NCBI GenBank assembly: GCA_963772655.1
Contig: CAVYYE010000003.1
Coordinates: 2,609,341-2,673,340 of the forward strand
DNA length: 64,000 nt
Direction: 5' to 3'
From: an uncultured delta proteobacterium
GTDB lineage: Bacteria > Myxococcota_A > Polyangia > Haliangiales > Haliangiaceae
Both the position numbers and the translations under genes were made by a program. A model generated the notes under the pieces. The model ran no database searches and had not been told where the DNA came from. It worked only from the letters and a program-made list of their open reading frames with translations. Within the stretch, counting starts at the first letter, position 1, and every line of letters starts with the position of its first letter. Shown here one piece after another: positions 1 to 64,000 of this stretch.

Positions 1-41
1 CCGGCTGACAACCGGTCGACGATGCCGCGAATCGCGTCACT

Positions 42-728
42 TCACGCCGCGAGATCCTCCGTCTTCCCGAGCTGCGTGCGCAGCCGGGCGACGGCGCGCC
101 ACAGCAGCTGGCACGCACGCGACGCCGTGATGCCGAGCGTGGTCGCGATGTCCTGGAACGTCATCTCTTCGAGGTAGTGCAGGCCGAGGAGCGTGACGTC
201 GCGAGGCTCGAGGTGATCGAGGGCGGCACGAACGCGGGCCAGCATCTCGCTGCGCGCCGCGAGCTCGCTCGGCGACTTCTGCTGGTCGACGAGGATGGTC
301 GCGCCTTCGCCATCGATCGACTCGGTCTCGACGTGGAGCAGGGTCGCGAGGTTGTCGCGGTAGTTCTCGACCGAGACACCGAGCGAGCGGGCGACCCTCT
401 CGTCGGTGGCCTGCTCCCCGGTGAGCTCGATCTGGCGGATCGTCGCCGCGACCTTGCGGGCGGCTTGACGCACCCGTCTTGGAAGCAGGTCACCGCGCCG
501 CAGCTCGTCGAGCACGGCACCGCGAATGCGCTGCTCGGCGAACGACAGGAACGGCTCGGCGCGAGACGAATCGTAGCGGCGTGCCGCCTCGGTCAGTCCG
601 AGGAAGCCCGCCGAGACGAGGTCCTCGCGGGCAACCCAGCTCGGGCAACGGCGCGCCATCTTCAGTGCGATCCGCCTCGCGACCTCGGTGTGTTCGGCGA
701 TCAGTTGGTCTCGCTGGGTTTGTTCCAC
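42..728 (-). CDS. RNA polymerase sigma factor, sigma-70 family group 3 (FliA/WhiG/SigB-like); GTG start
   Basis: 228-aa ORF with sigma-70 region 2 (LVSAGFLGL..ARRYD), region 3 and region 4 HTH (MTFQDIATTLGITASRACQLLWRAVARLR); length typical of sigma-28-type factors. Confidence 0.8.
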   Translation of the reverse strand: MEQTQRDQLIAEHTEVARRIALKMARRCPSWVAREDLVSAGFLGLTEAARRYDSSRAEPFLSFAEQRIRGAVLDELRRGDLLPRRVRQAARKVAATIRQIELTGEQATDERVARSLGVSVENYRDNLATLLHVETESIDGEGATILVDQQKSPSELAARSEMLARVRAALDHLEPRDVTLLGLHYLEEMTFQDIATTLGITASRACQLLWRAVARLRTQLGKTEDLAA

Positions 729-791
729 GAAGGGTCGTCATAGCGACCTCGATGCCAGCTTTCGCTCGAGTCCGAGCTCCGAGAAACATCA

Positions 792-811
792 GTGATTACA
801 GCGTGATTACA
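792..811. promoter_or_regulatory. tandem direct repeat GTGATTACA-GC-GTGATTACA in AT-richer promoter region of sigma factor gene
   Basis: Two exact 9-mers with 2-bp spacer, 64-83 nt upstream of GTG start (728) of the minus-strand sigma gene, in a locally low-GC stretch. Confidence 0.3.
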
Positions 812-885
812 CCCACTCAGGTTGTCCTATCGTCGCGGGTCGACCTACCCTGGGTAACGTCTGACCCGTCTCGATCTACCCGGAT

Positions 886-1824
886 CTACAACGCCATCAT
901 CGGATCGTCGTGGTGCTTGGGCCGGGACAAGTCCAGGTGCCGGACCACGCCGAGAACGACCTGCCGCTGATCGAACCCTCCGTCGAGCACCGGCAACCGG
1001 GTCGCCGGATCGCGATCGCCACGATCGACGACGGCGTACTCGACGAACAGGTCCCAGCGCTTGATCGACAGTACCGTGCCGACGCGGAGGTCGAGACGGG
1101 GTTGCGGATCGACGTCCATCCCGGTCGTGGGATCCGTGCCGCGCGCGTCGACCGGCACCGCGTATCCGAGGCCGACCCACGCGCCCCAGTGCCCGGACGG
1201 CTCCCGGAACAGCGCCGAGCCTCCGCCCGCCAGCTCGGTGACGAACGCGCTGGTCGAACGCGGCGCGGTGATGCCGATGCCGTCGAGACCTCCCGAGAGA
1301 TCGAACGTCACGACGTCGTTGATCGGATGTCGCCACTGCACGGTCATCGACTCCTGCGTCCACATGCCGGCGTGATCGATCAGGTGACCGCCGCCGCCCT
1401 GGATCGCGAGCGCGACGCGCTTGGCGAGCGGACTGCGCAACCCGAGCGACACGCTCTGCCACGGTTTCTCGTCGGTATCCGAGGGTTGTTTGGCCAGGAA
1501 GCTGACCTGCCCCGAGAGCTCCAGCTTCGAGAACAACGCGTAGCGTCCGGACAGGGAGAACAGCGCGAGGTCGGAGAATCGCAACTGGCGATCGCCGATG
1601 CCCGTCGGATCGGTGATCGGATCCGCCATCACGAACCTCATCGATCCGCCGAGCTCGGCTCCGCTGGGAAGCACGATGTAGTCGCGGGCGACGCCGCGCG
1701 CGGATCCTCCCGACGACGATCCGGCCTCGTCGAGGGACGGTCTCGAGATCGGGGATGTCAGATCGTCGGCCGTCGCGGTCCGACCCAAGCTCGCGAGCGC
1801 TACCAGTGTCCAAGCCCATCGCAT
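886..1824 (-). CDS. secreted hypothetical protein (possible beta-rich/outer-membrane protein)
   Basis: Internal Met gives signal peptide MRWAWTLVALASLGRTATA; the longer ORF upstream of this Met has no protein-like composition; sits upstream of and co-oriented with the sigma factor gene. Confidence 0.45.
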   Translation of the reverse strand: MRWAWTLVALASLGRTATADDLTSPISRPSLDEAGSSSGGSARGVARDYIVLPSGAELGGSMRFVMADPITDPTGIGDRQLRFSDLALFSLSGRYALFSKLELSGQVSFLAKQPSDTDEKPWQSVSLGLRSPLAKRVALAIQGGGGHLIDHAGMWTQESMTVQWRHPINDVVTFDLSGGLDGIGITAPRSTSAFVTELAGGGSALFREPSGHWGAWVGLGYAVPVDARGTDPTTGMDVDPQPRLDLRVGTVLSIKRWDLFVEYAVVDRGDRDPATRLPVLDGGFDQRQVVLGVVRHLDLSRPKHHDDPMMAL

Positions 1825-1856
1825 GGACCCTGCAACGCACGCGGGGCCGATGTGAT

Positions 1857-2285
1857 CTATCGAGATGCCGTGGTGAAGCGTTCGAGCTGCCGGTGATCGA
1901 CGGCTCCCGCGCGCTGGCGCACCAGCTGGCCGCCATCGAACACCGCGAAGTTCGGGATGCTCTGGACCTGGTAGCGCTGCGCGAGCGTGGTCAGCCGATC
2001 GGTGTCGACCTTGAGCACGAGCGCCTTGCCCTGGAGGTGTCGAGCGGCCTTCTGGACCTCGGGGGCGACCGCCCGACAGGGCCCACACCACGCCGCCCAG
2101 AAGTCGACCAGCACGGGCACGCGCGCCTCGCCGACGATCGAGTCGAAGTCGCTGGTCGACTCGATCTTGATCGGGAAGTGCTGCGCTGGAAGCGGCGCGT
2201 GGCAGCGACCGCACTTCCCGGCATCCGCGAGGTGGCGGACCGGGATCCGGTTGACGGCATGACAGCTCTCGCAGGTCCGTTGCAT
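1857..2285 (-). CDS. trxC: thioredoxin, TrxC-type with N-terminal zinc-finger
   Basis: MQRTCESCH..CGRCH N-terminal CxxC..CxxC zinc finger followed by thioredoxin active site WAAWCGPC; 142 aa; long N-terminal extension of the ORF is low-complexity Gly/Phe and rejected. Confidence 0.75.
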   Translation of the reverse strand: MQRTCESCHAVNRIPVRHLADAGKCGRCHAPLPAQHFPIKIESTSDFDSIVGEARVPVLVDFWAAWCGPCRAVAPEVQKAARHLQGKALVLKVDTDRLTTLAQRYQVQSIPNFAVFDGGQLVRQRAGAVDHRQLERFTTASR

Positions 2286-2343
2286 GCGAACACCGTAATC
2301 ACGATCCGGCGAGACATCAGGGGCGGGTGTTACCGTCCGCGAC

Positions 2344-3222
2344 GTGGCGAAGACCAAGGGGAAGAAGCAACCAGCACGTAAACCCGCAAAGGCTGCGCCC
2401 GAGAAGACCAAGCCCGCGTCCAAGCCCAAACCGAAGAAGACCACGAAGGCCACGAAGGCCGCCCCGAAAACGAAGGCCGCCCCGAAGACGAAGACAGCCA
2501 AGAAGCCGCCGAAGCTGCCCACCCAGGCGGTCAAACCCAAGCGCGCGACCCGACCGTCGCTGCCGTTGCCGCCACCTCCGCCACCGCCACCGCCGACGCG
2601 CGACGAGCTCGTGGCCGATCGCGACATCGGCCGACTGCTTCGCTACGGCGAGAAGTTCGGCGCCAAGAAGATCGACGTGCGCATGTTGCCGCTCGCGCTA
2701 CCGGTGGGGTCGGGGGCGCTCGCACTCTGCGACCCGGGCGCACCGAAGAGCTGGAAGGTGCTCGACCGTCCCTCGGGGAGCGGCGCGTTTCGCGTCATGT
2801 TGTCGGTGGTACGCGAGCCGCCGCCACCGCGGAGCAAGGATCCGAATCCCGTCGAGCGGCTCGCGGCGGTGGTGATCCACGTCGGCCGGCCGCCGATCGA
2901 GCGCTGGACGGTGGCACACCTCGCCGGGCAGAAGCGCCCGAAGTCGATCGACAAGATCCCGCACTGGCCGGTCACCACCGGGTGGCTGGCGCTGGTCGAC
3001 GCCGGATCCGGATCGCCGGGAGTGATCGCGGTGCCGGAAGCACCGGCCGGGGTCACACCGGTCGAGGTCCCGCTCACGGACGGCCGCCGCGCCCTCGCCT
3101 TTCCCTGCGGTGCCGGCGAGTTCGCCGCGTACTGGGCGATCGACGCCGCCGACAAGCCCGTGTGTTTGGTGGTGGATTTCGACGTGTTCACGCAGAAGGA
3201 CTGGAAGGCCAAGCCGAGCTGA
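2344..3222 (+). CDS. hypothetical protein: Lys/Ala/Pro-rich histone H1-like N-terminal tail plus poly-Pro linker plus DUF4241-like C-terminal domain
   Basis: N-terminus MAKTKGKKQPARKPAKAAPEKTKP...KAAPKTKAAPKTK (AKP-type repeats), PPPPPPPPPP linker, globular C-terminal domain; good high-GC third-position codon usage. Confidence 0.6.
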   Translation: MAKTKGKKQPARKPAKAAPEKTKPASKPKPKKTTKATKAAPKTKAAPKTKTAKKPPKLPTQAVKPKRATRPSLPLPPPPPPPPPTRDELVADRDIGRLLRYGEKFGAKKIDVRMLPLALPVGSGALALCDPGAPKSWKVLDRPSGSGAFRVMLSVVREPPPPRSKDPNPVERLAAVVIHVGRPPIERWTVAHLAGQKRPKSIDKIPHWPVTTGWLALVDAGSGSPGVIAVPEAPAGVTPVEVPLTDGRRALAFPCGAGEFAAYWAIDAADKPVCLVVDFDVFTQKDWKAKPS

Positions 3223-3279
3223 CCGACCGCGTCCGGACCCGGACCCCACGAGCCACGCGATCCGCGATACACCTCCGGA

Positions 3280-3801
3280 ATGCGCCTGGTGTTCGTGTCG
3301 TTGCTCGCGATCGGGTGCGGGGGTTCGGGGACCAAACCTACCCACCCGCAGTCGACGCCGCCGGATGCGGCGAACGGCGACACCACCAAGGCCGTGGTCA
3401 AGACGCCGTTCTCGCTCGAGGTACTCGAGGTCGAGGCACGCAGCGAGGTGGCGCAGCCGTTCGCGGAGCAGCTGAGCAGCTCGTTGCGTGCCGCCGCGCG
3501 CGAGTACGACGCGATCAAGCTCGGCCCCGGCTCCCACAACCTGGTCGATCAGAAGGTGCTGGTGGCCTGCGACGACGAGGCGCCCACGTGCATGGCCAAG
3601 GTCGCGCACAACGTGCACGCCGACCGCATCGTGTACGGCTCGCTGGAGCCCAGCGGTCCCAAGCTCGACATCGTGCTGAAGTTGCTGGTCGCGAAGACCA
3701 AGTACGTGATCGAGTGGACGGGACGGGTCTCCCCCGACGACGCCAGCCTGAAGGCCACGGCACGCGATGCGATGGCGTCGCTCCTGAGCCGCGCACCATG
3801 A
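3280..3801 (+). CDS. lipoprotein, hypothetical
   Basis: Signal peptide with lipobox LLAIGC; 173 aa; first of three consecutive small lipoprotein genes. Confidence 0.5.
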   Translation: MRLVFVSLLAIGCGGSGTKPTHPQSTPPDAANGDTTKAVVKTPFSLEVLEVEARSEVAQPFAEQLSSSLRAAAREYDAIKLGPGSHNLVDQKVLVACDDEAPTCMAKVAHNVHADRIVYGSLEPSGPKLDIVLKLLVAKTKYVIEWTGRVSPDDASLKATARDAMASLLSRAP

Positions 3802-4172
3802 GGTGTGCCTGGGTCGCCGCGGTGGTGCTCGCCGGGTGCTCGAGCGGCCCGCCCAAGGATCCGACCTACACGCCGGCGGGCCCCAAACCGTGCGAGCGCA
3901 TGGCCGATCACCTGGTCGGCCTGATGCAGCCCAAGGATCCGAAGACCGGCAAGCCGATCGATCCGGATCCGGACACCGCCGACAAGATCACCCGGGTGTT
4001 GATCCGGACCTGTACCGACGACAAGTGGACGATCGACGCGCAGAGTTGCGTGGAGAAGCTGCAGTCGTTCGAGGACTTCGAGCGTTGCGCGCCGCTGCTC
4101 ACCGTCGAGCAGCGCAACTCGCTGGTCCACACGTTCGACGTCGCATTCCCGAAGCAGCCGTCCTCGCAGTAG
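3798..4172 (+). CDS. lipoprotein, hypothetical (paralog of next gene)
   Basis: Start overlaps previous stop (ATGA); signal peptide MRCAWVAAVVLAGCSS; conserved Cys pattern shared with 4174-4662. Confidence 0.5.
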   Translation: MRCAWVAAVVLAGCSSGPPKDPTYTPAGPKPCERMADHLVGLMQPKDPKTGKPIDPDPDTADKITRVLIRTCTDDKWTIDAQSCVEKLQSFEDFERCAPLLTVEQRNSLVHTFDVAFPKQPSSQ

Positions 4173-4173
4173 G

Positions 4174-4662
4174 ATGTCCGCCATGTTCAAGCTCGGTGGG
4201 ATCGCGCTTGCCGTCGTGCTCGCGGCGTGCGGCGCGGGGTCGAAGTCGTCGCAGCAGACCATGCCGATGGCGCAGCAACCGTCGGAGTGCGAGGTGATGG
4301 CGAAGCACGTCGCCGGAGTCGTGATGCGCTTCCAGGAGCCACCTCCGACCACCGAGGATGCCGTGGCCGACGTGATCGGCAGGCACTGCGAATCCGACGG
4401 CTGGAGCGCCGACGCCAAGCAGTGTCTCGGCGGAGCCACCGACGAGCCGTCGGTGAAGGCGTGCGTGTCGAGCCTGACCGAGCAGCAACACGATGCGGTC
4501 ATGACCGACTTCCGGGCGCTCGTCGGGGTCCACAAGGACGAGGCCAAGACGACGGACGCTTCGCCCCCTCCACCACCGCAGCCGGAACCGAACACCGGGG
4601 GCTCGATCCCGGGTGGCGGCGACGGCGGCGACGGCGCGGACCCCTGCGAGGGCGGCGAGTAA
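4174..4662 (+). CDS. lipoprotein, hypothetical (paralog of previous gene)
   Basis: Signal peptide/lipobox VVLAACGA; shares motif CE.MA.H..G...RxCxxDxWxxDAxxC with 3798-4172; Pro-rich acidic C-terminus. Confidence 0.5.
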
Positions 4663-4706
4663 GGTTTCGGCGCGGGGTCCGCGCGGGACGTGCTAAACGA
4701 CCTGCC

Positions 4707-6884
<2,178 letters not shown>

Positions 6885-6902
6885 CGCGGTAGCATCGTCG
6901 CG

Positions 6903-7460
6903 ATGCGCGAGCTCGCGAACTCCGTGACGATCATGGCGATCGCGATCGCGATCGCGGCGTGCGGCGGCCATCACTACGATGCCTCCGAGGCCCACGCGAT
7001 CACGACGTCGGCCGTCGCGGTCGGAGATCGTGCCCCGAGCTCCACGTTGACCGACGCGTCGGGGCATCCCGTCGCGCTCGCGACGATCATCGGAGCGCAC
7101 GAGCGAACGATCGTCACGTTCTATCGCGGCTTCTATTGAAGCAGCTGCACGCGCTGGCTCGGCGAGCTGGCGAATCATGCGAGCGATCTCGCGGCGCGCG
7201 ATGCCGTGGTGGTGGCGATCGCCGCGGACGAGGTCGAGGACATGGCCGCGCTACAGACCCGCATGCGCGGCATCGTGTTGTTGACCGATCCTGGCCTCAC
7301 CGTGCTGCGCGCGTGGGGGGCCTTACTCCCGGGAGCCGAGCACCCCAGCCCGATCACGTTCGTGGTGAGGCGTGACGAACGCATCAGCTACCGGCACCCA
7401 CTCGACGAACACGGCGATTGGCCGCCCTATGCCAACGTGTTCGACGCGTTGTCGCGATAA
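6903..7460 (+). CDS. redoxin/AhpC-TSA family thiol-disulfide oxidoreductase lipoprotein with in-frame TGA at the active site (candidate selenoprotein, U-x-x-C); alternatively a pseudogene
   Basis: ORFs 6903-7139 and 7206-7460 are in the same frame and separated by a single TGA (7137-7139); combined product reads ...VGDRAPSSTLTDASGHPVALATIIGAHERTIVTFYRGFY-[TGA]-SSCTRWLGELA..., aligning to the redoxin FYRGxWCPxC motif with TGA at the first Cys; lipobox AIAIAACGG. Confidence 0.5.
7152..7172 (+). promoter_or_regulatory. candidate SECIS-like hairpin about 12 nt downstream of the in-frame UGA
   Basis: Inverted complementarity CGCUGGCUC / GAGCUGGCG (with G-U pairs) forming a ~9-bp GC-rich stem with a small apical loop, starting ~12 nt 3' of UGA; folding not computed. 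Confidence 0.25.
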
Positions 7461-7528
7461 CGCCGCATCACGCATACACCGGGGGCTTTTGTGGGAAACT
7501 CGCCACGCGGTAATCTCGAAGCTGGCTG

Positions 7529-9256
7529 ATGACGGCGGCATCTCCATCGCCCGACACGCACGATGTCGAGCTCGGCACCGTGCTGGACGGGCGCTACCGC
7601 ATCGATGCGGTGCTCGGCACCGGCGGGATGGGATGCGTCTATCGTGGCGAGCACACCGGCATCGGTCGCCCGGTGGCGATCAAGGTGCTCCACGCCGACC
7701 TCAACCGTAACCGCGAGGCCGCGCAGCGGTTCCAGCGGGAGGCGATCGCCTCCGGTCGCCTCGATCATCCCAACATCGTCGGAGTCAGCGACTTCGGCGT
7801 CCTCGAATCGGGCTCGTGCTACCTGGTCATGGAGGTGCTCGAGGGAGAGTCGCTCGGGACGCGCCTCGAGCGGGAGCGCCGGATCCCGTGGCCCGAGGCG
7901 CTCGCGATCCTGCGCGGCGTGCTTCGCGGCCTCCACCACGCCCACGAACGTGGCGTCGTGCACCGCGACATCAAACCCGACAACATCTTCCTCGCACGCA
8001 AAGACGACGAGACCGTGGTCAAGATCCTCGATTTCGGGATCGCCAAGCTGTACGCCGGGAGCGCCGACGATCCGGCCTCGACGCGCGCCGGGATCACGGT
8101 CGGAACGCCTGCCTACCTGTCTCCGGAGCAGGCGGTCGGCGGCGAGATCAAGCCGGCCTCCGACATCTACTCGACGTCGATCGTGCTCTACGAGATGCTG
8201 ACCGGGCGCCCGCCGTTCGAGGACGAGGATCCGCTCGCGATGCTCGGCGCCCACGTCAGCCGGCCACCGCCGCCGTTCGCGGAGCGCGCGCCGGATCTCG
8301 ACGTCCCTCCCGAAGTCGAGGCGCTGATCGATCACGGACTGGCCAAGATCGCCGCCGAGCGCATCGGCTCGGCGAACGACTACATCGCCCAGATCGACGC
8401 GATCCTGGCCGCCAAGCCCAGAGGAGGCGTCGCCGCACTGATCGCCTCGGAGCTCGGCGGTGCACCCGCGCTCGGCACGCAACAGACCGACCTCGCGATC
8501 GCGACCTCGATGCCAGGCAACATTGCCACCCCGGTCCCGGGCGGCGAGGCGGGTGTCGTCACGCCACTTCCGCGTGCCGCGACGCCGTTTCCCCAGCTGG
8601 CCACGCCGGTCCCCGGCACCGTCACCCCCGTGCCCGGCACCGCCACGCCGGTCCCCAACACCCCCACGCCAGGCACCGCCACGCCGGTCCCCGGCACCGT
8701 CACGCCCGTGCCCGGCGGCATGCACGTCGCACGAGCGATCCGTGCGGTGTCGATCGCCGATGCGGCCCCGATCCCGCGGCGATGGCTCGTGCGCGGCGCG
8801 GTGATCGCCGCGATCACGATCGCGGTCGTCCTGCTACTGATCCTGTTGCGAGGGGGCAAGAGCGATCACGCGAAGTCCGGGTCGACCGATCGTTCCGTTC
8901 CCACCAGGGCCGCGCCAACCCCGACGTTGTTGTCCCCGACACCGGTCTACAACGAGCGCGACGACGAGGAACATCAGACCAAGCTCAAGGCTGCGCTGTA
9001 CGAGCTCAAGGAAGGCAAGACCTGCGAGGATCGACGTGCCGCGATCTCCGACTTGCTCGATCTCGACGATCCAGCGGCGATCCCGGATCTCAAGCGCGCG
9101 CGCTATCGCATGCGCGGCGGCGTGCTCGGGATCGGTGACTCGAACACCAACGGGTGCCTCCGCAAGGATGCCGAGGAGGCGATCCAGGAACTGTCGCGCA
9201 ACCTGCCCGATCCACCACCCCGCAAGCGGGGACGCGGACGCGGGCGGCATTTCTAG
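7529..9256 (+). CDS. serine/threonine protein kinase (Hanks-type) with Pro-rich TPVPG repeats, TM segment and C-terminal HEAT-like region
   Basis: Kinase subdomains GTGGMGCVY, AIK, HRDIKPDN, DFG, TPAYLSPE; repeats TPVPGTVTPVPGTATPVPNTPTPGTATPVPG; hydrophobic segment AVIAAITIAVVLLLILL. Confidence 0.9.
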   Translation: MTAASPSPDTHDVELGTVLDGRYRIDAVLGTGGMGCVYRGEHTGIGRPVAIKVLHADLNRNREAAQRFQREAIASGRLDHPNIVGVSDFGVLESGSCYLVMEVLEGESLGTRLERERRIPWPEALAILRGVLRGLHHAHERGVVHRDIKPDNIFLARKDDETVVKILDFGIAKLYAGSADDPASTRAGITVGTPAYLSPEQAVGGEIKPASDIYSTSIVLYEMLTGRPPFEDEDPLAMLGAHVSRPPPPFAERAPDLDVPPEVEALIDHGLAKIAAERIGSANDYIAQIDAILAAKPRGGVAALIASELGGAPALGTQQTDLAIATSMPGNIATPVPGGEAGVVTPLPRAATPFPQLATPVPGTVTPVPGTATPVPNTPTPGTATPVPGTVTPVPGGMHVARAIRAVSIADAAPIPRRWLVRGAVIAAITIAVVLLLILLRGGKSDHAKSGSTDRSVPTRAAPTPTLLSPTPVYNERDDEEHQTKLKAALYELKEGKTCEDRRAAISDLLDLDDPAAIPDLKRARYRMRGGVLGIGDSNTNGCLRKDAEEAIQELSRNLPDPPPRKRGRGRGRHF

Positions 9257-9265
9257 ACGCGAGGG

Positions 9266-10150
9266 CTAGCCCAGCGACGGCAGCGGTTCGCGCGACGCGC
9301 GCCACGACGGCGGGATCCCGTCGAGCCCGACCGCTCCGACCACGATTCCTCCCACCATCGCGCACGTGGTGTCGATGTCGCCGCCGACCTCGCCGCACGC
9401 CCACAGCGCACCGACGTAGTCCGCGAGGTGAGTCGCCGCACACCACAGCGCGAACGGCACGGTATCGGTCGCGAGCACGTTGCTGCCGTTGCCGAGCTCC
9501 GCGGCCACGGTGATCGGCTCCTCTCTCAACATGCCGGTCGCGCGACGCACGCCATCGCGCACGGGGCCGGCCGGGGTCTTGGCCATCACGGCCTCGAGCA
9601 ACCCACGCGCGTCGCGCTCGCCGGCGAACACCGCACCGGCCGCCACCGCGATCGCGATCGCTCCTGCGACGCCGTCGCGGTGTGCGTGGGTCGGTGCCGC
9701 CGAGCGGCGTGCGTGCTCGACCGCATCGTCGAGCGAATCGGCGAAGTACGCCCCGATCGGTCCGGCGCGCATGCCGCCGCCGTTACCGCACGACCCCTGG
9801 CCGCGAAACAGCGCGCGGGACGCCGCGTCGTAAGGCGTGCCGGCGGCGATCTGCCCGAGCACCTCGTGGGCACCGCTGCCGTAGCCGCGTGCCGGGTCGG
9901 CGAGGTAGCGACTCGCGAATGCCTGGGCGAGCACTTCGGTGTCGATGCCCGCGTGATCGCGCAGCACCTCGACGATCGAGAGCGCCATCGCGGTGTCGTC
10001 GGTCCACATCCAGCGTCGGGAGCGAGGGGGCCGGCGATCCGACAGCGCCTCGACGCGAGCCTGCGCTCCCTCGTGAAGGAGCTGCTCGCCGAATGCATCG
10101 GCCACCGATAGCCCCTCGAGACTCAACACCGCGCGCTCGTCTGGCTTCAT
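9266..10150 (-). CDS. ADP-ribosylglycohydrolase family protein (DraG-like)
   Basis: WTDDTAMALSIVEVL and later DTTCAMVGGIVVGAVG motifs typical of ADP-ribosylglycohydrolases; start set at MKPDERAV because the upstream part of the ORF overlaps the convincing + strand hydrolase gene. Confidence 0.8.
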   Translation of the reverse strand: MKPDERAVLSLEGLSVADAFGEQLLHEGAQARVEALSDRRPPRSRRWMWTDDTAMALSIVEVLRDHAGIDTEVLAQAFASRYLADPARGYGSGAHEVLGQIAAGTPYDAASRALFRGQGSCGNGGGMRAGPIGAYFADSLDDAVEHARRSAAPTHAHRDGVAGAIAIAVAAGAVFAGERDARGLLEAVMAKTPAGPVRDGVRRATGMLREEPITVAAELGNGSNVLATDTVPFALWCAATHLADYVGALWACGEVGGDIDTTCAMVGGIVVGAVGLDGIPPSWRASREPLPSLG

Positions 10151-10171
10151 GGTGTACCTATCACTCGTAAC

Positions 10172-10822
10172 ATGACTCCCCCGCCGCGGTTCCTCTACCT
10201 CCACGGCTTTGCCTCCGGGCCAACCTCGAAGAAGGGGTGCGCCTTCAGCGAGCATTTTGCCCCACGCGCCGCCATCGAGCGCTTGAACCTGCGAGTGCCG
10301 TCGTTCGAGCACCTGCGCTTGTCGGTCATGATCGACACCGTGACCCGGGCGCTCGGCGAGGCCCGCGATCGTGCCGTCGTGATCGGGAGCTCGCTCGGGG
10401 GGCTGACCGCGGCGCGTTCGGCGGAGCGCGATCCGCGGATCGCCGCGCTCGTGCTGATGGCGCCCGCGTTCCAGATCGCCGCGAGGTGGCGCGAACAGCT
10501 CGGCGACGAGCTCGAGACGTGGCGGCAGACCGGATGGCGCGAGGTGATCGATCACACCACCGATGCACCGGCGCGCGTCGACTTCGGTTTCTTCGAGGAT
10601 CTCGTGACCGTCGATGTCGACTTTCCCGACGTCCGCGTTCCGACCTTGATCCTTCACGGTCGTGGCGATGACGTGGTGCCGATCGAGCACTCGCGCCGGT
10701 TCGCCGCCGGCAAGCGGCACGTCGAGCTGATCGAGCTCGACGACGGTCACGAGCTCGTGCAGTCGATCCCGATCATCCTCGGGCACGCGGAGCGCTTCCT
10801 CGCGCCGTGGCTCGGAGCCTGA
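10172..10822 (+). CDS. alpha/beta hydrolase, YqiA-like esterase (UPF0227)
   Basis: FLYLHGFASGP ... GSSLGG nucleophile elbow ... LILHGRGDDVVP ... DDGHEL; 216 aa. Confidence 0.8.
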   Translation: MTPPPRFLYLHGFASGPTSKKGCAFSEHFAPRAAIERLNLRVPSFEHLRLSVMIDTVTRALGEARDRAVVIGSSLGGLTAARSAERDPRIAALVLMAPAFQIAARWREQLGDELETWRQTGWREVIDHTTDAPARVDFGFFEDLVTVDVDFPDVRVPTLILHGRGDDVVPIEHSRRFAAGKRHVELIELDDGHELVQSIPIILGHAERFLAPWLGA

Positions 10823-10835
10823 GCGCGTGTCGCGT

Positions 10836-11018
10836 CTACTCGCCGCTCGGGATGTGCGGCCCGATCAGCATCAGCAAGAACAGTAGCGCCAGCGAGATCC
10901 ACACGAACGTCATCACCCACTTCGTCGTCCGTGCCGTCGCCTCGCCGCTCTCGAGCCGAGCGTGCGGCAACGGGTCGGTCTGGACGTCGAAGTCACTCTG
11001 ACCAACTGACCGGGGCAT
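10836..11018 (-). CDS. small membrane protein, hypothetical
   Basis: 60-aa C-terminal portion of an ORF with one TM helix (WVMTFVWISLALLFLLMLIG); weak. Confidence 0.3.
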   Translation of the reverse strand: MPRSVGQSDFDVQTDPLPHARLESGEATARTTKWVMTFVWISLALLFLLMLIGPHIPSGE

Positions 11019-11112
11019 GGTCTTGAGATGCCGGATCCGGCGGCCAACGACGTGCGGCGCGTTGTCACGGGGAGGGTGTCCACCGCCCGGCCGGCTCGTG
11101 GCTCTTGTCGAC

Positions 11113-11517
11113 ATGCGCGCCGCCTACTTGCTCTCGTTCGCCCTCGCCGCATGTGTGGCCCATGCCGCCCCGGCGCCTACATCTTCGCGACCCGTGATGG
11201 TGGCCGTGGCCGGGCCCGCACCGGGTGTGGCGCAGTCGTGCAACGCCGGCGGAACCTGCGATTTCGACTGCGATCAGGGCAACTGCGGGTTCGTCTGCGA
11301 GGCCGGCAGTATCTGCAACGTCGAGTGCGATGGCGGGGCGTGCCTTGGCCAGTGCGAGCCGGGAGCGACGTGTAACTTCGAGTGCGACGGCGGGGGCTGC
11401 CGGTCGCTGTGCGACGGCGGTTCCACTTGCAACCTGGAGTGCGACGGTGGGGGCTGCCAGCAGGCGTGCGAAGGGGCGACGTGCGCCCGCGACTGCGAGG
11501 GCGGCGGCTGCGATTGA
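11113..11517 (+). CDS. secreted cysteine-rich repeat protein (four ~19-20-aa C-x2-G-x2-C-x3-C-x2-G-x-C repeats), C-terminal GGGCD
   Basis: Signal peptide MRAAYLLSFALAACVAHA; repeats CEAGSICNVECDGGACLGQ / CEPGATCNFECDGGGCRSL / CDGGSTCNLECDGGGCQQA / CEGATCARDCEGGGCD. Confidence 0.6.
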   Translation: MRAAYLLSFALAACVAHAAPAPTSSRPVMVAVAGPAPGVAQSCNAGGTCDFDCDQGNCGFVCEAGSICNVECDGGACLGQCEPGATCNFECDGGGCRSLCDGGSTCNLECDGGGCQQACEGATCARDCEGGGCD

Positions 11518-11582
11518 GCGGCTCGCCCTAGGCCGGCGTTACAAACGCGCGCTTTGTCGCGGCGGGTGGTACCGTTTTTTTC

Positions 11583-12116
11583 ATGCCGCTGTTCGTCGCG
11601 GTCGGGCTCACGATCATGATCGCGGTCGCGATTTCGTGGGTGTGGGTCTCGCGAGTACGCGTGACCGCCAAGCGCGTGCCGGTGATGACCAACCGGATCG
11701 CGTTTCCGGGTGGTCTGCGACTGCACGAGCCCGAGCTCGCGCTGGCGCGACTCGACGAGCCCGAGGAGATCGCGATCCCGTTCGAGAAGGCGACCCTGGT
11801 GATCGCGTATCCGCTCTCGACCCCGGCGTCGGTCGAGATCGTCGCGCCGATCGCACACGGGTTCACGCGTGCCGCGCTCGTGCGCGCGATCTGCGAGGAA
11901 TACGCCCACGTCTACGAGGCGGAGGCCGGCACCTCCGCGATCGAGCCGGAGGTCAGCGAGGAACGCAAACGCAACCGCACCGATGGCGCGTACGGGATCT
12001 GGGGCTACGACCTCCAGGATCTCGTGCTCACCGCCCTGCGGTGGACGCGGCGCCCCGACGGTACGGTCATGATCGACCTGCACGTCGAGAGCTGGGGGTT
12101 GCGGCTGACGCCCTAG
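11583..12116 (+). CDS. membrane-anchored hypothetical protein
   Basis: N-terminal TM (MPLFVAVGLTIMIAVAISWVWV), globular remainder; lies between the two Cys-rich repeat genes. Confidence 0.5.
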   Translation: MPLFVAVGLTIMIAVAISWVWVSRVRVTAKRVPVMTNRIAFPGGLRLHEPELALARLDEPEEIAIPFEKATLVIAYPLSTPASVEIVAPIAHGFTRAALVRAICEEYAHVYEAEAGTSAIEPEVSEERKRNRTDGAYGIWGYDLQDLVLTALRWTRRPDGTVMIDLHVESWGLRLTP

Positions 12117-12551
12117 TCAGTCGCAGCCGCCGCCGGAGCAGGTGGCATTGCACACCGACCCTTCGGCACACCCGAGGTGGCACTGCCCACCGCTGCACGC
12201 CGAGTTGCACGTCGCCCCGGACGCGCAGTCGGTCTGGCAGTTCCCGCCGGAGCAATCCGTGTTGCAGGTCGCACCGCCCGCGCACGCGAGCTGGCAGTTG
12301 CCACCGGAGCACGACACGTTGCAGGTGGCGCCACCCTGACAGCTGAACGCGCAGTTGCCCTCCGGGCACGTCCAGTTGCAGACCTCCCCGGTGCCGCACG
12401 CGGTGCCGGCCGCGCCGGGTCCAGGAGGAGGACCTTCTTCGACAACCGCTCCCGGTGGCGGTGGGGGCGGTCCCGCCGGGCCCTGCGGTGGAGGCGTCGA
12501 GACGACGCAGGCAACGAGGAACGACAGCCCGAGAGCGAACCGGAGCAGCAT
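12117..12551 (-). CDS. secreted cysteine-rich repeat protein, paralog of 11113-11517 (five repeats), C-terminal GGGCD
   Basis: Signal peptide MLLRFALGLSFLVACV, Pro-rich linker, repeats CQGGATCNVSCSGGNCQLA / CAGGATCNTDCSGGNCQTD etc; same terminal GGGCD as paralog. Confidence 0.6.
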   Translation of the reverse strand: MLLRFALGLSFLVACVVSTPPPQGPAGPPPPPPGAVVEEGPPPGPGAAGTACGTGEVCNWTCPEGNCAFSCQGGATCNVSCSGGNCQLACAGGATCNTDCSGGNCQTDCASGATCNSACSGGQCHLGCAEGSVCNATCSGGGCD

Positions 12552-12580
12552 GGCCGCATCCTATCGCAACGTCGCGTCCG

Positions 12581-14776
12581 TCAATCGGCGCGCCGGAACG
12601 ATAACGTCGACGCACCCGCGAGCTGTGCGTGCGAGATCGCCGCAGCATCGACCGGCACGCCGTCGAGCTCGATCGTGCCGACGTCGATCCCGGTGCCGTC
12701 GGCGGCGCCGTCGAAGTCGATCACGAGCTGGTGGCCGCCGACGGTGACGCGCGCCTGCGGGAACCGGGGCACGCCGAGGATCCAGCGATCGCTCCCCGGG
12801 ATCGGATAGACCCCGAGCGACGACAGCACGTACCAGGCACCGAGCGTTCCTCCGTCGTCGTTGCCGGCGACCCCGTCGGGGCCATCGCCGTACAGCGAGT
12901 CCTCGATCCAGCGCACCCACTGGCGCGTGAGGTCGGGGCGGCCGAGCTGGGCGAACAGGTACGACGCGTTCATGTCGGGCTCGTTGCCGTGCCAGTAGTA
13001 CGGACGCGGGAAGTTGGCGGCCGACTCGTCCGAGGTCTCGAAGTCGACCTTGGCGAGTTCGAAGAACATCTCGAGCTTCGCGATCGCCGCATCGCGACCC
13101 CCGAGGATCTCGGCGAGTCCATCGGGATCGTGGGCACCCGCCATCCACAGCGAGTGCCACGCGTTGGCCTCGGCGTAGTCGTCGCCGAGCTCGAGGGGAT
13201 CGAACTCGCCGGCGGGAAACGAACCGTCGGCGTTGCGCCCGCGCAAGAAGCCGACCGCGGGATCGTAGAGCTGGCGCCAGCCCTGACTGCGCGCGAGGAG
13301 CGCGTCGCGATCGCCCGTGTTGCCGAGCGCACCGGCGAGGTTCGCGAGCGCGAAGTCGTCGTGCGAGAACTCGGTGGTCAGCGACACCGTGCGGCCGGCG
13401 GTGCCGTCGCGCGGCACGTAGCCGAGATCGAGATACGGCTCGATCCCGCTGCGGCCACCGCGACCGGCCGCGGGCGGCGATGGATCCATCGCGGCCGCGC
13501 GCAATCCCGGCCACGCGCTGTCGGCGTCGATCCCGTCGACACCGCGCATCACCGCATCGGCGATCGCGATCTCGGCGCTGGCACCGAGCATCGTGCCGGT
13601 CTCGCCGATCGCGAGCGGCCACTTCGGAAACACGCCGGTGAGCTCCCCGAACGCGACCAGCGAGCGTGCGGAGTCGTGGGCGCTCGCGGGCGCGAGCCAC
13701 GCGTAGAGCGGCTGCACCGTGCGATAGGTGTCCCACAACGACAGATCCGACATCTGTCGCCAGCCGTCGCTCGTCGTCGGGTCGTGACCGGCGAGCACGA
13801 ACGAGTGATCGGCATCCTCGATCACCGTCGGCATCAGGAACGCGTGGTAGAGGCTGGTGTAGAACGTCCGGCGTTCGGCATCGCTCCCACCGGTGACCAG
13901 CACCGACGACAGTCGCGAGGTCCACTGCGCCCGTGCGGCGGTCGCCACCCGCTCGAAGTCGACGCCATCGGGGAGCTCGGCGGCGAGGTTCGCGCGCGCA
14001 CCCTCGAGCGAGACCAGCGAGATCGCGACGGCCAGCTCGATCGGCTCGCCGCCGGTATCGATCGCCGCGCCGGTCGCCCACGTCGCGATCGTGGCCAGCG
14101 GTCGCGACCCGGCGATCGCGAAGTAGATCGTGTAGCCGCCGTAGCGCCCACTCATCCCTCCGAGGTGGTGGAGGTAGCCCGTGAGCTCGCCACCATCGGC
14201 CGTGATCGCCGCATCGTCGACGGTACCGCCCTCGAGGGTCTTCGCGAGATCGATCACCACGGCGGCGGCGCCGGTGTAGCGGTGCACGCCGACGTGCGTG
14301 GTCGCCGTCAGCGCCACACCGATGCCGTTGTCGAGCGTGACCTCGTAGCGACCCGCCGACGCGTGCTCGTCGTCCTTGGAGAACCGCGTCTCGTAGTCGA
14401 CGACGCTCGTCATCGCGGGATCGAACGCGGCGACGGGCATCACGGAGAGCACGCCGTAGTCGGTCGCGCCGGCACCGTGGAGATGCACGTGGGAGAACCC
14501 GCGGATCTTGTTGTCCTCGGCGTAGTACCCCGAGTAGTGGAGGAAGTTGACGGTGCCGAACGGGCCGCTGGTGTCGGGGCCGAGCTTGACCAGACCGTGC
14601 GGGACGGCCGCCCCGACGAAGCAGCTCCCGTGGGCGAAGCCGAGCCCGCCGGTCCCGATCCGCGGGTCGACATAGGCCACCGGGTCGGTGACCTCGGGCG
14701 CGATCACCGGCTCGGTGAGGTTGTCACCACACGCGAGCACGTGAACGAGCGCGACCACGGCGAGTGCCCCTCGCAT
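12581..14776 (-). CDS. glycoside hydrolase family 92 (putative alpha-1,2-mannosidase), lipoprotein
   Basis: GH92 N-terminal motifs DPRIGTGGLGFAHGSCFVGA..LGPDT, GFSHVHLHGAG; ~730 aa; lipobox VLACGDN. Confidence 0.85.
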   Translation of the reverse strand: MRGALAVVALVHVLACGDNLTEPVIAPEVTDPVAYVDPRIGTGGLGFAHGSCFVGAAVPHGLVKLGPDTSGPFGTVNFLHYSGYYAEDNKIRGFSHVHLHGAGATDYGVLSVMPVAAFDPAMTSVVDYETRFSKDDEHASAGRYEVTLDNGIGVALTATTHVGVHRYTGAAAVVIDLAKTLEGGTVDDAAITADGGELTGYLHHLGGMSGRYGGYTIYFAIAGSRPLATIATWATGAAIDTGGEPIELAVAISLVSLEGARANLAAELPDGVDFERVATAARAQWTSRLSSVLVTGGSDAERRTFYTSLYHAFLMPTVIEDADHSFVLAGHDPTTSDGWRQMSDLSLWDTYRTVQPLYAWLAPASAHDSARSLVAFGELTGVFPKWPLAIGETGTMLGASAEIAIADAVMRGVDGIDADSAWPGLRAAAMDPSPPAAGRGGRSGIEPYLDLGYVPRDGTAGRTVSLTTEFSHDDFALANLAGALGNTGDRDALLARSQGWRQLYDPAVGFLRGRNADGSFPAGEFDPLELGDDYAEANAWHSLWMAGAHDPDGLAEILGGRDAAIAKLEMFFELAKVDFETSDESAANFPRPYYWHGNEPDMNASYLFAQLGRPDLTRQWVRWIEDSLYGDGPDGVAGNDDGGTLGAWYVLSSLGVYPIPGSDRWILGVPRFPQARVTVGGHQLVIDFDGAADGTGIDVGTIELDGVPVDAAAISHAQLAGASTLSFRRAD

Positions 14777-14833
14777 CGCCGCCGACTCTACACAACCAGG
14801 TCGGTGGTCGTCCCGATAGAACCGGTCGCCGGC

Positions 14834-16990
<2,157 letters not shown>

Positions 16991-17115
16991 ACGGATCTAA
17001 CCCGTCGCATCTCAAGGAGATTTTGGACTTTCTGAGTGTCGTTCTTCAGCGACACGTACGGCATCGTGCTCGTGACACCCCACCGCTACCCCATCCACGT
17101 ATGCTCGGTTGTGCG

Positions 17116-17478
17116 ATGACGAAGCCTCGCAATCCCTTTCAAGTGCTCGAGCACCTGCGCGAGACACTTCCTGAAGGAAATTCAGGTATTCCGGCTAACA
17201 ACTCGACCGCCGAAAGTGATCCAGCCCCAGCACCGAGAAACATCGCGCGTGCGGTCGTCCGGATCGAACGAAAAGGTCGTCGAGGAAAGGAAGCGACGGT
17301 GATCGAGAAGCTCGCGCTACCGGATTCGGAGCTCGAGATCTGGTGTCGCGAGCTCAAGCACGCACTCGGTTGCGGCGGCACCGTCGACGGAAACGCGATC
17401 GTGCTCCAGGGTGATCTGCGATCGCGACTCGAGGCAGTGCTGATCGCGCGCGGGGTCGCCAAGGTCACGATCGCGTAG
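17116..17478 (+). CDS. yciH: translation initiation factor SUI1/YciH family protein
   Basis: VRIERKGRRGKEATVIEKL...LKHALGCGGTVDGNAIVLQGDLR matches SUI1/eIF1 fold proteins; start at MTKPRNPF. Confidence 0.8.
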   Translation: MTKPRNPFQVLEHLRETLPEGNSGIPANNSTAESDPAPAPRNIARAVVRIERKGRRGKEATVIEKLALPDSELEIWCRELKHALGCGGTVDGNAIVLQGDLRSRLEAVLIARGVAKVTIA

Positions 17479-17693
17479 TCGCGTGCCGTGTCGCAGTGGC
17501 TAGTGAACCTGCCGTTCGATGGGGTCGCGCAAGTCCGTCGGCTGGCTGATCGAGTTGGCGCCGCGGCGCGTCGAATGCGGTGGGTGTGGTCGGCCCCTCG
17601 TAACAGGCTCGATCCACACGGCATCCGGACGCACAACACGAACGTGTTCGACCACTTGGATTGGCCTTCGCCTTGCTGAAACGAAGACCAGCC

Positions 17694-19331
17694 ATGCAGA
17701 CCCTCACCAAGCTCGCCCCCGCGCTGTTCCTCCTCGCAACTGCCTGCGGTATGTCGGCCGGTGAGGAAAAAGATCCACCCGTCCTCAAGGTGACGTCGCC
17801 CGAACGGAGCCTCGTCACGGACAACGGAGACATCACGGTCACCGGTACCGTCGCGCCGAACGCCGAGGGCATCCCGGTGCACCAGGTCTCGGTCAACGGC
17901 GTCGCGGCCACGGTCGAGGCCGACGGTTCGTTCCACGCCGCGATCCACGTCGAGGATGGCGCGAGCTTCATCGAAACCGTCGCGCTCGACGACGACGGCG
18001 GCAAGGCCACCGACACGCGTGCGGTGCAGGCCGGTGACCTCCGCGCTGCCGGCGGCACGGTCGACAGTGCGCTCACCGTCGCGATGTCGACGCAGGCGTT
18101 CGCCAAGATCTCGGCGGCCGCGGGCCCGATGATCAAGAGCATGGACCTCGGCGCGATGCTCGCGCCGATGCAGCCGATGCAGCACGCCGGCGACGAGAAC
18201 GGCGAGGACTGCCTGTTCGATCGCGTGTTCGTCGACGACCTCAAGCTCTCCGACATCTCGCTCTCGCTGACGCCGCAACAGGGTGGCCTCGCGTTCAGCG
18301 CGACGATCGACGGACTCGATGTGCCCGCCCACGCGCGCTACGCGGTGGCGTGCGTCTCCAATCAGACCGACTTGCGCGTCACCGCCGACCGCGTGGTCAT
18401 CTCGGGCACGCTGCTGGTCAGCCCCGACGGCATGCAGGGCTTCTCGACCGACCTCGTCAACCAGTCGGTCCAGCTCACCAACTTCAAGATCGACGCGTCG
18501 GGCATCCCCGGCACGATCATCGACCTGATCGACTTCAACGGCCTGGTCCAGACGGTGGTCGCCAAGGGTGCCGAGCTCGCGATGAAGCCGATGATGAACG
18601 CGGCGCTCGGCGGTCTCGCCGGTCCCAAGCAGGTCGACGTCCTCGGCCGCACGCTCACCGTCGAGGTGACGCCGAGCAACATCTCGTTCGACCCGCAGGG
18701 TGCGCTCGTCACCATGAACATGGCGATGCTGATCGGCGGTGCCGAGAACGCCAAGTACGTGTACACGCCGAACGGCCAGCCCGCGATGGATCCGGGCAAC
18801 GGCTTCCACCTCGGTCTCGCCGACGACCTCGCCAACGAGATGATGTCCGAGGCCAACGCGATCGGTCTACTGAACCTCGAGATGCCGGCCGCGGCCGGGA
18901 CGTTCGACTCGACGGCGATCGAGATGACGCTGCCCCCGATGATCAGCGCCGACCCGGTCGACGGCAAGATGCGCGTGTTCCTCGGCGACATGATGGCCAC
19001 CTACAAGAGCCACGGGGTCGCGGTCGCGAAGGCGGCGGTCAACGCCAAGCTGGACGTCAAGATCAACACCGCCGGCAACGGCTACGCGGTCGCCCTCGAG
19101 CTCGGCAAGCCCGACATCAAGTTCGACGTGCTCGACGACATCGCCAACGAAACCCGCCTGACCGACGAGGACCTTGCCTCGGCGTCGGCCGCCTGCCTCG
19201 ACGCGCAGATCGCTCACATCTCCGCGCTGCTCGTGAACATCCCGCTGCCGTCGATCGCCGGCCTCCAGATGCGCAACCTCGAGGTCGGGTCGAACAACGG
19301 CTACGTGATGGTGAAGGGCCAGTTCGAGTAG
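17694..19331 (+). CDS. lipoprotein, hypothetical (Met/Ala-rich, ~545 aa)
   Basis: Lipobox LFLLATACG; long ORF with coherent codon usage; start at the second Met preferred for signal peptide length. Confidence 0.65.
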   Translation: MQTLTKLAPALFLLATACGMSAGEEKDPPVLKVTSPERSLVTDNGDITVTGTVAPNAEGIPVHQVSVNGVAATVEADGSFHAAIHVEDGASFIETVALDDDGGKATDTRAVQAGDLRAAGGTVDSALTVAMSTQAFAKISAAAGPMIKSMDLGAMLAPMQPMQHAGDENGEDCLFDRVFVDDLKLSDISLSLTPQQGGLAFSATIDGLDVPAHARYAVACVSNQTDLRVTADRVVISGTLLVSPDGMQGFSTDLVNQSVQLTNFKIDASGIPGTIIDLIDFNGLVQTVVAKGAELAMKPMMNAALGGLAGPKQVDVLGRTLTVEVTPSNISFDPQGALVTMNMAMLIGGAENAKYVYTPNGQPAMDPGNGFHLGLADDLANEMMSEANAIGLLNLEMPAAAGTFDSTAIEMTLPPMISADPVDGKMRVFLGDMMATYKSHGVAVAKAAVNAKLDVKINTAGNGYAVALELGKPDIKFDVLDDIANETRLTDEDLASASAACLDAQIAHISALLVNIPLPSIAGLQMRNLEVGSNNGYVMVKGQFE

Positions 19332-19376
19332 CCAACTCCGAGTAGCACCCGGCCGCCTCGGCCGTACACTCGAGTC

Positions 19377-20231
19377 GTGCGACTCGAGTGTTTTGTCGTG
19401 ATGGCGGTGGTGACGCAGGCAGCCCACGTCGGGCGAGCCGCTCCGCCACGAATCCACGCCACCGAGCTGGTCGACACCGTCGTCAAGACGCTCGCCACGC
19501 CCGTCGACGCCCACACGCCGCGCGGCATCACCACCGAGGTCGCGACCGTCGGCAAGGCGAAGGCGCCGCTGGATCGCAAGACGGTGCGCGCCGCGCTCGA
19601 GAAGCATCAGCTACGGGTGATCGAGGATCGTTTCGACGGCGACGTCTTCACGCTCACCGTCGCGGCGGCAAGCGGTGCACGCGCATCGATCTCGTTCGGT
19701 CCCGACGGCGGCTCGATCTCCGCGACGCTGCGACCGGCGGCGAGCATCCCGCCTGGACGATGCCTCCCGATCCCGCAACTCTCCCACCACGTCTACGTGA
19801 CCTCGAGCGGGATCGACAACGACGGCGAGTTTCACGAGTCCGTGAACCGCTGGCTACTCGACACGTTTCGAGGGCTCGACGTCGATGGTGATGGCATCGA
19901 CGACGCGTTCGTCCCGATCGCCCCGAACCGAAATGCGTGTCCCGAGGAGGTGTCGTATCGCGTGTACGTCGTCCGCGGGAATTGCGGCCACGACCTCGGC
20001 GTCGTCGGCCCGGGAAGCGTGACTCCGAATCCGCGCACGCCGCTGGCCAGGTCGGGCTACCGGCCGATCGTGATGCAGGCCGAGGTCGCCTCCCACAAGC
20101 ACCGGATCCCCGACCTCTACACGACGACCCGCCGGTTCGAGGTTCGCGGCCGGCGCTACAAGCTGGTCAAGCAGACGAGGACAGGTGGCCAGTGCCACCA
20201 CTGCTCGACGTGGAGTTGCCACCACGAGTGA
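19377..20231 (+). CDS. hypothetical protein
   Basis: 284-aa ORF with reasonable codon bias and no recognisable domain; competing antisense ORFs look worse. Confidence 0.4.
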   Translation: MRLECFVVMAVVTQAAHVGRAAPPRIHATELVDTVVKTLATPVDAHTPRGITTEVATVGKAKAPLDRKTVRAALEKHQLRVIEDRFDGDVFTLTVAAASGARASISFGPDGGSISATLRPAASIPPGRCLPIPQLSHHVYVTSSGIDNDGEFHESVNRWLLDTFRGLDVDGDGIDDAFVPIAPNRNACPEEVSYRVYVVRGNCGHDLGVVGPGSVTPNPRTPLARSGYRPIVMQAEVASHKHRIPDLYTTTRRFEVRGRRYKLVKQTRTGGQCHHCSTWSCHHE

Positions 20232-20276
20232 CTTCGCGAGCGGGCACCCAGCGGGTAGGTAGACCGCGGAAGCGAA
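20222..20276. repeat. copy A of ~50-bp dispersed repeat (intergenic)
   Basis: CTTCGCGAGCGGGCACCCAGCGGGTAGGTAGACCGCGGAAGCGAAGTCGA; ~90% identical to 53380-53430. Confidence 0.6.
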
Positions 20277-20292
20277 GTCGAAACGTGAATGA

Positions 20293-22188
20293 CTAGTTCT
20301 CGGCGCGCTTGAGGATCAGGAAGTCCACGCGCCGGTTCTTCGCCCACGCGCGCTCGTTGTGTGCGCGGTCGATCGGCTGGGTCTCGCCGTAGCCCTGCGA
20401 CACCAGCCGCTTGGCATCGATCGGCGTCGAGTCGTGCTTCGTGCCGTGCGTGGTCAGGTACTTCATCACCGCCGCGGCGCGCCGATCCGAGAGCTCGAGG
20501 TTGTAGGCATCGTTGCCCCGCTCGTCGGTATGGCCGGCGACCTCGACGAGCTGGATGTCGGGGTTGCCCTGCATCGACGCGATCACCGCGTCGAGGATCG
20601 GATACGAGTCGGGCTTGATCACCGCCTTGTTGAACTCGAAGTTGATGGGTTTCATGATCACGATGCCGGTCTCGGTCTCCGTCGCGAGACCGTGGTCGGG
20701 GCAACCGTCCTCGTCCTCGAAGTTGTTGTAGGTCTCGGGCTCGTTCGGGCACCGATCGTCCTTGTCGAGGATCCGGTCCTTGTCGTTGTCGAGATCGGGG
20801 CAGCCGTCCTCGTCCTCGAACTTGTCGTAGTCCTCCGGATCGTTCGGACACAGGTCGTCGACGTCGAGGATCTGGTCGTTGTCGTTGTCGAGATCGGGAC
20901 AGCCGTCCTCGTCTTCGAAGTTGTCGTAGTCCTCCGGGTCGTCGGGGCACTTGTCGACGTTGTCGAGGATCTTGTCGTTGTCGCGGTCGTTGGCATTACC
21001 CTCGGGGCAGCCGTCCTCGTCCTGAAACCCGTCCCGGTCCTCCGGGATCAGCGGGCACTTGTCGTCGACGTCGAGGATGCCGTCGCGATCGTTGTCGAGA
21101 TCCGGGCACCCGTCGTCGTCCTCGAAACCGTCGCGGTCCTCCGGATCGTCGGGGCACTTGTCGACATCGTCCTTCAGCCCGTCGCCATCGCGATCGCCGA
21201 GATTGGGCTCGAACACGATGCCGACGAACGCACGCGCCTTCGGGTTACCGCCCTGGTTCGCGACCAGGCCGCGACCGGCACCGAGCGACAGGTACGAGTT
21301 GCGTGCGAGGTAGACCTTGATGCCGGCGAGCGCCTCTAACGGCTGGTAGTCCTGGTGCGTCCCGAGTGGCACCGCGCCGAACACCTCCGCCACGATGTCG
21401 AACTTCTGCGGCGACAGCGCGTACGCGAGACCGAGCCCGAACGGGAGCTCGGCCGCCGCGCTGATCGTCTGGCCGGTCGCCGGCGATCCCATGTCGCCGT
21501 TGTCGGTGAACGAGGTCTCGTCGCGCAGCCGGATGCCGCCGTTGATCGCCGCGCGGAACCGGCCGGTGCGGCCGAACTCCTTGTCGACGATGCCGACCAG
21601 CTGCGGCGTCAGGTGCTTCTCTCCCATGAACCGCTCGGCGGTCGCGGTCGGCAAGAACACGCTCGCGATCACTCCGACGCCTACGTGCGGCGGGCGCGAC
21701 GACGCGAGAAAGTGGGTCTTGAGGTGAAGGCCGACGTTTCCGATGCCCTGCCCGTCGAGCTTGAAGTTCTGATCGTCGTTGGGATTGCTGGGATCGCCGA
21801 GGTTGTCGGGACCGCGATCTCCGCTGACGATCGTGAGCGGCAGCGACGCGCCGAACTGCAAATCCGCGGGACCGAGGTGAAAGCCGACGGCACCGATCAG
21901 CGTCGCGGTCACGACGTCGTTGACCATGTATTGATCGCCGGCGGTGTCCTGGAACTCGAGCAGCTTGTGCCCCCACGACAGCGAACCGAGTCCGAACGAG
22001 ACCTCACCGTTGCCGAGCGTCTGCGACGCGTTGATCGTGAGGTAGCCGCGCGAGTCGATCGCCGGGCGAAACGGATCGAGCTGGATGTCACCGGCGGGTT
22101 GCGCGGCGGTCGCGGTGGGAAACACGGCGAGCGCGATCAGCGCTGACACGACGGTGGATACACGGATGCCGAGAGCCAGGCGTGGCAT
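20293..22188 (-). CDS. OmpA family outer membrane protein with thrombospondin type-3 (Ca-binding Asp-rich) repeats
   Basis: Signal peptide MPRLALGIRVSTVVSALIALAVFPTATAA; N-terminal beta-barrel-like region; repeated DxDxDGxxDxxDxCP units; C-terminal OmpA domain (VAGHTDERGNDAYNLELSDRRAAAV...RRVDF). Confidence 0.9.
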   Translation of the reverse strand: MPRLALGIRVSTVVSALIALAVFPTATAAQPAGDIQLDPFRPAIDSRGYLTINASQTLGNGEVSFGLGSLSWGHKLLEFQDTAGDQYMVNDVVTATLIGAVGFHLGPADLQFGASLPLTIVSGDRGPDNLGDPSNPNDDQNFKLDGQGIGNVGLHLKTHFLASSRPPHVGVGVIASVFLPTATAERFMGEKHLTPQLVGIVDKEFGRTGRFRAAINGGIRLRDETSFTDNGDMGSPATGQTISAAAELPFGLGLAYALSPQKFDIVAEVFGAVPLGTHQDYQPLEALAGIKVYLARNSYLSLGAGRGLVANQGGNPKARAFVGIVFEPNLGDRDGDGLKDDVDKCPDDPEDRDGFEDDDGCPDLDNDRDGILDVDDKCPLIPEDRDGFQDEDGCPEGNANDRDNDKILDNVDKCPDDPEDYDNFEDEDGCPDLDNDNDQILDVDDLCPNDPEDYDKFEDEDGCPDLDNDKDRILDKDDRCPNEPETYNNFEDEDGCPDHGLATETETGIVIMKPINFEFNKAVIKPDSYPILDAVIASMQGNPDIQLVEVAGHTDERGNDAYNLELSDRRAAAVMKYLTTHGTKHDSTPIDAKRLVSQGYGETQPIDRAHNERAWAKNRRVDFLILKRAEN

Positions 22189-22309
22189 GACGGTCCTTTC
22201 GCGGTGGCCGAGTTCGAGATCAGCCGTGCCGCAGGTGAGAGAAACGGGTTCTGCACGCACAGTGCACCGGCATCGCGATCCGGTTACACGTGCACGGTGT
22301 GCGCGCTAA

Positions 22310-23110
22310 CTAGGCGCGATCGCTCGGCCCGAACACGCGATTGCGTCCAGCCCGCTTGGCTTCGATCAGGTTCTCGTCGGCGGTCTGCAACGAGGTCGTC
22401 GAATCCGCGCCGAGCATCGCGACGCCGATCGAGACCGTGGCGCGGATCTGGTTCTGGTCGGCCTCGAACGGAACCGCAGAAAACTCGGGCTCGCAGGCGA
22501 CCCGGATTCGTTCGCCGAGCGCCTCCGCCTGTTCGACCGACGTGCCCGGCGCGACGATCACGAACTCCTCGCCGCCGTAGCGCCCGAGCAACATCGGCCA
22601 GGCGACGTGGCGCCGGATCCGCTCGGCGGTCAGCTGGATCACCTGATCGCCGGCCACGTGTCCGTAGTGGTCGCACAGCTTCTTGAGCCAGTCGATGTCG
22701 ATCAAGAGCAGCGCGCCGGCGGAGACTCGCTCGAGGTATCTCCACAACAGGCGCCGATCGAACAGGCCCGTCATCGGATCGACCACCGTATCGAGGTGAC
22801 GTTGCTCGCGCCGGGAGCTCTCTCCGTCACCCCCGAACAGCCGGAAGATGCGCGCGCCGATCACGAAGCGGTCGCCGTGGTGAAGCTCGACCTCGCTGGT
22901 CGCGAGCACATCTCCGACCATCGCGACAGAGGCACCGGGAATCAGTCGATAGCGACCGTCGCGGGCCGTGATCGTCGCGAGTGGCTGTTCGGGTGGCCCC
23001 TCCGGATCGAACAGCCCGCGACCGACAGGAAACCCGTAGGCGCCACCGATCGCGAGCTCGCCCTCGAACGTGACCCACCGCCGCGGCGACCTCCAGACTC
23101 CATCCACCAT
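22310..23110 (-). CDS. FHA domain-containing diguanylate cyclase (FHA-GGDEF)
   Basis: N-terminal FHA-like region (GRYRLIPGASVAMVGDVLATSEVELHHGDRFVIGARIF) and C-terminal GGDEF domain with intact RYGGEEF motif; start at MVDGVWRSP. Confidence 0.8.
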   Translation of the reverse strand: MVDGVWRSPRRWVTFEGELAIGGAYGFPVGRGLFDPEGPPEQPLATITARDGRYRLIPGASVAMVGDVLATSEVELHHGDRFVIGARIFRLFGGDGESSRREQRHLDTVVDPMTGLFDRRLLWRYLERVSAGALLLIDIDWLKKLCDHYGHVAGDQVIQLTAERIRRHVAWPMLLGRYGGEEFVIVAPGTSVEQAEALGERIRVACEPEFSAVPFEADQNQIRATVSIGVAMLGADSTTSLQTADENLIEAKRAGRNRVFGPSDRA

Positions 23111-23155
23111 CAACGTCGCGCGATCGCGGGCCACGATCGAGCTTACGATGTCCTC

Positions 23156-24181
23156 GTGGCCACGCGCGAGCAGCTCGCTGCCCAGATCACGGACACGCCG
23201 TACGACGACGAGCTGTACGTGATCTACGGCGACCTGCTGCAACAACATGGCGATCCGCGCGGCGAGCTGATCGCGATCGATGCCGCCGCGACCCGCGCTC
23301 CGGCCGACTTCGGTGCGTGGCGCCGGCGTCGCGTCGAGTGGCTGGCGGCACACCCCGAGCTGGTTCCCCCGAGCGACGGCGTCGAGCTGACCTGGCACCT
23401 CGGGTTCGTGAGACGCGTATCGGTGCACGAGCAATCCGCGCGACTCGCCGAGCTGGCCGCCCACCCGTCGCTCGCGTTCGCCACCGAGCTAACGCTGGAG
23501 CTGTCCAGGCTCGGTGCCGAGGACATCGCGACCACGACCGCCTCGTTTCCCCTCCTGTCGCGACTCGCGCTCGGCGATCCCGACGCGCGCTCGTGGGGTC
23601 GCGATGACGACACCGTCTACGACCTCGCCGTGATCGCACCGCGGCTCGAGGATCTCGTTTCCTCCGTGGCGGTCGCGTTCGAGCACGCGCCACGTCTGCG
23701 CCGGTTGTCCCTGCGGGAGGTCGACGCGCCCGCGCTCGCCCGCGTCGTGCGAGCCCGCCTCCCCACCCTCGAGGAGCTGTCGCTGAAACTCCAGCGTCCG
23801 CGATCGTACCGGCGCGCGAACCTGCCGCCGGTCGAGCTCGTCGAGCCCGACCATCTGCGCGAGTTGTTTCGCGCGCCTCCGCCACGACTGGCCACGCTCG
23901 AGCTGATCGACGCATTGCCCGGCGACGACGTGGTCGCGGCGCTCGTGGGGTCGCCGCTCCTCGCGCAGCTTCGCGTGCTCCGGCTGTGGAACGCCGATCT
24001 CACCGATGCGGCGGCGCGCTACCTGACGCGCGAGGCGTGCGGTCACCTCGAGCTACTCGACCTCACCGACCCGCTGCTCGACGGCGCGCTCGCCGCGCGG
24101 CTCTCGACCGCGTGCGACGACGTTCGCACGACGAACCCGGTACTCGATCACGTACTGGGGCGCGCTACTTCGAAGCCGTGA
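23156..24181 (+). CDS. leucine-rich repeat protein with N-terminal TIGR02996-like repeat-companion domain
   Basis: N-terminal YDDELYVIYGDLLQQHGDPRGELI matches the xYADWLEExGDPRGEFI motif of TIGR02996; leucine-rich C-terminal region; GTG start inferred; divergent from FHA-GGDEF gene. Confidence 0.55.
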   Translation: MATREQLAAQITDTPYDDELYVIYGDLLQQHGDPRGELIAIDAAATRAPADFGAWRRRRVEWLAAHPELVPPSDGVELTWHLGFVRRVSVHEQSARLAELAAHPSLAFATELTLELSRLGAEDIATTTASFPLLSRLALGDPDARSWGRDDDTVYDLAVIAPRLEDLVSSVAVAFEHAPRLRRLSLREVDAPALARVVRARLPTLEELSLKLQRPRSYRRANLPPVELVEPDHLRELFRAPPPRLATLELIDALPGDDVVAALVGSPLLAQLRVLRLWNADLTDAAARYLTREACGHLELLDLTDPLLDGALAARLSTACDDVRTTNPVLDHVLGRATSKP

Positions 24182-24854
24182 TCGCGGCGAGACGCGCGGC
24201 GACTCGCGTTTGCAAGAACGCCGGGGCCTGGTACTGGCAATACGTCGGCGTGACGGCGACCGGCGCGTTCTTCGCGCACGTCGCGTACTGCACCGTCCAA
24301 CGATCGCGGCGGCACGACTCCGCGAGCGCCGCCATTCGCGCGTCGGCGTCGGGCAGTCCCGGATAGCTGCGCTTCGTCGCCGTGCGGATGCCGTCGATGA
24401 TCGTCGAGCAGTTCGCGGGATCGACGACCTGCACCGTGACGCCGGGAAACAATCGCGGCGCGCAGTACGCCATCGCATCGCGCCCGTGCGAGGTGTACAC
24501 GCACGCGCGCTCCTCGCGGTCGAGTCGCAGCGCCGCGCACCGCGCGGTCTGCTCGCGCACGGCCGGAGCACGCGTCGCCGCGTCGGCGTAGTTCCCGATC
24601 TCGAGCGTGGCGAGGGCGAGTCCGACCTCGGCGCACGAGGTCTTGCGCGGCGTCAGCGAGGGCTGGGTCGGCCGGGTCGGGAGATCGGGATCCGGAGTCA
24701 CCCAGTCGTCGTCGGGTCCGGCGTACTGGCCGTCACTCCCGATCGCGAGCTCGCAGCCGCGATCCTGGGGACACGTCGATTCTCCTCGGGTGCCCCAACG
24801 GGCCTGCTGGGGGGTACTGCACGCCACCAGCGCGAATGCGATCCATGCACGCAT
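24165..24854 (-). CDS. cysteine-containing lipoprotein, hypothetical
   Basis: Signal/lipobox MRAWIAFALVACSTP; 229 aa; multiple conserved Cys. Confidence 0.45.
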   Translation of the reverse strand: MRAWIAFALVACSTPQQARWGTRGESTCPQDRGCELAIGSDGQYAGPDDDWVTPDPDLPTRPTQPSLTPRKTSCAEVGLALATLEIGNYADAATRAPAVREQTARCAALRLDREERACVYTSHGRDAMAYCAPRLFPGVTVQVVDPANCSTIIDGIRTATKRSYPGLPDADARMAALAESCRRDRWTVQYATCAKNAPVAVTPTYCQYQAPAFLQTRVAARLAAITASK

Positions 24855-25008
24855 GGTGGTGTCCCAACGCATGATCGGCCCTCGCGATCTGGGGAACTCT
24901 CGACACTTGGCCCGAGATGCGAAACCCAAAAGTGGGTTCGGTGTCTCAACCTCGCGAATAGACCGGAACAATCGCACGTTCGTCTGTAGCTCTCAACGAG
25001 GTGATCCG

Positions 25009-26367
25009 ATGGCCCTCCGTTCGATCTGCTTCTCGATCTGGCTCTCCACGTTATCCACGGCTCTGTTGTTCGGCTGTCTCGACACCGGACACCACGAGCC
25101 CTCCGACGCCGCGACTCCCAAACCACGCGAGGTCGATCACGCGAGATCCGAGCTCCCGCCGTTGCCGCTCTCGATGCACTCCGGCGGCACGCTGTCCGAG
25201 AACCTGATCCCGGTGAAGCTGCCGGCGACCAAGCCGGGCAAGGCGACGACGTTCCGGATCGGTCGCGAGACCGAGCGCAAGGCGTGGGTCGCCACGTTGC
25301 CCGGACGCCATCGCCTCGTGTCGGCCGCGTACGAGAACGGCAAGATCTTCGTCGGCGGCGGGTTCGAAACCAGCGCGATGTACGCGCTCGAGGCAACCAC
25401 CGGCAAGCGCCTGTGGGTCGCGTACAACCTCCAGGATCCCGGACCGACCTCCGCGGTCGTCGATCAGGACGAGCTCGCGTTCGACACGTTCAGCTGCAGC
25501 CTCGCCGTGCTCGCCGCGTCGACCGGCAAGGTCAAGTGGCAGAAATGGATCGGCTCGGAGACTCCGACCCAGCCCGCGTTCAGCAAGGACTACGTGCTCG
25601 CACCGCACCCGAGCGACGGCGGCTACGTGTTGACGGCGTACCACCGCGCGAACGGCGCCAATGCGTGGTCATCGGCGATCGACAATCACAGCTATGCGCC
25701 GATCGTGAGCGGCGACTCGGTGTACGTCGCGACCACGAGCGGCACGCTCTACCGGATCACGCTCGACGGCAAGCGAGTGTGGTCGCGCCGGATCCACGCG
25801 CTCAGCGCGCCGTGGATCTCCGGCGACGAGGTCCACGTCGCGGTGCGCGAGGGGAGTCAGGAAGCGCAGGTCGTCCTGTCCGCAGCCGACGGCAAGCGGC
25901 TGCGGACAGTGACCAGCGAGCGCGCCGTCAACGATGCACCCGGCGGCGACACCATGAGCTTGTGGTGGTACGAGGGCTCGCGTCCAGTGGTCGCGAACGG
26001 CGTGCAGTACTCGGCGATGGGCGACCGCGTCGAGGCGCGTGACGTCGCCACCAACCAGCTGCGCTGGGAGCGCCACGTCGACTCGGCGGCGAAGACGGCG
26101 ACTCGACGCAAGGTCGAGTCGGTCGTGGTTGCCGGGAGGCTCGCGCTGATCACCACGCGCGACGGCAAGATCGTCGGGCTCGACACCCGCACCGGCGCGC
26201 AGCGCATGGGCTTCGACTTCGACACGCCGATCACGGCGGAGCCGATCGTCGCGAAGGGTTGGATGTACGTCGCCACCGCGCGCGGTCAGGTGCTCGCGTT
26301 CGACCTCGGCGACGCGGCCAGCGACGGCTGGCACATGTGGGGCGGTAACGCCCAGCACAACCTGTAG
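25009..26367 (+). CDS. PQQ-like beta-propeller repeat lipoprotein (BamB-like fold)
   Basis: Lipobox ALLFGCLDT; repeated motifs with W/GxxxW and YV/YAL spacing characteristic of PQQ beta-propeller repeats (KRLWVAY, GKVKWQKW, GANAWSS, GKRVWSR, NQLRWER). Confidence 0.7.
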   Translation: MALRSICFSIWLSTLSTALLFGCLDTGHHEPSDAATPKPREVDHARSELPPLPLSMHSGGTLSENLIPVKLPATKPGKATTFRIGRETERKAWVATLPGRHRLVSAAYENGKIFVGGGFETSAMYALEATTGKRLWVAYNLQDPGPTSAVVDQDELAFDTFSCSLAVLAASTGKVKWQKWIGSETPTQPAFSKDYVLAPHPSDGGYVLTAYHRANGANAWSSAIDNHSYAPIVSGDSVYVATTSGTLYRITLDGKRVWSRRIHALSAPWISGDEVHVAVREGSQEAQVVLSAADGKRLRTVTSERAVNDAPGGDTMSLWWYEGSRPVVANGVQYSAMGDRVEARDVATNQLRWERHVDSAAKTATRRKVESVVVAGRLALITTRDGKIVGLDTRTGAQRMGFDFDTPITAEPIVAKGWMYVATARGQVLAFDLGDAASDGWHMWGGNAQHNL

Positions 26368-26398
26368 CGAACGCGATGGCGCGCGGTACGATGCGCGC

Positions 26399-29203
26399 AT
26401 GACGAAGTACGGCGCCGCGCTGGTTGTCTCGTTCGCGATCGCGTGCGGTCCACCGAAGCCCGCGGTCACCGTGCCAGCGCCGGTCGCGACGGCGAGCGAC
26501 ACGCCCACGGCCGACAACGCGCTCGAGCCGCCGCAGCCGACGCTACGCCTGCCGCGCAACTTCGCACCGACCTCGTACGAGGCGCGCCTCGCGATCGATC
26601 CGAAGAAGCCGACGTTCACCGGATCGATCGCGATCACCGGGACCGTCGGCATGCGGTCGCGGGTGATCTGGTTGCACGGCCGGCATCTCACGATCCAGAA
26701 GGCGGTCGCCCGTAGCGGTGAAACCGAGGTCCCGCTCGTCGTGACGCCGAAGACGGAGTCTGGAGAGCAAGACCTGCTCGAGGTGCGAGCCGACCCGCCG
26801 CTCGAGGCCGGCGAGTGGACGCTCGCGTTCGACTACGGCGGCGAGGTCGGGTCACTCGACACTGCCGGGATCTTCCGCCAGACCGTCGGCGACGCCAGCT
26901 ACGTGTACACGCAGTTCGAGGCGCTGTACGCGCGGCGCGCGTTCCCGTGCGTCGACGAGCCCGACTCCAAGGTGCCGTGGAAGCTGACGCTCGACGTGCC
27001 CAAGGACCTGATGGCGGTGTCGAACACGCCGGGGACCGAGACGCCGCTCGACGCCACGACCAAGCGCGTCGAGTTCGAGAAGACGCCGCCGCTACCGACG
27101 TACCTGGTCGCGTTCGGCGTCGGACCGTTCGAGGTCGTCGATGCCGGCAAGACCAAGCTCGGTACGCCGCTCCGCGTGATCACGCTCGCGAAGCGCAGCG
27201 CCGACGCCGCGTGGGCCGCGAAGACCGCGGCGCCGATCCTCGACGGACTCGAGTCGTGGTTCGGCGGGCGCCTGCCCTACCCCAAACTCGACCTGCTCTC
27301 GATCCCGCTGACCGTCGGATTCGGTGCGATGGAGAACGCCGGACTGATCACGTTCACGGAGGGCCTGATCCTCCACGACCCCGCCAAGGTATCCAAGGAG
27401 CGCGAGCATCGCTGGGTCGTGGTGTGCGCACACGAGATGGCGCACCAGTGGTTCGGCGATCTCGTGACGATGAAGTACTGGGACGACATCTGGCTCAACG
27501 AGGGCTTCGCGAACTGGATGGAGGCCAAGGTCACGAACGCGATCGACCCCACCTATCACGACGAGCTGTCCGAGCTCGAGATGCGCAACGGCGCACTCGG
27601 CGCCGACGCCCTGGTCAGCGCGCGGCAGATCCGGCAACCGATCGAGACGGCCGACGACATCCTGACGGCGTTCGACGGCATCACCTACAACAAGGGCGCC
27701 AGCATCCTGAACATGTTCGAGCACTACATCGGTGCCGAGACGTTCCGGCAGGGCGTGCGCGACTACCTGCAGTCGAAGGCGTTCGGCAACGCGACATCGA
27801 AGGACTTCGTGGCCGCGATCGCGGATGCCGATGGCGGCAAGCACGGTGACATCGCATCGGCGTTCGCGACGTTCCTCGATCGGCCGGGCGCACCGGAGAT
27901 CACGGCGACGAAGTCGTGCACGGGCAAACCGCGGATCGAGCTGACGCAGCGCCGCTACGTTCCGCCGGGAGCACCGTCGCCTCCCGAGAGTGGTCCGTGG
28001 GTGATCCCCGTGTGTGTCGCGTTCGACAACGCGAACCCGCGCGTGCGCAGCAAGCCCGCACGTGGCGAGGCCTGCACGCTGATGTCCACCACCACCGCGA
28101 CGCTCGACCTGCCGACGAAGTACTGCCCTCGGTGGGTGATGCCCGATGTCGAGGGCCGCAGCTATTACCGCTCCGCCTACACGGTCGCCGACGCGATCGC
28201 GCTGCGCGACGAGGCGTGGCCCCAGCTGTCGTCGAACGAGCGCCGCGCGGTGTACTTCGACATCAAGGCCGCGGCCACCGCGGGCAAGCTCCCGCTGCAG
28301 CTCGCGCTGTCGTTCATCCCCAAGCTCCTGATCGGCGACGACCGCTACACGATCGCCTCCGCCTTGAGCTTGCCGAACGGTCTCGACCATCTGGTCCCCG
28401 ATTCGCTGCGACCGAAATACGAATACTGGATGCGGACGCAGTTCGGGCCGGGCGCCCAGGCCGCCGGGTTCGTGGCCAAGGACACCGACACGCTCGACGT
28501 CGAGTCGATCCGCGAGGACCTCGTCGGCGCGGTGGCCTGGCACGGCCGCGATCCGGCGCTGATCGCCGAGGCGGTCAAGCTCGCGCGCAACTGGCGCGAC
28601 CTGCCGCAGTCGATCCGCGGCCTCGTGCTGTCGCTCGCCGTCGATGCCGACGCGGGCATGTTCTCCCGCGTCTTGAAAGACGTCTACTCCGAGACCGATC
28701 GCACGCGGCGTCGCGAGATGTTCTCCGCGCTCGGTGCGGCGCGCGATCCGGGGCGACATCAACGGGCGCTCGCGCTCGTGCTCGATCCGAAGCTCGACAT
28801 CCGCGAGACCTCCGGGATCCTGTTCTCCGGCGCGACCGAGGCCAACCACGCCGCGGGTCGTGCGTTCTTCAAGGCGCACGACAAGGCGATCATCGAGCGC
28901 TATCCGCACGATGGCACGGCGTCGCGGGTGTCCGGGTTTACCTACCTGTTCACCGCGACCTGCAAGGCCGACCAGCGAGATGCCGTGGTCTCGTACGTCA
29001 CCAAGACGTTCGCGCCGCTCGCGGGAGGACCGCGCACCGTCAAGCAAGCGATCGAGGGGATGGACCAGTGCATCGCGCGCCGCGCCGTGCTCGAACCCGA
29101 GATCCGGGCGTGGCTCGAGGGCCTCAAGATCCCGCGAGATCACAAGCGCGGCAAGCGCGGCAAGCGAAAGCGCGGCAAGCGCGGCAAGCGCGGCAAGCGC
29201 TAG
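26399..29203 (+). CDS. M1 family zinc metallopeptidase (aminopeptidase N-like) lipoprotein
   Basis: GAMEN, HEMAHQWFGDLVTMKYWDDIWLNEGFANWME (HExxH-x18-E); lipobox VSFAIACGPP; basic C-terminal tail KRGKRGKRKRGKRGKR. Confidence 0.9.
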   Translation: MTKYGAALVVSFAIACGPPKPAVTVPAPVATASDTPTADNALEPPQPTLRLPRNFAPTSYEARLAIDPKKPTFTGSIAITGTVGMRSRVIWLHGRHLTIQKAVARSGETEVPLVVTPKTESGEQDLLEVRADPPLEAGEWTLAFDYGGEVGSLDTAGIFRQTVGDASYVYTQFEALYARRAFPCVDEPDSKVPWKLTLDVPKDLMAVSNTPGTETPLDATTKRVEFEKTPPLPTYLVAFGVGPFEVVDAGKTKLGTPLRVITLAKRSADAAWAAKTAAPILDGLESWFGGRLPYPKLDLLSIPLTVGFGAMENAGLITFTEGLILHDPAKVSKEREHRWVVVCAHEMAHQWFGDLVTMKYWDDIWLNEGFANWMEAKVTNAIDPTYHDELSELEMRNGALGADALVSARQIRQPIETADDILTAFDGITYNKGASILNMFEHYIGAETFRQGVRDYLQSKAFGNATSKDFVAAIADADGGKHGDIASAFATFLDRPGAPEITATKSCTGKPRIELTQRRYVPPGAPSPPESGPWVIPVCVAFDNANPRVRSKPARGEACTLMSTTTATLDLPTKYCPRWVMPDVEGRSYYRSAYTVADAIALRDEAWPQLSSNERRAVYFDIKAAATAGKLPLQLALSFIPKLLIGDDRYTIASALSLPNGLDHLVPDSLRPKYEYWMRTQFGPGAQAAGFVAKDTDTLDVESIREDLVGAVAWHGRDPALIAEAVKLARNWRDLPQSIRGLVLSLAVDADAGMFSRVLKDVYSETDRTRRREMFSALGAARDPGRHQRALALVLDPKLDIRETSGILFSGATEANHAAGRAFFKAHDKAIIERYPHDGTASRVSGFTYLFTATCKADQRDAVVSYVTKTFAPLAGGPRTVKQAIEGMDQCIARRAVLEPEIRAWLEGLKIPRDHKRGKRGKRKRGKRGKRGKR

Positions 29204-29213
29204 GCACCACCGT

Positions 29214-30041
29214 TCAGGCGAGATCCGCCTGCGCGCCGCAGCACTGCTTCCACTTCTTCATCGATCCGCACGGGCACAGATCGTTGCGGCCCGGCTTCTT
29301 CGGCTTGAGGCGCGCCATCTCCTTGGGCGACGGATACTTCGACGGGCGCTTCGCGCGACCGATCGTCTCGGCCGCCTCGAACCGCGTCGCGATCTCGTCG
29401 AGCTTGCCCTCGGTGAACCAGTCGCGCGCCTCGTCCTCGAGTTGGTGCGCGAGCGCCATGTAGCGCCGGTTGTGGTTGAGGTGATCGTAGTGCGCGACCT
29501 TGCGGTAGCCCGCGGGGATATCGACGAGGGCATTGCCGCCGGGGAACCCGTAGGTTCCGACCTCGCGCGCCGGCAACAGCGGCCACTCGATCTGGAACAG
29601 CCGGTAGCCGACCGCGGAGATCCCGACCCACGCACGTGCCTCGTGCTGGTTGAACGTGTGGAGGTACGCCGCTTCCTCGGTGGGGGGAATCGACTCGGGA
29701 ACCCCGTACGGGAGCCCGACCGGCGTGCCGTAGTTGGGCGCTTCGGGATCGCCGCACATGGCGTGGATCAGCTCGTGGATGCAGAACCCGAGCAAGCGGC
29801 TGTGGATGCATGGACCGTCGCGCACCGCGACCCACTTCACTTCACCGAGCTGTTGCTGGATCCGCCACAGCGTCGGCGCCGCGAGATCCCAGATCACGGT
29901 CTGGCCCCAGCCGCGCATCGCATCGTCGAACCGGTACAGCGCCTCGATCCCCGCGACTCGATCTTCGAGCGAGAGCAGCTCGTGACACTGGCACGCGCAG
30001 GGAAGCGGCGATCGAACGGCATCGACGACGGTGGCCGGCAC
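29214..30041 (-). CDS. hypothetical protein with HExxH motif and C-terminal SEC-C metal-binding motif
   Basis: CIHELIHAMCG (HExxH) and C-terminal CPCGSMKKWKQCCG (SEC-C motif). Confidence 0.6.
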   Translation of the reverse strand: MPATVVDAVRSPLPCACQCHELLSLEDRVAGIEALYRFDDAMRGWGQTVIWDLAAPTLWRIQQQLGEVKWVAVRDGPCIHSRLLGFCIHELIHAMCGDPEAPNYGTPVGLPYGVPESIPPTEEAAYLHTFNQHEARAWVGISAVGYRLFQIEWPLLPAREVGTYGFPGGNALVDIPAGYRKVAHYDHLNHNRRYMALAHQLEDEARDWFTEGKLDEIATRFEAAETIGRAKRPSKYPSPKEMARLKPKKPGRNDLCPCGSMKKWKQCCGAQADLA

Positions 30042-30130
30042 GTCCGGAGCTTACCTCGGGTGATGCGGCGTGGCGCGCCGCGATCTGTACCACCCCTTGT
30101 GTGGCCGGGGCCGCGCGCCGGCTGGTACCA

Positions 30131-30991
30131 ATGGCCATGTCGCACGCGTTCCGGATCGTCAACGTGTTCACCGTCGACGGCGATCGGTTCTCCGGGAATC
30201 CACTATGCGTGTTCGAGGACGCGCGAGGGCTCGACGATCGCCAGATGCAGTCACTCGCGCGGCAGATGAACCTGTCGGAGACCACGTTCGTGTTGCCGCC
30301 CGAGCGCGGCGGCGACGCCCGGGTGCGGATCTTCACGCCCGGTTTCGAGATGCCATTCGCCGGGCATCCCACGCTCGGCACCGCCAGCGTCGTGGCCGGC
30401 GCGCGCGACAACGTGCGTCTCGAGATGATCGCCGGCATCGTCGAGGTCGCGCGCGGCGACGGCGAATGGACCCTGCGCACGGCGATCGCTCCCGAGACCC
30501 GTCCCGTCGAGACCTCGCGCGCCGAGCTCGCTCGCATGCTCGGACTTCCCGACGATGCCGTCGCCGGCGAGCCGCTGTGGGTGTCGACCGGCGTCGAGCA
30601 GCTCGTGATCCCGGTGCGCTCGGCAGAGCTCGTCGACACCGCGCGACCCGATCGCGAGCTGATCGAGCGGTTCGGCTACTCCTCCACCCGCCAGGAAGCG
30701 ATGGCGTACGTGTGGGCCCCCGATGGTGACGGCAAGCTCGCGGTCCGGTTCTTCTTCACGCTCGCCGGCTCGGTGATCGAGGATCCCGCGACCGGCTCGG
30801 CATGCGCGAACCTCGGCGGCTGGATGATCGCGACGAGCCAACCGCGGCCGGTCGACCTGATACTCCGCCAGGGATCCGCGGTCGGCCGACCGTCGCGGCT
30901 TCACTTGCGGGTGTCCACCGAGGGTGCGATCCACGTCGGTGGCGCCGTGATCGAGCTCGGCGGCGGCACCGTCGACGTCACCGCCGGATAA
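30131..30991 (+). CDS. PhzF family phenazine biosynthesis-like protein (DAP epimerase-like fold isomerase)
   Basis: FRIVNVFTVDGDRFSGNPLCVFEDARGLDDRQMQSLARQMNLSETTFV typical of PhzF/YddE family; 286 aa. Confidence 0.85.
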   Translation: MAMSHAFRIVNVFTVDGDRFSGNPLCVFEDARGLDDRQMQSLARQMNLSETTFVLPPERGGDARVRIFTPGFEMPFAGHPTLGTASVVAGARDNVRLEMIAGIVEVARGDGEWTLRTAIAPETRPVETSRAELARMLGLPDDAVAGEPLWVSTGVEQLVIPVRSAELVDTARPDRELIERFGYSSTRQEAMAYVWAPDGDGKLAVRFFFTLAGSVIEDPATGSACANLGGWMIATSQPRPVDLILRQGSAVGRPSRLHLRVSTEGAIHVGGAVIELGGGTVDVTAG

Positions 30992-31112
30992 CGCGACGCC
31001 GCGGATCGCGCCGGATCACGACGAATCCGACAGCGAATCAACTTCATCGCCAACCGGCAGGGTCGATCTGTGAACCGCCGTTCGCGGCGCGGAGGTTGCT
31101 GAAGGGCGCGGC

Positions 31113-31718
31113 ATGAAATCCCGCATGTTCGTCCTCGGGATCCCGGTCGTCTTGGGGATCGCATCACACGGGGCTCGCGCCGGCGAGCTCGATCTCGACC
31201 TCGGCCTCCAGGCCACCACCACGCAGTGGGACGGCGATCGCGGCGGCGGCCCGGCCCTGTCCGCCGCGTGGTTGTTCCGGCCGTGGATCGGCGCATCGTT
31301 CGTCGGCAAGGAGCACTACGCCAAGATCGACGACCGCTTGATGAGCTACTTCAGCGTCAACGCCGTGTTTCGTCGTGCGTTTCACCGTCTGCGACTGTCG
31401 GGCAGCGTCGGGCTCGTGCACCAGCACGAGGAACCGAAGACGGCGATCGATGCGATGCCCCTGGCGTCGGCGTTCGGCGTCGCCGATGGCATCCGCCACC
31501 GGATGGCGTCGCGCGCCGGCGTCCAGCTCGCGATCCCGTTTCGCGATCGCACGAGAGGCGACTGGTACATCGGGCTCGATCTCGATGCGACCGTGTTCGC
31601 CGAGGCGACGCGCGGTCCGAGATGGATGACCTCGGCCGGCGTGTCGGTCGGCTTCACGCACGACTTCGCGGCGGACAGATCGAGCGCGGCGACGACTCCG
31701 CCGGTGGCACGGCAATGA
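31113..31718 (+). CDS. secreted hypothetical protein
   Basis: Signal peptide MKSRMFVLGIPVVLGIASHGARA; 201 aa. Confidence 0.5.
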   Translation: MKSRMFVLGIPVVLGIASHGARAGELDLDLGLQATTTQWDGDRGGGPALSAAWLFRPWIGASFVGKEHYAKIDDRLMSYFSVNAVFRRAFHRLRLSGSVGLVHQHEEPKTAIDAMPLASAFGVADGIRHRMASRAGVQLAIPFRDRTRGDWYIGLDLDATVFAEATRGPRWMTSAGVSVGFTHDFAADRSSAATTPPVARQ

Positions 31719-32053
31719 CCCGCGCGCTCCTCCCGTGTCTCGCGCTCGCGGGTTGCATCGATTCGGCGATGCCGATCGACGAGGCGACCTGTCCGCCGAG
31801 CGGCACCACGCTGACCTACGACAACTTCGGCGCCGGGTTCCTCGCGACCTACTGCAACCGCTGTCATTCGAGCGCGAGCAACGGTGCGCCTCCCGACATC
31901 AAGTTCGACACGCTGGACGAGGTCCACGCCCATGCCGACCGGATCTTCATCCGCGCCGCCGGACCGAACGTGACCATGCCGCCCGGGCCCGACGATCCGC
32001 CCGCCGAACAGCGCGACCGCCTCGCCGAGTGGCTCGCCTGCGGTGCCAACTAG
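31715..32053 (+). CDS. lipoprotein, hypothetical (Cys-containing)
   Basis: Start overlaps previous stop; MTRALLPCLALAGCIDS lipobox; 112 aa; followed immediately by long palindrome. Confidence 0.45.
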   Translation: MTRALLPCLALAGCIDSAMPIDEATCPPSGTTLTYDNFGAGFLATYCNRCHSSASNGAPPDIKFDTLDEVHAHADRIFIRAAGPNVTMPPGPDDPPAEQRDRLAEWLACGAN

Positions 32054-32137
32054 GGTCAGACACAAGTTGCACAAGTTTGTACGGGGACAGACCGCGGTCT
32101 GTCCCCGCTACAAACTTGTGCAACTTGTGTCTGACCC
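32054..32137. repeat. perfect 84-bp palindrome (42-nt arms, centre CCGCGG), AT-rich arms
   Basis: GGGTCAGACACAAGTTGCACAAGTTTGTACGGGGACAGACCG|CGGTCTGTCCCCGTACAAACTTGTGCAACTTGTGTCTGACCC reads identically on both strands; starts immediately after stop codon of 31715-32053. Confidence 0.9.
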
Positions 32138-32231
32138 CCCTGCCGGCTAGCGCGGTAGCCATCCCGTGCCCACGTAGATCCGCGGCGATGGAGAGCGCCG
32201 CCGCTGGCATGCCGGGTGCTCTACCCGGGGC

Positions 32232-33674
32232 GTGTCGCGTACCCGTTCGATCGGTGGCTGTTTGTTCGTGGGTTTGGCGTGGTGCGTCGCGGGTTGTTCC
32301 GACGCGCCGGCCACCACGGATCAGGATCCCAACGCGGGTCTGCTGCGCGACTTCCTCGACGGCAAGTTCGACTCCGCAGGCCACCCGCTGAACGCGAAGG
32401 TGATCGAGGCCGAACAAGCATGCGCCGGTGAGGTCCGAGACGGCGCGGTGATCCTGCGCGAGGCCTGCACGATCGCACTTCCGGACAACGCGCAGAGCGG
32501 TGGCCTCGTGGTCGACCTGCGGCTGCGCATCGGCGAACACGCGCCCTCGGGCGAGCTGGTTCGCGCGACGGTGCTCGACGATCGCGGCGAGGTCGCGAGC
32601 GAGTCGCTGACCGTCGATCGGTTGCGCGAAGGCGACGACTGGATCGATCTCGCGGTCAGCTTTCACGGGAGCGCCCGCGAGCTACGCATCGATCCCGCGG
32701 CCGACGCGGGCATCGAGCTCGACAACGTCGAGGTGTTCCCGCAGCGCTTCGGGCTCGCGATCGCGCCGGGCTCCGGCGTGCTCGCCGATGACGACGTGCT
32801 CACCTTCGAGCTACCCGAGCTCCGCAAGCTCGACACGCTCACCGCCGACGGCGTCGATCTCCTGCCGAAGCTCGACGAGCTGTTCGCGAGCGGGGATGCC
32901 ACGCGCACGACCACCGACGTCCGGACGTTGATCGAGGTCCCGGTCGGCGCGCTGCTCCCCGATCGCGGCGAGGTCACCGAGCTCCGTGCGCACGGCGCCG
33001 GCGATGCGGCACGCATCCAGATCCGGCGCACGCCCGCCGCGTGCGAGTTCGAAGGCGACCCGAACGGCACCAAGGTGCTGGTCACCGGGTTCCAGCCGTT
33101 CCCCGCGGATGGCTGGCACGACAACGTGGCCGAGATCGCGGTCACCGCGATGGATCCGTCGGTGCTGCGCGGCGCGCAGGTGATGCGGATGGTGCTGCCG
33201 GTCGAATACGACCGCGCGGCCGACGCGATCTCCGACGCGATCGAACGCTGCAGCCCCGACGTCGTGATCAGCTTCGGTCAAGGTGGCGGCGCGATCGCGC
33301 TCGAGCACACCGCCTACAACCTGCAGGACACCGGAGAGATCGCCGGCGGCGTCCCCGACAACCGCGGCGTGATCCGCGGCGCCCAGCCGATCGATCCCGC
33401 AGCGCCACCCGAGCGCTCGACGCTGCTTCCGATCGACGACATCCGCGTCGCGCTCGAGGCGATCGGCGAGCAACCGCAGGACAGCACCGACCCCGGTCGC
33501 TACATCTGCAACAACGTCATGTTCCAGGACATCGCGGCCATGGGTCCGCGCGGCGGTCGCGCCGGGTTCATCCACCTGCCGTACACGGCCACGTTCGACG
33601 ACGACGTGCGCGCCCGCTTCGGCCACGTCGTCGAGGCCGCGATCCAGGCGACGATCGACGCCGGCCACGAGTAG
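32232..33674 (+). CDS. lipoprotein with C-terminal pyroglutamyl-peptidase I (peptidase C15)-like domain
   Basis: Lipobox WCVAGCSD; C-terminal KVLVTGFQPF...DVVISFGQGGG...PDNRG...GRYICNNVMF resembles pyrrolidone-carboxylate peptidase; ~270-aa N-terminal domain unknown. Confidence 0.7.
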   Translation: MSRTRSIGGCLFVGLAWCVAGCSDAPATTDQDPNAGLLRDFLDGKFDSAGHPLNAKVIEAEQACAGEVRDGAVILREACTIALPDNAQSGGLVVDLRLRIGEHAPSGELVRATVLDDRGEVASESLTVDRLREGDDWIDLAVSFHGSARELRIDPAADAGIELDNVEVFPQRFGLAIAPGSGVLADDDVLTFELPELRKLDTLTADGVDLLPKLDELFASGDATRTTTDVRTLIEVPVGALLPDRGEVTELRAHGAGDAARIQIRRTPAACEFEGDPNGTKVLVTGFQPFPADGWHDNVAEIAVTAMDPSVLRGAQVMRMVLPVEYDRAADAISDAIERCSPDVVISFGQGGGAIALEHTAYNLQDTGEIAGGVPDNRGVIRGAQPIDPAAPPERSTLLPIDDIRVALEAIGEQPQDSTDPGRYICNNVMFQDIAAMGPRGGRAGFIHLPYTATFDDDVRARFGHVVEAAIQATIDAGHE

Positions 33675-33745
33675 CGCCCCGCGAACGCCCGAGACGTTCG
33701 GCCTATTTCGTTGAATCGCGCGTGTCGATCGCGCATCCCTGATCC

Positions 33746-34885
33746 GTGCGGATCTACCTCGCGTCGTGCGTCGTGATGTCGGTCGCGTCGACGGTGGCCG
33801 CGGCTCCGGCGTTCGTGCCCGATCGCGCGGACATCGTCGGCCGGGTCGGCGACAAGGGAGCGTGGACGGACGCCGCCACCGAGGCGCGCGCCGACCAGAC
33901 CGCCGAGCTCGCCGCCGTGGTGATCGGCCATCGCGGGCGCCGGCGGGTCGTGCTCGCTCCTGCCGGCGTCTCGCGCGTCCGGCTGCGCGGCCGGCTCTAC
34001 CGCACCGAGCCCTTGATCGGTGCACGGCTGCGGTGGTCGACCGTCGAGCCGCACGGGTTCCGCGCGAATCCGGCGACCAACGGCGTGACCAGCGACTTCT
34101 ACTCCAACGTCTCGGTCGATGCCGGCACGTTCGGTCGCTGGGCCGGCTACGACACGATCGACTACTTCGAGCACGTGATGAAGCCGTGGAGCGACGCCGC
34201 GACGATCCCCGCGAAGGCGGTCGCCAGCGAACCTGGTGCCCAGACGCTGCCGGGTCTGGGCACGATCCGCTACAAGGTCGAGGTCGAGCTCGACGGTGTG
34301 CGCGTCGCGAGTCCAGGGTCGGCGGCGGTCGACACCGCCGGGATCCTGCCGTCGGTACACCGGGTGTCGATCCGCCGCGGCGATGACTTCCTCGGACGAC
34401 TGTCGGGCTACCTGCTGGTACCCGAGGTGTTCGGCTCGGCGGGCGGCGGTCGCAACCACCAGACCGAACGGTTCACCGGTGCCGACTGCGCCGACGTCAT
34501 GGTCGGTGCCGCGCGCCGGATGGGACGGCGCTACGCGTACACCAACGTCGCCGGCCTGCCGCGCTACGCGCGCACGATCGCCAAGCCCGTCGAGCTCGAC
34601 GACCACGGCACGCCCGCACACCCGATTCCCGGCGTGCAGCCCGGCGATCTGATCCGAATCGACTACGGCGGATCGCTACGCCACCACACGCCCCGCGCCT
34701 GGGATCACGTCGCCGCGTTGTGGCAGGACCGCAGCGACCCGGCCGGTCCCGCGCACGGAGGACCCGACGGCAAGCTCGACGGCTTCGACCTCGTGATCCA
34801 CATGGGTCACCCGCGCCTCGTGATCGAGCCGCTGGCCGAACAGGCGCCGGCGACGATCGACGTCCTGCGGTGGCGCGGTCGCTAG
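33746..34885 (+). CDS. secreted hypothetical protein
   Basis: Signal peptide MRIYLASCVVMSVASTVAAAPA; 379 aa, coherent codon usage. Confidence 0.55.
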   Translation: MRIYLASCVVMSVASTVAAAPAFVPDRADIVGRVGDKGAWTDAATEARADQTAELAAVVIGHRGRRRVVLAPAGVSRVRLRGRLYRTEPLIGARLRWSTVEPHGFRANPATNGVTSDFYSNVSVDAGTFGRWAGYDTIDYFEHVMKPWSDAATIPAKAVASEPGAQTLPGLGTIRYKVEVELDGVRVASPGSAAVDTAGILPSVHRVSIRRGDDFLGRLSGYLLVPEVFGSAGGGRNHQTERFTGADCADVMVGAARRMGRRYAYTNVAGLPRYARTIAKPVELDDHGTPAHPIPGVQPGDLIRIDYGGSLRHHTPRAWDHVAALWQDRSDPAGPAHGGPDGKLDGFDLVIHMGHPRLVIEPLAEQAPATIDVLRWRGR

Positions 34886-35604
34886 AAGTAGTACGACGCG
34901 CCGAGCGTGAACTGACCGCCCGACAGATCCTGCGCCGTGCGGACATCCGATGCGGGAGCCACCGGCGGCGGCTGCATCGCACCCGTGTCGGGGCTGACCG
35001 GTGGCGGTGCGGTGTTCGGATCGGACATGTCGCTGCGCGGGCTCATGCCGACGAATCGGAGCTCGGCGTGCAGCGCGAGGTGGCTGAACCGGCGCTCGAG
35101 CCCGACGCCGAACGCGACGTGACCGCGCTGTGCGGCATCGCGCTCGGCCTGGGTCGACTGCTGGTGCTCGATCACGGTCATGCCGAGACCGCCCATCAGC
35201 CACCAGTTCCACGCGCGTTCGGCGCGGAAGCGGTAGCGCGCGGCGAGCGTGCCGCCGCCCATCGCGAGGTCACCGTCTTCGCCGGTGTCGAGCACCTGGC
35301 GACCGCCCGAGAGCAACAGCTCGAGCTCGAAGTGCGGCGTCGCGCGATAGCGGATCGACAGCTCGCCGGTCCGGAAATCGGTCGGGGTCTGCGTGTCGTC
35401 CTGGTCGGCCGTCACCGACATGCCACCGACGTTGAGGCCGACCGCGAACCGGTTGGCCATCGGATCGATGCAGTCGCCGCACGGATCCGCGACCACCGCA
35501 GGTGTCGCGGGTGTAGGTGCGACCGGGGTGGTCTCACCCGGTGCTTGCGCGTAGGCGGCGGTGGCGAAGGCGGGAACCAGTGCGAGTCCGAGCCAGCGAG
35601 ACAT
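34882..35604 (-). CDS. outer membrane beta-barrel protein (OmpA-like/porin-family barrel)
   Basis: Signal peptide MSRWLGLALVPAFATAAYAQA; alternating beta-strand pattern; C-terminal aromatic (GASYYF). Confidence 0.65.
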   Translation of the reverse strand: MSRWLGLALVPAFATAAYAQAPGETTPVAPTPATPAVVADPCGDCIDPMANRFAVGLNVGGMSVTADQDDTQTPTDFRTGELSIRYRATPHFELELLLSGGRQVLDTGEDGDLAMGGGTLAARYRFRAERAWNWWLMGGLGMTVIEHQQSTQAERDAAQRGHVAFGVGLERRFSHLALHAELRFVGMSPRSDMSDPNTAPPPVSPDTGAMQPPPVAPASDVRTAQDLSGGQFTLGASYYF

Positions 35605-35695
35605 GGCCTCGATGATTCCACACTTCGTGCCAGCGCAAGTCGCCGAAAACGACCGTGCGCGACGTTTGCCACACGTCTCGATTACCGACATCCAG

Positions 35696-36487
35696 ATGGA
35701 TGATCGTGGGCGGTTCCTACACTACGATGATCCGGTGGCAGGTCGGACCTTTGCCATCGGGGACATCCACGGCGATCTCACGGCATTGCAGGTGCTGTTC
35801 GAACGGCTACCCGAACGCACCGCCGACGACACCATCGTATTCCTCGGTGACTACATCGACCGCGGCCCCGAATCGGCCGGCGTGATCGAGTTCGTGCGCA
35901 AGCTCGAGACCTCGGGACCCGCGAAGGTGGTCTCGCTGCGTGGCAATCACGAGGACGCGTGGCTACAGGTCATCGACAAGGGCTGGCCGGAGTTCATCAT
36001 GCCGCGCTCGAACGGCTGCCTCGAGTCGTACCGGTCCTTCACCAACGGCGACATTCCCGACGACGATGACCTCCCGGAGTCGAAAGAGCTCCAGGCGATG
36101 TTCGAGGGCGGGTTCTTCCCCAAGGACGTCGTGGCGTGGATGCGCGAGCTCCGTCACTTCTTCGAGGACGATCACGCGATCTACGTGCACGCCGGGATCA
36201 AACGCACTGCCGGTCGGTTCCCTCATCCCTCCGAGGTGTCGCCACCGCGCGCGCTACTGTGGTTACGCGATCGCGACTTCTTCGAGAACTACCGCGGCAA
36301 GCTCGTCGTGTTCGGTCACACCACGACGCGCACGTTGCCGAACGAGCTCTCGACCTACACGCCGGAGGACCCGACGGATCTCTGGGCCGGACCGGCGTGC
36401 GTCGGGCTCGACACCGCGTGCGGCAAGGGCGGGTTTCTGACGGCGTTCGAGCTGCCCGCGCGTCGCGTCTACGAATCTCGTGGCTGA
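35696..36487 (+). CDS. PPP-family serine/threonine protein phosphatase (metallophosphoesterase)
   Basis: GDIHGD, GDYIDRG, RGNHE motifs; start placed at MDDRGRF to avoid overlap with the convergent/divergent OMP gene. Confidence 0.8.
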   Translation: MDDRGRFLHYDDPVAGRTFAIGDIHGDLTALQVLFERLPERTADDTIVFLGDYIDRGPESAGVIEFVRKLETSGPAKVVSLRGNHEDAWLQVIDKGWPEFIMPRSNGCLESYRSFTNGDIPDDDDLPESKELQAMFEGGFFPKDVVAWMRELRHFFEDDHAIYVHAGIKRTAGRFPHPSEVSPPRALLWLRDRDFFENYRGKLVVFGHTTTRTLPNELSTYTPEDPTDLWAGPACVGLDTACGKGGFLTAFELPARRVYESRG

Positions 36488-38759
36488 CAGCGCTCCTCCG
36501 AAACACTCCACCGCCGGAACGCCGGCGATCCGGATGGCCCGCGCGCTCGCGTCGCCGCGCGGCGTGCTCGTCACGATCCCCCTGCTGGTGATCGCCGTCG
36601 GGCTCGGGATCCTGTTGCTCGGTCGCGACGCCACGCGCACCGCGAGCTCCGATCTCGCGCGACTCCAGATGACCGAGCAGGTCGAGAGCGTACAGGCCGA
36701 GGTCGCACGCGCACTCGATCAGGCGGAGCCGTTGATGGCACGCACGCGGGTGCTCGCCGAGCGCCTGCCCCCGGATCCCGATCTCACGGACGTGCTCCTC
36801 CACCTCCACGATCTGATCGTCGGGCGCCCCGGCGTGTCGTACATCAGCGTGAGCTTTCCCGACGGTCGCTACTACCATGCCAACGCGACCGCCTCCGGCG
36901 TGATCGAGGTCCAGGAGAGCCGGTTTCGCGACGACGGCAAGACGCGCGTGCGGTGGTTCACGATCTCGGGTCGCAAGCTGGTCGCACGGCGCGAGCTGAT
37001 CAACGACTACGATCCCCGGCAGCGGCCGTTCTACAAGATCGCCGTCGCCGCGCGCGCCCGCGCATGGACCAAGCCGTACACGTTCGCGCTCACGTTCGAT
37101 ACCGGGATCACCTGCACCGAGCCGGTGTTCGATACATCGGGCGCGGTGCGCGCAGTGCTCACCGTCGACTTCGATGTCGGCGCCCTCTCGCGCCTGGTAT
37201 CGCGGCCGACACTCGACGGTGCGCGCACGATCGTCTACACGGGCAAGGGCACGATCCTCGCGTACCCCTCGGCGGGCGAGAAACCACCGAAGCACGGCGA
37301 CGAGCTGCTGTCGTACCAGGCGCTGCACGATCCCGCGCTCGATGCACTGTTCGCGAAGTCCACTGCGTCGAGCGTGCAGCTCCTCGACCTCGGCGCCAGC
37401 AGCAGCGGGTGGCTCGCCGCGGTGGCACCGATCGGTGGCCGGCGCGCCGGCGTCAACGTGCCGCTCGACTGGTACGTCGCGACCATCGTCCCGAAGGCGA
37501 CGCTGCTCGGCCCGACCCGCACGCTCGAACGCCGCAGCTTGATCGCCAGTGGTGGCGCCCTCGCGATCGCCGTCGCGCTCGCCTTGATCCTGGCGTGGAA
37601 CCTGGTGCGGATGCGGCGGCAGGTCGCGCAGTCGCGCGAGGAAGCGCGCTCGGCGAACGCGCGTGCTCGGGAGCTCGGCAGCTACCGCCTGGTCGCGCAG
37701 CTGGGTTCCGGCGGCATGGGCGAGGTGTGGCGCGCCGAACACCGGATGCTGGCGCGCACTGCCGCGATCAAGTTGATCCGCCCCGAGGCGATGCGCGATC
37801 CGGACAGCATCGCCGAGGTACGCGAACGGTTCCGGCGCGAAGCGCAGACGCTCGCATCGATGAAGTCGCACCACACGATCGCGCTCTACGACTACGGAGT
37901 CACCGAGCACGGCGTGTTCTACTACGTGATGGAGCTCCTCGACGGTATCGACCTCGAGTCGCTGGTCGTGCGTTATGGCGCGCAGCCCGCCGCACGCGTG
38001 ATCCGGATCCTCATCCAGGCGTGCGCGTCGCTCGCGGAGGCCCACGACGCCGGGCTGCTCCACCGTGACATCAAGCCACCCAACCTGTTCCTCTGCCGCG
38101 AGGCCGACGAGCTCGACGTCGTCAAGCTGCTCGACTTCGGCATCGTCGCGACGCCCAACGATCCCGAGCTCGAGGCCGCGAAGCACACGCCCGAGCCCGA
38201 ACCCGAGCCCGAGCCCGAGGCGCCGACCAGCCTTGCTCACTCCAAGCTGACGCGACTCGGTGCGATGGTCGGAACGCCGGGGTTCATGGCGCCCGAGCAG
38301 ATCCTCGGCATGGAGCTCGACGGTCGCTCGGATCTCTACGCGCTCGGGTGCTGCGCGTGGTGGCTGCTGGTCGGGCACGAGGTGTTCACGCGCGAGCAGA
38401 GCCACGGCAAGTTCCTGCACCAGCACATCCACGACACACCGCCGTCGCTCCGACTCGCGATGCAGGGATGGTGTCCACCCGAGCTCGAACACGTGATCCA
38501 CGCGTGTCTCGCGAAGACGCCGGAGGAACGCCCCGCCGACGCGCGAGTCCTCGCCGCACGATTGCGCGCGATCGAGATCCCCGACGAGCACGCGTGGACC
38601 GAGGCCGATGCCATTTCGTGGTGGGCCACCTACGAGCCACCGCCGGTCAGGCTGCCGCCGACCGGCGAGGTCCACGTGATCATGCCCGGGCGCACCGACC
38701 AGCGGCCGATGGCCGCGACGTCGGACGAAGCGATCGGCCCGACGATCGCGCAACGCTAA
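36480..38759 (+). CDS. sensor serine/threonine protein kinase with N-terminal extracytoplasmic domain between two TM helices
   Basis: TM1 VLVTIPLLVIAVGLGILLL, ~300-aa extracytoplasmic domain, TM2 LIASGGALAIAVALALILAW, kinase domain LGSGGMGEVWRAEH..AIKLI..HRDIKPPN..DFGIV..GTPGFMAPE; start may be at a downstream Met. Confidence 0.85.
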   Translation: MADSAPPKHSTAGTPAIRMARALASPRGVLVTIPLLVIAVGLGILLLGRDATRTASSDLARLQMTEQVESVQAEVARALDQAEPLMARTRVLAERLPPDPDLTDVLLHLHDLIVGRPGVSYISVSFPDGRYYHANATASGVIEVQESRFRDDGKTRVRWFTISGRKLVARRELINDYDPRQRPFYKIAVAARARAWTKPYTFALTFDTGITCTEPVFDTSGAVRAVLTVDFDVGALSRLVSRPTLDGARTIVYTGKGTILAYPSAGEKPPKHGDELLSYQALHDPALDALFAKSTASSVQLLDLGASSSGWLAAVAPIGGRRAGVNVPLDWYVATIVPKATLLGPTRTLERRSLIASGGALAIAVALALILAWNLVRMRRQVAQSREEARSANARARELGSYRLVAQLGSGGMGEVWRAEHRMLARTAAIKLIRPEAMRDPDSIAEVRERFRREAQTLASMKSHHTIALYDYGVTEHGVFYYVMELLDGIDLESLVVRYGAQPAARVIRILIQACASLAEAHDAGLLHRDIKPPNLFLCREADELDVVKLLDFGIVATPNDPELEAAKHTPEPEPEPEPEAPTSLAHSKLTRLGAMVGTPGFMAPEQILGMELDGRSDLYALGCCAWWLLVGHEVFTREQSHGKFLHQHIHDTPPSLRLAMQGWCPPELEHVIHACLAKTPEERPADARVLAARLRAIEIPDEHAWTEADAISWWATYEPPPVRLPPTGEVHVIMPGRTDQRPMAATSDEAIGPTIAQR

Positions 38760-39334
38760 CGGCGCGCGCCCAGCAACTTCCGAAGTGGATTGCGACGCTG
38801 TGCGCGAAGCGCCGCGCCCGCCGAGGCGGTGCGGGCGCGTGCCGCGTGCTTGGCGTGCATGAAGCGCTCGCGCTCGCTACCCACGAACACCTCGCGCGTA
38901 CCGGCGAACATGTCGAACCACGACCACACGACGCCGAAGTTCTTGTCCTGATCCCCCATGTGGTGATCGTAGTGATGCGGTAGGTGATCTCGTCCCCAGC
39001 TCGGATCGAGATGCGAGCGCTTGTGCTCGCGGCGGTAGCGGGCGAGGCAGTACCAGATCGTCGACGTGTAGAACGGCACGACCGGAAACAGCGGCGCGTG
39101 CGCGAGCCCGATCGCGATCAAGCCGATCGCCTCGCGCGCCTGCGTCGTCGAGCTCCACGGCGGTCCCTCGTACGCCGGGTCGTAACCGCCGTTACGGCGC
39201 ACCGACTGATGATGCTCGTGATAGTGAAACGAGAACCGGCTCTTGCGATCGCGGCCCAGCCCGTGAAGCAGGTACTTGTGCGTGGCCCACTCCCCGTACC
39301 CGAACACGGCAAGGCCGAGCGGAATCCCGATCAT
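38756..39334 (-). CDS. fatty acid hydroxylase / sterol desaturase superfamily membrane protein
   Basis: Histidine boxes FHYHEHH and HHYDHH, hydrophobic segments; 192 aa. Confidence 0.7.
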   Translation of the reverse strand: MIGIPLGLAVFGYGEWATHKYLLHGLGRDRKSRFSFHYHEHHQSVRRNGGYDPAYEGPPWSSTTQAREAIGLIAIGLAHAPLFPVVPFYTSTIWYCLARYRREHKRSHLDPSWGRDHLPHHYDHHMGDQDKNFGVVWSWFDMFAGTREVFVGSERERFMHAKHAARARTASAGAALRAQRRNPLRKLLGARR

Positions 39335-39393
39335 GTGCGGATCCTCCCAGCGCGATGTATCGGCGGCAACACTTCTTTACGCTGCGAGGTAAC

Positions 39394-40692
39394 ATGCGCT
39401 CGATGTTCGTGCGACGAGGTCTGGCCACCGCCACGGTCGCACTGTGCGGTTGCTCGTACACGCCGCCCGACACGCCGGTCGACGCACCACCCGACACCGG
39501 CGCATGCGCCAACGCGCACGCCGAGTGCGTCGACGACACGTTGTTCTCGTGCGCGGCTCCCGGCGCCCCGCTCGTCGAGGAAGCCTGCACGTGGGGTTGC
39601 GAGACCAGTGACGGCGCACACTGCCGTCGCATCACGCCCGCGGGTGGTGGTGCCACCGCGAACGATCTCGATCCGGAAAACTACTCCGGCATCGTGTCGT
39701 ACAGCCTCGCCGGCGTGCTCGACGGCGGCATCGGTACGATCAACGGCAACCCCGCGGGCAGCATCGGCGTCGGCTACCAGATCGAGAACGGTGTCGCGGT
39801 GTTCCGGTTCGCGGATCTCTCGGTCGGCGTCGTCAAGCTCACCGGCACGGTCCCGATCGCGCTGGTCGCAGACGGTCCGATCGTCGTGTCCGGCATCATC
39901 GACGCAACCGGTCAATGCGTCACCGGCTCGCCGGAGATCGCCGGACCGGGAGGTGCAAACGGCGGACTGACGAGCGGCGTCGATGGCGGCGATCCCGGTG
40001 GTGGCAGCGGTGGCAATGCCAACCTCGGCCTCGGCGGTGGCGCGGGTGGCGGTCACGGTGTCGACGGCAGCATCTCGGGCAACGCCGAGCCCGGTGGTTC
40101 CGCGTTCGGCGACGACGCGATCACCGAGTTGCGCGGTGGTGGTGGTGGCGGTGCCGGTCGCGGCACCGGCGCGACCTCGTTCGTGGGCGGTGGCGGAGGC
40201 GGTGCGATCCAGCTGGTGTCGAACACGTCGATCGAATTCATGGCGACCGGCAGCATCAACGCCGGTGGTTGCGGCGGTCAGCGCGGCGCGCAGATCGGTG
40301 ACGAAGGTGGTGGTGGTGGTGCGGGGGGAACGATCCTTCTCGAGGCACCCACCGTTCACCTCGGCCCGACCAGCATCCTCGCGGTCAACGGCGGCGGTGG
40401 GGGCGGTGCCGCCGGCGGGAGCACCACGGCGCAAGCGGGTGCCACGGGAGGACTCACCCGCACGCCGGCGAACGGTGGCAACGGCGGGACCGGCGGTGGC
40501 TCCGGTGGCGTCGGCGGGGCCGGCGTGTTGCCCTCGGGGTTGCCGGGTAGCAATCCGGCCGGTGGCGGTGGCGGCGCGGTCGGTCGCATCCGGATCAACA
40601 CGCTCGCGGGCAGCGCGAGCATCGAGGGCACGATGAGCCCCGACTTCGGAGACGTGTCGACGGCGACCCAGGGCGTCGCCACCACGCAATAG
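39394..40692 (+). CDS. glycine-rich repeat lipoprotein, hypothetical
   Basis: Lipobox TVALCGCS; long Gly-rich repetitive region (GGGGGGAGRGTG...GGGGGGAAGGS...NGGNGGTGGGSGG). Confidence 0.55.
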   Translation: MRSMFVRRGLATATVALCGCSYTPPDTPVDAPPDTGACANAHAECVDDTLFSCAAPGAPLVEEACTWGCETSDGAHCRRITPAGGGATANDLDPENYSGIVSYSLAGVLDGGIGTINGNPAGSIGVGYQIENGVAVFRFADLSVGVVKLTGTVPIALVADGPIVVSGIIDATGQCVTGSPEIAGPGGANGGLTSGVDGGDPGGGSGGNANLGLGGGAGGGHGVDGSISGNAEPGGSAFGDDAITELRGGGGGGAGRGTGATSFVGGGGGGAIQLVSNTSIEFMATGSINAGGCGGQRGAQIGDEGGGGGAGGTILLEAPTVHLGPTSILAVNGGGGGGAAGGSTTAQAGATGGLTRTPANGGNGGTGGGSGGVGGAGVLPSGLPGSNPAGGGGGAVGRIRINTLAGSASIEGTMSPDFGDVSTATQGVATTQ

Positions 40693-40696
40693 ATCG

Positions 40697-41053
40697 CTAC
40701 AGGCGATCCTCGGTCGTCGGATCGGACTCCTCGATCGAGCAGTCGATCCGCACCGCATCGCACGATCCCTCTTCGTCGAGCTGGATCCCGATGCGGCGAA
40801 CCGCGAGCGCGATGCCGAACGCGACACCCTTGTCCTCGATCACCTTCCGATACGGGTCGACGGTGGCTTCTTCCCAGTTGACCTCGTCGAGATCGGCCGC
40901 GTTGAGGATCCAACCCACCGCAGGAACCGTCGGCAGCCACACCGTGAACGTGCCCACGTAGACGCCGTTACCCGAGGTCAGCTCGCGGCCGAACACGCGA
41001 ACCAGCGCTCGCATACGATCCAGTTTCGCCATCGGCCGGGGAATGTACGTCAA
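40697..41053 (-). CDS. hypothetical protein
   Basis: 118-aa ORF with acceptable codon usage, no recognisable motif. Confidence 0.4.
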   Translation of the reverse strand: MTYIPRPMAKLDRMRALVRVFGRELTSGNGVYVGTFTVWLPTVPAVGWILNAADLDEVNWEEATVDPYRKVIEDKGVAFGIALAVRRIGIQLDEEGSCDAVRIDCSIEESDPTTEDRL

Positions 41054-41133
41054 ACCCGAGTGTCTGGGGGCAGTTGCAGGTCGTTGTCTCGATCCGAGGC
41101 GGTCGTGCGACGACCCGGTGAAAGGACCAAGAC

Positions 41134-41565
41134 ATGTTCAGCATCGACACCACCATCGACATCCCTGCTCCACTCGCCACCGTTCGCACCGCGATCACCA
41201 CGCTCGAAGGCTTTCGCGGCTGGTGGACCGAGGACACCGAGATCGACGACGCCACGCAGGAGGCGACGTTCCGGTTCGTCAAGACCGAGACCATGCAGTC
41301 GACCTTCCGCATCGATCGCATCGACGACCGCGGCATCGCGATGACGTGCGTTCGCGAGATCAACAGTCCCGACTGGCGCGGCACCGAGCTCGTGATCGAG
41401 GTCGAGCCCGCCGGGGACGGCACGCGCGTTCACCTCGTGCACTCGGGGTATCGCACCAAGAACGAGACCTACGACATGTGCACGAAGGGTTGGGCGTTCT
41501 TCCTCGGTAGCCTCGTCAAGTACGTCACCACGGGCACCGGCGAGCCATTCGCGCGGGCCGCATGA
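41134..41565 (+). CDS. SRPBCC family protein (Activator of Hsp90 ATPase homolog 1-like)
   Basis: IDIPAPLATVRTAITTLEGFRGWWT resembles the IDAPxExVWxALTDPExxxxW N-terminus of AHSA1/SRPBCC proteins; 143 aa. Confidence 0.75.
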   Translation: MFSIDTTIDIPAPLATVRTAITTLEGFRGWWTEDTEIDDATQEATFRFVKTETMQSTFRIDRIDDRGIAMTCVREINSPDWRGTELVIEVEPAGDGTRVHLVHSGYRTKNETYDMCTKGWAFFLGSLVKYVTTGTGEPFARAA

Positions 41566-41577
41566 TAGGAGCGAGCC

Positions 41578-41958
41578 ATGCCTAACCCCGATCCACAAAC
41601 CACCGGTGTTGCGATGCTGCTGTTTCGCGACGAAGGAATCGACTGGTCGGAGTACGAAGACGACGAGCGCGGCAAGGCGATGTTCCAGCGGTTCGTCGAC
41701 TGGGCGGCCGACCTCGATCGGCGAGGCATCCTGGTCGGCGTCGATCCGCTGGTGCGCGGCGGCAAGACCGTGCGGCGCAAGGGCGCCAGCATCGTGATCG
41801 ACGGGCCCTACGCCGAGGGACGCGAGGCCGTGCTCGGCTACTACATGGTGCGCGCCGCCGATCTCGACGAGGCGTGCGAGCTCGCTGCGGAGGCACCGCA
41901 CACCCAGCTCGGAGGAGCGACCGAGGTCCGGATGATCGGCGCGTTCCCCAAGCCGTGA
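41578..41958 (+). CDS. YciI-like / DGPF (YCII-related) domain protein
   Basis: 126 aa; IVIDGPYAEGREAVLGYYMVRAADLDEACELAAEAP matches YCII-related domain (DGP[FY]AE..E..GG); adjacent to ECF sigma gene. Confidence 0.75.
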   Translation: MPNPDPQTTGVAMLLFRDEGIDWSEYEDDERGKAMFQRFVDWAADLDRRGILVGVDPLVRGGKTVRRKGASIVIDGPYAEGREAVLGYYMVRAADLDEACELAAEAPHTQLGGATEVRMIGAFPKP

Positions 41959-41968
41959 GGCTCTCGGC

Positions 41969-43165
41969 TCAGCGCAGCTCGGCGAGGCGGTCCTCGAGGA
42001 ACCGGCGCTCGGGCTCGGTGCCCGCCAGCTCGAGCGCCCGCCGGTAGGCCGTGCGCGCCGCGCGCTTGTCACCGCGTTGCGCCTGCAACTGACCGATCGC
42101 CGCAGCCAGCACCGGATCGTCGTCGAGCCGCGCGTCGCCCGCGACTTGCTGGAGGGCGCGCAACCCGACCTTCGGTCCGTGGGCATGCCCGATCGCGATC
42201 GCGCGCTGCATCGCGACCACCGGCGAGGGTTGCAGGGCGAGCAGACGATCGTAGAGCGCGACGATTCGCGCCCAATCGGTCGCGTCATACACGGGGGCCA
42301 ACGCGTGACACGCCGCGATCGCCGCCTCGACGTGATATGGCGACATCGCGTCGCCGGCCGAAGCCGTCGCGAGATGCGCGAGCCCGGTCTCGATCATGCC
42401 GCGGTCCCAGCGCGTGCGGTCCTGCCGATCGAGCGACACCAGGTTTCCGGCCTCGTCGACGCGCGCCGCCAGCCGCGCCGTCTGGAGCAAGAACAACGCG
42501 TGCAACGCGTGGCCTCGCGGGGTCGGAAACCGTTCGAGCACCAACTCGTGGAGCCGGATGGCCGTGCGGCAGAGATCCTCGTCGATCTGTTGCTCGCCCG
42601 CGTGGACGCTATAGCCCTCCAGGAACAGCACGTACAGCGTTCGCAGGACCGCGTCGAGCCGCAGTTCGACATCGTCGGTCAGCTCGAGCTCGACGCCGAG
42701 CTCTCGCAGCGTCTGGCGAGCGCGCAACAGCCGCTTCGCGATCGCCGCCTCGTCGGCGTACAGCGCGCGGCACAGCGCCGGCACCGGGAACCCGCACAGC
42801 GTGCGCAACGCCAGCGCCAGCGCACTCTCCACCGGCAACGCGGGGTGGCAACACACGAACATCATCCGCAGCAGCGCGTCATCTCCCGTCGGCGGATCGG
42901 GAACCGCTTCGATCGCGTCGAGCTCGTCGGGTGGCGCGAACCGTGCCGCGCGACGCAACGCATCGATCACGCGCCGGCGCGCGACCTCGTGGAGCCAGGC
43001 CGCCGGCCGTTCCGGTGGAGTCTCGCCCCAGGCCTCGAGCGCGGCGACGAACGCTTCCTGCACGCCGGCTTCGATCACATCCAACCGGTGCGGCCCGAAC
43101 GCGTGGGCGAGCGACGCGATGAGGAACGGCGCGTGCTCGCGATACAGCGCGTCGAACGAGATCAC
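41969..43165 (-). CDS. ECF sigma factor with C-terminal TPR-like extension (ECF42-type)
   Basis: N-terminal sigma-70 region 2 (FDALYREHAPFLIASL..) and region 4 (LRTLCGFPVPALCRALYADEAAIAKRLLRAR), ~200-aa C-terminal helical/TPR-like extension; GTG start inferred. Confidence 0.8.
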   Translation of the reverse strand: MISFDALYREHAPFLIASLAHAFGPHRLDVIEAGVQEAFVAALEAWGETPPERPAAWLHEVARRRVIDALRRAARFAPPDELDAIEAVPDPPTGDDALLRMMFVCCHPALPVESALALALRTLCGFPVPALCRALYADEAAIAKRLLRARQTLRELGVELELTDDVELRLDAVLRTLYVLFLEGYSVHAGEQQIDEDLCRTAIRLHELVLERFPTPRGHALHALFLLQTARLAARVDEAGNLVSLDRQDRTRWDRGMIETGLAHLATASAGDAMSPYHVEAAIAACHALAPVYDATDWARIVALYDRLLALQPSPVVAMQRAIAIGHAHGPKVGLRALQQVAGDARLDDDPVLAAAIGQLQAQRGDKRAARTAYRRALELAGTEPERRFLEDRLAELR

Positions 43166-43671
43166 GGCGCGAGCATCGCACGCGACGCCGAAAGTGCCGA
43201 ACCCCCTCCACGCTTGCGCGGGAAGGGGGCTCGTCGGAGTTGTCTTTGGTGGCGTGATCGGGGTGTCGGCGTGTGCGAACCGTAGCGTGCTAGGCCGGCG
43301 AGAGCCGGGGCGACGAGCTAAGCGGTCATTCCACACAACGTCGCGACGACGGCGACCAGCGCGTTCTCCTTCTACAGCTTACGGATCGTCACGTGCGTGC
43401 AACAAATGCGACCTCCATCGGTAACCCGGCTGACTCGAAGAGTCCCGTGGCTTTGCGTAGCCCGCTCGCGCGGGGGTTGCCGTTTCGTGGCGCGGGATGT
43501 TCCCCGCCTGGTGTCGATACGACTACCTCGAAGGACCTGCCCTGATACGAGTCGCTGTTCTCACTCTCCTCCTTTGGTTGGTCGAAGGTGATTGATTCCA
43601 CCGTAACGGAAGCGAGTGCGAGTTGTCACGAGAAAATCGACGACGAGAGATCGTCATCGCGCAAGCGCGCG

Positions 43672-43983
43672 CTACGACTCGGGCAAGTACGCGCGCGGTA
43701 TCGCAGCACCGCGAAGAAACTGTCCGCGACGGCGACGACGATTGAGTCGGTAGGTACCGAGCAGTGTGCCGAAACCGAGGAACACTCCCGATAACGCGAA
43801 CAGCCATGACACGCCGAGCGCCGGAACCAGCAGGCCGACGGTGAGTACGACACCGGTCCCACCGAGCGAGCACCACACGATGTCGGCGGCGTACCGACGC
43901 GACCACGCGTCGTACTCGAGCTCGCAGCTCGCACACCACTCGCGCTCGTCTTCGATCTCGCCGTTGCAGCGCGGGCAGGTCAC
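43672..43983 (-). CDS. zinc-ribbon membrane protein, hypothetical (possible anti-sigma-like factor)
   Basis: N-terminal CPRC-x13-CASC zinc ribbon, two TM helices, basic tail RRRRR; upstream and co-oriented with the ECF sigma gene. Confidence 0.5.
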   Translation of the reverse strand: MTCPRCNGEIEDEREWCASCELEYDAWSRRYAADIVWCSLGGTGVVLTVGLLVPALGVSWLFALSGVFLGFGTLLGTYRLNRRRRRGQFLRGAAIPRAYLPES

Positions 43984-44006
43984 GGGGGAACCGTACCGCG
44001 AAACGG

Positions 44007-44675
44007 TCAGGTGCGCCGAGGGAAGCCTTCGAACAGGTAGCCCTTGTCGACCCCGCTATCGATCAGGCGGATCGAGCAGTTCTGCGGGTTGCGCTCGTTC
44101 TCGAACCACTCGGGCGACAGGTGGCACCACATCATGACAAACGCGCGCAGGGTGACGCCGTGGCAGATCACGACGATGTCGTGGATGCCGTGGAACTCGG
44201 CGTCGCGATGGAAGGTGCCGAACGCCTGGTGGATCCGCTTGGCGACGTCGAACCGGCTCTCGCCCTGCGGCATCCGCGCCCAGAACTTGCCGCCGAACCG
44301 GCACTGCATGTCGTAGTACGCGAACTCCTGAGGGAACCGGATCGGGAGCTCCTCGTCGGGCACGCCGTCGAACACGCCGAACTGCTGCTCGCACAGGAGG
44401 ATGTGCTCCTTGCGATCGGTGATCACCGCACCCGCCGCGGCCTGGATCGCGTCGGCGGTCTGCCGCGTGCGCTTGTAAGGGCTGACCCACAACCGGACGT
44501 GGCGAAGACCGACGACGTGCTGCCGACCGAAGTGCTCGGCGATCTGGAGGCCAGCCTCGTGCGCCTGCTCTTGCCCGCGGTCGGACAGCGGGATGGTGTG
44601 GTCGGCGGTGGTGGCGTGGATCGTGGGATCGACGTTGCCCATCGACTCGCCGTGCCGCACCAGCAGGATCCGCAT
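44007..44675 (-). CDS. histidine phosphatase family protein (phosphoglycerate mutase-like)
   Basis: MRILLVRHGESMGN catalytic RHG motif; 222 aa. Confidence 0.8.
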   Translation of the reverse strand: MRILLVRHGESMGNVDPTIHATTADHTIPLSDRGQEQAHEAGLQIAEHFGRQHVVGLRHVRLWVSPYKRTRQTADAIQAAAGAVITDRKEHILLCEQQFGVFDGVPDEELPIRFPQEFAYYDMQCRFGGKFWARMPQGESRFDVAKRIHQAFGTFHRDAEFHGIHDIVVICHGVTLRAFVMMWCHLSPEWFENERNPQNCSIRLIDSGVDKGYLFEGFPRRT

Positions 44676-44926
44676 CTGCGACCATCGTAGCTGCGTTCCT
44701 GAATCAGGTGCTCCGTTCGAGCCGGCGTTCGTTCGCCCGCTGCCAACGGCGGTGGCAGGTCGTCGCTCTCGCGCGCAGTGCCGAGCTCGAGCTTTTGCCG
44801 AAGCGATCGCCAACCGAGTGTACGATCCGTGATCGATCGCCAACCCGATTGGCGGCGAATCGAGTTGCCGGTCCAATGACGATCGCGAGTTAGCGCGTGG
44901 AACTCGCGTTGCACACAGTGCGCGCC

Positions 44927-46330
44927 ATGTCGCTCCTTCGCTTCGCCTTGCTCACGACGTTGCTGTTCGCCTGCAGTGGTGGTGGGAGTGGGACCGGTGA
45001 CGACGACGTCGGACCCGACGCCAGCGTCACCCCGCCAGGCTCCACCGATCCGCTCGACGGACTCCCCACCGGTGTCGACCAGTGGAACGCGCTGTGCGCC
45101 AAGGGGTACGGCGACATGATCAGCGCGAAGTTCTGTGCGGGTTCGACACCGCCGACCATCACATCGCTCGCCCAGCTCGAGCAGTTCCTCGGGCTACGCG
45201 TGCAGCCCAATCCCAACAACGACCCCAACATCAACAAGACCATCCGGTGGACGCTGACCGGTCACTCGACGGGACTCGGCCTGCGCTCGGTGACGCCGCT
45301 GACCCCGCGCGCGTTCATCATGACCACGCCCAACAACACGGCGCCCAACCCGCAGTACCAGGTGGTGTCGTTCTCGCGCGGCGAGCCGCTGGTCGAGCTG
45401 GTCGCCAACGATCCCAACGCCAACACGTTGCGGTTCTTCCTGGTCAGGTTCCACCCGGCGTGCGAGGCCACGGGCTGCAATGCCGCCGACCTGCTGACGC
45501 CGTCGATCGAATCGGGCTGGACCGACTACACGATCTACGACGACGACACGATCAAGAACACCACGCTCGACTGTCTGACCTGTCATCAGCCGAACGGTCC
45601 CAACACCACCAAGATGCTGCGGATGCAGGAGCTCGCCGGCCCGTGGGCGCACTGGTTCTATATCGAGCACAACTCCAACAAACTCACGATGGACGACTTC
45701 CACGCCGCGCACGGCAACGAGGACTACGCCGGCATTCCGATGTCCGCGATCAACCCGTCGCGCCCGATCCAGTTGATGAAGCTGGTGCAGAACAACGGGT
45801 TCGCCAACCAGCCCGACTCGTTCGACAGCACCACGATCGAGAACGAGCTCGCGGCCACCGGCACCAGCGCGACCTGGAACGCGCGGTACGCCAAGACGGT
45901 CGCCGGCACCGCGATCCCGGCGCCGTACTACGGGATCCCGCAGACCGATCCGGTCAAGGTCGCCCAGATGGTCCAGGCCTACTCCGCCACGATGGCCGGC
46001 ACGCTGCCGCGCGACCAGATGCCCGACATCAACGACACCCTGCTCGATAGCGCGCTACCCGCGATGTCGATCCGCCCGAAGGCCGGCCTCGACGGCAAGG
46101 GCATCCTCGATCACATGTGCCGGATGTGTCACAACGGCCTGCTCGACCAGACCATCACCCGTGCGCGGTTCGACATTTCGCAGCTGTCGTCGATGTCGCG
46201 CGGCGAGAAGGACGAGGCGATCCGGCGGCTGATGCTCCCGGAGACCGACGCCAAGCACATGCCCCCGGCGCGGTTCCACACGCTGTCGGACGCCGAGCGC
46301 GACCTCGCGATCCAGGAGCTGTCGCAGTAA
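44927..46330 (+). CDS. putative di-heme c-type cytochrome lipoprotein
   Basis: Lipobox LLFACSGG; two CxxCH heme-binding motifs (CLTCH, CRMCH) ~180 aa apart. Confidence 0.65.
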   Translation: MSLLRFALLTTLLFACSGGGSGTGDDDVGPDASVTPPGSTDPLDGLPTGVDQWNALCAKGYGDMISAKFCAGSTPPTITSLAQLEQFLGLRVQPNPNNDPNINKTIRWTLTGHSTGLGLRSVTPLTPRAFIMTTPNNTAPNPQYQVVSFSRGEPLVELVANDPNANTLRFFLVRFHPACEATGCNAADLLTPSIESGWTDYTIYDDDTIKNTTLDCLTCHQPNGPNTTKMLRMQELAGPWAHWFYIEHNSNKLTMDDFHAAHGNEDYAGIPMSAINPSRPIQLMKLVQNNGFANQPDSFDSTTIENELAATGTSATWNARYAKTVAGTAIPAPYYGIPQTDPVKVAQMVQAYSATMAGTLPRDQMPDINDTLLDSALPAMSIRPKAGLDGKGILDHMCRMCHNGLLDQTITRARFDISQLSSMSRGEKDEAIRRLMLPETDAKHMPPARFHTLSDAERDLAIQELSQ

Positions 46331-46382
46331 GCGCGCAGGCAGTAACACCCGCCCTGCGTGCGTGGTATGAGACGTCTGCCCG

Positions 46383-49300
46383 ATGGCCGACGTCGACCTG
46401 GAGCTCGCCAGCATCGGCGTCGTGCTCGTCGAGGAGCGAGTGCTCCGACGCGTCATCAAGGGCCACCGCAAGTTGCGCGGGGTCGGCCTGCTGGTCCCGC
46501 ACGCGCATTGCTACCAGCTCCCCAAGGCCGACCTCGTCGACCACGTCGATGACGACGAGCTGACGGTCGACCTCGACAAGCTGCCCGAGCGGATCGTCCT
46601 GTTGCCCTCCGAGCGCGGCCGCGCGACGACCCCGGAGGAGTGGACCGCGGCGTGGCGAGAGATCTTCCACGCGCGGATTCACCTCGCGTTCGAGGACAAG
46701 CTCGCGGAGCGCCGGCTGACGCTGTCGGCGATCCGCGAGCGGATCAACCGTCTCGGCCAGACCGAGTTCGACGAGATCCGGTCGGTGCTCAAGCAGGAGG
46801 CGCTGCTGCTGCCTCCGGTCGACGACATCGCGACCTACGTCGAGTTCGCGGCGCTCTACCTCGAGCTCGAGAACTTCGCACCGACAGCGATCGAGCGCAC
46901 GTTCCCGGCGCTGTTCGACACCGCCCGGGTCGATGCCACGCTGGCGCTCGACCTCGACGCCGCGGAGCTCCTGGCGGCGGCCCGACCGCCGAGCGCCCCC
47001 TCGACCCCGGTGATCGCGTCGCACGTCGCCCAGATCCAGCGCGACACGCGCGCGGCAGTGCTCAGCGACACGGCGAAGCAAGCGGCCCACGAAGCCGCGC
47101 TGACCGCACGCGACAAGGGCAATCGCTCGCGCGCCGCGATCCTGCACTACCGCGCCGGGATGGCGGTCGCCGGGCGCGCCGACATCGAGGAGCTGGTCGC
47201 GCGCCTGTCGCGCGCGCTCGATCCGCCCGAGCTCCCGGAAGCCGCCGAGGCGGTCTCGACGTCGCGGCGGAGCACGGCGCCGCTGCCCGCGGTCGACAAG
47301 GAGACCGCGCAGCGCTGGGTCGACGAGCTGTGCAAGGTCGCCGAGTACGCGGCGCGCCAGACCTCGCTGCGGTTCTCGATCGGCGCGCGGCTGCTCTACG
47401 ATCTGCAGGCGGCGTGCGTGGTCGCCGAGCGCGAGGTCAAGGTCGTCGACGTCGCGACCTGGGCGCTGTCCCGCGGCAAGCGACCGATCGTGCGCGAGCT
47501 GCCCGCGACGCGCGAGGTCCGCATCGCGAAGCACGTCAAGGGCGCGGTCGCCAAGGTGCCGACGTGCGGCGTGCCGACGCCCGATCTCACGGCGGTGCTG
47601 CGCGACGTCCAGGCGCGCGCCGACGGCAACGTCCGCGCGGTGATGCGGCCGAAGATCGAAGTAGCGCTCGATCAGGTCGACCTCCATCCGCACAGCCTCC
47701 CCGAGCGCGTCGGAGAGAAGAAGCTTGTCGACGAGCTACTCGACCGCGCGGTCGCCGTAGGCCGCCTCTCGATCGGCAGCCTGCGCGACGCGCTGTCGAA
47801 GAACGACCTCAAGACCAACGACCTCACGCTGTCCGAGCTCAAGACCGGCGATCAGCTACTGCGTTGCGACGACATCCTGTCGCACTCGATGGACGGCGTG
47901 TACCGGCGCGGCGAGCAGTACATGCGGGGGCTCCAGCGCTTCAGCTCGGTGCTGTTCGGCACTCGCGTCGGCCGCTGGCTCACCCTGTACCTGATCCTGC
48001 CCGCGCTCGGCGCACTCGCCGTGATGGAGGGGCTCCAGCACACGGTCGGCCTCTTGATCCACAAGCTCACCGGCAACGAGCCCGAGATCTCGACGCAGAC
48101 CTCGAAGCTGGCGTGCGCCGCGTTCCTGTTCCTGCTGATCCACGTCAAGCCGTTCCGCAAGCTCGCGATCTGGGTCGGCCTCAAGATCTGGTGGCTGATC
48201 AAGCTGCTGCTGTGGGACCTCCCGCTCGCGATCTGGCGCCACCCGATCGCGAACCGCTACTTCGAGAGTCGCTTCCACGGCTGGATCGTCCGACCCGCGC
48301 TGCTCGGCGCGATCGCGTGGCTCGCGATCCCGAGCCGGTTCGAGATCCCGCTCGCCCGCGAGCTCCGTCACGTCGTCGCCGTCGGCGTGGTCATCCTCGC
48401 CATGGTCGTGATGAACACGCGGATGTGGAAGGTGCTGCAGGAGCGGATGGCCGACTGGGCCGTGCGCTCGGGCCGTCACGTCACCACGCGGCTGTTGCCG
48501 GGCGCGCTCAAGCTGATCCTCGAGGTGTTCAGCAAGTTGATCGAGCGCTTCGATCGCGCGATCTACCGCGTCGACGAGATGCTGCGGTTCCGCAAGGGCC
48601 AGTCGAAGATCGTCGTCGTCTTCAAGGGCACGTTCGGCGCGCTGTGGTTCATCGTCACCTACGTCCTGCGGCTCTACATCAACCTGTTCGTCGAGCCGAC
48701 GATCAACCCGATCAAGCACTTCCCCGTGGTCACGGTCGCGGCGAAGCTGATCATCCCGATCTTGCCGTCGCTGCTCGAGGGCATCACCAACGCGACGCAG
48801 CCGCTATTCGGAGCGTTCGCCGGCACGTTCGCCGGCTTCACGGTGCTCGTGCTTCCCGGGCTCGCCGGCTTCTTGGTGTGGGAGTTCAAGGAGAACTGGC
48901 GTCTGTACCGCGCGACGCGCCCGACGATCGTCCACGCGCAGGCGATCGGACATCACGGCGAGACCATGATCGCGTTCCTCAAGCCCGGCTTCCACTCGGG
49001 CACGATCCCGAAGCTGTACACGCGCCTGCGCCGCGCGGCGTGGCGCGACGACGAGCGCGGTGTCGCCAAGGCCAAGGAAGGGCTGCACCACGTCGAGGAA
49101 GCGATCGCCACGTTCGTCGATCGCCAGCTGGTGTCGATGCTCAACGAGGTCGAGTCGTTCACACCGACCGACGTCACGGTCACCCACGTCGAGATCGGAT
49201 CGAACCGCGTGCAGATCGAGCTCGCGTGTCCGAGCGTGGCGCGCGAAGCAGCGCGGATCCGGTTCGAGCAACAATCCGGGTGGCTGGTCGCGAGCATCCC

Positions 49301-49712
49301 GGAGCGCGGGTGGCTCGCTCACCTCGACGACCACGCGCGCCGGATCTTCGAGATCTCCTTGACCGGGTTCTACAAGCTGTCGGGGGTCGAGCTCGTACGC
49401 GAGCAGCTCGAGTACGCGTTGCGCGGCGAGAGCGGCACGCCGCCGCCGTACGACGTCGCCGACGAGGGGCTGCTGGTGTGGCCCGCCGGCGCCTACAACA
49501 CCGAGGCGATCTACGATCTCCACCGCGCCAAGCTGACGCCCACGATGCGCGGCGAGCCGTACGGTGGTGGGCTCCCCGATCTCGCGCGCCACCACGCGCT
49601 GTTCGCGCGCGAACCGCTGTACTGGTCGGTGTGGTCGACGGCGTGGCAACAGATCGCGCGCGGCGAACAGCCGATGCCGCTGCTCGTGGGGCCGCACCTG
49701 CTCGCGGCCTAG
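46383..49712 (+). CDS. large hypothetical membrane protein (soluble ~550-aa N-terminal region plus polytopic C-terminal region)
   Basis: 1109-aa ORF with consistent codon usage; multiple predicted TM helices in C-terminal half (e.g. WLTLYLILPALGALAVM, LACAAFLFLLIHV, IWWLIKLLLW, VVAVGVVILAMVVM, FGALWFIVTYVL). Confidence 0.7.
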   Translation: MADVDLELASIGVVLVEERVLRRVIKGHRKLRGVGLLVPHAHCYQLPKADLVDHVDDDELTVDLDKLPERIVLLPSERGRATTPEEWTAAWREIFHARIHLAFEDKLAERRLTLSAIRERINRLGQTEFDEIRSVLKQEALLLPPVDDIATYVEFAALYLELENFAPTAIERTFPALFDTARVDATLALDLDAAELLAAARPPSAPSTPVIASHVAQIQRDTRAAVLSDTAKQAAHEAALTARDKGNRSRAAILHYRAGMAVAGRADIEELVARLSRALDPPELPEAAEAVSTSRRSTAPLPAVDKETAQRWVDELCKVAEYAARQTSLRFSIGARLLYDLQAACVVAEREVKVVDVATWALSRGKRPIVRELPATREVRIAKHVKGAVAKVPTCGVPTPDLTAVLRDVQARADGNVRAVMRPKIEVALDQVDLHPHSLPERVGEKKLVDELLDRAVAVGRLSIGSLRDALSKNDLKTNDLTLSELKTGDQLLRCDDILSHSMDGVYRRGEQYMRGLQRFSSVLFGTRVGRWLTLYLILPALGALAVMEGLQHTVGLLIHKLTGNEPEISTQTSKLACAAFLFLLIHVKPFRKLAIWVGLKIWWLIKLLLWDLPLAIWRHPIANRYFESRFHGWIVRPALLGAIAWLAIPSRFEIPLARELRHVVAVGVVILAMVVMNTRMWKVLQERMADWAVRSGRHVTTRLLPGALKLILEVFSKLIERFDRAIYRVDEMLRFRKGQSKIVVVFKGTFGALWFIVTYVLRLYINLFVEPTINPIKHFPVVTVAAKLIIPILPSLLEGITNATQPLFGAFAGTFAGFTVLVLPGLAGFLVWEFKENWRLYRATRPTIVHAQAIGHHGETMIAFLKPGFHSGTIPKLYTRLRRAAWRDDERGVAKAKEGLHHVEEAIATFVDRQLVSMLNEVESFTPTDVTVTHVEIGSNRVQIELACPSVAREAARIRFEQQSGWLVASIPERGWLAHLDDHARRIFEISLTGFYKLSGVELVREQLEYALRGESGTPPPYDVADEGLLVWPAGAYNTEAIYDLHRAKLTPTMRGEPYGGGLPDLARHHALFAREPLYWSVWSTAWQQIARGEQPMPLLVGPHLLAA

Positions 49713-49733
49713 TGCGAGCTCGCGAGCGCGTTC

Positions 49734-50807
49734 CTACGGCACGAGCGGCGAGAACACGAACATCGAGTCGGTAGGCTCGAACGTCAGCGTGGTTGCACCA
49801 CCGGGCACGAACAGCCGCCCGGCGACCACCGCGCCGTGCGCACCCGCGCGCGGCTCCGGCATCGGTGCGTGCAAGGTCGGGTTGGCGGGATCCGGACCGG
49901 TCTCCCAGGTGTCGAGCGTCGGATCGTAGATCTCGACGACATCGAGCGCGTCGAGCCCGGCCTCGCCTCCCGCGCACACCAGGCGGCCGTACAGCGTCCC
50001 GTACGCGCAACCTCCTCGCGACGTCGGCATCGACGCGCGCAGCTCCCACACCGGGTTCGTGCCGTTCGCCGGCGATTGCAGCTCGGCGAGCGACATCGCG
50101 TAGACATCGCCGAGCGGACGCGTCGTCGTGAGGTCCTCGAGTCCGCCGGCGACGATCATCGTGCCGTCGTACATGCGCATCGCCGCGGGATGCGAGCGCG
50201 GCGTCGGCAGATCGACGGGGAACTGCGACCACGGGGACTCGCCCTCGGGAACACCGAGGTCGAAGTCGAGGATCGACGCCAGCGCGCGATCGGTGGAGGC
50301 GCCGCCGACGAGGAAGATGTGCCCGGGCGACACCACGACGGCCGAAGCGCCGCGTTCCTCGCCGATCGGCATCGACGCGAGCTGCTTCCACTGCGGATCC
50401 GGAACCCCGGTCTGGAGTGCGTAGACGTCGCCGCGCGCGACGAACGATCGACCCTCGAGCCCGCCCAGCAGGTAGACCACGCCACCGACCGCCGCGACGT
50501 TCGCGTGTGTCCACGCGACCGGGGCCGGTGGGAGCGAGCCCCATTCGCCGGTCAGCGTGTCGTAGGTCAGGACGTCCATCGTGATCGGGAGTCCCTCGGT
50601 CATGCTGGCCGAGAACCCGCCCACGATCACGAGCTTGGTGCCGAGCGAACCCGCGGCGGCCTCGAGGCGACGCGAGGGCATGCCGGTACCGTCGTCCGGA
50701 AACGGCACGGAGTCCCAGGTTTCCTGGAGCGATTGCGGCTCGGTCGTGGTGTCGCACGCCACCACCATGGCGAGAGCGATCGACAAACCGGCGCGGACCA
50801 CGCCCAA
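49734..50807 (-). CDS. Kelch-repeat beta-propeller lipoprotein
   Basis: Lipobox AMVVACDT; repeated GG/W/Y Kelch-like blades (VIVGGFS, VYLLGGLEG, IFLVGGAS, MIVAGGLED, LVCAGGEAG, LFVPGGAT). Confidence 0.7.
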   Translation of the reverse strand: MGVVRAGLSIALAMVVACDTTTEPQSLQETWDSVPFPDDGTGMPSRRLEAAAGSLGTKLVIVGGFSASMTEGLPITMDVLTYDTLTGEWGSLPPAPVAWTHANVAAVGGVVYLLGGLEGRSFVARGDVYALQTGVPDPQWKQLASMPIGEERGASAVVVSPGHIFLVGGASTDRALASILDFDLGVPEGESPWSQFPVDLPTPRSHPAAMRMYDGTMIVAGGLEDLTTTRPLGDVYAMSLAELQSPANGTNPVWELRASMPTSRGGCAYGTLYGRLVCAGGEAGLDALDVVEIYDPTLDTWETGPDPANPTLHAPMPEPRAGAHGAVVAGRLFVPGGATTLTFEPTDSMFVFSPLVP

Positions 50808-50863
50808 GTTTAGACCGAGCCGAGGTGTCGTGCGTGCAACTCCCCCACGGGAGCCTCGTCCGG

Positions 50864-51478
50864 ATGCCTGTGACCCTCCATCGCACCGTGGTACTCGCGG
50901 CGCTGCTCGCCTCGGCGGGAACGGCCGCCGCGGACGACGGCGATGCTGCCGATGGCCCGCCGGTGCCGCACCACGCGATCACCGTCGGTGGGATCGGCTA
51001 CGGCGGCCGGGTCGCCGGCGTACCGGAAGGCGGCTGGGGCGTCGATACCGAGCTATCGCTCGGACAGGGGCGCTACCAGCTGTTCGTCGAGGGGGCGGTG
51101 ATGGGCGCGATCCTCGGCGAGGATACCGATCGCCGTCATGGTCTCGCGCTCCGCGGCGCGGGCGGCGTGCGCTGGCTCGCACGAACGTTCGAGGTCAACC
51201 CCGGGGCGGTGCTCGACATGCACCTCGAAGCCTTCGGCGGTGCGGTTCGCGTCGACGTCGAGGATACCGATCCGGTGCTTCGCCCCGAGCTCGGCGTCGG
51301 GGTCGGCTACCAGGTGCGGAAACTCTCGGGGCGCCACCTCGGATTCCGGCTGTCCGCACGGCTGTGGTTCTCGCCGACATCGAAGGCGATGGCCACGGCG
51401 GTGTGCCGAGGCAGCTGTCCGACGGCCGGATACGACGCCAGCAGCGGCCTCGCGGTCGTGTTCGGAGTGCAGTTTTGA
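50864..51478 (+). CDS. secreted beta-barrel-like hypothetical protein
   Basis: Signal peptide MPVTLHRTVVLAALLASAGTAAA; Gly-rich alternating pattern; C-terminal VVFGVQF. Confidence 0.5.
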   Translation: MPVTLHRTVVLAALLASAGTAAADDGDAADGPPVPHHAITVGGIGYGGRVAGVPEGGWGVDTELSLGQGRYQLFVEGAVMGAILGEDTDRRHGLALRGAGGVRWLARTFEVNPGAVLDMHLEAFGGAVRVDVEDTDPVLRPELGVGVGYQVRKLSGRHLGFRLSARLWFSPTSKAMATAVCRGSCPTAGYDASSGLAVVFGVQF

Positions 51479-52107
51479 TCGCACGAGCTTTCGCGATCGC
51501 GGTCGTGGCCGTCACGCTATCCGGCGGCCGCGCGCGCGCCGAGATGATCGCGTTGCCAGACCCGCCGACGAGCGCGAGCGACGACACGGACGACGACGCC
51601 ATGCCGTCCATGCTCGGATTCCGGTTCGGGGGTGGCACCGCGGAGCTTCCTCACGGCCCGGTGTTCGAGATGGGCCTCGGGATCGGCGTCGAGCACCACC
51701 TGTTCGGTCGCTGGCGCCTCGGTGGCGAGTACGAGTACCTGTTTCTCTCCGACGACACCGAGCTGATGGCGGGAAACGAACGCGCGCAGACCAGCGTCGG
51801 GCGCGGCCACCGCGCTCACGTCCTGCTGCGTCGCCGGATGCTCGAGAGTCGATGGATTCAAGGGCGCATCCGGTTCTTCGCCGATGCCGAGCTCGGCGGC
51901 GGGATGCTGCTCGCTTCGGTTCCGAGCGAGACGATCGTCGCGCCGCACGCGTTCGTCGGCGTGCGTGCCGGTTACGACATCTCCTCGCTCGGCGACTCGC
52001 GTGGCTCGCGGATCTGGGAATCCGAGATCCTCGTCCGCGCGATCGCGAACCGTCGCGACGGCACCGTCGGGTGGATGTTCGGGATCGGGATGAACTGGGG
52101 CGACTGA
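51475..52107 (+). CDS. secreted hypothetical protein (beta-rich); start codon uncertain (TTG/GTG)
   Basis: C-terminal 210 aa of long ORF; putative signal peptide LIARAFAIAVVAVTLSGGRARA. Confidence 0.4.
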   Translation: MIARAFAIAVVAVTLSGGRARAEMIALPDPPTSASDDTDDDAMPSMLGFRFGGGTAELPHGPVFEMGLGIGVEHHLFGRWRLGGEYEYLFLSDDTELMAGNERAQTSVGRGHRAHVLLRRRMLESRWIQGRIRFFADAELGGGMLLASVPSETIVAPHAFVGVRAGYDISSLGDSRGSRIWESEILVRAIANRRDGTVGWMFGIGMNWGD

Positions 52108-52128
52108 CCCTCTTCGAGCCGGGCTAGA

Positions 52129-52776
52129 TCACGTGGGGAGATCGAGCCAGCGCATCGCGTGCGGCCAGTCGTTCTTCAGCATGCCGCGCACGCACCACAG
52201 CTGACACAGCGCCTCGATCGGCCGCGCCGACTGCACGCCCCCCATGTCCGCCGTGTGCCATCCGAACGCGGTGAGGATCTCGGTGACCGTGGCCTTCGCA
52301 CCATCGTCGTCGCCGCAGATGAACATCGTCGGCGTCGGCTGGAACGCAGGCTTGACCATGAACGCGTTGCCGATGCTGTTGAACGCCTTCACGAACTTCG
52401 CCTGGGGCACCTTGGCCTGCAAGCGCTCCATCAGCGACTCGTTGGCCTTCGTGAAGTAACGGATCACGCCGTTGTCGGGCTTCTCGTCGGCGATCGGGTT
52501 GGTCGCGTCGATCACGACCTTGCCAGCGATGCTGCCGGCGATGTCGCCGACGATGCTCTCGACGGCCGTCCCCTTGACGGCGAGCACGACCACGTCGCCC
52601 CACTTCGCGGCTTCAGCGAACGTGCCCGCCGAGGCGTCGCCCTTGGCACTCGACTTCCACTCGTCGAGCTTCTTGGGGTCGCGCGACGCGCGCATCACGG
52701 CGTCACCGCGATCGAGGAAACCCTTGGCCAGCGCCGCACCGACCTGACCGGAACCGAGGATGGCGATCTTCTTCAT
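52129..52776 (-). CDS. NADPH-dependent F420 reductase-like oxidoreductase (NpdG/ProC-like Rossmann)
   Basis: MKKIAILGSGQVGAALAKGF dinucleotide-binding motif; 215 aa; upstream part of the ORF rejected. Confidence 0.8.
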   Translation of the reverse strand: MKKIAILGSGQVGAALAKGFLDRGDAVMRASRDPKKLDEWKSSAKGDASAGTFAEAAKWGDVVVLAVKGTAVESIVGDIAGSIAGKVVIDATNPIADEKPDNGVIRYFTKANESLMERLQAKVPQAKFVKAFNSIGNAFMVKPAFQPTPTMFICGDDDGAKATVTEILTAFGWHTADMGGVQSARPIEALCQLWCVRGMLKNDWPHAMRWLDLPT

Positions 52777-53738
52777 GCCGCCGACCTTCGCATAGCTCCG
52801 CGTGGCTTGTTCGGGAGTGCGTCGCGCATCCGCGCCGCTCCGGTCTTCAAGTAGAACGACCAGTAGCCGATGTGCCGGCCGTAGCGGCGGCGGATCTCGC
52901 ACTCGTCGAACGAGGCGCCGTACAACGCCGGACCATCGCCCGCGAACACCGCCCGGGGCACGTCGTCCATCCGACCGAGGCCGCGGAGCAGGATCGCCGC
53001 CGCCGAGAACGGCCCGATGCCCGGGATGCGAAGAAGAGCATCGCGTGCCTCCGTATACGGTGCCTCGCACAGGATCGTCTCGCCGATCGCAGCGACGCCG
53101 CGCACCACGTTCGCGATCTGCTCGCCCCTGCGCCGGTTTCCGATCGCCTCGGAGATATCCTCGGGATCGAGCGCGACCAGACCGTCGAGCTCGGGGAACG
53201 CGCGCAGCGTGGTATCGCCGACTCGGACCTCGAGTCCGAACCGCTCGAGGAACCGCCGCTTGAGCGTGGCCGCCATCGCGATCGGCGCGCGCTGCATCAT
53301 CACGCAGTACACCGCGATCTCCGCGAGGGTCAAAAACCTCACGTGATGCAGCCCGTGTAGCGAACCTACGATCGAAGGCTTCGCGAGCGGGCACCCAGCC
53401 GGGAGGTCGACCGCGGAAGCGAAGCCGAGCAAGAAAGCCATCACCGGATCGCCCTCGGCCGCATCGTAGAACGGTGCCAAGTCGTCCCGGGCACCGACGA
53501 AGTCCGCCGCCACGCGCGCGACGCGATCGATCGATCGCCGCTCGGTGTCGATCACCAGCTCGCCGTCGCGATCGAACAACGTGAACGGCACCGCGCGACC
53601 GTCGATCGCGATCGCCGCGGTGAGCGATCGATCGCCGAGCACGTAGTCGGTGCTGACCGGCAGGAACCGCCGGATGAAGGTCAGCGTGTGGTCGAACGAG
53701 AACGGCTGGGTGGTCGCGATCGTGCGCTGCATGTCCAC
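52773..53738 (-). CDS. alkA: DNA-3-methyladenine glycosylase II (AlkA-like), HhH-GPD family
   Basis: HhH-GPD motif LLRIPGIGPFSAAAILLRGLGRMD with catalytic Asp; 4-bp overlap with downstream reductase gene. Confidence 0.8.
   Translation of the reverse strand: MDMQRTIATTQPFSFDHTLTFIRRFLPVSTDYVLGDRSLTAAIAIDGRAVPFTLFDRDGELVIDTERRSIDRVARVAADFVGARDDLAPFYDAAEGDPVMAFLLGFASAVDLPAGCPLAKPSIVGSLHGLHHVRFLTLAEIAVYCVMMQRAPIAMAATLKRRFLERFGLEVRVGDTTLRAFPELDGLVALDPEDISEAIGNRRRGEQIANVVRGVAAIGETILCEAPYTEARDALLRIPGIGPFSAAAILLRGLGRMDDVPRAVFAGDGPALYGASFDECEIRRRYGRHIGYWSFYLKTGAARMRDALPNKPRGAMRRSAA
53380..53430. repeat. copy B of ~50-bp dispersed repeat (inside alkA-like CDS)
   Basis: CTTCGCGAGCGGGCACCCAGCCGGGAGGTCGACCGCGGAAGCGAAGCCGA; encodes FASAVDLPAGCPLAKP on minus strand. 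Confidence 0.6.
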
Positions 53739-53812
53739 GTGATATGCGACCGGAGTGTCAGCCTCTTGTCAGGTTTGAATGGCGGACCAACGCTCGCGAC
53801 GCGAGCGAACGC

Positions 53813-55138
53813 TCACCCCAGCTTCTTGTAGGGGGATTTGCCGGTGACCTTCGTGTAGACGTGATACCCGAGCCAGCGAAACGGCTCGGGCGGGATGCCC
53901 GAGGGACGCAGGTTGTAGAACGCGCAGTCCTTCCAGGCGTCGCGATTGCCATCGTAGAGGTCGGCGATCACGCGACCCGCGAGGTTCGCGAGCGTGATGC
54001 CGTGGCCGCTGTAGCCGAGCCCGTAATACACGTTGTCGTGATCGCCGATCACGCCGATGCCGCAGTGCCGCGGAAGCGTGAGATCGAGCGGACCGCTCCA
54101 GCGATGCGCGAGCGGAACGTCGGCGAGCTCGGGGAAGTAGCGCAGCATCGATCCGTGGAGCGCGCGGGTCGCGTGGTCGCCGAGCTTCGCGTCGTAGGTG
54201 GTCGCGTTGTTGAACCGGTAGCCGTACGACGCGGTGGTGCCGCCGCCGAAGATCATCCGGCGCTGGTGATCGACGCAGCCGTACGCGAGGCGCGGCAGGT
54301 CGTCGAACCAGCCGGCGAGCTTGCCGAGGCCGAGGCGATCGACGGTCGCCTCGGGCAGCGGCTCGGTCGCGATCACGTGCGAGATCACCGGCAAGAGGCC
54401 GCCGCGAAAATATCCGAGCCGCGGCGTGTAGCCACTGGTCGCGAGCACGATCGCCTTCGCGCGCACGGTGTGCCCGCCGGCCACGAGCTCGATCGTCGCG
54501 CCCTCGCGGATCCGTTCGACCGGCGTGCCCTCGTAGATCTTCACGCCGCGCTCGACCAGCACCGGCCGCAACGCGCGCACGAGATCGACGCCGGCGAGCT
54601 GCGCCTCCGTCGGATCGAGCACCGCCCCGTACGCGTTCTCGATTCGCAACACGCCGGGCAGCTCGTCGCGGGTCAGGTAGCGCACGGGCACGCCGCGCTC
54701 GCCGAGGAGCTCGACGATGCGGTGCGCTTCTTCGGCTGACTCCGTGGTGGTCGACACGTGCACGCAACCGTCGCGGCGAAACCGCACCGGCAGCTCGTGC
54801 TCGCGGATCATCGCCTCGATGCCGTCGATCGCCTCGCGGGTGACCCGGTGCTCGCGCGCCATCACGTCGGGATCGATGTCCTTCACCGTGATGCCGTTGA
54901 GGACGAGCCCGCCGTTGCGCCCGCTCGCGCCGTTGCCGAGTCGCGTGGCCTCGAACAGGGCGATGCCGAGCTCGGGATGGCGACCGGCGAGGTGATATGC
55001 GGTGGTCACGCCGGTGAACCCGCCACCGACGATCGCGACGTCGACCTCGAGATCGCGGTCGAGCGCCGCCGCCGGCCGATCTGCCGGCGCGTCGACCACC
55101 CACGACGAGATGTTGTCGTCGAACGAGCGATCCGACAT
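53813..55138 (-). CDS. FAD-dependent oxidoreductase (DAO family; gamma-glutamylputrescine oxidase/amine oxidase-like)
   Basis: VDVAIVGGGFTGVTTAYHLA FAD-binding Rossmann; 441 aa. Confidence 0.85.
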   Translation of the reverse strand: MSDRSFDDNISSWVVDAPADRPAAALDRDLEVDVAIVGGGFTGVTTAYHLAGRHPELGIALFEATRLGNGASGRNGGLVLNGITVKDIDPDVMAREHRVTREAIDGIEAMIREHELPVRFRRDGCVHVSTTTESAEEAHRIVELLGERGVPVRYLTRDELPGVLRIENAYGAVLDPTEAQLAGVDLVRALRPVLVERGVKIYEGTPVERIREGATIELVAGGHTVRAKAIVLATSGYTPRLGYFRGGLLPVISHVIATEPLPEATVDRLGLGKLAGWFDDLPRLAYGCVDHQRRMIFGGGTTASYGYRFNNATTYDAKLGDHATRALHGSMLRYFPELADVPLAHRWSGPLDLTLPRHCGIGVIGDHDNVYYGLGYSGHGITLANLAGRVIADLYDGNRDAWKDCAFYNLRPSGIPPEPFRWLGYHVYTKVTGKSPYKKLG

Positions 55139-55144
55139 CGATGG

Positions 55145-56575
55145 CTAGACCACGCCCGCGAAGCTGACGAGCTTGGTCTCGAGGTTGTCGTAGAGCCCCT
55201 CGCGCCCGCACTCGTGGCCGACACCGCTGTCCTTGCGACCGGAGAACGGTGCCTCGGTGGCCTGCGGCGCCCAGTCGTTGACGCCGATCATGCCGAACTC
55301 GAGGCGCTCGTAGGCGTGCATCGCCGCGCGCAGGTCGTTGGTGAACACGTACGCGGCGAGCCCGTAGCGCGTGGCGTTGGCCTGCACGATCGCCTCGTCG
55401 AGCTTGGCGAACGAGGTCAGCGCGAACAGCGGCCCGAACACCTCGTCGGTGTACGCCGGCATCGACGCCTGGATGCCCGACAGCACGGTCGGCTCGAGGA
55501 AGTAGCCCTTGCGAGCGGGTCGCTTGCCGCCCGCTCGCACCTTGGCCCCCGCGGCGGTCGCCTGCGCGATCAACCCCTCGACGCGATCGCGGTGACGCGG
55601 GCTGATCAGCGGTCCGACGCGACTCGCCGGATCGGTGCCCGGCCCGACCGGAAGCTTGCGGGTCTCCTCGACGACGACCTCCTCGAACGCCTTCGCCTTC
55701 GCCGCATCGATCATGAACCGCTGCGGCGACACGCAGACCTGCCCGGCGTTGCGGAACTTCGCGGACACCGCACTCTTCGCCACCGCCTCGATGTCGGCGT
55801 CGGGCAGCACCAGCACGGGCGCGTTGCCGCCGAGCTCGAGCGACAGTCGCGTCATCGTCTTCGACGCGCCGTCCATCAGGATGCGGCCGACGGGCACGCT
55901 ACCGGTGAAGCTGATCTTGCGCAGCTCGGGATGATCGAGCATCGCCTTACCCATCGCGGCCGGATCGCCGTTGACGACGTTGATCGCGCCAGCCGGTACT
56001 CCGGCTTCCGCGAGCAACTCCCCCATCGCCATCCCCGACAGCGGGGTCAGCTCCGACGGCCGCATCACGACGGTGCAGCCGGCCGCCAGCGCCGCGGCGA
56101 CCGCGCGCGCCGGGTTGTAGGCCGGAAAGTTCCACGCCGTGATCACGCCGACGACACCGATCGGCTCGTGGAGCACGAGGATCCGCTTGCCCGCGACCCG
56201 CGACGGCACGGTGTGGCCGCTCACGCGCTTACCCTCCTCGGCGAAGAACTCGAACAGATCGCCGGCGATCTTCCACTCGCGCACGGCGTCGCCTCGCGGC
56301 TTGCCGCTCTCGCGCACCGTCACATCGGCGAGCTGTTCCGCGCGTTCGCGCATCAGGTTCGCCGCACGGATCAAGATCGCGCCACGGTCGTACGCGGTGC
56401 GTGCCCGCCATGCCGGCAGCGCCGCGTGCGCCGCATCGATCGCTCGGTTGGTATCGGCGGCGCCACCGAACGGCAACGACGCGATCGTCTCCTCGGTTCC
56501 GGGATCGATCAGGTCCCAGCGACCACCGTCGATCGCGTCGACCCAGTTTCCATCGATGAGTAGTTGCTGCTTCAT
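55145..56575 (-). CDS. NAD(P)-dependent aldehyde dehydrogenase (succinate-semialdehyde / aminoaldehyde dehydrogenase-like)
   Basis: ALDH catalytic motifs LELGGNAP and FRNAGQVCVSPQR (Cys nucleophile), GSVPVGRILM. Confidence 0.9.
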   Translation of the reverse strand: MKQQLLIDGNWVDAIDGGRWDLIDPGTEETIASLPFGGAADTNRAIDAAHAALPAWRARTAYDRGAILIRAANLMRERAEQLADVTVRESGKPRGDAVREWKIAGDLFEFFAEEGKRVSGHTVPSRVAGKRILVLHEPIGVVGVITAWNFPAYNPARAVAAALAAGCTVVMRPSELTPLSGMAMGELLAEAGVPAGAINVVNGDPAAMGKAMLDHPELRKISFTGSVPVGRILMDGASKTMTRLSLELGGNAPVLVLPDADIEAVAKSAVSAKFRNAGQVCVSPQRFMIDAAKAKAFEEVVVEETRKLPVGPGTDPASRVGPLISPRHRDRVEGLIAQATAAGAKVRAGGKRPARKGYFLEPTVLSGIQASMPAYTDEVFGPLFALTSFAKLDEAIVQANATRYGLAAYVFTNDLRAAMHAYERLEFGMIGVNDWAPQATEAPFSGRKDSGVGHECGREGLYDNLETKLVSFAGVV

Positions 56576-56577
56576 GG

Positions 56578-57930
56578 CTAGACTCCGTTGACCTCGACGT
56601 GGTGGAGCGCCTCGGCGATCACGGCGAGTCCCTCGCGAACCTCGTCCTCGGTGATCGTCAACGGCGGCATGAACCGGATGCAATTCGAGTACAACCCCGC
56701 GCGGATCAGCACCACGCCGTTACCGACGGCTCGCTTGATCGCGGCCAGCGCGTGCTGGGGAGCAGGCGTCCGCGCCTGGCGATCGGTGACCAGCTCGATC
56801 AGGAGCATCGGTCCCTCGCCGCGAACGTCGCCGATCAACGTGCCCGCCGCCTGCATCTTCTCGAGCTCGGTGCGCATGATCTCTCCGATCCGGCGAGCGT
56901 GATCGAAGAATGCGGGCGTGTTGATCTGCTTGATCGCCTCGATCGCGGCGACGCACGCCACCGGACTACCTCCGTAGGTGCCGCCGACGCCGCCGAGGTG
57001 CGGCGCATCCATGATCTCCGCGCGTCCGGTGGTCGCGCTGATCGGCATGCCCGCACCGAGGGACTTGGCGGTCGTGATGACGTCCGGCACCACGCCCGCG
57101 TGCTCGACGGCGAACAGCGTCCCGGTGCGTCCGAATCCGGTCTGCACCTCGTCCGCGATCATCACGATGCCGTGCTGGTCGCAGAGCTCGCGGATCCGGC
57201 GCAGGAACCGGTGCGGCATCGGAATGAACCCGGCCTCGCCCTGCACCGGCTCGATGATGATCGCGGCGAGCGCCGACGGATCGATCTGCGCGACCATCGC
57301 GCGGTCGAGTGCCGCGATGCAGGCATCCGTGTACGCCTCCTCGGTCATCTCGTTCATCGCCGCCGGCCGGTGGTAGTAGTCGGGCGCGGCGATCCGGTAG
57401 ACCTCGGGTGCGAACGGTCCGAATCCCTGCTTGAACAACCCGTACTTGCTGGTCAGCGTCAGCGTCAGGAGCGTGCGGCCGTGATAGCCGCCCTCGAAAC
57501 ACAGCACGCCCGCACGTTTGGTGTGAGCGCGAGCGACCTTGATCGCGTTCTCCACCGCCTCGGCGCCGCTGTTGCCGAGCAGCGTCTTCTTCGGAAACTT
57601 CCCCGGCGTGACGGCATTCAGCAACTCGCACAGCGCGACGTACGGCTCGTAGGTGGTGACCAGCGCGCAGGTGTGAAGAAGCTGCTTGGCCTGCTGCTCG
57701 ATCGCGGCGACCACCTTCGGCGGACAGTGTCCGACGCCGATCATGCCGATACCGCCGGCGAGATCGATCAGGGTGTTGCCGTCGACATCGGTCACCAGCG
57801 CGCCACGACCGCTCGCGACCACGACGTCGGTCGATCTCGCGAGCCCTCGCATCACGGCGTTCGCTCGCCGATCGAGGATCGCACGACTCTTCGGACCCGG
57901 AATCTCGGTGACCTTGTGGATCGCTCCCAT
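56578..57930 (-). CDS. gabT: 4-aminobutyrate aminotransferase-like class III PLP aminotransferase
   Basis: IADEVQTGFGRTG and ITTAKSLGAG (PLP-binding Lys) motifs; 4-bp overlap (ATGA) with downstream aldehyde dehydrogenase. Confidence 0.9.
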   Translation of the reverse strand: MGAIHKVTEIPGPKSRAILDRRANAVMRGLARSTDVVVASGRGALVTDVDGNTLIDLAGGIGMIGVGHCPPKVVAAIEQQAKQLLHTCALVTTYEPYVALCELLNAVTPGKFPKKTLLGNSGAEAVENAIKVARAHTKRAGVLCFEGGYHGRTLLTLTLTSKYGLFKQGFGPFAPEVYRIAAPDYYHRPAAMNEMTEEAYTDACIAALDRAMVAQIDPSALAAIIIEPVQGEAGFIPMPHRFLRRIRELCDQHGIVMIADEVQTGFGRTGTLFAVEHAGVVPDVITTAKSLGAGMPISATTGRAEIMDAPHLGGVGGTYGGSPVACVAAIEAIKQINTPAFFDHARRIGEIMRTELEKMQAAGTLIGDVRGEGPMLLIELVTDRQARTPAPQHALAAIKRAVGNGVVLIRAGLYSNCIRFMPPLTITEDEVREGLAVIAEALHHVEVNGV

Positions 57931-57963
57931 GCGCGAACGGTCGCACGAATTCCGGTCGGGCAC

Positions 57964-58629
57964 CTACGGGTACGGCACGTCCCGATCGGCGGGCAACACC
58001 AGCACCACGCCGTAGCCATCGCACACGGGGTCGTCGATGTATCCGGCGATCAGGCCGCGAAGCTCGAAGCCGATCTTGCGCTGCGCCGACACCGTCGGAT
58101 CGGAGCGCGTGCCGGCAACCAGCTCGTCGTAGTAGGCCTCGGCGGAGAGGTGATCCTTGACCACGCCATAACCGCTCGGCATCCCGACCGTGACCTGGCC
58201 GTCGAGCCCGAGCCGACGTACGACCTCGTGACGGGCGGCATAGAGGGCGCGCGCGATCCCGCGACCGCGATAGTCCGGATGGGTACCGACGTCGGCCCCG
58301 TAGAGCCACGGGCCGGTCGGATCGTGCGAGGTCAGGTAGCCGCCCTGGATGATGTCGGCGAAGGTGTGGTTCGGGTGATCGAAGTCGAAGCGGTAGCGGA
58401 TCGTCGAGGTCATGCCGACGACGCGATCACCGGCGTTGGTATCGATCACGCAACACTGACCGTCGGGAAATAGCTCGACGTGCCTGGCGTAGTGGCGGGC
58501 CTCGAAGCGCTCGGCGGGCGCCAGCGTCGGGAACACGATGCGCTGCAGCTCCTCGAGCTGCGCGTAGTGCTCGGGCCCGGTACGCACGACCGCGAGGCCG
58601 TCGCCGAACCGATGGATCGCGTCGGTCAC
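57964..58629 (-). CDS. GNAT family N-acetyltransferase
   Basis: Acetyl-CoA binding region HPDYRGRGIARALYAARHEVVRRLG; 221 aa; paralogous to N-terminal domain of next gene. Confidence 0.8.
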   Translation of the reverse strand: MTDAIHRFGDGLAVVRTGPEHYAQLEELQRIVFPTLAPAERFEARHYARHVELFPDGQCCVIDTNAGDRVVGMTSTIRYRFDFDHPNHTFADIIQGGYLTSHDPTGPWLYGADVGTHPDYRGRGIARALYAARHEVVRRLGLDGQVTVGMPSGYGVVKDHLSAEAYYDELVAGTRSDPTVSAQRKIGFELRGLIAGYIDDPVCDGYGVVLVLPADRDVPYP

Positions 58630-60164
58630 ACCTCGCTCCGCTTACCACCCTCGGTGTAACGCACGGCGTAGAGATCCGTGCGCCGGTCGAGCCACGTGCG
58701 GATGCCGGCGGTGAGGCGGTAGCGGCGCAGCGCCTCGATGTCGAGCTCCTGCACCACCATGGTCTCGACATTCGGCGTTGCCTCCTCGGCCACACCGTCG
58801 CGCGAGAACGCGACGTCGCTCGGCGTCAGGATGCAGGCCTCGCCGTAGTGGATGTCGGCGCCCTGAACGAACGGCAGGTTTCCGATCGGACCGGCGAGCA
58901 CGGCGTACATGCCGTTCTCGATGCAGCGCGCCGCGGAGCACGACCGGATCCGCATGTAGCCCGAGCGGATGTCGGTGTTGAACGGCACGAACAGCAGCAT
59001 CGCTCCCTTGGAGGTCGCCACCCGGACGACCTCGGGGAACGACACGTCGTCACCGATCATGATCGAGATCTTGCCGCGGTCGGTATCGAACACGCCGATC
59101 TCGCTGCCCGGCGAGACGCCCCACCAGCGCAGCTCCGACGACGAGATGTGCAGCTTGAACTGGCGCTCGACCGAACCGTCGCGGCGAAACAGCGAGGCGA
59201 TGTTGTAGAGCTTGCCGCCCTCCTTCGTCAGGTGGCTGCCCCCGATGATGTTGAGGTTGTACTTCATCGCCATCTTGATGAAGAACTCGTTGTACGCCTT
59301 GGTGAACTCGTCGAGCCGACGCGCGGTCGCCGACGATTCCGGAGCCGGTACCAGGACCTGCAGCTGGTTGGTCACCATCTCCGGAAACAACAAGAAGTCC
59401 ATCCGATACTCGGACGCGGTGTCGATGAAGAACTCGCACTGCTTCGAGAACTGCTCGAAGCTCTCGATCGGCCGCATCTGGTACTGGACGGCCGCGACAC
59501 GCACGGTGCGCACGGCGGCTGGCATGTCGTCGGGGTGGTGCGTCGGGTTCAGCCACTCCATGAACACCGCGTAGCCACTCGACTCGGTGTCCGACGGCAG
59601 GTAGCCGCGGAACACCTCGCGCACGCTGAACCCCTGTGCGAGCTGTGCGGTGAGCACGGGATCCTTGTCCTTGAGGTCCTTGCGGATGACGCGCCGGACG
59701 TACTCCTCGGCGGTCATCTTGTCGGCCTGTTTTCCGTAGCCGGGGATCCGGCCGGCGATCAGGATCGCGCGCAGGTTGCGCTGGCGAGCGAGCTCCTTGC
59801 GAGCCTCGTAGATCCGGCGCGTCAGGTGTACGCCACGGTGCTTGGGATCGACCGCGATGTCGATGCCGTACAGCGTGTCTCCCTCGGGATCGTGGTTGCG
59901 GATGTAGCCGTGGTCGCTGACCTCGTCGAACGTGTGGTAGGCGCCGAAATCCTCCTCGTCGACGATCAGCGAGCTCGAGGTGGCGACCAGCTGGCCATCG
60001 ATCTCGACGCCGATCTGACCTTCCGGAAAGATCGCGAGCTGGCTCTCGAGTTGGTCCTTGGTCCACGGCTCGATCGGAAACGACCGCTTCTGGATCTCCT
60101 GGATGGCGCGCAGGTCGGACTTGCGAAGCTGGCGAACCAAGAGTCGGGCGCGGGACTGAGACAT
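58626..60164 (-). CDS. bifunctional GNAT N-acetyltransferase / carbon-nitrogen hydrolase (nitrilase superfamily) protein
   Basis: N-terminal GNAT (DPKHRGVHLTRRIYEARKELA), C-terminal CN-hydrolase (VAAVQYQM..., FPEM, catalytic Cys in YGEACILTP region). Confidence 0.85.
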   Translation of the reverse strand: MSQSRARLLVRQLRKSDLRAIQEIQKRSFPIEPWTKDQLESQLAIFPEGQIGVEIDGQLVATSSSLIVDEEDFGAYHTFDEVSDHGYIRNHDPEGDTLYGIDIAVDPKHRGVHLTRRIYEARKELARQRNLRAILIAGRIPGYGKQADKMTAEEYVRRVIRKDLKDKDPVLTAQLAQGFSVREVFRGYLPSDTESSGYAVFMEWLNPTHHPDDMPAAVRTVRVAAVQYQMRPIESFEQFSKQCEFFIDTASEYRMDFLLFPEMVTNQLQVLVPAPESSATARRLDEFTKAYNEFFIKMAMKYNLNIIGGSHLTKEGGKLYNIASLFRRDGSVERQFKLHISSSELRWWGVSPGSEIGVFDTDRGKISIMIGDDVSFPEVVRVATSKGAMLLFVPFNTDIRSGYMRIRSCSAARCIENGMYAVLAGPIGNLPFVQGADIHYGEACILTPSDVAFSRDGVAEEATPNVETMVVQELDIEALRRYRLTAGIRTWLDRRTDLYAVRYTEGGKRSEV

Positions 60165-60211
60165 CTTGGCAACCTACCGCAACGGTCGCGTCCCGGCTCC
60201 GCGGGCCAAGC

Positions 60212-62353
60212 CTATTCGAGGCGACCTGCGGTGCTGACCTTGCCGCGCTCGCGATACATGCGCTCGATGGTCGCCCGAAGCAACGGTTCGTCGATCTCGG
60301 TACCGGCCGCGCCGGCGACGTAGGCGGCACGTTCGCAGGCCACCTTGATGAAGCCACCCGACAGCTCGTAGGCATCGGCCAGCGCGTCGAAGTCGATCTC
60401 GGGCGACGACTCATCGTCGCCATCTGCCCGACCCGGATTCTTCGGGAGCGTTCGCCGCCACAGCTCGGCGCGCATGTCTGGACTGGGGAAGCTGAAGAAC
60501 ACGTCGTAGGTGAACCGGCGCTTGAACGCCTGGTCGATCGCGCTGGTCAGGTTGGTGGTCAGGATCGCGAGCCCACCGAACCGCTCGAGCCGCTGCAACA
60601 GGTAGTTGGTTTCGAGGTTGGCGTAGCGATCGTTGCTGCTCTTGACCTCGGACGTGCGCTTGCCGAACAGCGAGTCGGCCTCGTTGAACAACAGCACGAC
60701 GTGGCCGGGCTCGGCGGCGTCGAACACGTCGGACAGGTTCTTCTCGGTCTCGCCGAGCCACTTCGACACCACCTGCGACAGGTCGACCTCGTAGATGTCG
60801 AGGCCGAGCCGCTTCGCGAGCACGGTGCCCGACATCGTCTTGCCGACGCCGGGGTGGCCGGAGAACAGCACGCTGATGCCCTGCGCACCCCGCAGCTTGA
60901 ACTGGTCGCGGATCGTGCGCCGCTGGTTGGCGGCCGCGGCGATCTCGAGCAGTGCGGACCGGGTGTCGTCGTCGAGGATCAGGTCGTCGAGGTCGAACGG
61001 TGTCGACAGCTTCTTGCCGAGCCGGCTGATCCGCTGGTGGAGCTGCGCGGCGACCGCGGCCGCGAGGTCGTCGGGCGCGGGAGGACCGGCATCCGGCATG
61101 CGACCTGCGGCGGCCGCCTGAGCCGCGGCGACGATGATGCCGCCCGGGATCGCGAACCGGTTCGACAGGTTGTTCGCGTCGGCGGTGCTCAGCGTCGGGG
61201 CGACGTCCTGCCACATCGTCGCGCGGGTCGCGAGATCGGGCACCTCGAGCGAGACGTGGACCAGCGGTCGCTGATGGATGCGCGGCAGGCGTTCGCGGTT
61301 GAACGTGATCGCGAGCGGGCCTGCCCACTCGTCGATCAACGCGTCGACGAACGGCGGGAGCTCGTCGTGCGTGTCCTCGAGCTGGACGGCATCGTCGAGG
61401 TCGGCGAACACGGGAATCGCGTCGAGCAACCGGAGCTCGCGCACGATCGACCGGATCGCGAGCGGACGGACGGAGACCGGCAGCTGGCCGAGTCGTCCCG
61501 CGTCGATCGTCAGGATGCGCTGGCCCCAGTGACCGGCCGCGACCTGGAGCAGCAGCTTCTTGCCGAGACCGCGCTGACCCTGCACCGCGAGCACGACCTC
61601 GTTCGATCGCAGCGCCGCCTCCGCGCGCTCGACCGCGATCGGTGGAAACGCGCCCCGGTCCGAGCTCGGGCGAAGCTCGCAGATGTCGGCGAGCTCGGGA
61701 TCGAGATCGATCGCCGTGCCGTCGAGCAGGTACACCAGCCGCGACGCCGCGCGGATCCGGCGGAACATGATCGAGTCGCCGCTCGCGGTCGGTGTACTGA
61801 CGTCGACCAGCCGGTAGCGCACCAGCGGCGAGCTCGGCGACAGGTCGCGCGCCATCAGCGACCGCGACGTCGGCGTGTCGTAGACCAGGAGCGCGAGCAA
61901 CCGTCCGTCGAGCCCGCGGCAACCGTCATCGCGGGCGAGGTAGCGATAGGCCTGCACCAGGTTCGGATCGGTGTCGGGGAGCAGCGCGAACATCAGGGTC
62001 GACCACTGCCGCGGTGTGAGACCGAACGTCCGGATCAGATCGATCAGCGCGGAGCGTTGCTTGGCTTCGACGGTCGCTCGGATCCGCGCCTCGACGTCGC
62101 GATGCTTGGCGAGCCACTGCTCGAGCACCGTGCTCGCACCGGCGTCATCGCCGGTCGGTGCCTGACCGCGGGCCTGCGCGAACAGCCGGCCGATGTCGGT
62201 CGCGCCGATCGCGTCGTCGGTGATGTTGACGCGACCCTTCGTCCACGCGAGCCGGACCTGGTACTCGACCCTGAGCCACGCGCGCTCGAGCTCGTCGCGC
62301 AGGTGAGTCGCGACGTCCGGGTACGGCCCGGCTTCCGGTTTCTCGCGAACCAC
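60212..62353 (-). CDS. AAA+ family ATPase (C-terminal canonical AAA domain, degenerate N-terminal AAA-like domain)
   Basis: Walker A GHPGVGKT, Walker [10 protein letters not shown], sensor/arginine finger region; degenerate upstream module GQRGLGKK. Confidence 0.85.
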
Positions 62354-62412
62354 CGAGCGATCGTAGCCGATCTAGCCCCGGGCGAGCTTGCGAGCCGATC
62401 TTCGCGACCCGA

Positions 62413-63222
62413 TCAGACGAGCTCGCGATCGGCTTGCTGTAGCCCCAGCTCCTCGGCGACCACGGCGGGCTCCTGCTCCTGCTCGGGCTTCACCTTGGCC
62501 TTCTCCTCGTGTCGTGCCTCCTGCTTGGGCGCCGCCTTCGGCTCTTCCTTCGGCTTGTTCTCGGCCGCTTCGAACTCGCGGGCGAGCGCCTTCATCTGGT
62601 CGATCAACGGCACCGTGTACAGGTCCGCCGAGATCCGCAACCGTTGCGCCAGCGGAACCTTGGCGTCCTCGTTGCTGTTCGCGGAGCCGAACATGCGATC
62701 GAACTTGTGATCGCCGAACTCGTCGCGCAGCTCGTCGAGATCGTGGGCGACACCGGCCACGCGATAGTCGGCGATCGTCGGACCCTTGATGAAGTCCTGC
62801 ACCGCCTTCGACGCGCTGGTGCCCTTCTTGAGCTCCCACGCGTAGATCCGGCGATTCTCGTACGGCTGCTCCCAGCCGTCGGCCGCGGTGTGCCCGGCGC
62901 GGTAGTAGTCCTGCCACTTCTCCGGCTTGCCGGCCTTCTCGCAGGATGCCTTGTACTCCTGCGGAGTGTGGATGCCTCGATCGAGGTGCGAGGTGTCCTT
63001 CTCGACCTGCGGCTCTTCTTCCTTCTTGTCCTGACCGAAGGCAAGCTCGGAGGCCGTGGCGGTCGCCGCCGTCGCGGTGGCTGCCCCCTGCGCGACGGCG
63101 GGAAGATCGCCCTCCGAGGTGAACTCGGTCTTCTTGGCCTCCGGTTCTTGCTCGACCGGAGCGGGAACCTCGGTTTCCTCGGCGGCTTTTTGCTCGACGT
63201 CGCGTGCGGGCATGGCTGACAT
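62413..63222 (-). CDS. hypothetical protein with acidic/Lys-rich termini and conserved central domain
   Basis: Start at MSAMPARD; conserved-looking core YYRAGHTAADGWEQPYENRRIYAWELKKG... Confidence 0.55.
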   Translation of the reverse strand: MSAMPARDVEQKAAEETEVPAPVEQEPEAKKTEFTSEGDLPAVAQGAATATAATATASELAFGQDKKEEEPQVEKDTSHLDRGIHTPQEYKASCEKAGKPEKWQDYYRAGHTAADGWEQPYENRRIYAWELKKGTSASKAVQDFIKGPTIADYRVAGVAHDLDELRDEFGDHKFDRMFGSANSNEDAKVPLAQRLRISADLYTVPLIDQMKALAREFEAAENKPKEEPKAAPKQEARHEEKAKVKPEQEQEPAVVAEELGLQQADRELV

Positions 63223-63343
63223 GATACGTGCAAACGGCCGGTCGGCTTCCCAAAGCCGGGTATCATCGAAGGCGAAAGTTCTCGTGGGATTTGGCATCGA
63301 TCGCCGCGCTCGCTCCCGTCGTCCGAAGGGAGGATTGCGTGGA

Positions 63344-64000
63344 TTGTTCAGCAAGACGCCCGACGTGCGCGAGGTCGGGGCTCGTCTCGGGCGGCTCGCG
63401 CGTCGCGTGTTCAAGGGAGCACGTGTCGACGTGTCGCCGACCAAGGTGACCGCCAAGCTCCATCGCTACGCATCGCCGGTACGGATCTCGGTGTTGCCCG
63501 ACGGCGAGATCGAGATCCACGCCACGACGTCGCGCCTGGGCGCGGCGTATCACAGAGAGGTCATGGCGCGCATCGCGCCGATCCTCGACGAGCTCGACTA
63601 CGTGCTCGAAGGCGACGACGGTGATCCCGAGGCCGACATGCTGGCGTGGCTCGCCTCCGAGCTCGAGGACGGCGCGACGAGGATCGGCATGCCGGCCGAT
63701 CGCACGTTCAAGCTCGACGCCGCGGTCCAGACCGCGATGGGTCCGCGCGACGAAGCGTGGCGCGATGCGGTGATCGCCGACCCGACGCGTGGCACCGACG
63801 CGTTCGCCTGGTGGACCGCCGGCCCAGGTCGAGCGGAGCTCGCGAGCGCCCTGCTCGCGATGTGGCTCGATGTTCCGTGGCGCGAACCGCTCGACAACGC
63901 CGAACGCGATCTGATGGATCGCGTCGACGAGGATCTCACCGCCGCGATGCGTGCGAATCCGGATCTCCCGCTGCCGTGGGCCGACTGGTCGGAGATGCTC
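63344..64000 (+). CDS. hypothetical protein (5' part; runs off window end)
   Basis: Open frame with strong GC3 bias from ~63335 to window end (...VRISVLPDGEIEIHATTSRLGAAYHREVMARIAPILDELDYVLEGDDGDPEADMLAWLASELEDG...); GGGAGG ~10 nt upstream of in-frame TTG; not in ORF track because no stop in window. Confidence 0.4.
   Translation, partial: MFSKTPDVREVGARLGRLARRVFKGARVDVSPTKVTAKLHRYASPVRISVLPDGEIEIHATTSRLGAAYHREVMARIAPILDELDYVLEGDDGDPEADMLAWLASELEDGATRIGMPADRTFKLDAAVQTAMGPRDEAWRDAVIADPTRGTDAFAWWTAGPGRAELASALLAMWLDVPWREPLDNAERDLMDRVDEDLTAAMRANPDLPLPWADWSEML

Follow-up and report, generated by a model that had tools for sequence, protein, structure and literature searches.

A candidate acyl-protected amine catabolism operon with a GNAT/carbon-nitrogen hydrolase fusion lacking the catalytic cysteine in a soil Kofleriaceae myxobacterium

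Gene organization and conservation of the locus

The window, that is, the whole 64,000-nucleotide stretch of DNA that was analysed, carries seven minus-strand genes within 52129-60164, one fewer than the eight of the original prediction, and their shared orientation is borne out by third-position GC. The first gene, FUS (58626..60164), encodes a 512-aa fusion protein with Pfam matches to Acetyltransf_1 (30.3 bits) and CN_hydrolase (71.8 bits). It is followed by GNAT2 (57964..58629; 221 aa), a stand-alone GNAT-like protein (Acetyltransf_1, 31.6 bits), a class-III (omega) aminotransferase of the GabT/PuuE family (56578..57930; Aminotran_3, 405.7 bits), an NAD(P)-dependent aldehyde dehydrogenase, ALDH (55145..56575; Aldedh, 514 bits), and a DAO-family FAD-dependent amine oxidoreductase (53813..55138; DAO, 196.7 bits). 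The last two genes encode a weak HhH-GPD (glycosylase-like) protein (52773..53738) and an F420_oxidored-type NADP oxidoreductase (52129..52776; F420_oxidored, 75.6 bits). The Pfam and NCBIfam models uphold the GNAT, CN hydrolase, aminotransferase, ALDH, DAO and F420-type assignments made earlier, but the AlkA-like label is weak, as the gene reaches only 16.6 bits against an HhH-GPD cut-off of 26.2, and the ogg and AlkA models (E ~1e-5) are far under their thresholds. The reductase scores 70 on the npdG model, for which the cut-off is 149.8.

The GTG start of GNAT2 overlaps the FUS stop by 4 bp (GTGA). The aminotransferase starts with ATG at 57930 or, alternatively, with a GTG at 57963 that abuts the GNAT2 stop, giving a spacer of 0-33 nt. 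A 4-bp overlap had been described between the aminotransferase and ALDH genes; they are in fact 2 nt apart (TAG CC ATG), and 6 nt separate the ALDH stop from the DAO start. A gap of 74 nt lies between DAO and the glycosylase-like gene, which does share the 4-bp overlap (ATGA) reported for it with the reductase.

The real unit is therefore not the whole of 60164-52129, once proposed as one cluster, but the five tightly coupled genes FUS-GNAT2-aminotransferase-ALDH-DAO, running from 60164 to 53813 on the minus strand. This order is found again in ~20 Kofleriaceae/Haliangiales MAG loci with differing flanks; DAO is kept behind ALDH or behind the aminotransferase, and ALDH is missing from some variants. 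Neither the glycosylase-like gene, the reductase nor the upstream AAA+ gene was found beside the block in 41 related genome loci. To us the chances appear evenly balanced that the five-gene set is an operon of a soil Kofleriaceae myxobacterium and a lineage-specific form of a wider module for acyl-protected amine catabolism; the operon reading follows from the short spacers and overlap together with conservation of the block in ~20 loci with different flanks.

Catabolic enzymes and related modules

The designation of the aminotransferase as GabT-like agrees with its 42% identity to E. coli PuuE, and GabT-type models are its top-scoring NCBIfam matches, with acetylornithine and 2-aminoadipate transaminase models also scoring. 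However, it falls just under the cut-off of the GabT equivalog TIGR00700 (501.5 against 506.65) and is closer to AT3b, a non-gabT paralogue of Deinococcus (52% identity), than to Deinococcus gabT (45%), and for these reasons its substrate may be an acylated amine rather than GABA. The ALDH proposed for the route is present as a family member, but its best model, the SSADH subfamily, gives 460.5 against a cut-off of 646; it is 39% identical to the ALDH of the Deinococcus operon described below and 31% to PuuC. The flavoenzyme is, as had been suggested, PuuB-like, with a full-length match to the E. coli protein (29% identity, E 2e-35). Among NCBIfam models it matches the aminophosphonate oxidoreductase family best (196 bits against 633) and the L-pipecolate oxidase AmaA second best.

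Operons of overlapping genes in the order Aminotran_3-GNAT-Amidohydro_3-Aldedh are present on two Deinococcus plasmids, in one Microlunatus MAG and on one metagenome contig (L050, L051, L056, L058). They contain homologues of the aminotransferase, ALDH and GNAT2 (40-44% identity for the last), and as in the window, coupling of the genes is tight and the GNAT has an amide-hydrolase gene beside it. That hydrolase, however, is an unfused, metal-dependent Amidohydro_3 protein, in contrast to the CN hydrolase fused to a GNAT in the window, and these operons have no DAO flavoenzyme. The Deinococcus plasmid module adjoins a separate gabT, an APC permease and a PucR regulator, and in Meiothermus a PotD/F-type binding protein adjoins the GNAT. 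By analogy, the Deinococcus context fits a sequence of acylation, oxidation and deacylation leading to GABA. The parallel is incomplete, because the Kofleriaceae operon adds the DAO flavoenzyme and has no gabT of its own.

A similar logic is known from the Puu pathway of E. coli (PuuA-PuuB-PuuC-PuuD-PuuE) and the Pau pathway of Pseudomonas, in which putrescine and polyamines are catabolized under gamma-glutamyl protection: one amine is protected, the other is oxidised by a DAO-family flavoenzyme and the resulting aldehyde by an ALDH, the protecting group is taken off, and GABA is transaminated. The window operon differs in having neither the glutamine-synthetase-like PuuA nor the GATase-1 PuuD; protection would be provided by a GNAT-like acyl-CoA transferase, and the deprotecting slot is occupied by a cysteine-less domain of the nitrilase superfamily.

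An unlikely alternative, though one that deserves some weight, is that the substrate is of another kind, either a basic amino acid, as in the arginine succinyltransferase (AST) pathway, or a cyclic or N-alkyl amine degraded by way of a pipecolate oxidase, ALDH and an aminoadipate transaminase. The AST pathway consists of N-acylation, omega-transamination and aldehyde oxidation with a deacylase, and the combination of an acyltransferase, a class-III transaminase, an ALDH and a deacylase follows the same logic; the NCBIfam matches of the flavoenzyme, the secondary matches of the aminotransferase and the variants without ALDH also agree with it. Nevertheless, GabT-type models score best for the aminotransferase, the Deinococcus module lies in a GABA-utilisation context, and the binding protein adjoining the Meiothermus GNAT is PotD/F-like.

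The GNAT domains and the cysteine-less CN-hydrolase domain

FUS begins with a GNAT-like domain (~residues 8-206) and ends with a CN_hydrolase domain of the nitrilase superfamily (~residues 221-502). This architecture had been called unusual, but it has thousands of homologues, which NCBI names 'bifunctional GNAT family N-acetyltransferase/carbon-nitrogen hydrolase family protein', and it is thus widespread and already known. A RimI-fused branch of the nitrilase superfamily is said to have been described by Pace and Brenner in 2001. Canonical fusions have the same two domains as FUS, with 37-53% full-length identity; Bacillales have the two halves the other way round, and Priestia encodes them in separate genes. 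YhcX of Bacillus, with a putative architecture of this type, presumably belongs with the canonical fusions. It has been annotated as a nitrilase in studies of IAA, in which knock-outs show a partial drop in IAA (PMC4558970).

GNAT2, correctly predicted to be a stand-alone GNAT paralogue, is 33% identical to the FUS N-domain and has a canonical acyl-CoA loop (RGRGIA). The corresponding loop of FUS is non-canonical (RGVHLT), and for this reason transferase activity of its GNAT domain is not assured. In the PDB, the FUS N-domain matches only a polyketide GNAT-like domain significantly by sequence (E 4.5e-5), and the predicted structure of GNAT2 (pLDDT 89.9) has the GNAT-like domains of SxtA, CurA and GphF as its top folds (TM 0.73-0.77 on the query, rmsd 2.4-3.0 Å). 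The window GNATs have the HDPxG and DPV(L/I) motifs in common with these polyketide-synthase GNAT_L loading domains, but they occur on their own or joined to a CN hydrolase, whereas the GNAT_L domains are parts of polyketide synthases. The decarboxylase residues of CurA, which we take to be numbered Thr355 and His389, are absent from the window GNATs, where an invariant Gly and Gln align with them. As judged from the predicted structure and these matches, the nearest folds of both GNATs are polyketide decarboxylase domains rather than N-acetyltransferases, which counts against an acylation role.

In the CN-hydrolase domain, family alignment places Gly371 (codon GGT, 59052..59054, minus strand) at the position of the nucleophilic cysteine, and HMMER aligns it with Cys153 of Nit2 and Cys169 of Nit3; the local motif is IMIGDDVSFPE, as against ILICYDxEFPE in the family. 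This missing cysteine was overlooked in the original prediction. The other catalytic residues, Glu262, Lys337 and Glu344, are present. By sequence and fold, the nearest solved relatives of the domain are the Nit2/Nit3 omega-amidases and the Pyrococcus horikoshii amidase (branch 10-like), which share ~21-24% identity and the Glu-Lys-Glu residues with it but have the catalytic Cys where FUS has Gly. Since the nucleophile is replaced by Gly, the thiol-amidase deacetylase that had been proposed is not available in the window.

Among 117 close full-length sequences (116 homologues and the window FUS), residue 371 is Gly in 88 and Cys in 29. All 88 Gly-type sequences keep Glu262, Lys337 and Glu344, save for one conservative change of Glu344 to Asp. 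Pairwise identity is 0.85 in the CN domain and 0.82 in the GNAT domain, and dN/dS, by a simple Nei-Gojobori count over 253 pairs of GC-rich, codon-biased genes, is 0.16 and 0.23, respectively; the CN domain is under strong purifying selection despite the loss of the cysteine. Clades are separated by positions 371, 372 and 442 only (Cys to Gly, Y372D, Q442E), three changes that all lie in the CN domain, with the GNAT domain unaltered at such positions. Sequences with an acidic residue 372 form a single clade of 97, 88 of them with Gly at 371, and in the FUS tree, built by neighbour-joining only, Cys and Gly forms are intermingled.

All FUS copies linked to the operon fall within this remodelled clade. 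GNAT2 is adjacent at 19/19 acidic-372 loci with downstream room, as against 0/11 canonical loci (Fisher p = 1.8e-8); the canonical copies, which keep the ICYD nucleophile motif, all stand alone, in varied contexts, where the flanks are long enough to judge. Because some operon-linked copies (L019, L059, L060) keep the cysteine as ICDD, some members of the clade may have an active hydrolase, and losing the cysteine may have been tolerated rather than adaptive.

Conservation of Glu-Lys-Glu would also fit catalysis retained by another route, in which Asp372 and Glu442, with these residues, activate water or serve as nucleophile. The purifying selection, the addition of two acidic residues among the three clade-defining changes, and the slot, which by analogy with the Amidohydro_3 operons is expected to hold a hydrolase, are all consistent with such a thiol-free enzyme, but we consider it rather improbable. 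We know of no nitrilase-superfamily enzyme that works without the cysteine. Cys-to-Ala and Cys-to-Ser variants in the superfamily are catalytically inactive, and such variants of relatives have been crystallised with substrates or ligands bound. CDD is the usual motif of aliphatic amidases, and Asp372 is thus not necessarily a newly acquired catalytic residue; the interspersion of Cys and Gly forms suggests that residue 371 is simply dispensable. With the nucleophile lost, the rest of the tetrad kept and selection strongly purifying, the domain is most likely a non-thiol, non-hydrolytic, ligand-binding or scaffolding domain carried on a GNAT.

Proposed pathway

We infer the following scheme, including its substrate, acyl donor and order of steps. 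GNAT2, and probably the FUS N-domain as well, would acylate a di- or polyamine, or a basic amino compound, at one nitrogen; the aminotransferase, the DAO-family flavoenzyme or both would convert the remaining amine to an aldehyde, which ALDH would oxidise to an N-acyl amino acid. The acyl group would then be stripped, in Deinococcus and Actinobacteria, by the Amidohydro_3 protein encoded directly after the GNAT, and the product seems to be passed on to gabT in Deinococcus. The slot held elsewhere by Amidohydro_3 would be filled by FUS in Kofleriaceae; neither an Amidohydro_3 homologue nor a second FUS copy was found in the window or at related loci.

The complete putrescine route, from acetylation through PuuB-like oxidation, ALDH-dependent formation of N-acetyl-GABA and deacetylation by FUS to GABA and, by the GabT-like enzyme, succinate semialdehyde, is doubtful. 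The gene set follows its logic, given the full-length PuuB homologue and the resemblance to PuuE, the homologous Deinococcus/Actinobacteria module contains a hydrolase, and cysteine-bearing operon-linked FUS copies exist. However, the nucleophile is Gly in the window and in 88/97 members of the operon-linked clade, and the aminotransferase is nearer a non-gabT paralogue. Furthermore, to our knowledge, characterised bacterial acetylpolyamine deacetylases are HDAC-type (PMC4784309) and not of the nitrilase superfamily. That the genes are chance neighbours, or separately transcribed with unrelated functions, is very improbable, for although consensus promoter and terminator scans of the locus were uninformative, the genes overlap or lie 2-6 nt apart, keep one order in ~20 genomes with unrelated flanks, and are accompanied by a FUS whose active-site type tracks the presence of the block perfectly.

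Acyl-protected amine catabolism, as originally predicted, thus gains support from the Deinococcus/Actinobacteria module, but its deacetylase step fails here. As the CN domain is without its nucleophile, the operon as encoded would end at an N-acyl product or need a deacylase encoded elsewhere.

Extent of the conserved gene block

The window has a GC content of approximately 68%, and so raw ORF lists are noisy, but from 60164 down to 52129 third-position GC singles out one minus-strand frame per segment. Seven genes are counted in this stretch, where the original prediction had claimed eight, and all are on the minus strand. The first encodes FUS (58626-60164; 512 aa), a fusion of an N-terminal GNAT-like domain to a C-terminal CN_hydrolase (CN) domain, and is followed by a separate GNAT-like protein, GNAT2 (57964-58629; 221 aa), a class-III aminotransferase (56578-57930, with an alternative start at 57963), an aldehyde dehydrogenase or ALDH (55145-56575), a DAO-family flavoenzyme (53813-55138), a weak HhH-GPD-like gene (52773-53738) and an F420_oxidored-type reductase (52129-52776). 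FUS and GNAT2 overlap at GTGA, the spacer from GNAT2 to the aminotransferase is 0-33 nt, and ALDH and the DAO gene lie 6 nt apart; the junction between aminotransferase and ALDH, said to be a 4-bp overlap, is actually a 2-nt spacer. After the DAO gene there is a gap of 74 nt before the glycosylase-like gene. RNA folding of this gap gave z = -0.54, and a scan of 51900-60500 for promoter and terminator consensus sequences returned no score above shuffles.

Proteins of the window were compared by tblastn with 41 loci carrying FUS relatives, obtained from a scan of one genome per species. The best protein matches come from Kofleriaceae (Myxococcota), and the order FUS-GNAT2-aminotransferase-ALDH-DAO is repeated in about 20 MAGs of Kofleriaceae, Haliangiales and 'Deltaproteobacteria', while the glycosylase-like gene, the reductase and an AAA+ gene upstream of FUS were not seen beside the block in any of the 41 loci. 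In locus L043, whose FUS is 85% identical and whose genes were called and labelled with Pfam, the gene set of the block is the same and the flanks are unrelated and convergent. Because the block, variants included, recurs without the flanking genes, the conserved unit is five genes, 53813-60164; the cluster as first described was largely right, although over-extended and wrong in some details.

Two kinds of variant were seen. Operons L059 and L060 lack ALDH, and the aminotransferase gene directly overlaps the DAO gene; both have an HmuY-like/Bestrophin-like gene pair upstream, and both have a gene for an FHA-domain sigma-54 activator. In L007 and L011 an insert of 4.3 kb separates FUS from GNAT2, with the remainder of the operon resuming beyond it. 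The insert was considered as a source of a further pathway enzyme and ruled out, as its products are two SPFH/Band-7 proteins and a SulP-family transporter carrying a fused hexapeptide-repeat domain (12014-15862 in L007, with L011 the same at this position).

The genes around the unit were scored separately. Upstream of FUS, in the same orientation and ending 47 nt short of it, is the gene of a 713-aa AAA+ ATPase (60212-62353, minus strand). This protein has a 'winged helix domain, variant' (PF22977) at its N-terminus, and its best NCBIfam match, the anti-phage ATPase IteA, is far below threshold (77.7 bits against a cut-off of 510). The gene at 52773-53738 had been called an AlkA-like glycosylase, but all of its Pfam and NCBIfam scores are under cut-off (PF00730, HhH-GPD, 16.6 bits against 26.2; ogg model 23.7 against 398; AlkA 22.2 against 229), and an HhH-like motif is recognisable only on visual inspection. 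The reductase scores above cut-off for PF03807 (F420_oxidored, 75.6 bits) and below it for TIGR01915 (npdG, 70 bits against 149.8). The 4-bp overlap noted earlier between these two genes is present as ATGA, coupling them translationally (52129-53738, minus strand) in an odd pairing. In L060 the DAO gene is directly followed by a clear HhH-GPD gene in convergent orientation, possibly by coincidence. Further downstream there is a Kelch-repeat beta-propeller protein (49734-50807, minus strand; Kelch_1 E 1e-25), and the large ORFs lying within 50581-52127 and at 46383-49712 have no Pfam match.

The CN domain of the fusion protein

The CN domain of FUS scores 71.8 bits against PF00795 (cut-off 23.2), covers profile positions 1-254 of 256, and in a Foldseek search with a predicted model matches the fold of Nit2 at E 2e-17. 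Its closest solved relatives are the Nit2/Nit3 omega-amidases and a Pyrococcus amidase, and none of the curated NCBIfam models fits it. The AlphaFold model of whole FUS reached a pLDDT of only 70.5, and the fold search with it returned generic nitrilase-superfamily enzymes without singling out a subfamily.

In the family alignment, the catalytic-cysteine motif ILICYDxEFPE becomes IMIGDDVSFPE in the FUS of the window. Codon 59052-59054 is GGT (Gly371), and HMMER aligns Gly371 to Cys153 of mouse Nit2 and Cys169 of yeast Nit3. Glu262, Lys337 and Glu344 are kept, and so it is the nucleophile of the Glu-Lys-Cys triad that is absent. Among 117 sequences (116 full-length close homologues and the window protein), position 371 is Gly in 88 and Cys in 29, a frequency of Gly that argues against a sequencing error, which we regard as excluded. 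Every Gly-type sequence retains Glu262, Lys337 and Glu344, save for one conservative change of Glu344 to Asp. Cys-to-Ala and Cys-to-Ser variants of nitrilase-superfamily enzymes are generally catalytically inactive, and, according to the structure descriptions, such variants of the solved relatives were crystallised with substrates or ligands bound. Because the nucleophile is missing and the corresponding variants of relatives are inactive, thiol-amidase activity cannot be assigned to this FUS. A less likely alternative is a non-thiol mechanism by which the Cys-less domain would retain hydrolysis; the other triad residues are in place for it, and the inactivity of the Cys variants speaks against it.

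In a neighbour-joining tree from which the motif columns had been removed beforehand, the sequences in which residue 372 is acidic (GD, GE or CD) all fall in one clade of 97 with no canonical CY member, and nine Cys-Asp sequences are dispersed within it. At the 90% level only positions 371 (Gly/Cys), 372 (Asp/Tyr) and 442 (Glu/Gln) separate the clades, and all three are in the CN domain. The clade also differs in its gene neighbourhood. Where there was sufficient downstream sequence, GNAT2 is next door in 19 of 19 acidic-372 loci (18 Gly-type and one Cys-Asp) and in 0 of 11 loci of canonical FUS, that is, copies with the ICYD motif (Fisher's exact p = 1.8e-8). Contigs with called genes agree, since the Cys-Asp copies in L059 and L060 occur with the block and the canonical copy in L061 is solitary. 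No genome in the one-genome-per-species scan has a second FUS locus, and no second copy was found within the window.

Loss of the cysteine has not been followed by relaxed conservation of the domain. Mean pairwise identity among Gly-type sequences is 0.85 for the CN domain versus 0.82 for the GNAT domain, and the median dN/dS over 23 genomic copies (Nei-Gojobori count) is 0.16 and 0.23, respectively; the values for four canonical copies are 0.125 and 0.28.

The fusion had been thought unusual, but the architecture is common. More than 7,000 proteins (90%-identity clusters) match FUS at E <= 1e-10 and 273 clusters at the 50%-identity level match at E <= 1e-30, spanning Planctomycetota, Bacteroidota, Proteobacteria, Bacillota and others, and proteins of this make-up are already listed by NCBI as 'bifunctional GNAT family N-acetyltransferase/carbon-nitrogen hydrolase family protein'. 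Representatives of the fused architecture at 50% identity have Cys at the nucleophile position in 16 of 21 clusters, Gly in four and His in one. Since distant lineages have also replaced the nucleophile (P0123, P0152 and P0169 with G-Y-D, P0150 with H-Y-D, P0213 with C-G-Y-D), cysteine loss is recurrent within the fusion family; these distant Cys-less lineages keep the Tyr that follows the nucleophile position. In several stand-alone relatives the nucleophile is replaced by Ser.

Close relatives of both halves also occur unfused, as CN hydrolases and as GNATs, and in Priestia and Paenibacillus the two halves are reversed, being separate genes in Priestia. Fused, unfused and reversed forms together make a Rosetta-stone pattern, which argues that the GNAT and CN hydrolase activities work together. 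In both Bacillales loci (P. megaterium plasmid, L048, 6977-9236; Paenibacillus, L054, 8001-9501) a Cys-bearing CN hydrolase comes first and its GNAT-like partner second, and in Priestia an unrelated second GNAT comes after. The divergent genes there encode dimethylglycine-/sarcosine-oxidase-like enzymes, a Rieske oxygenase and a BCCT transporter, and the closeness of the Priestia genes to betaine-catabolic genes may be due to chance. Canonical FUS genes of Planctomycetota (L032), Salinivibrio, Sphingomonas, Rhodobacteraceae and Kofleriaceae (L061) have no repeated neighbours, and no aminotransferase or ALDH was found within about 8 kb of them. In Salinivibrio kushneri (L046, 940-8530) genes for ectoine synthesis (ectA-ectB-ectC-aspartate kinase), a LysE exporter and a GGDEF protein precede the canonical FUS by a few genes, an arrangement that may point to osmolyte or diaminobutyrate metabolism or may be fortuitous.

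Partner enzymes and related modules in other phyla

Both GNAT-like domains are above the Acetyltransf_1 cut-off of 20.7 bits (FUS N-domain 30.3, GNAT2 31.6), and because they share only 33% identity GNAT2 is an old paralogue of the FUS N-domain. The acyl-CoA loop of GNAT2, RGRGIA, is canonical (Q/R-x-x-G-x-G/A); the FUS N-domain has RGVHLT at this position, and the Gly position varies among relatives. The sole significant PDB sequence match of the FUS N-domain is the GNAT-like domain of GphF, with SxtA next. The GNAT2 model (pLDDT 89.9) matches many GNAT structures, with TM scores of 0.73-0.77 to the GNAT-like domains of SxtA, CurA and GphF versus 0.53-0.60 to ordinary N-acetyltransferases. 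Similarity to GphF, CurA and SxtA raised the possibility of a decarboxylase. At what we take, from the CurA work, to be the positions of the decarboxylating Thr and His of polyketide GNAT-like domains, FUS has Gly138 and Gln174 and GNAT2 has Gly149 and Gln183, and this Gly and Gln are invariant among homologues, those of Deinococcus included. A decarboxylase role is rejected because both catalytic residues are replaced, and acyl-CoA-dependent N-acylation would be the most economical function.

Among cultured organisms, the nearest homologues of GNAT2 (40-44% identity) are encoded on Deinococcus plasmids as stand-alone GNATs. There the gene order is Aminotran_3, GNAT, Amidohydro_3 (526 aa) and 'succinate-semialdehyde dehydrogenase', with overlapping genes; its neighbours are an annotated gabT and the genes of an APC permease, a PucR-type regulator and a FAD/NAD oxidoreductase. 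The same four-gene Aminotran_3-GNAT-Amidohydro_3-ALDH operon occurs in a Microlunatus MAG and a metagenome contig, and in Meiothermus the GNAT adjoins a class-III aminotransferase and a PotD/F-type binding protein. As these contexts match, a module combining an omega-aminotransferase, a GNAT-like transferase, an amide hydrolase and an ALDH is conserved across phyla, and in Deinococcus its surroundings are, by annotation, GABA-utilisation genes. In Kofleriaceae it is FUS that occupies the module's place for a hydrolase; no Amidohydro_3 homologue was found in the window or related loci.

Several of the stand-alone Deinococcus homologues (P0395-P0397, P0402, P0406; L051, 7911-8603) carry the public label 'nitrilase' or 'nitrilase/cyanide hydratase and apolipoprotein N-acyltransferase'. 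None of them has a CN-hydrolase domain, and the label was probably carried over from fused proteins. On a plasmid of Deinococcus sp. QL22 (L050, approximately 6530-7850) the operon's class-III aminotransferase is unannotated and matches in two pieces meeting near 7110, which suggests a frameshifted pseudogene beside intact GNAT, Amidohydro_3 and ALDH genes. The metagenomic version (L058) has inserted genes at 8075-9004 and 11313-11835, namely an HODM_asu-like gene (heme-dependent oxidative N-demethylase family) between aminotransferase and GNAT, and a ParE-type toxin-antitoxin pair ahead of ALDH.

The aminotransferase of the window falls narrowly under the cut-off of the GabT equivalog TIGR00700 (501.5 bits against 506.65) and further under those of other GabT models. 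It is 52% identical to the Deinococcus operon's own, non-gabT paralogue, 45% to the neighbouring gabT and 42% to E. coli PuuE. The ALDH is generic: it scores 460.5 bits on the SSADH model TIGR01780 (cut-off 646.35), close to its scores on betaine-aldehyde and aminobutyraldehyde dehydrogenase models, and is 39% identical to the Deinococcus operon ALDH and 31% to PuuC. The flavoenzyme is homologous to E. coli PuuB over its full length (29% over 424 columns, E 2e-35); its best plasmid-borne homologue, in Vibrio (35% identity), lies in a context that gave no clue. Another substrate class, either basic amino acids as in AST or a pipecolate-like cyclic amine, is an alternative here. The flavoenzyme does match pipecolate oxidase, but that match and its best curated model, the aminophosphonate oxidoreductase family (196 bits against 633), are both far under cut-off.

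Proposed function and its meaning

A literature search found neither the GNAT-CN hydrolase fusion nor the four- or five-gene module described in any paper. A named protein that may share the two-domain GNAT/CN hydrolase make-up is Bacillus YhcX, whose gene presumably adjoins that of the class-III aminotransferase YhxA. Its designation as a 'putative nitrilase' of IAA synthesis goes back to mutants that lose part of their IAA (PMC4558970), and the evidence in the YhcX papers is limited to such knock-out effects.

The Puu/Pau and AST pathways follow the same sequence of acylation, oxidation and deacylation, and the operon resembles them in working logic without being a member of either; neither a glutamine-synthetase-like PuuA/PauA nor a GATase-1 PuuD/PauD domain is found among the genes of 52129-62353. 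To our knowledge, the characterised bacterial acetylpolyamine deacetylases do not belong to the nitrilase superfamily. Bacteria do acetylate putrescine, and P. aeruginosa converts N-acetylputrescine to 4-acetamidobutanoate (PMC10542159); the acetylpolyamine deacetylases treated in PMC4784309 are of the HDAC type.

We propose that GNAT2, and probably also the GNAT domain of FUS, attaches an acyl group to a single nitrogen of its substrate, a diamine, polyamine or basic amino compound, that the aminotransferase and/or the flavoenzyme would convert the free amine to an aldehyde, and that ALDH would oxidise this to an N-acyl amino acid; substrate, acyl donor and order of steps are those we infer from sequence comparison. 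Cys-bearing relatives of FUS may deacylate the N-acyl amino acid, while the FUS of the window is most likely unable to do so, and, if there is no deacylase gene elsewhere, the pathway would end in an N-acyl compound. Because the module is conserved across phyla and embedded among GABA-utilisation genes in Deinococcus, the predicted route of acylation, oxidation and deacylation to GABA gains support as a general logic from the Deinococcus and actinobacterial module. That route exactly as proposed is an unlikely alternative, contradicted at its key fused-deacylase step.

The conserved Cys-less domain is probably a ligand binder or a scaffold for the GNAT. A more specific reading, which we hold to be rather unlikely, is that it is a neofunctionalised pseudo-amidase that binds a cationic amine or an N-acyl product unhydrolysed so as to present it to, or sense it for, the fused GNAT, the ancestral omega-amidase pocket having perhaps lost its thiol and gained two carboxylates. 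If so, a catabolic deacylation module would have become a maker of a stable N-acyl amino compound or a regulator of flux, the nitrilase superfamily would gain its first functional non-catalytic member, and recurrent cysteine loss (four Gly and one His among 21 fused clusters) would be a general theme of the family.

The operon is a version of an uncharacterised, putative acyl-protection module that spans phyla, here with a nitrilase-superfamily domain that is naturally Cys-less and selectively maintained. For annotators, 'bifunctional N-acetyltransferase/carbon-nitrogen hydrolase', 'nitrilase' and 'gabT' are unsafe functional calls in this setting. The Kofleriaceae version offers a natural experiment on the existence of functional pseudoenzymes in the superfamily, in which the nucleophile was lost in a defined clade with co-varying pocket substitutions while purifying selection was maintained. 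If the proposed function is correct, the module would be a third route of amine protection in bacterial catabolism, beside gamma-glutamylation (Puu/Pau) and succinylation (AST). It would draw on an unusual clade of GNAT-like proteins, elsewhere known only in polyketide loading modules, and would be spread across several phyla in two hydrolase versions.
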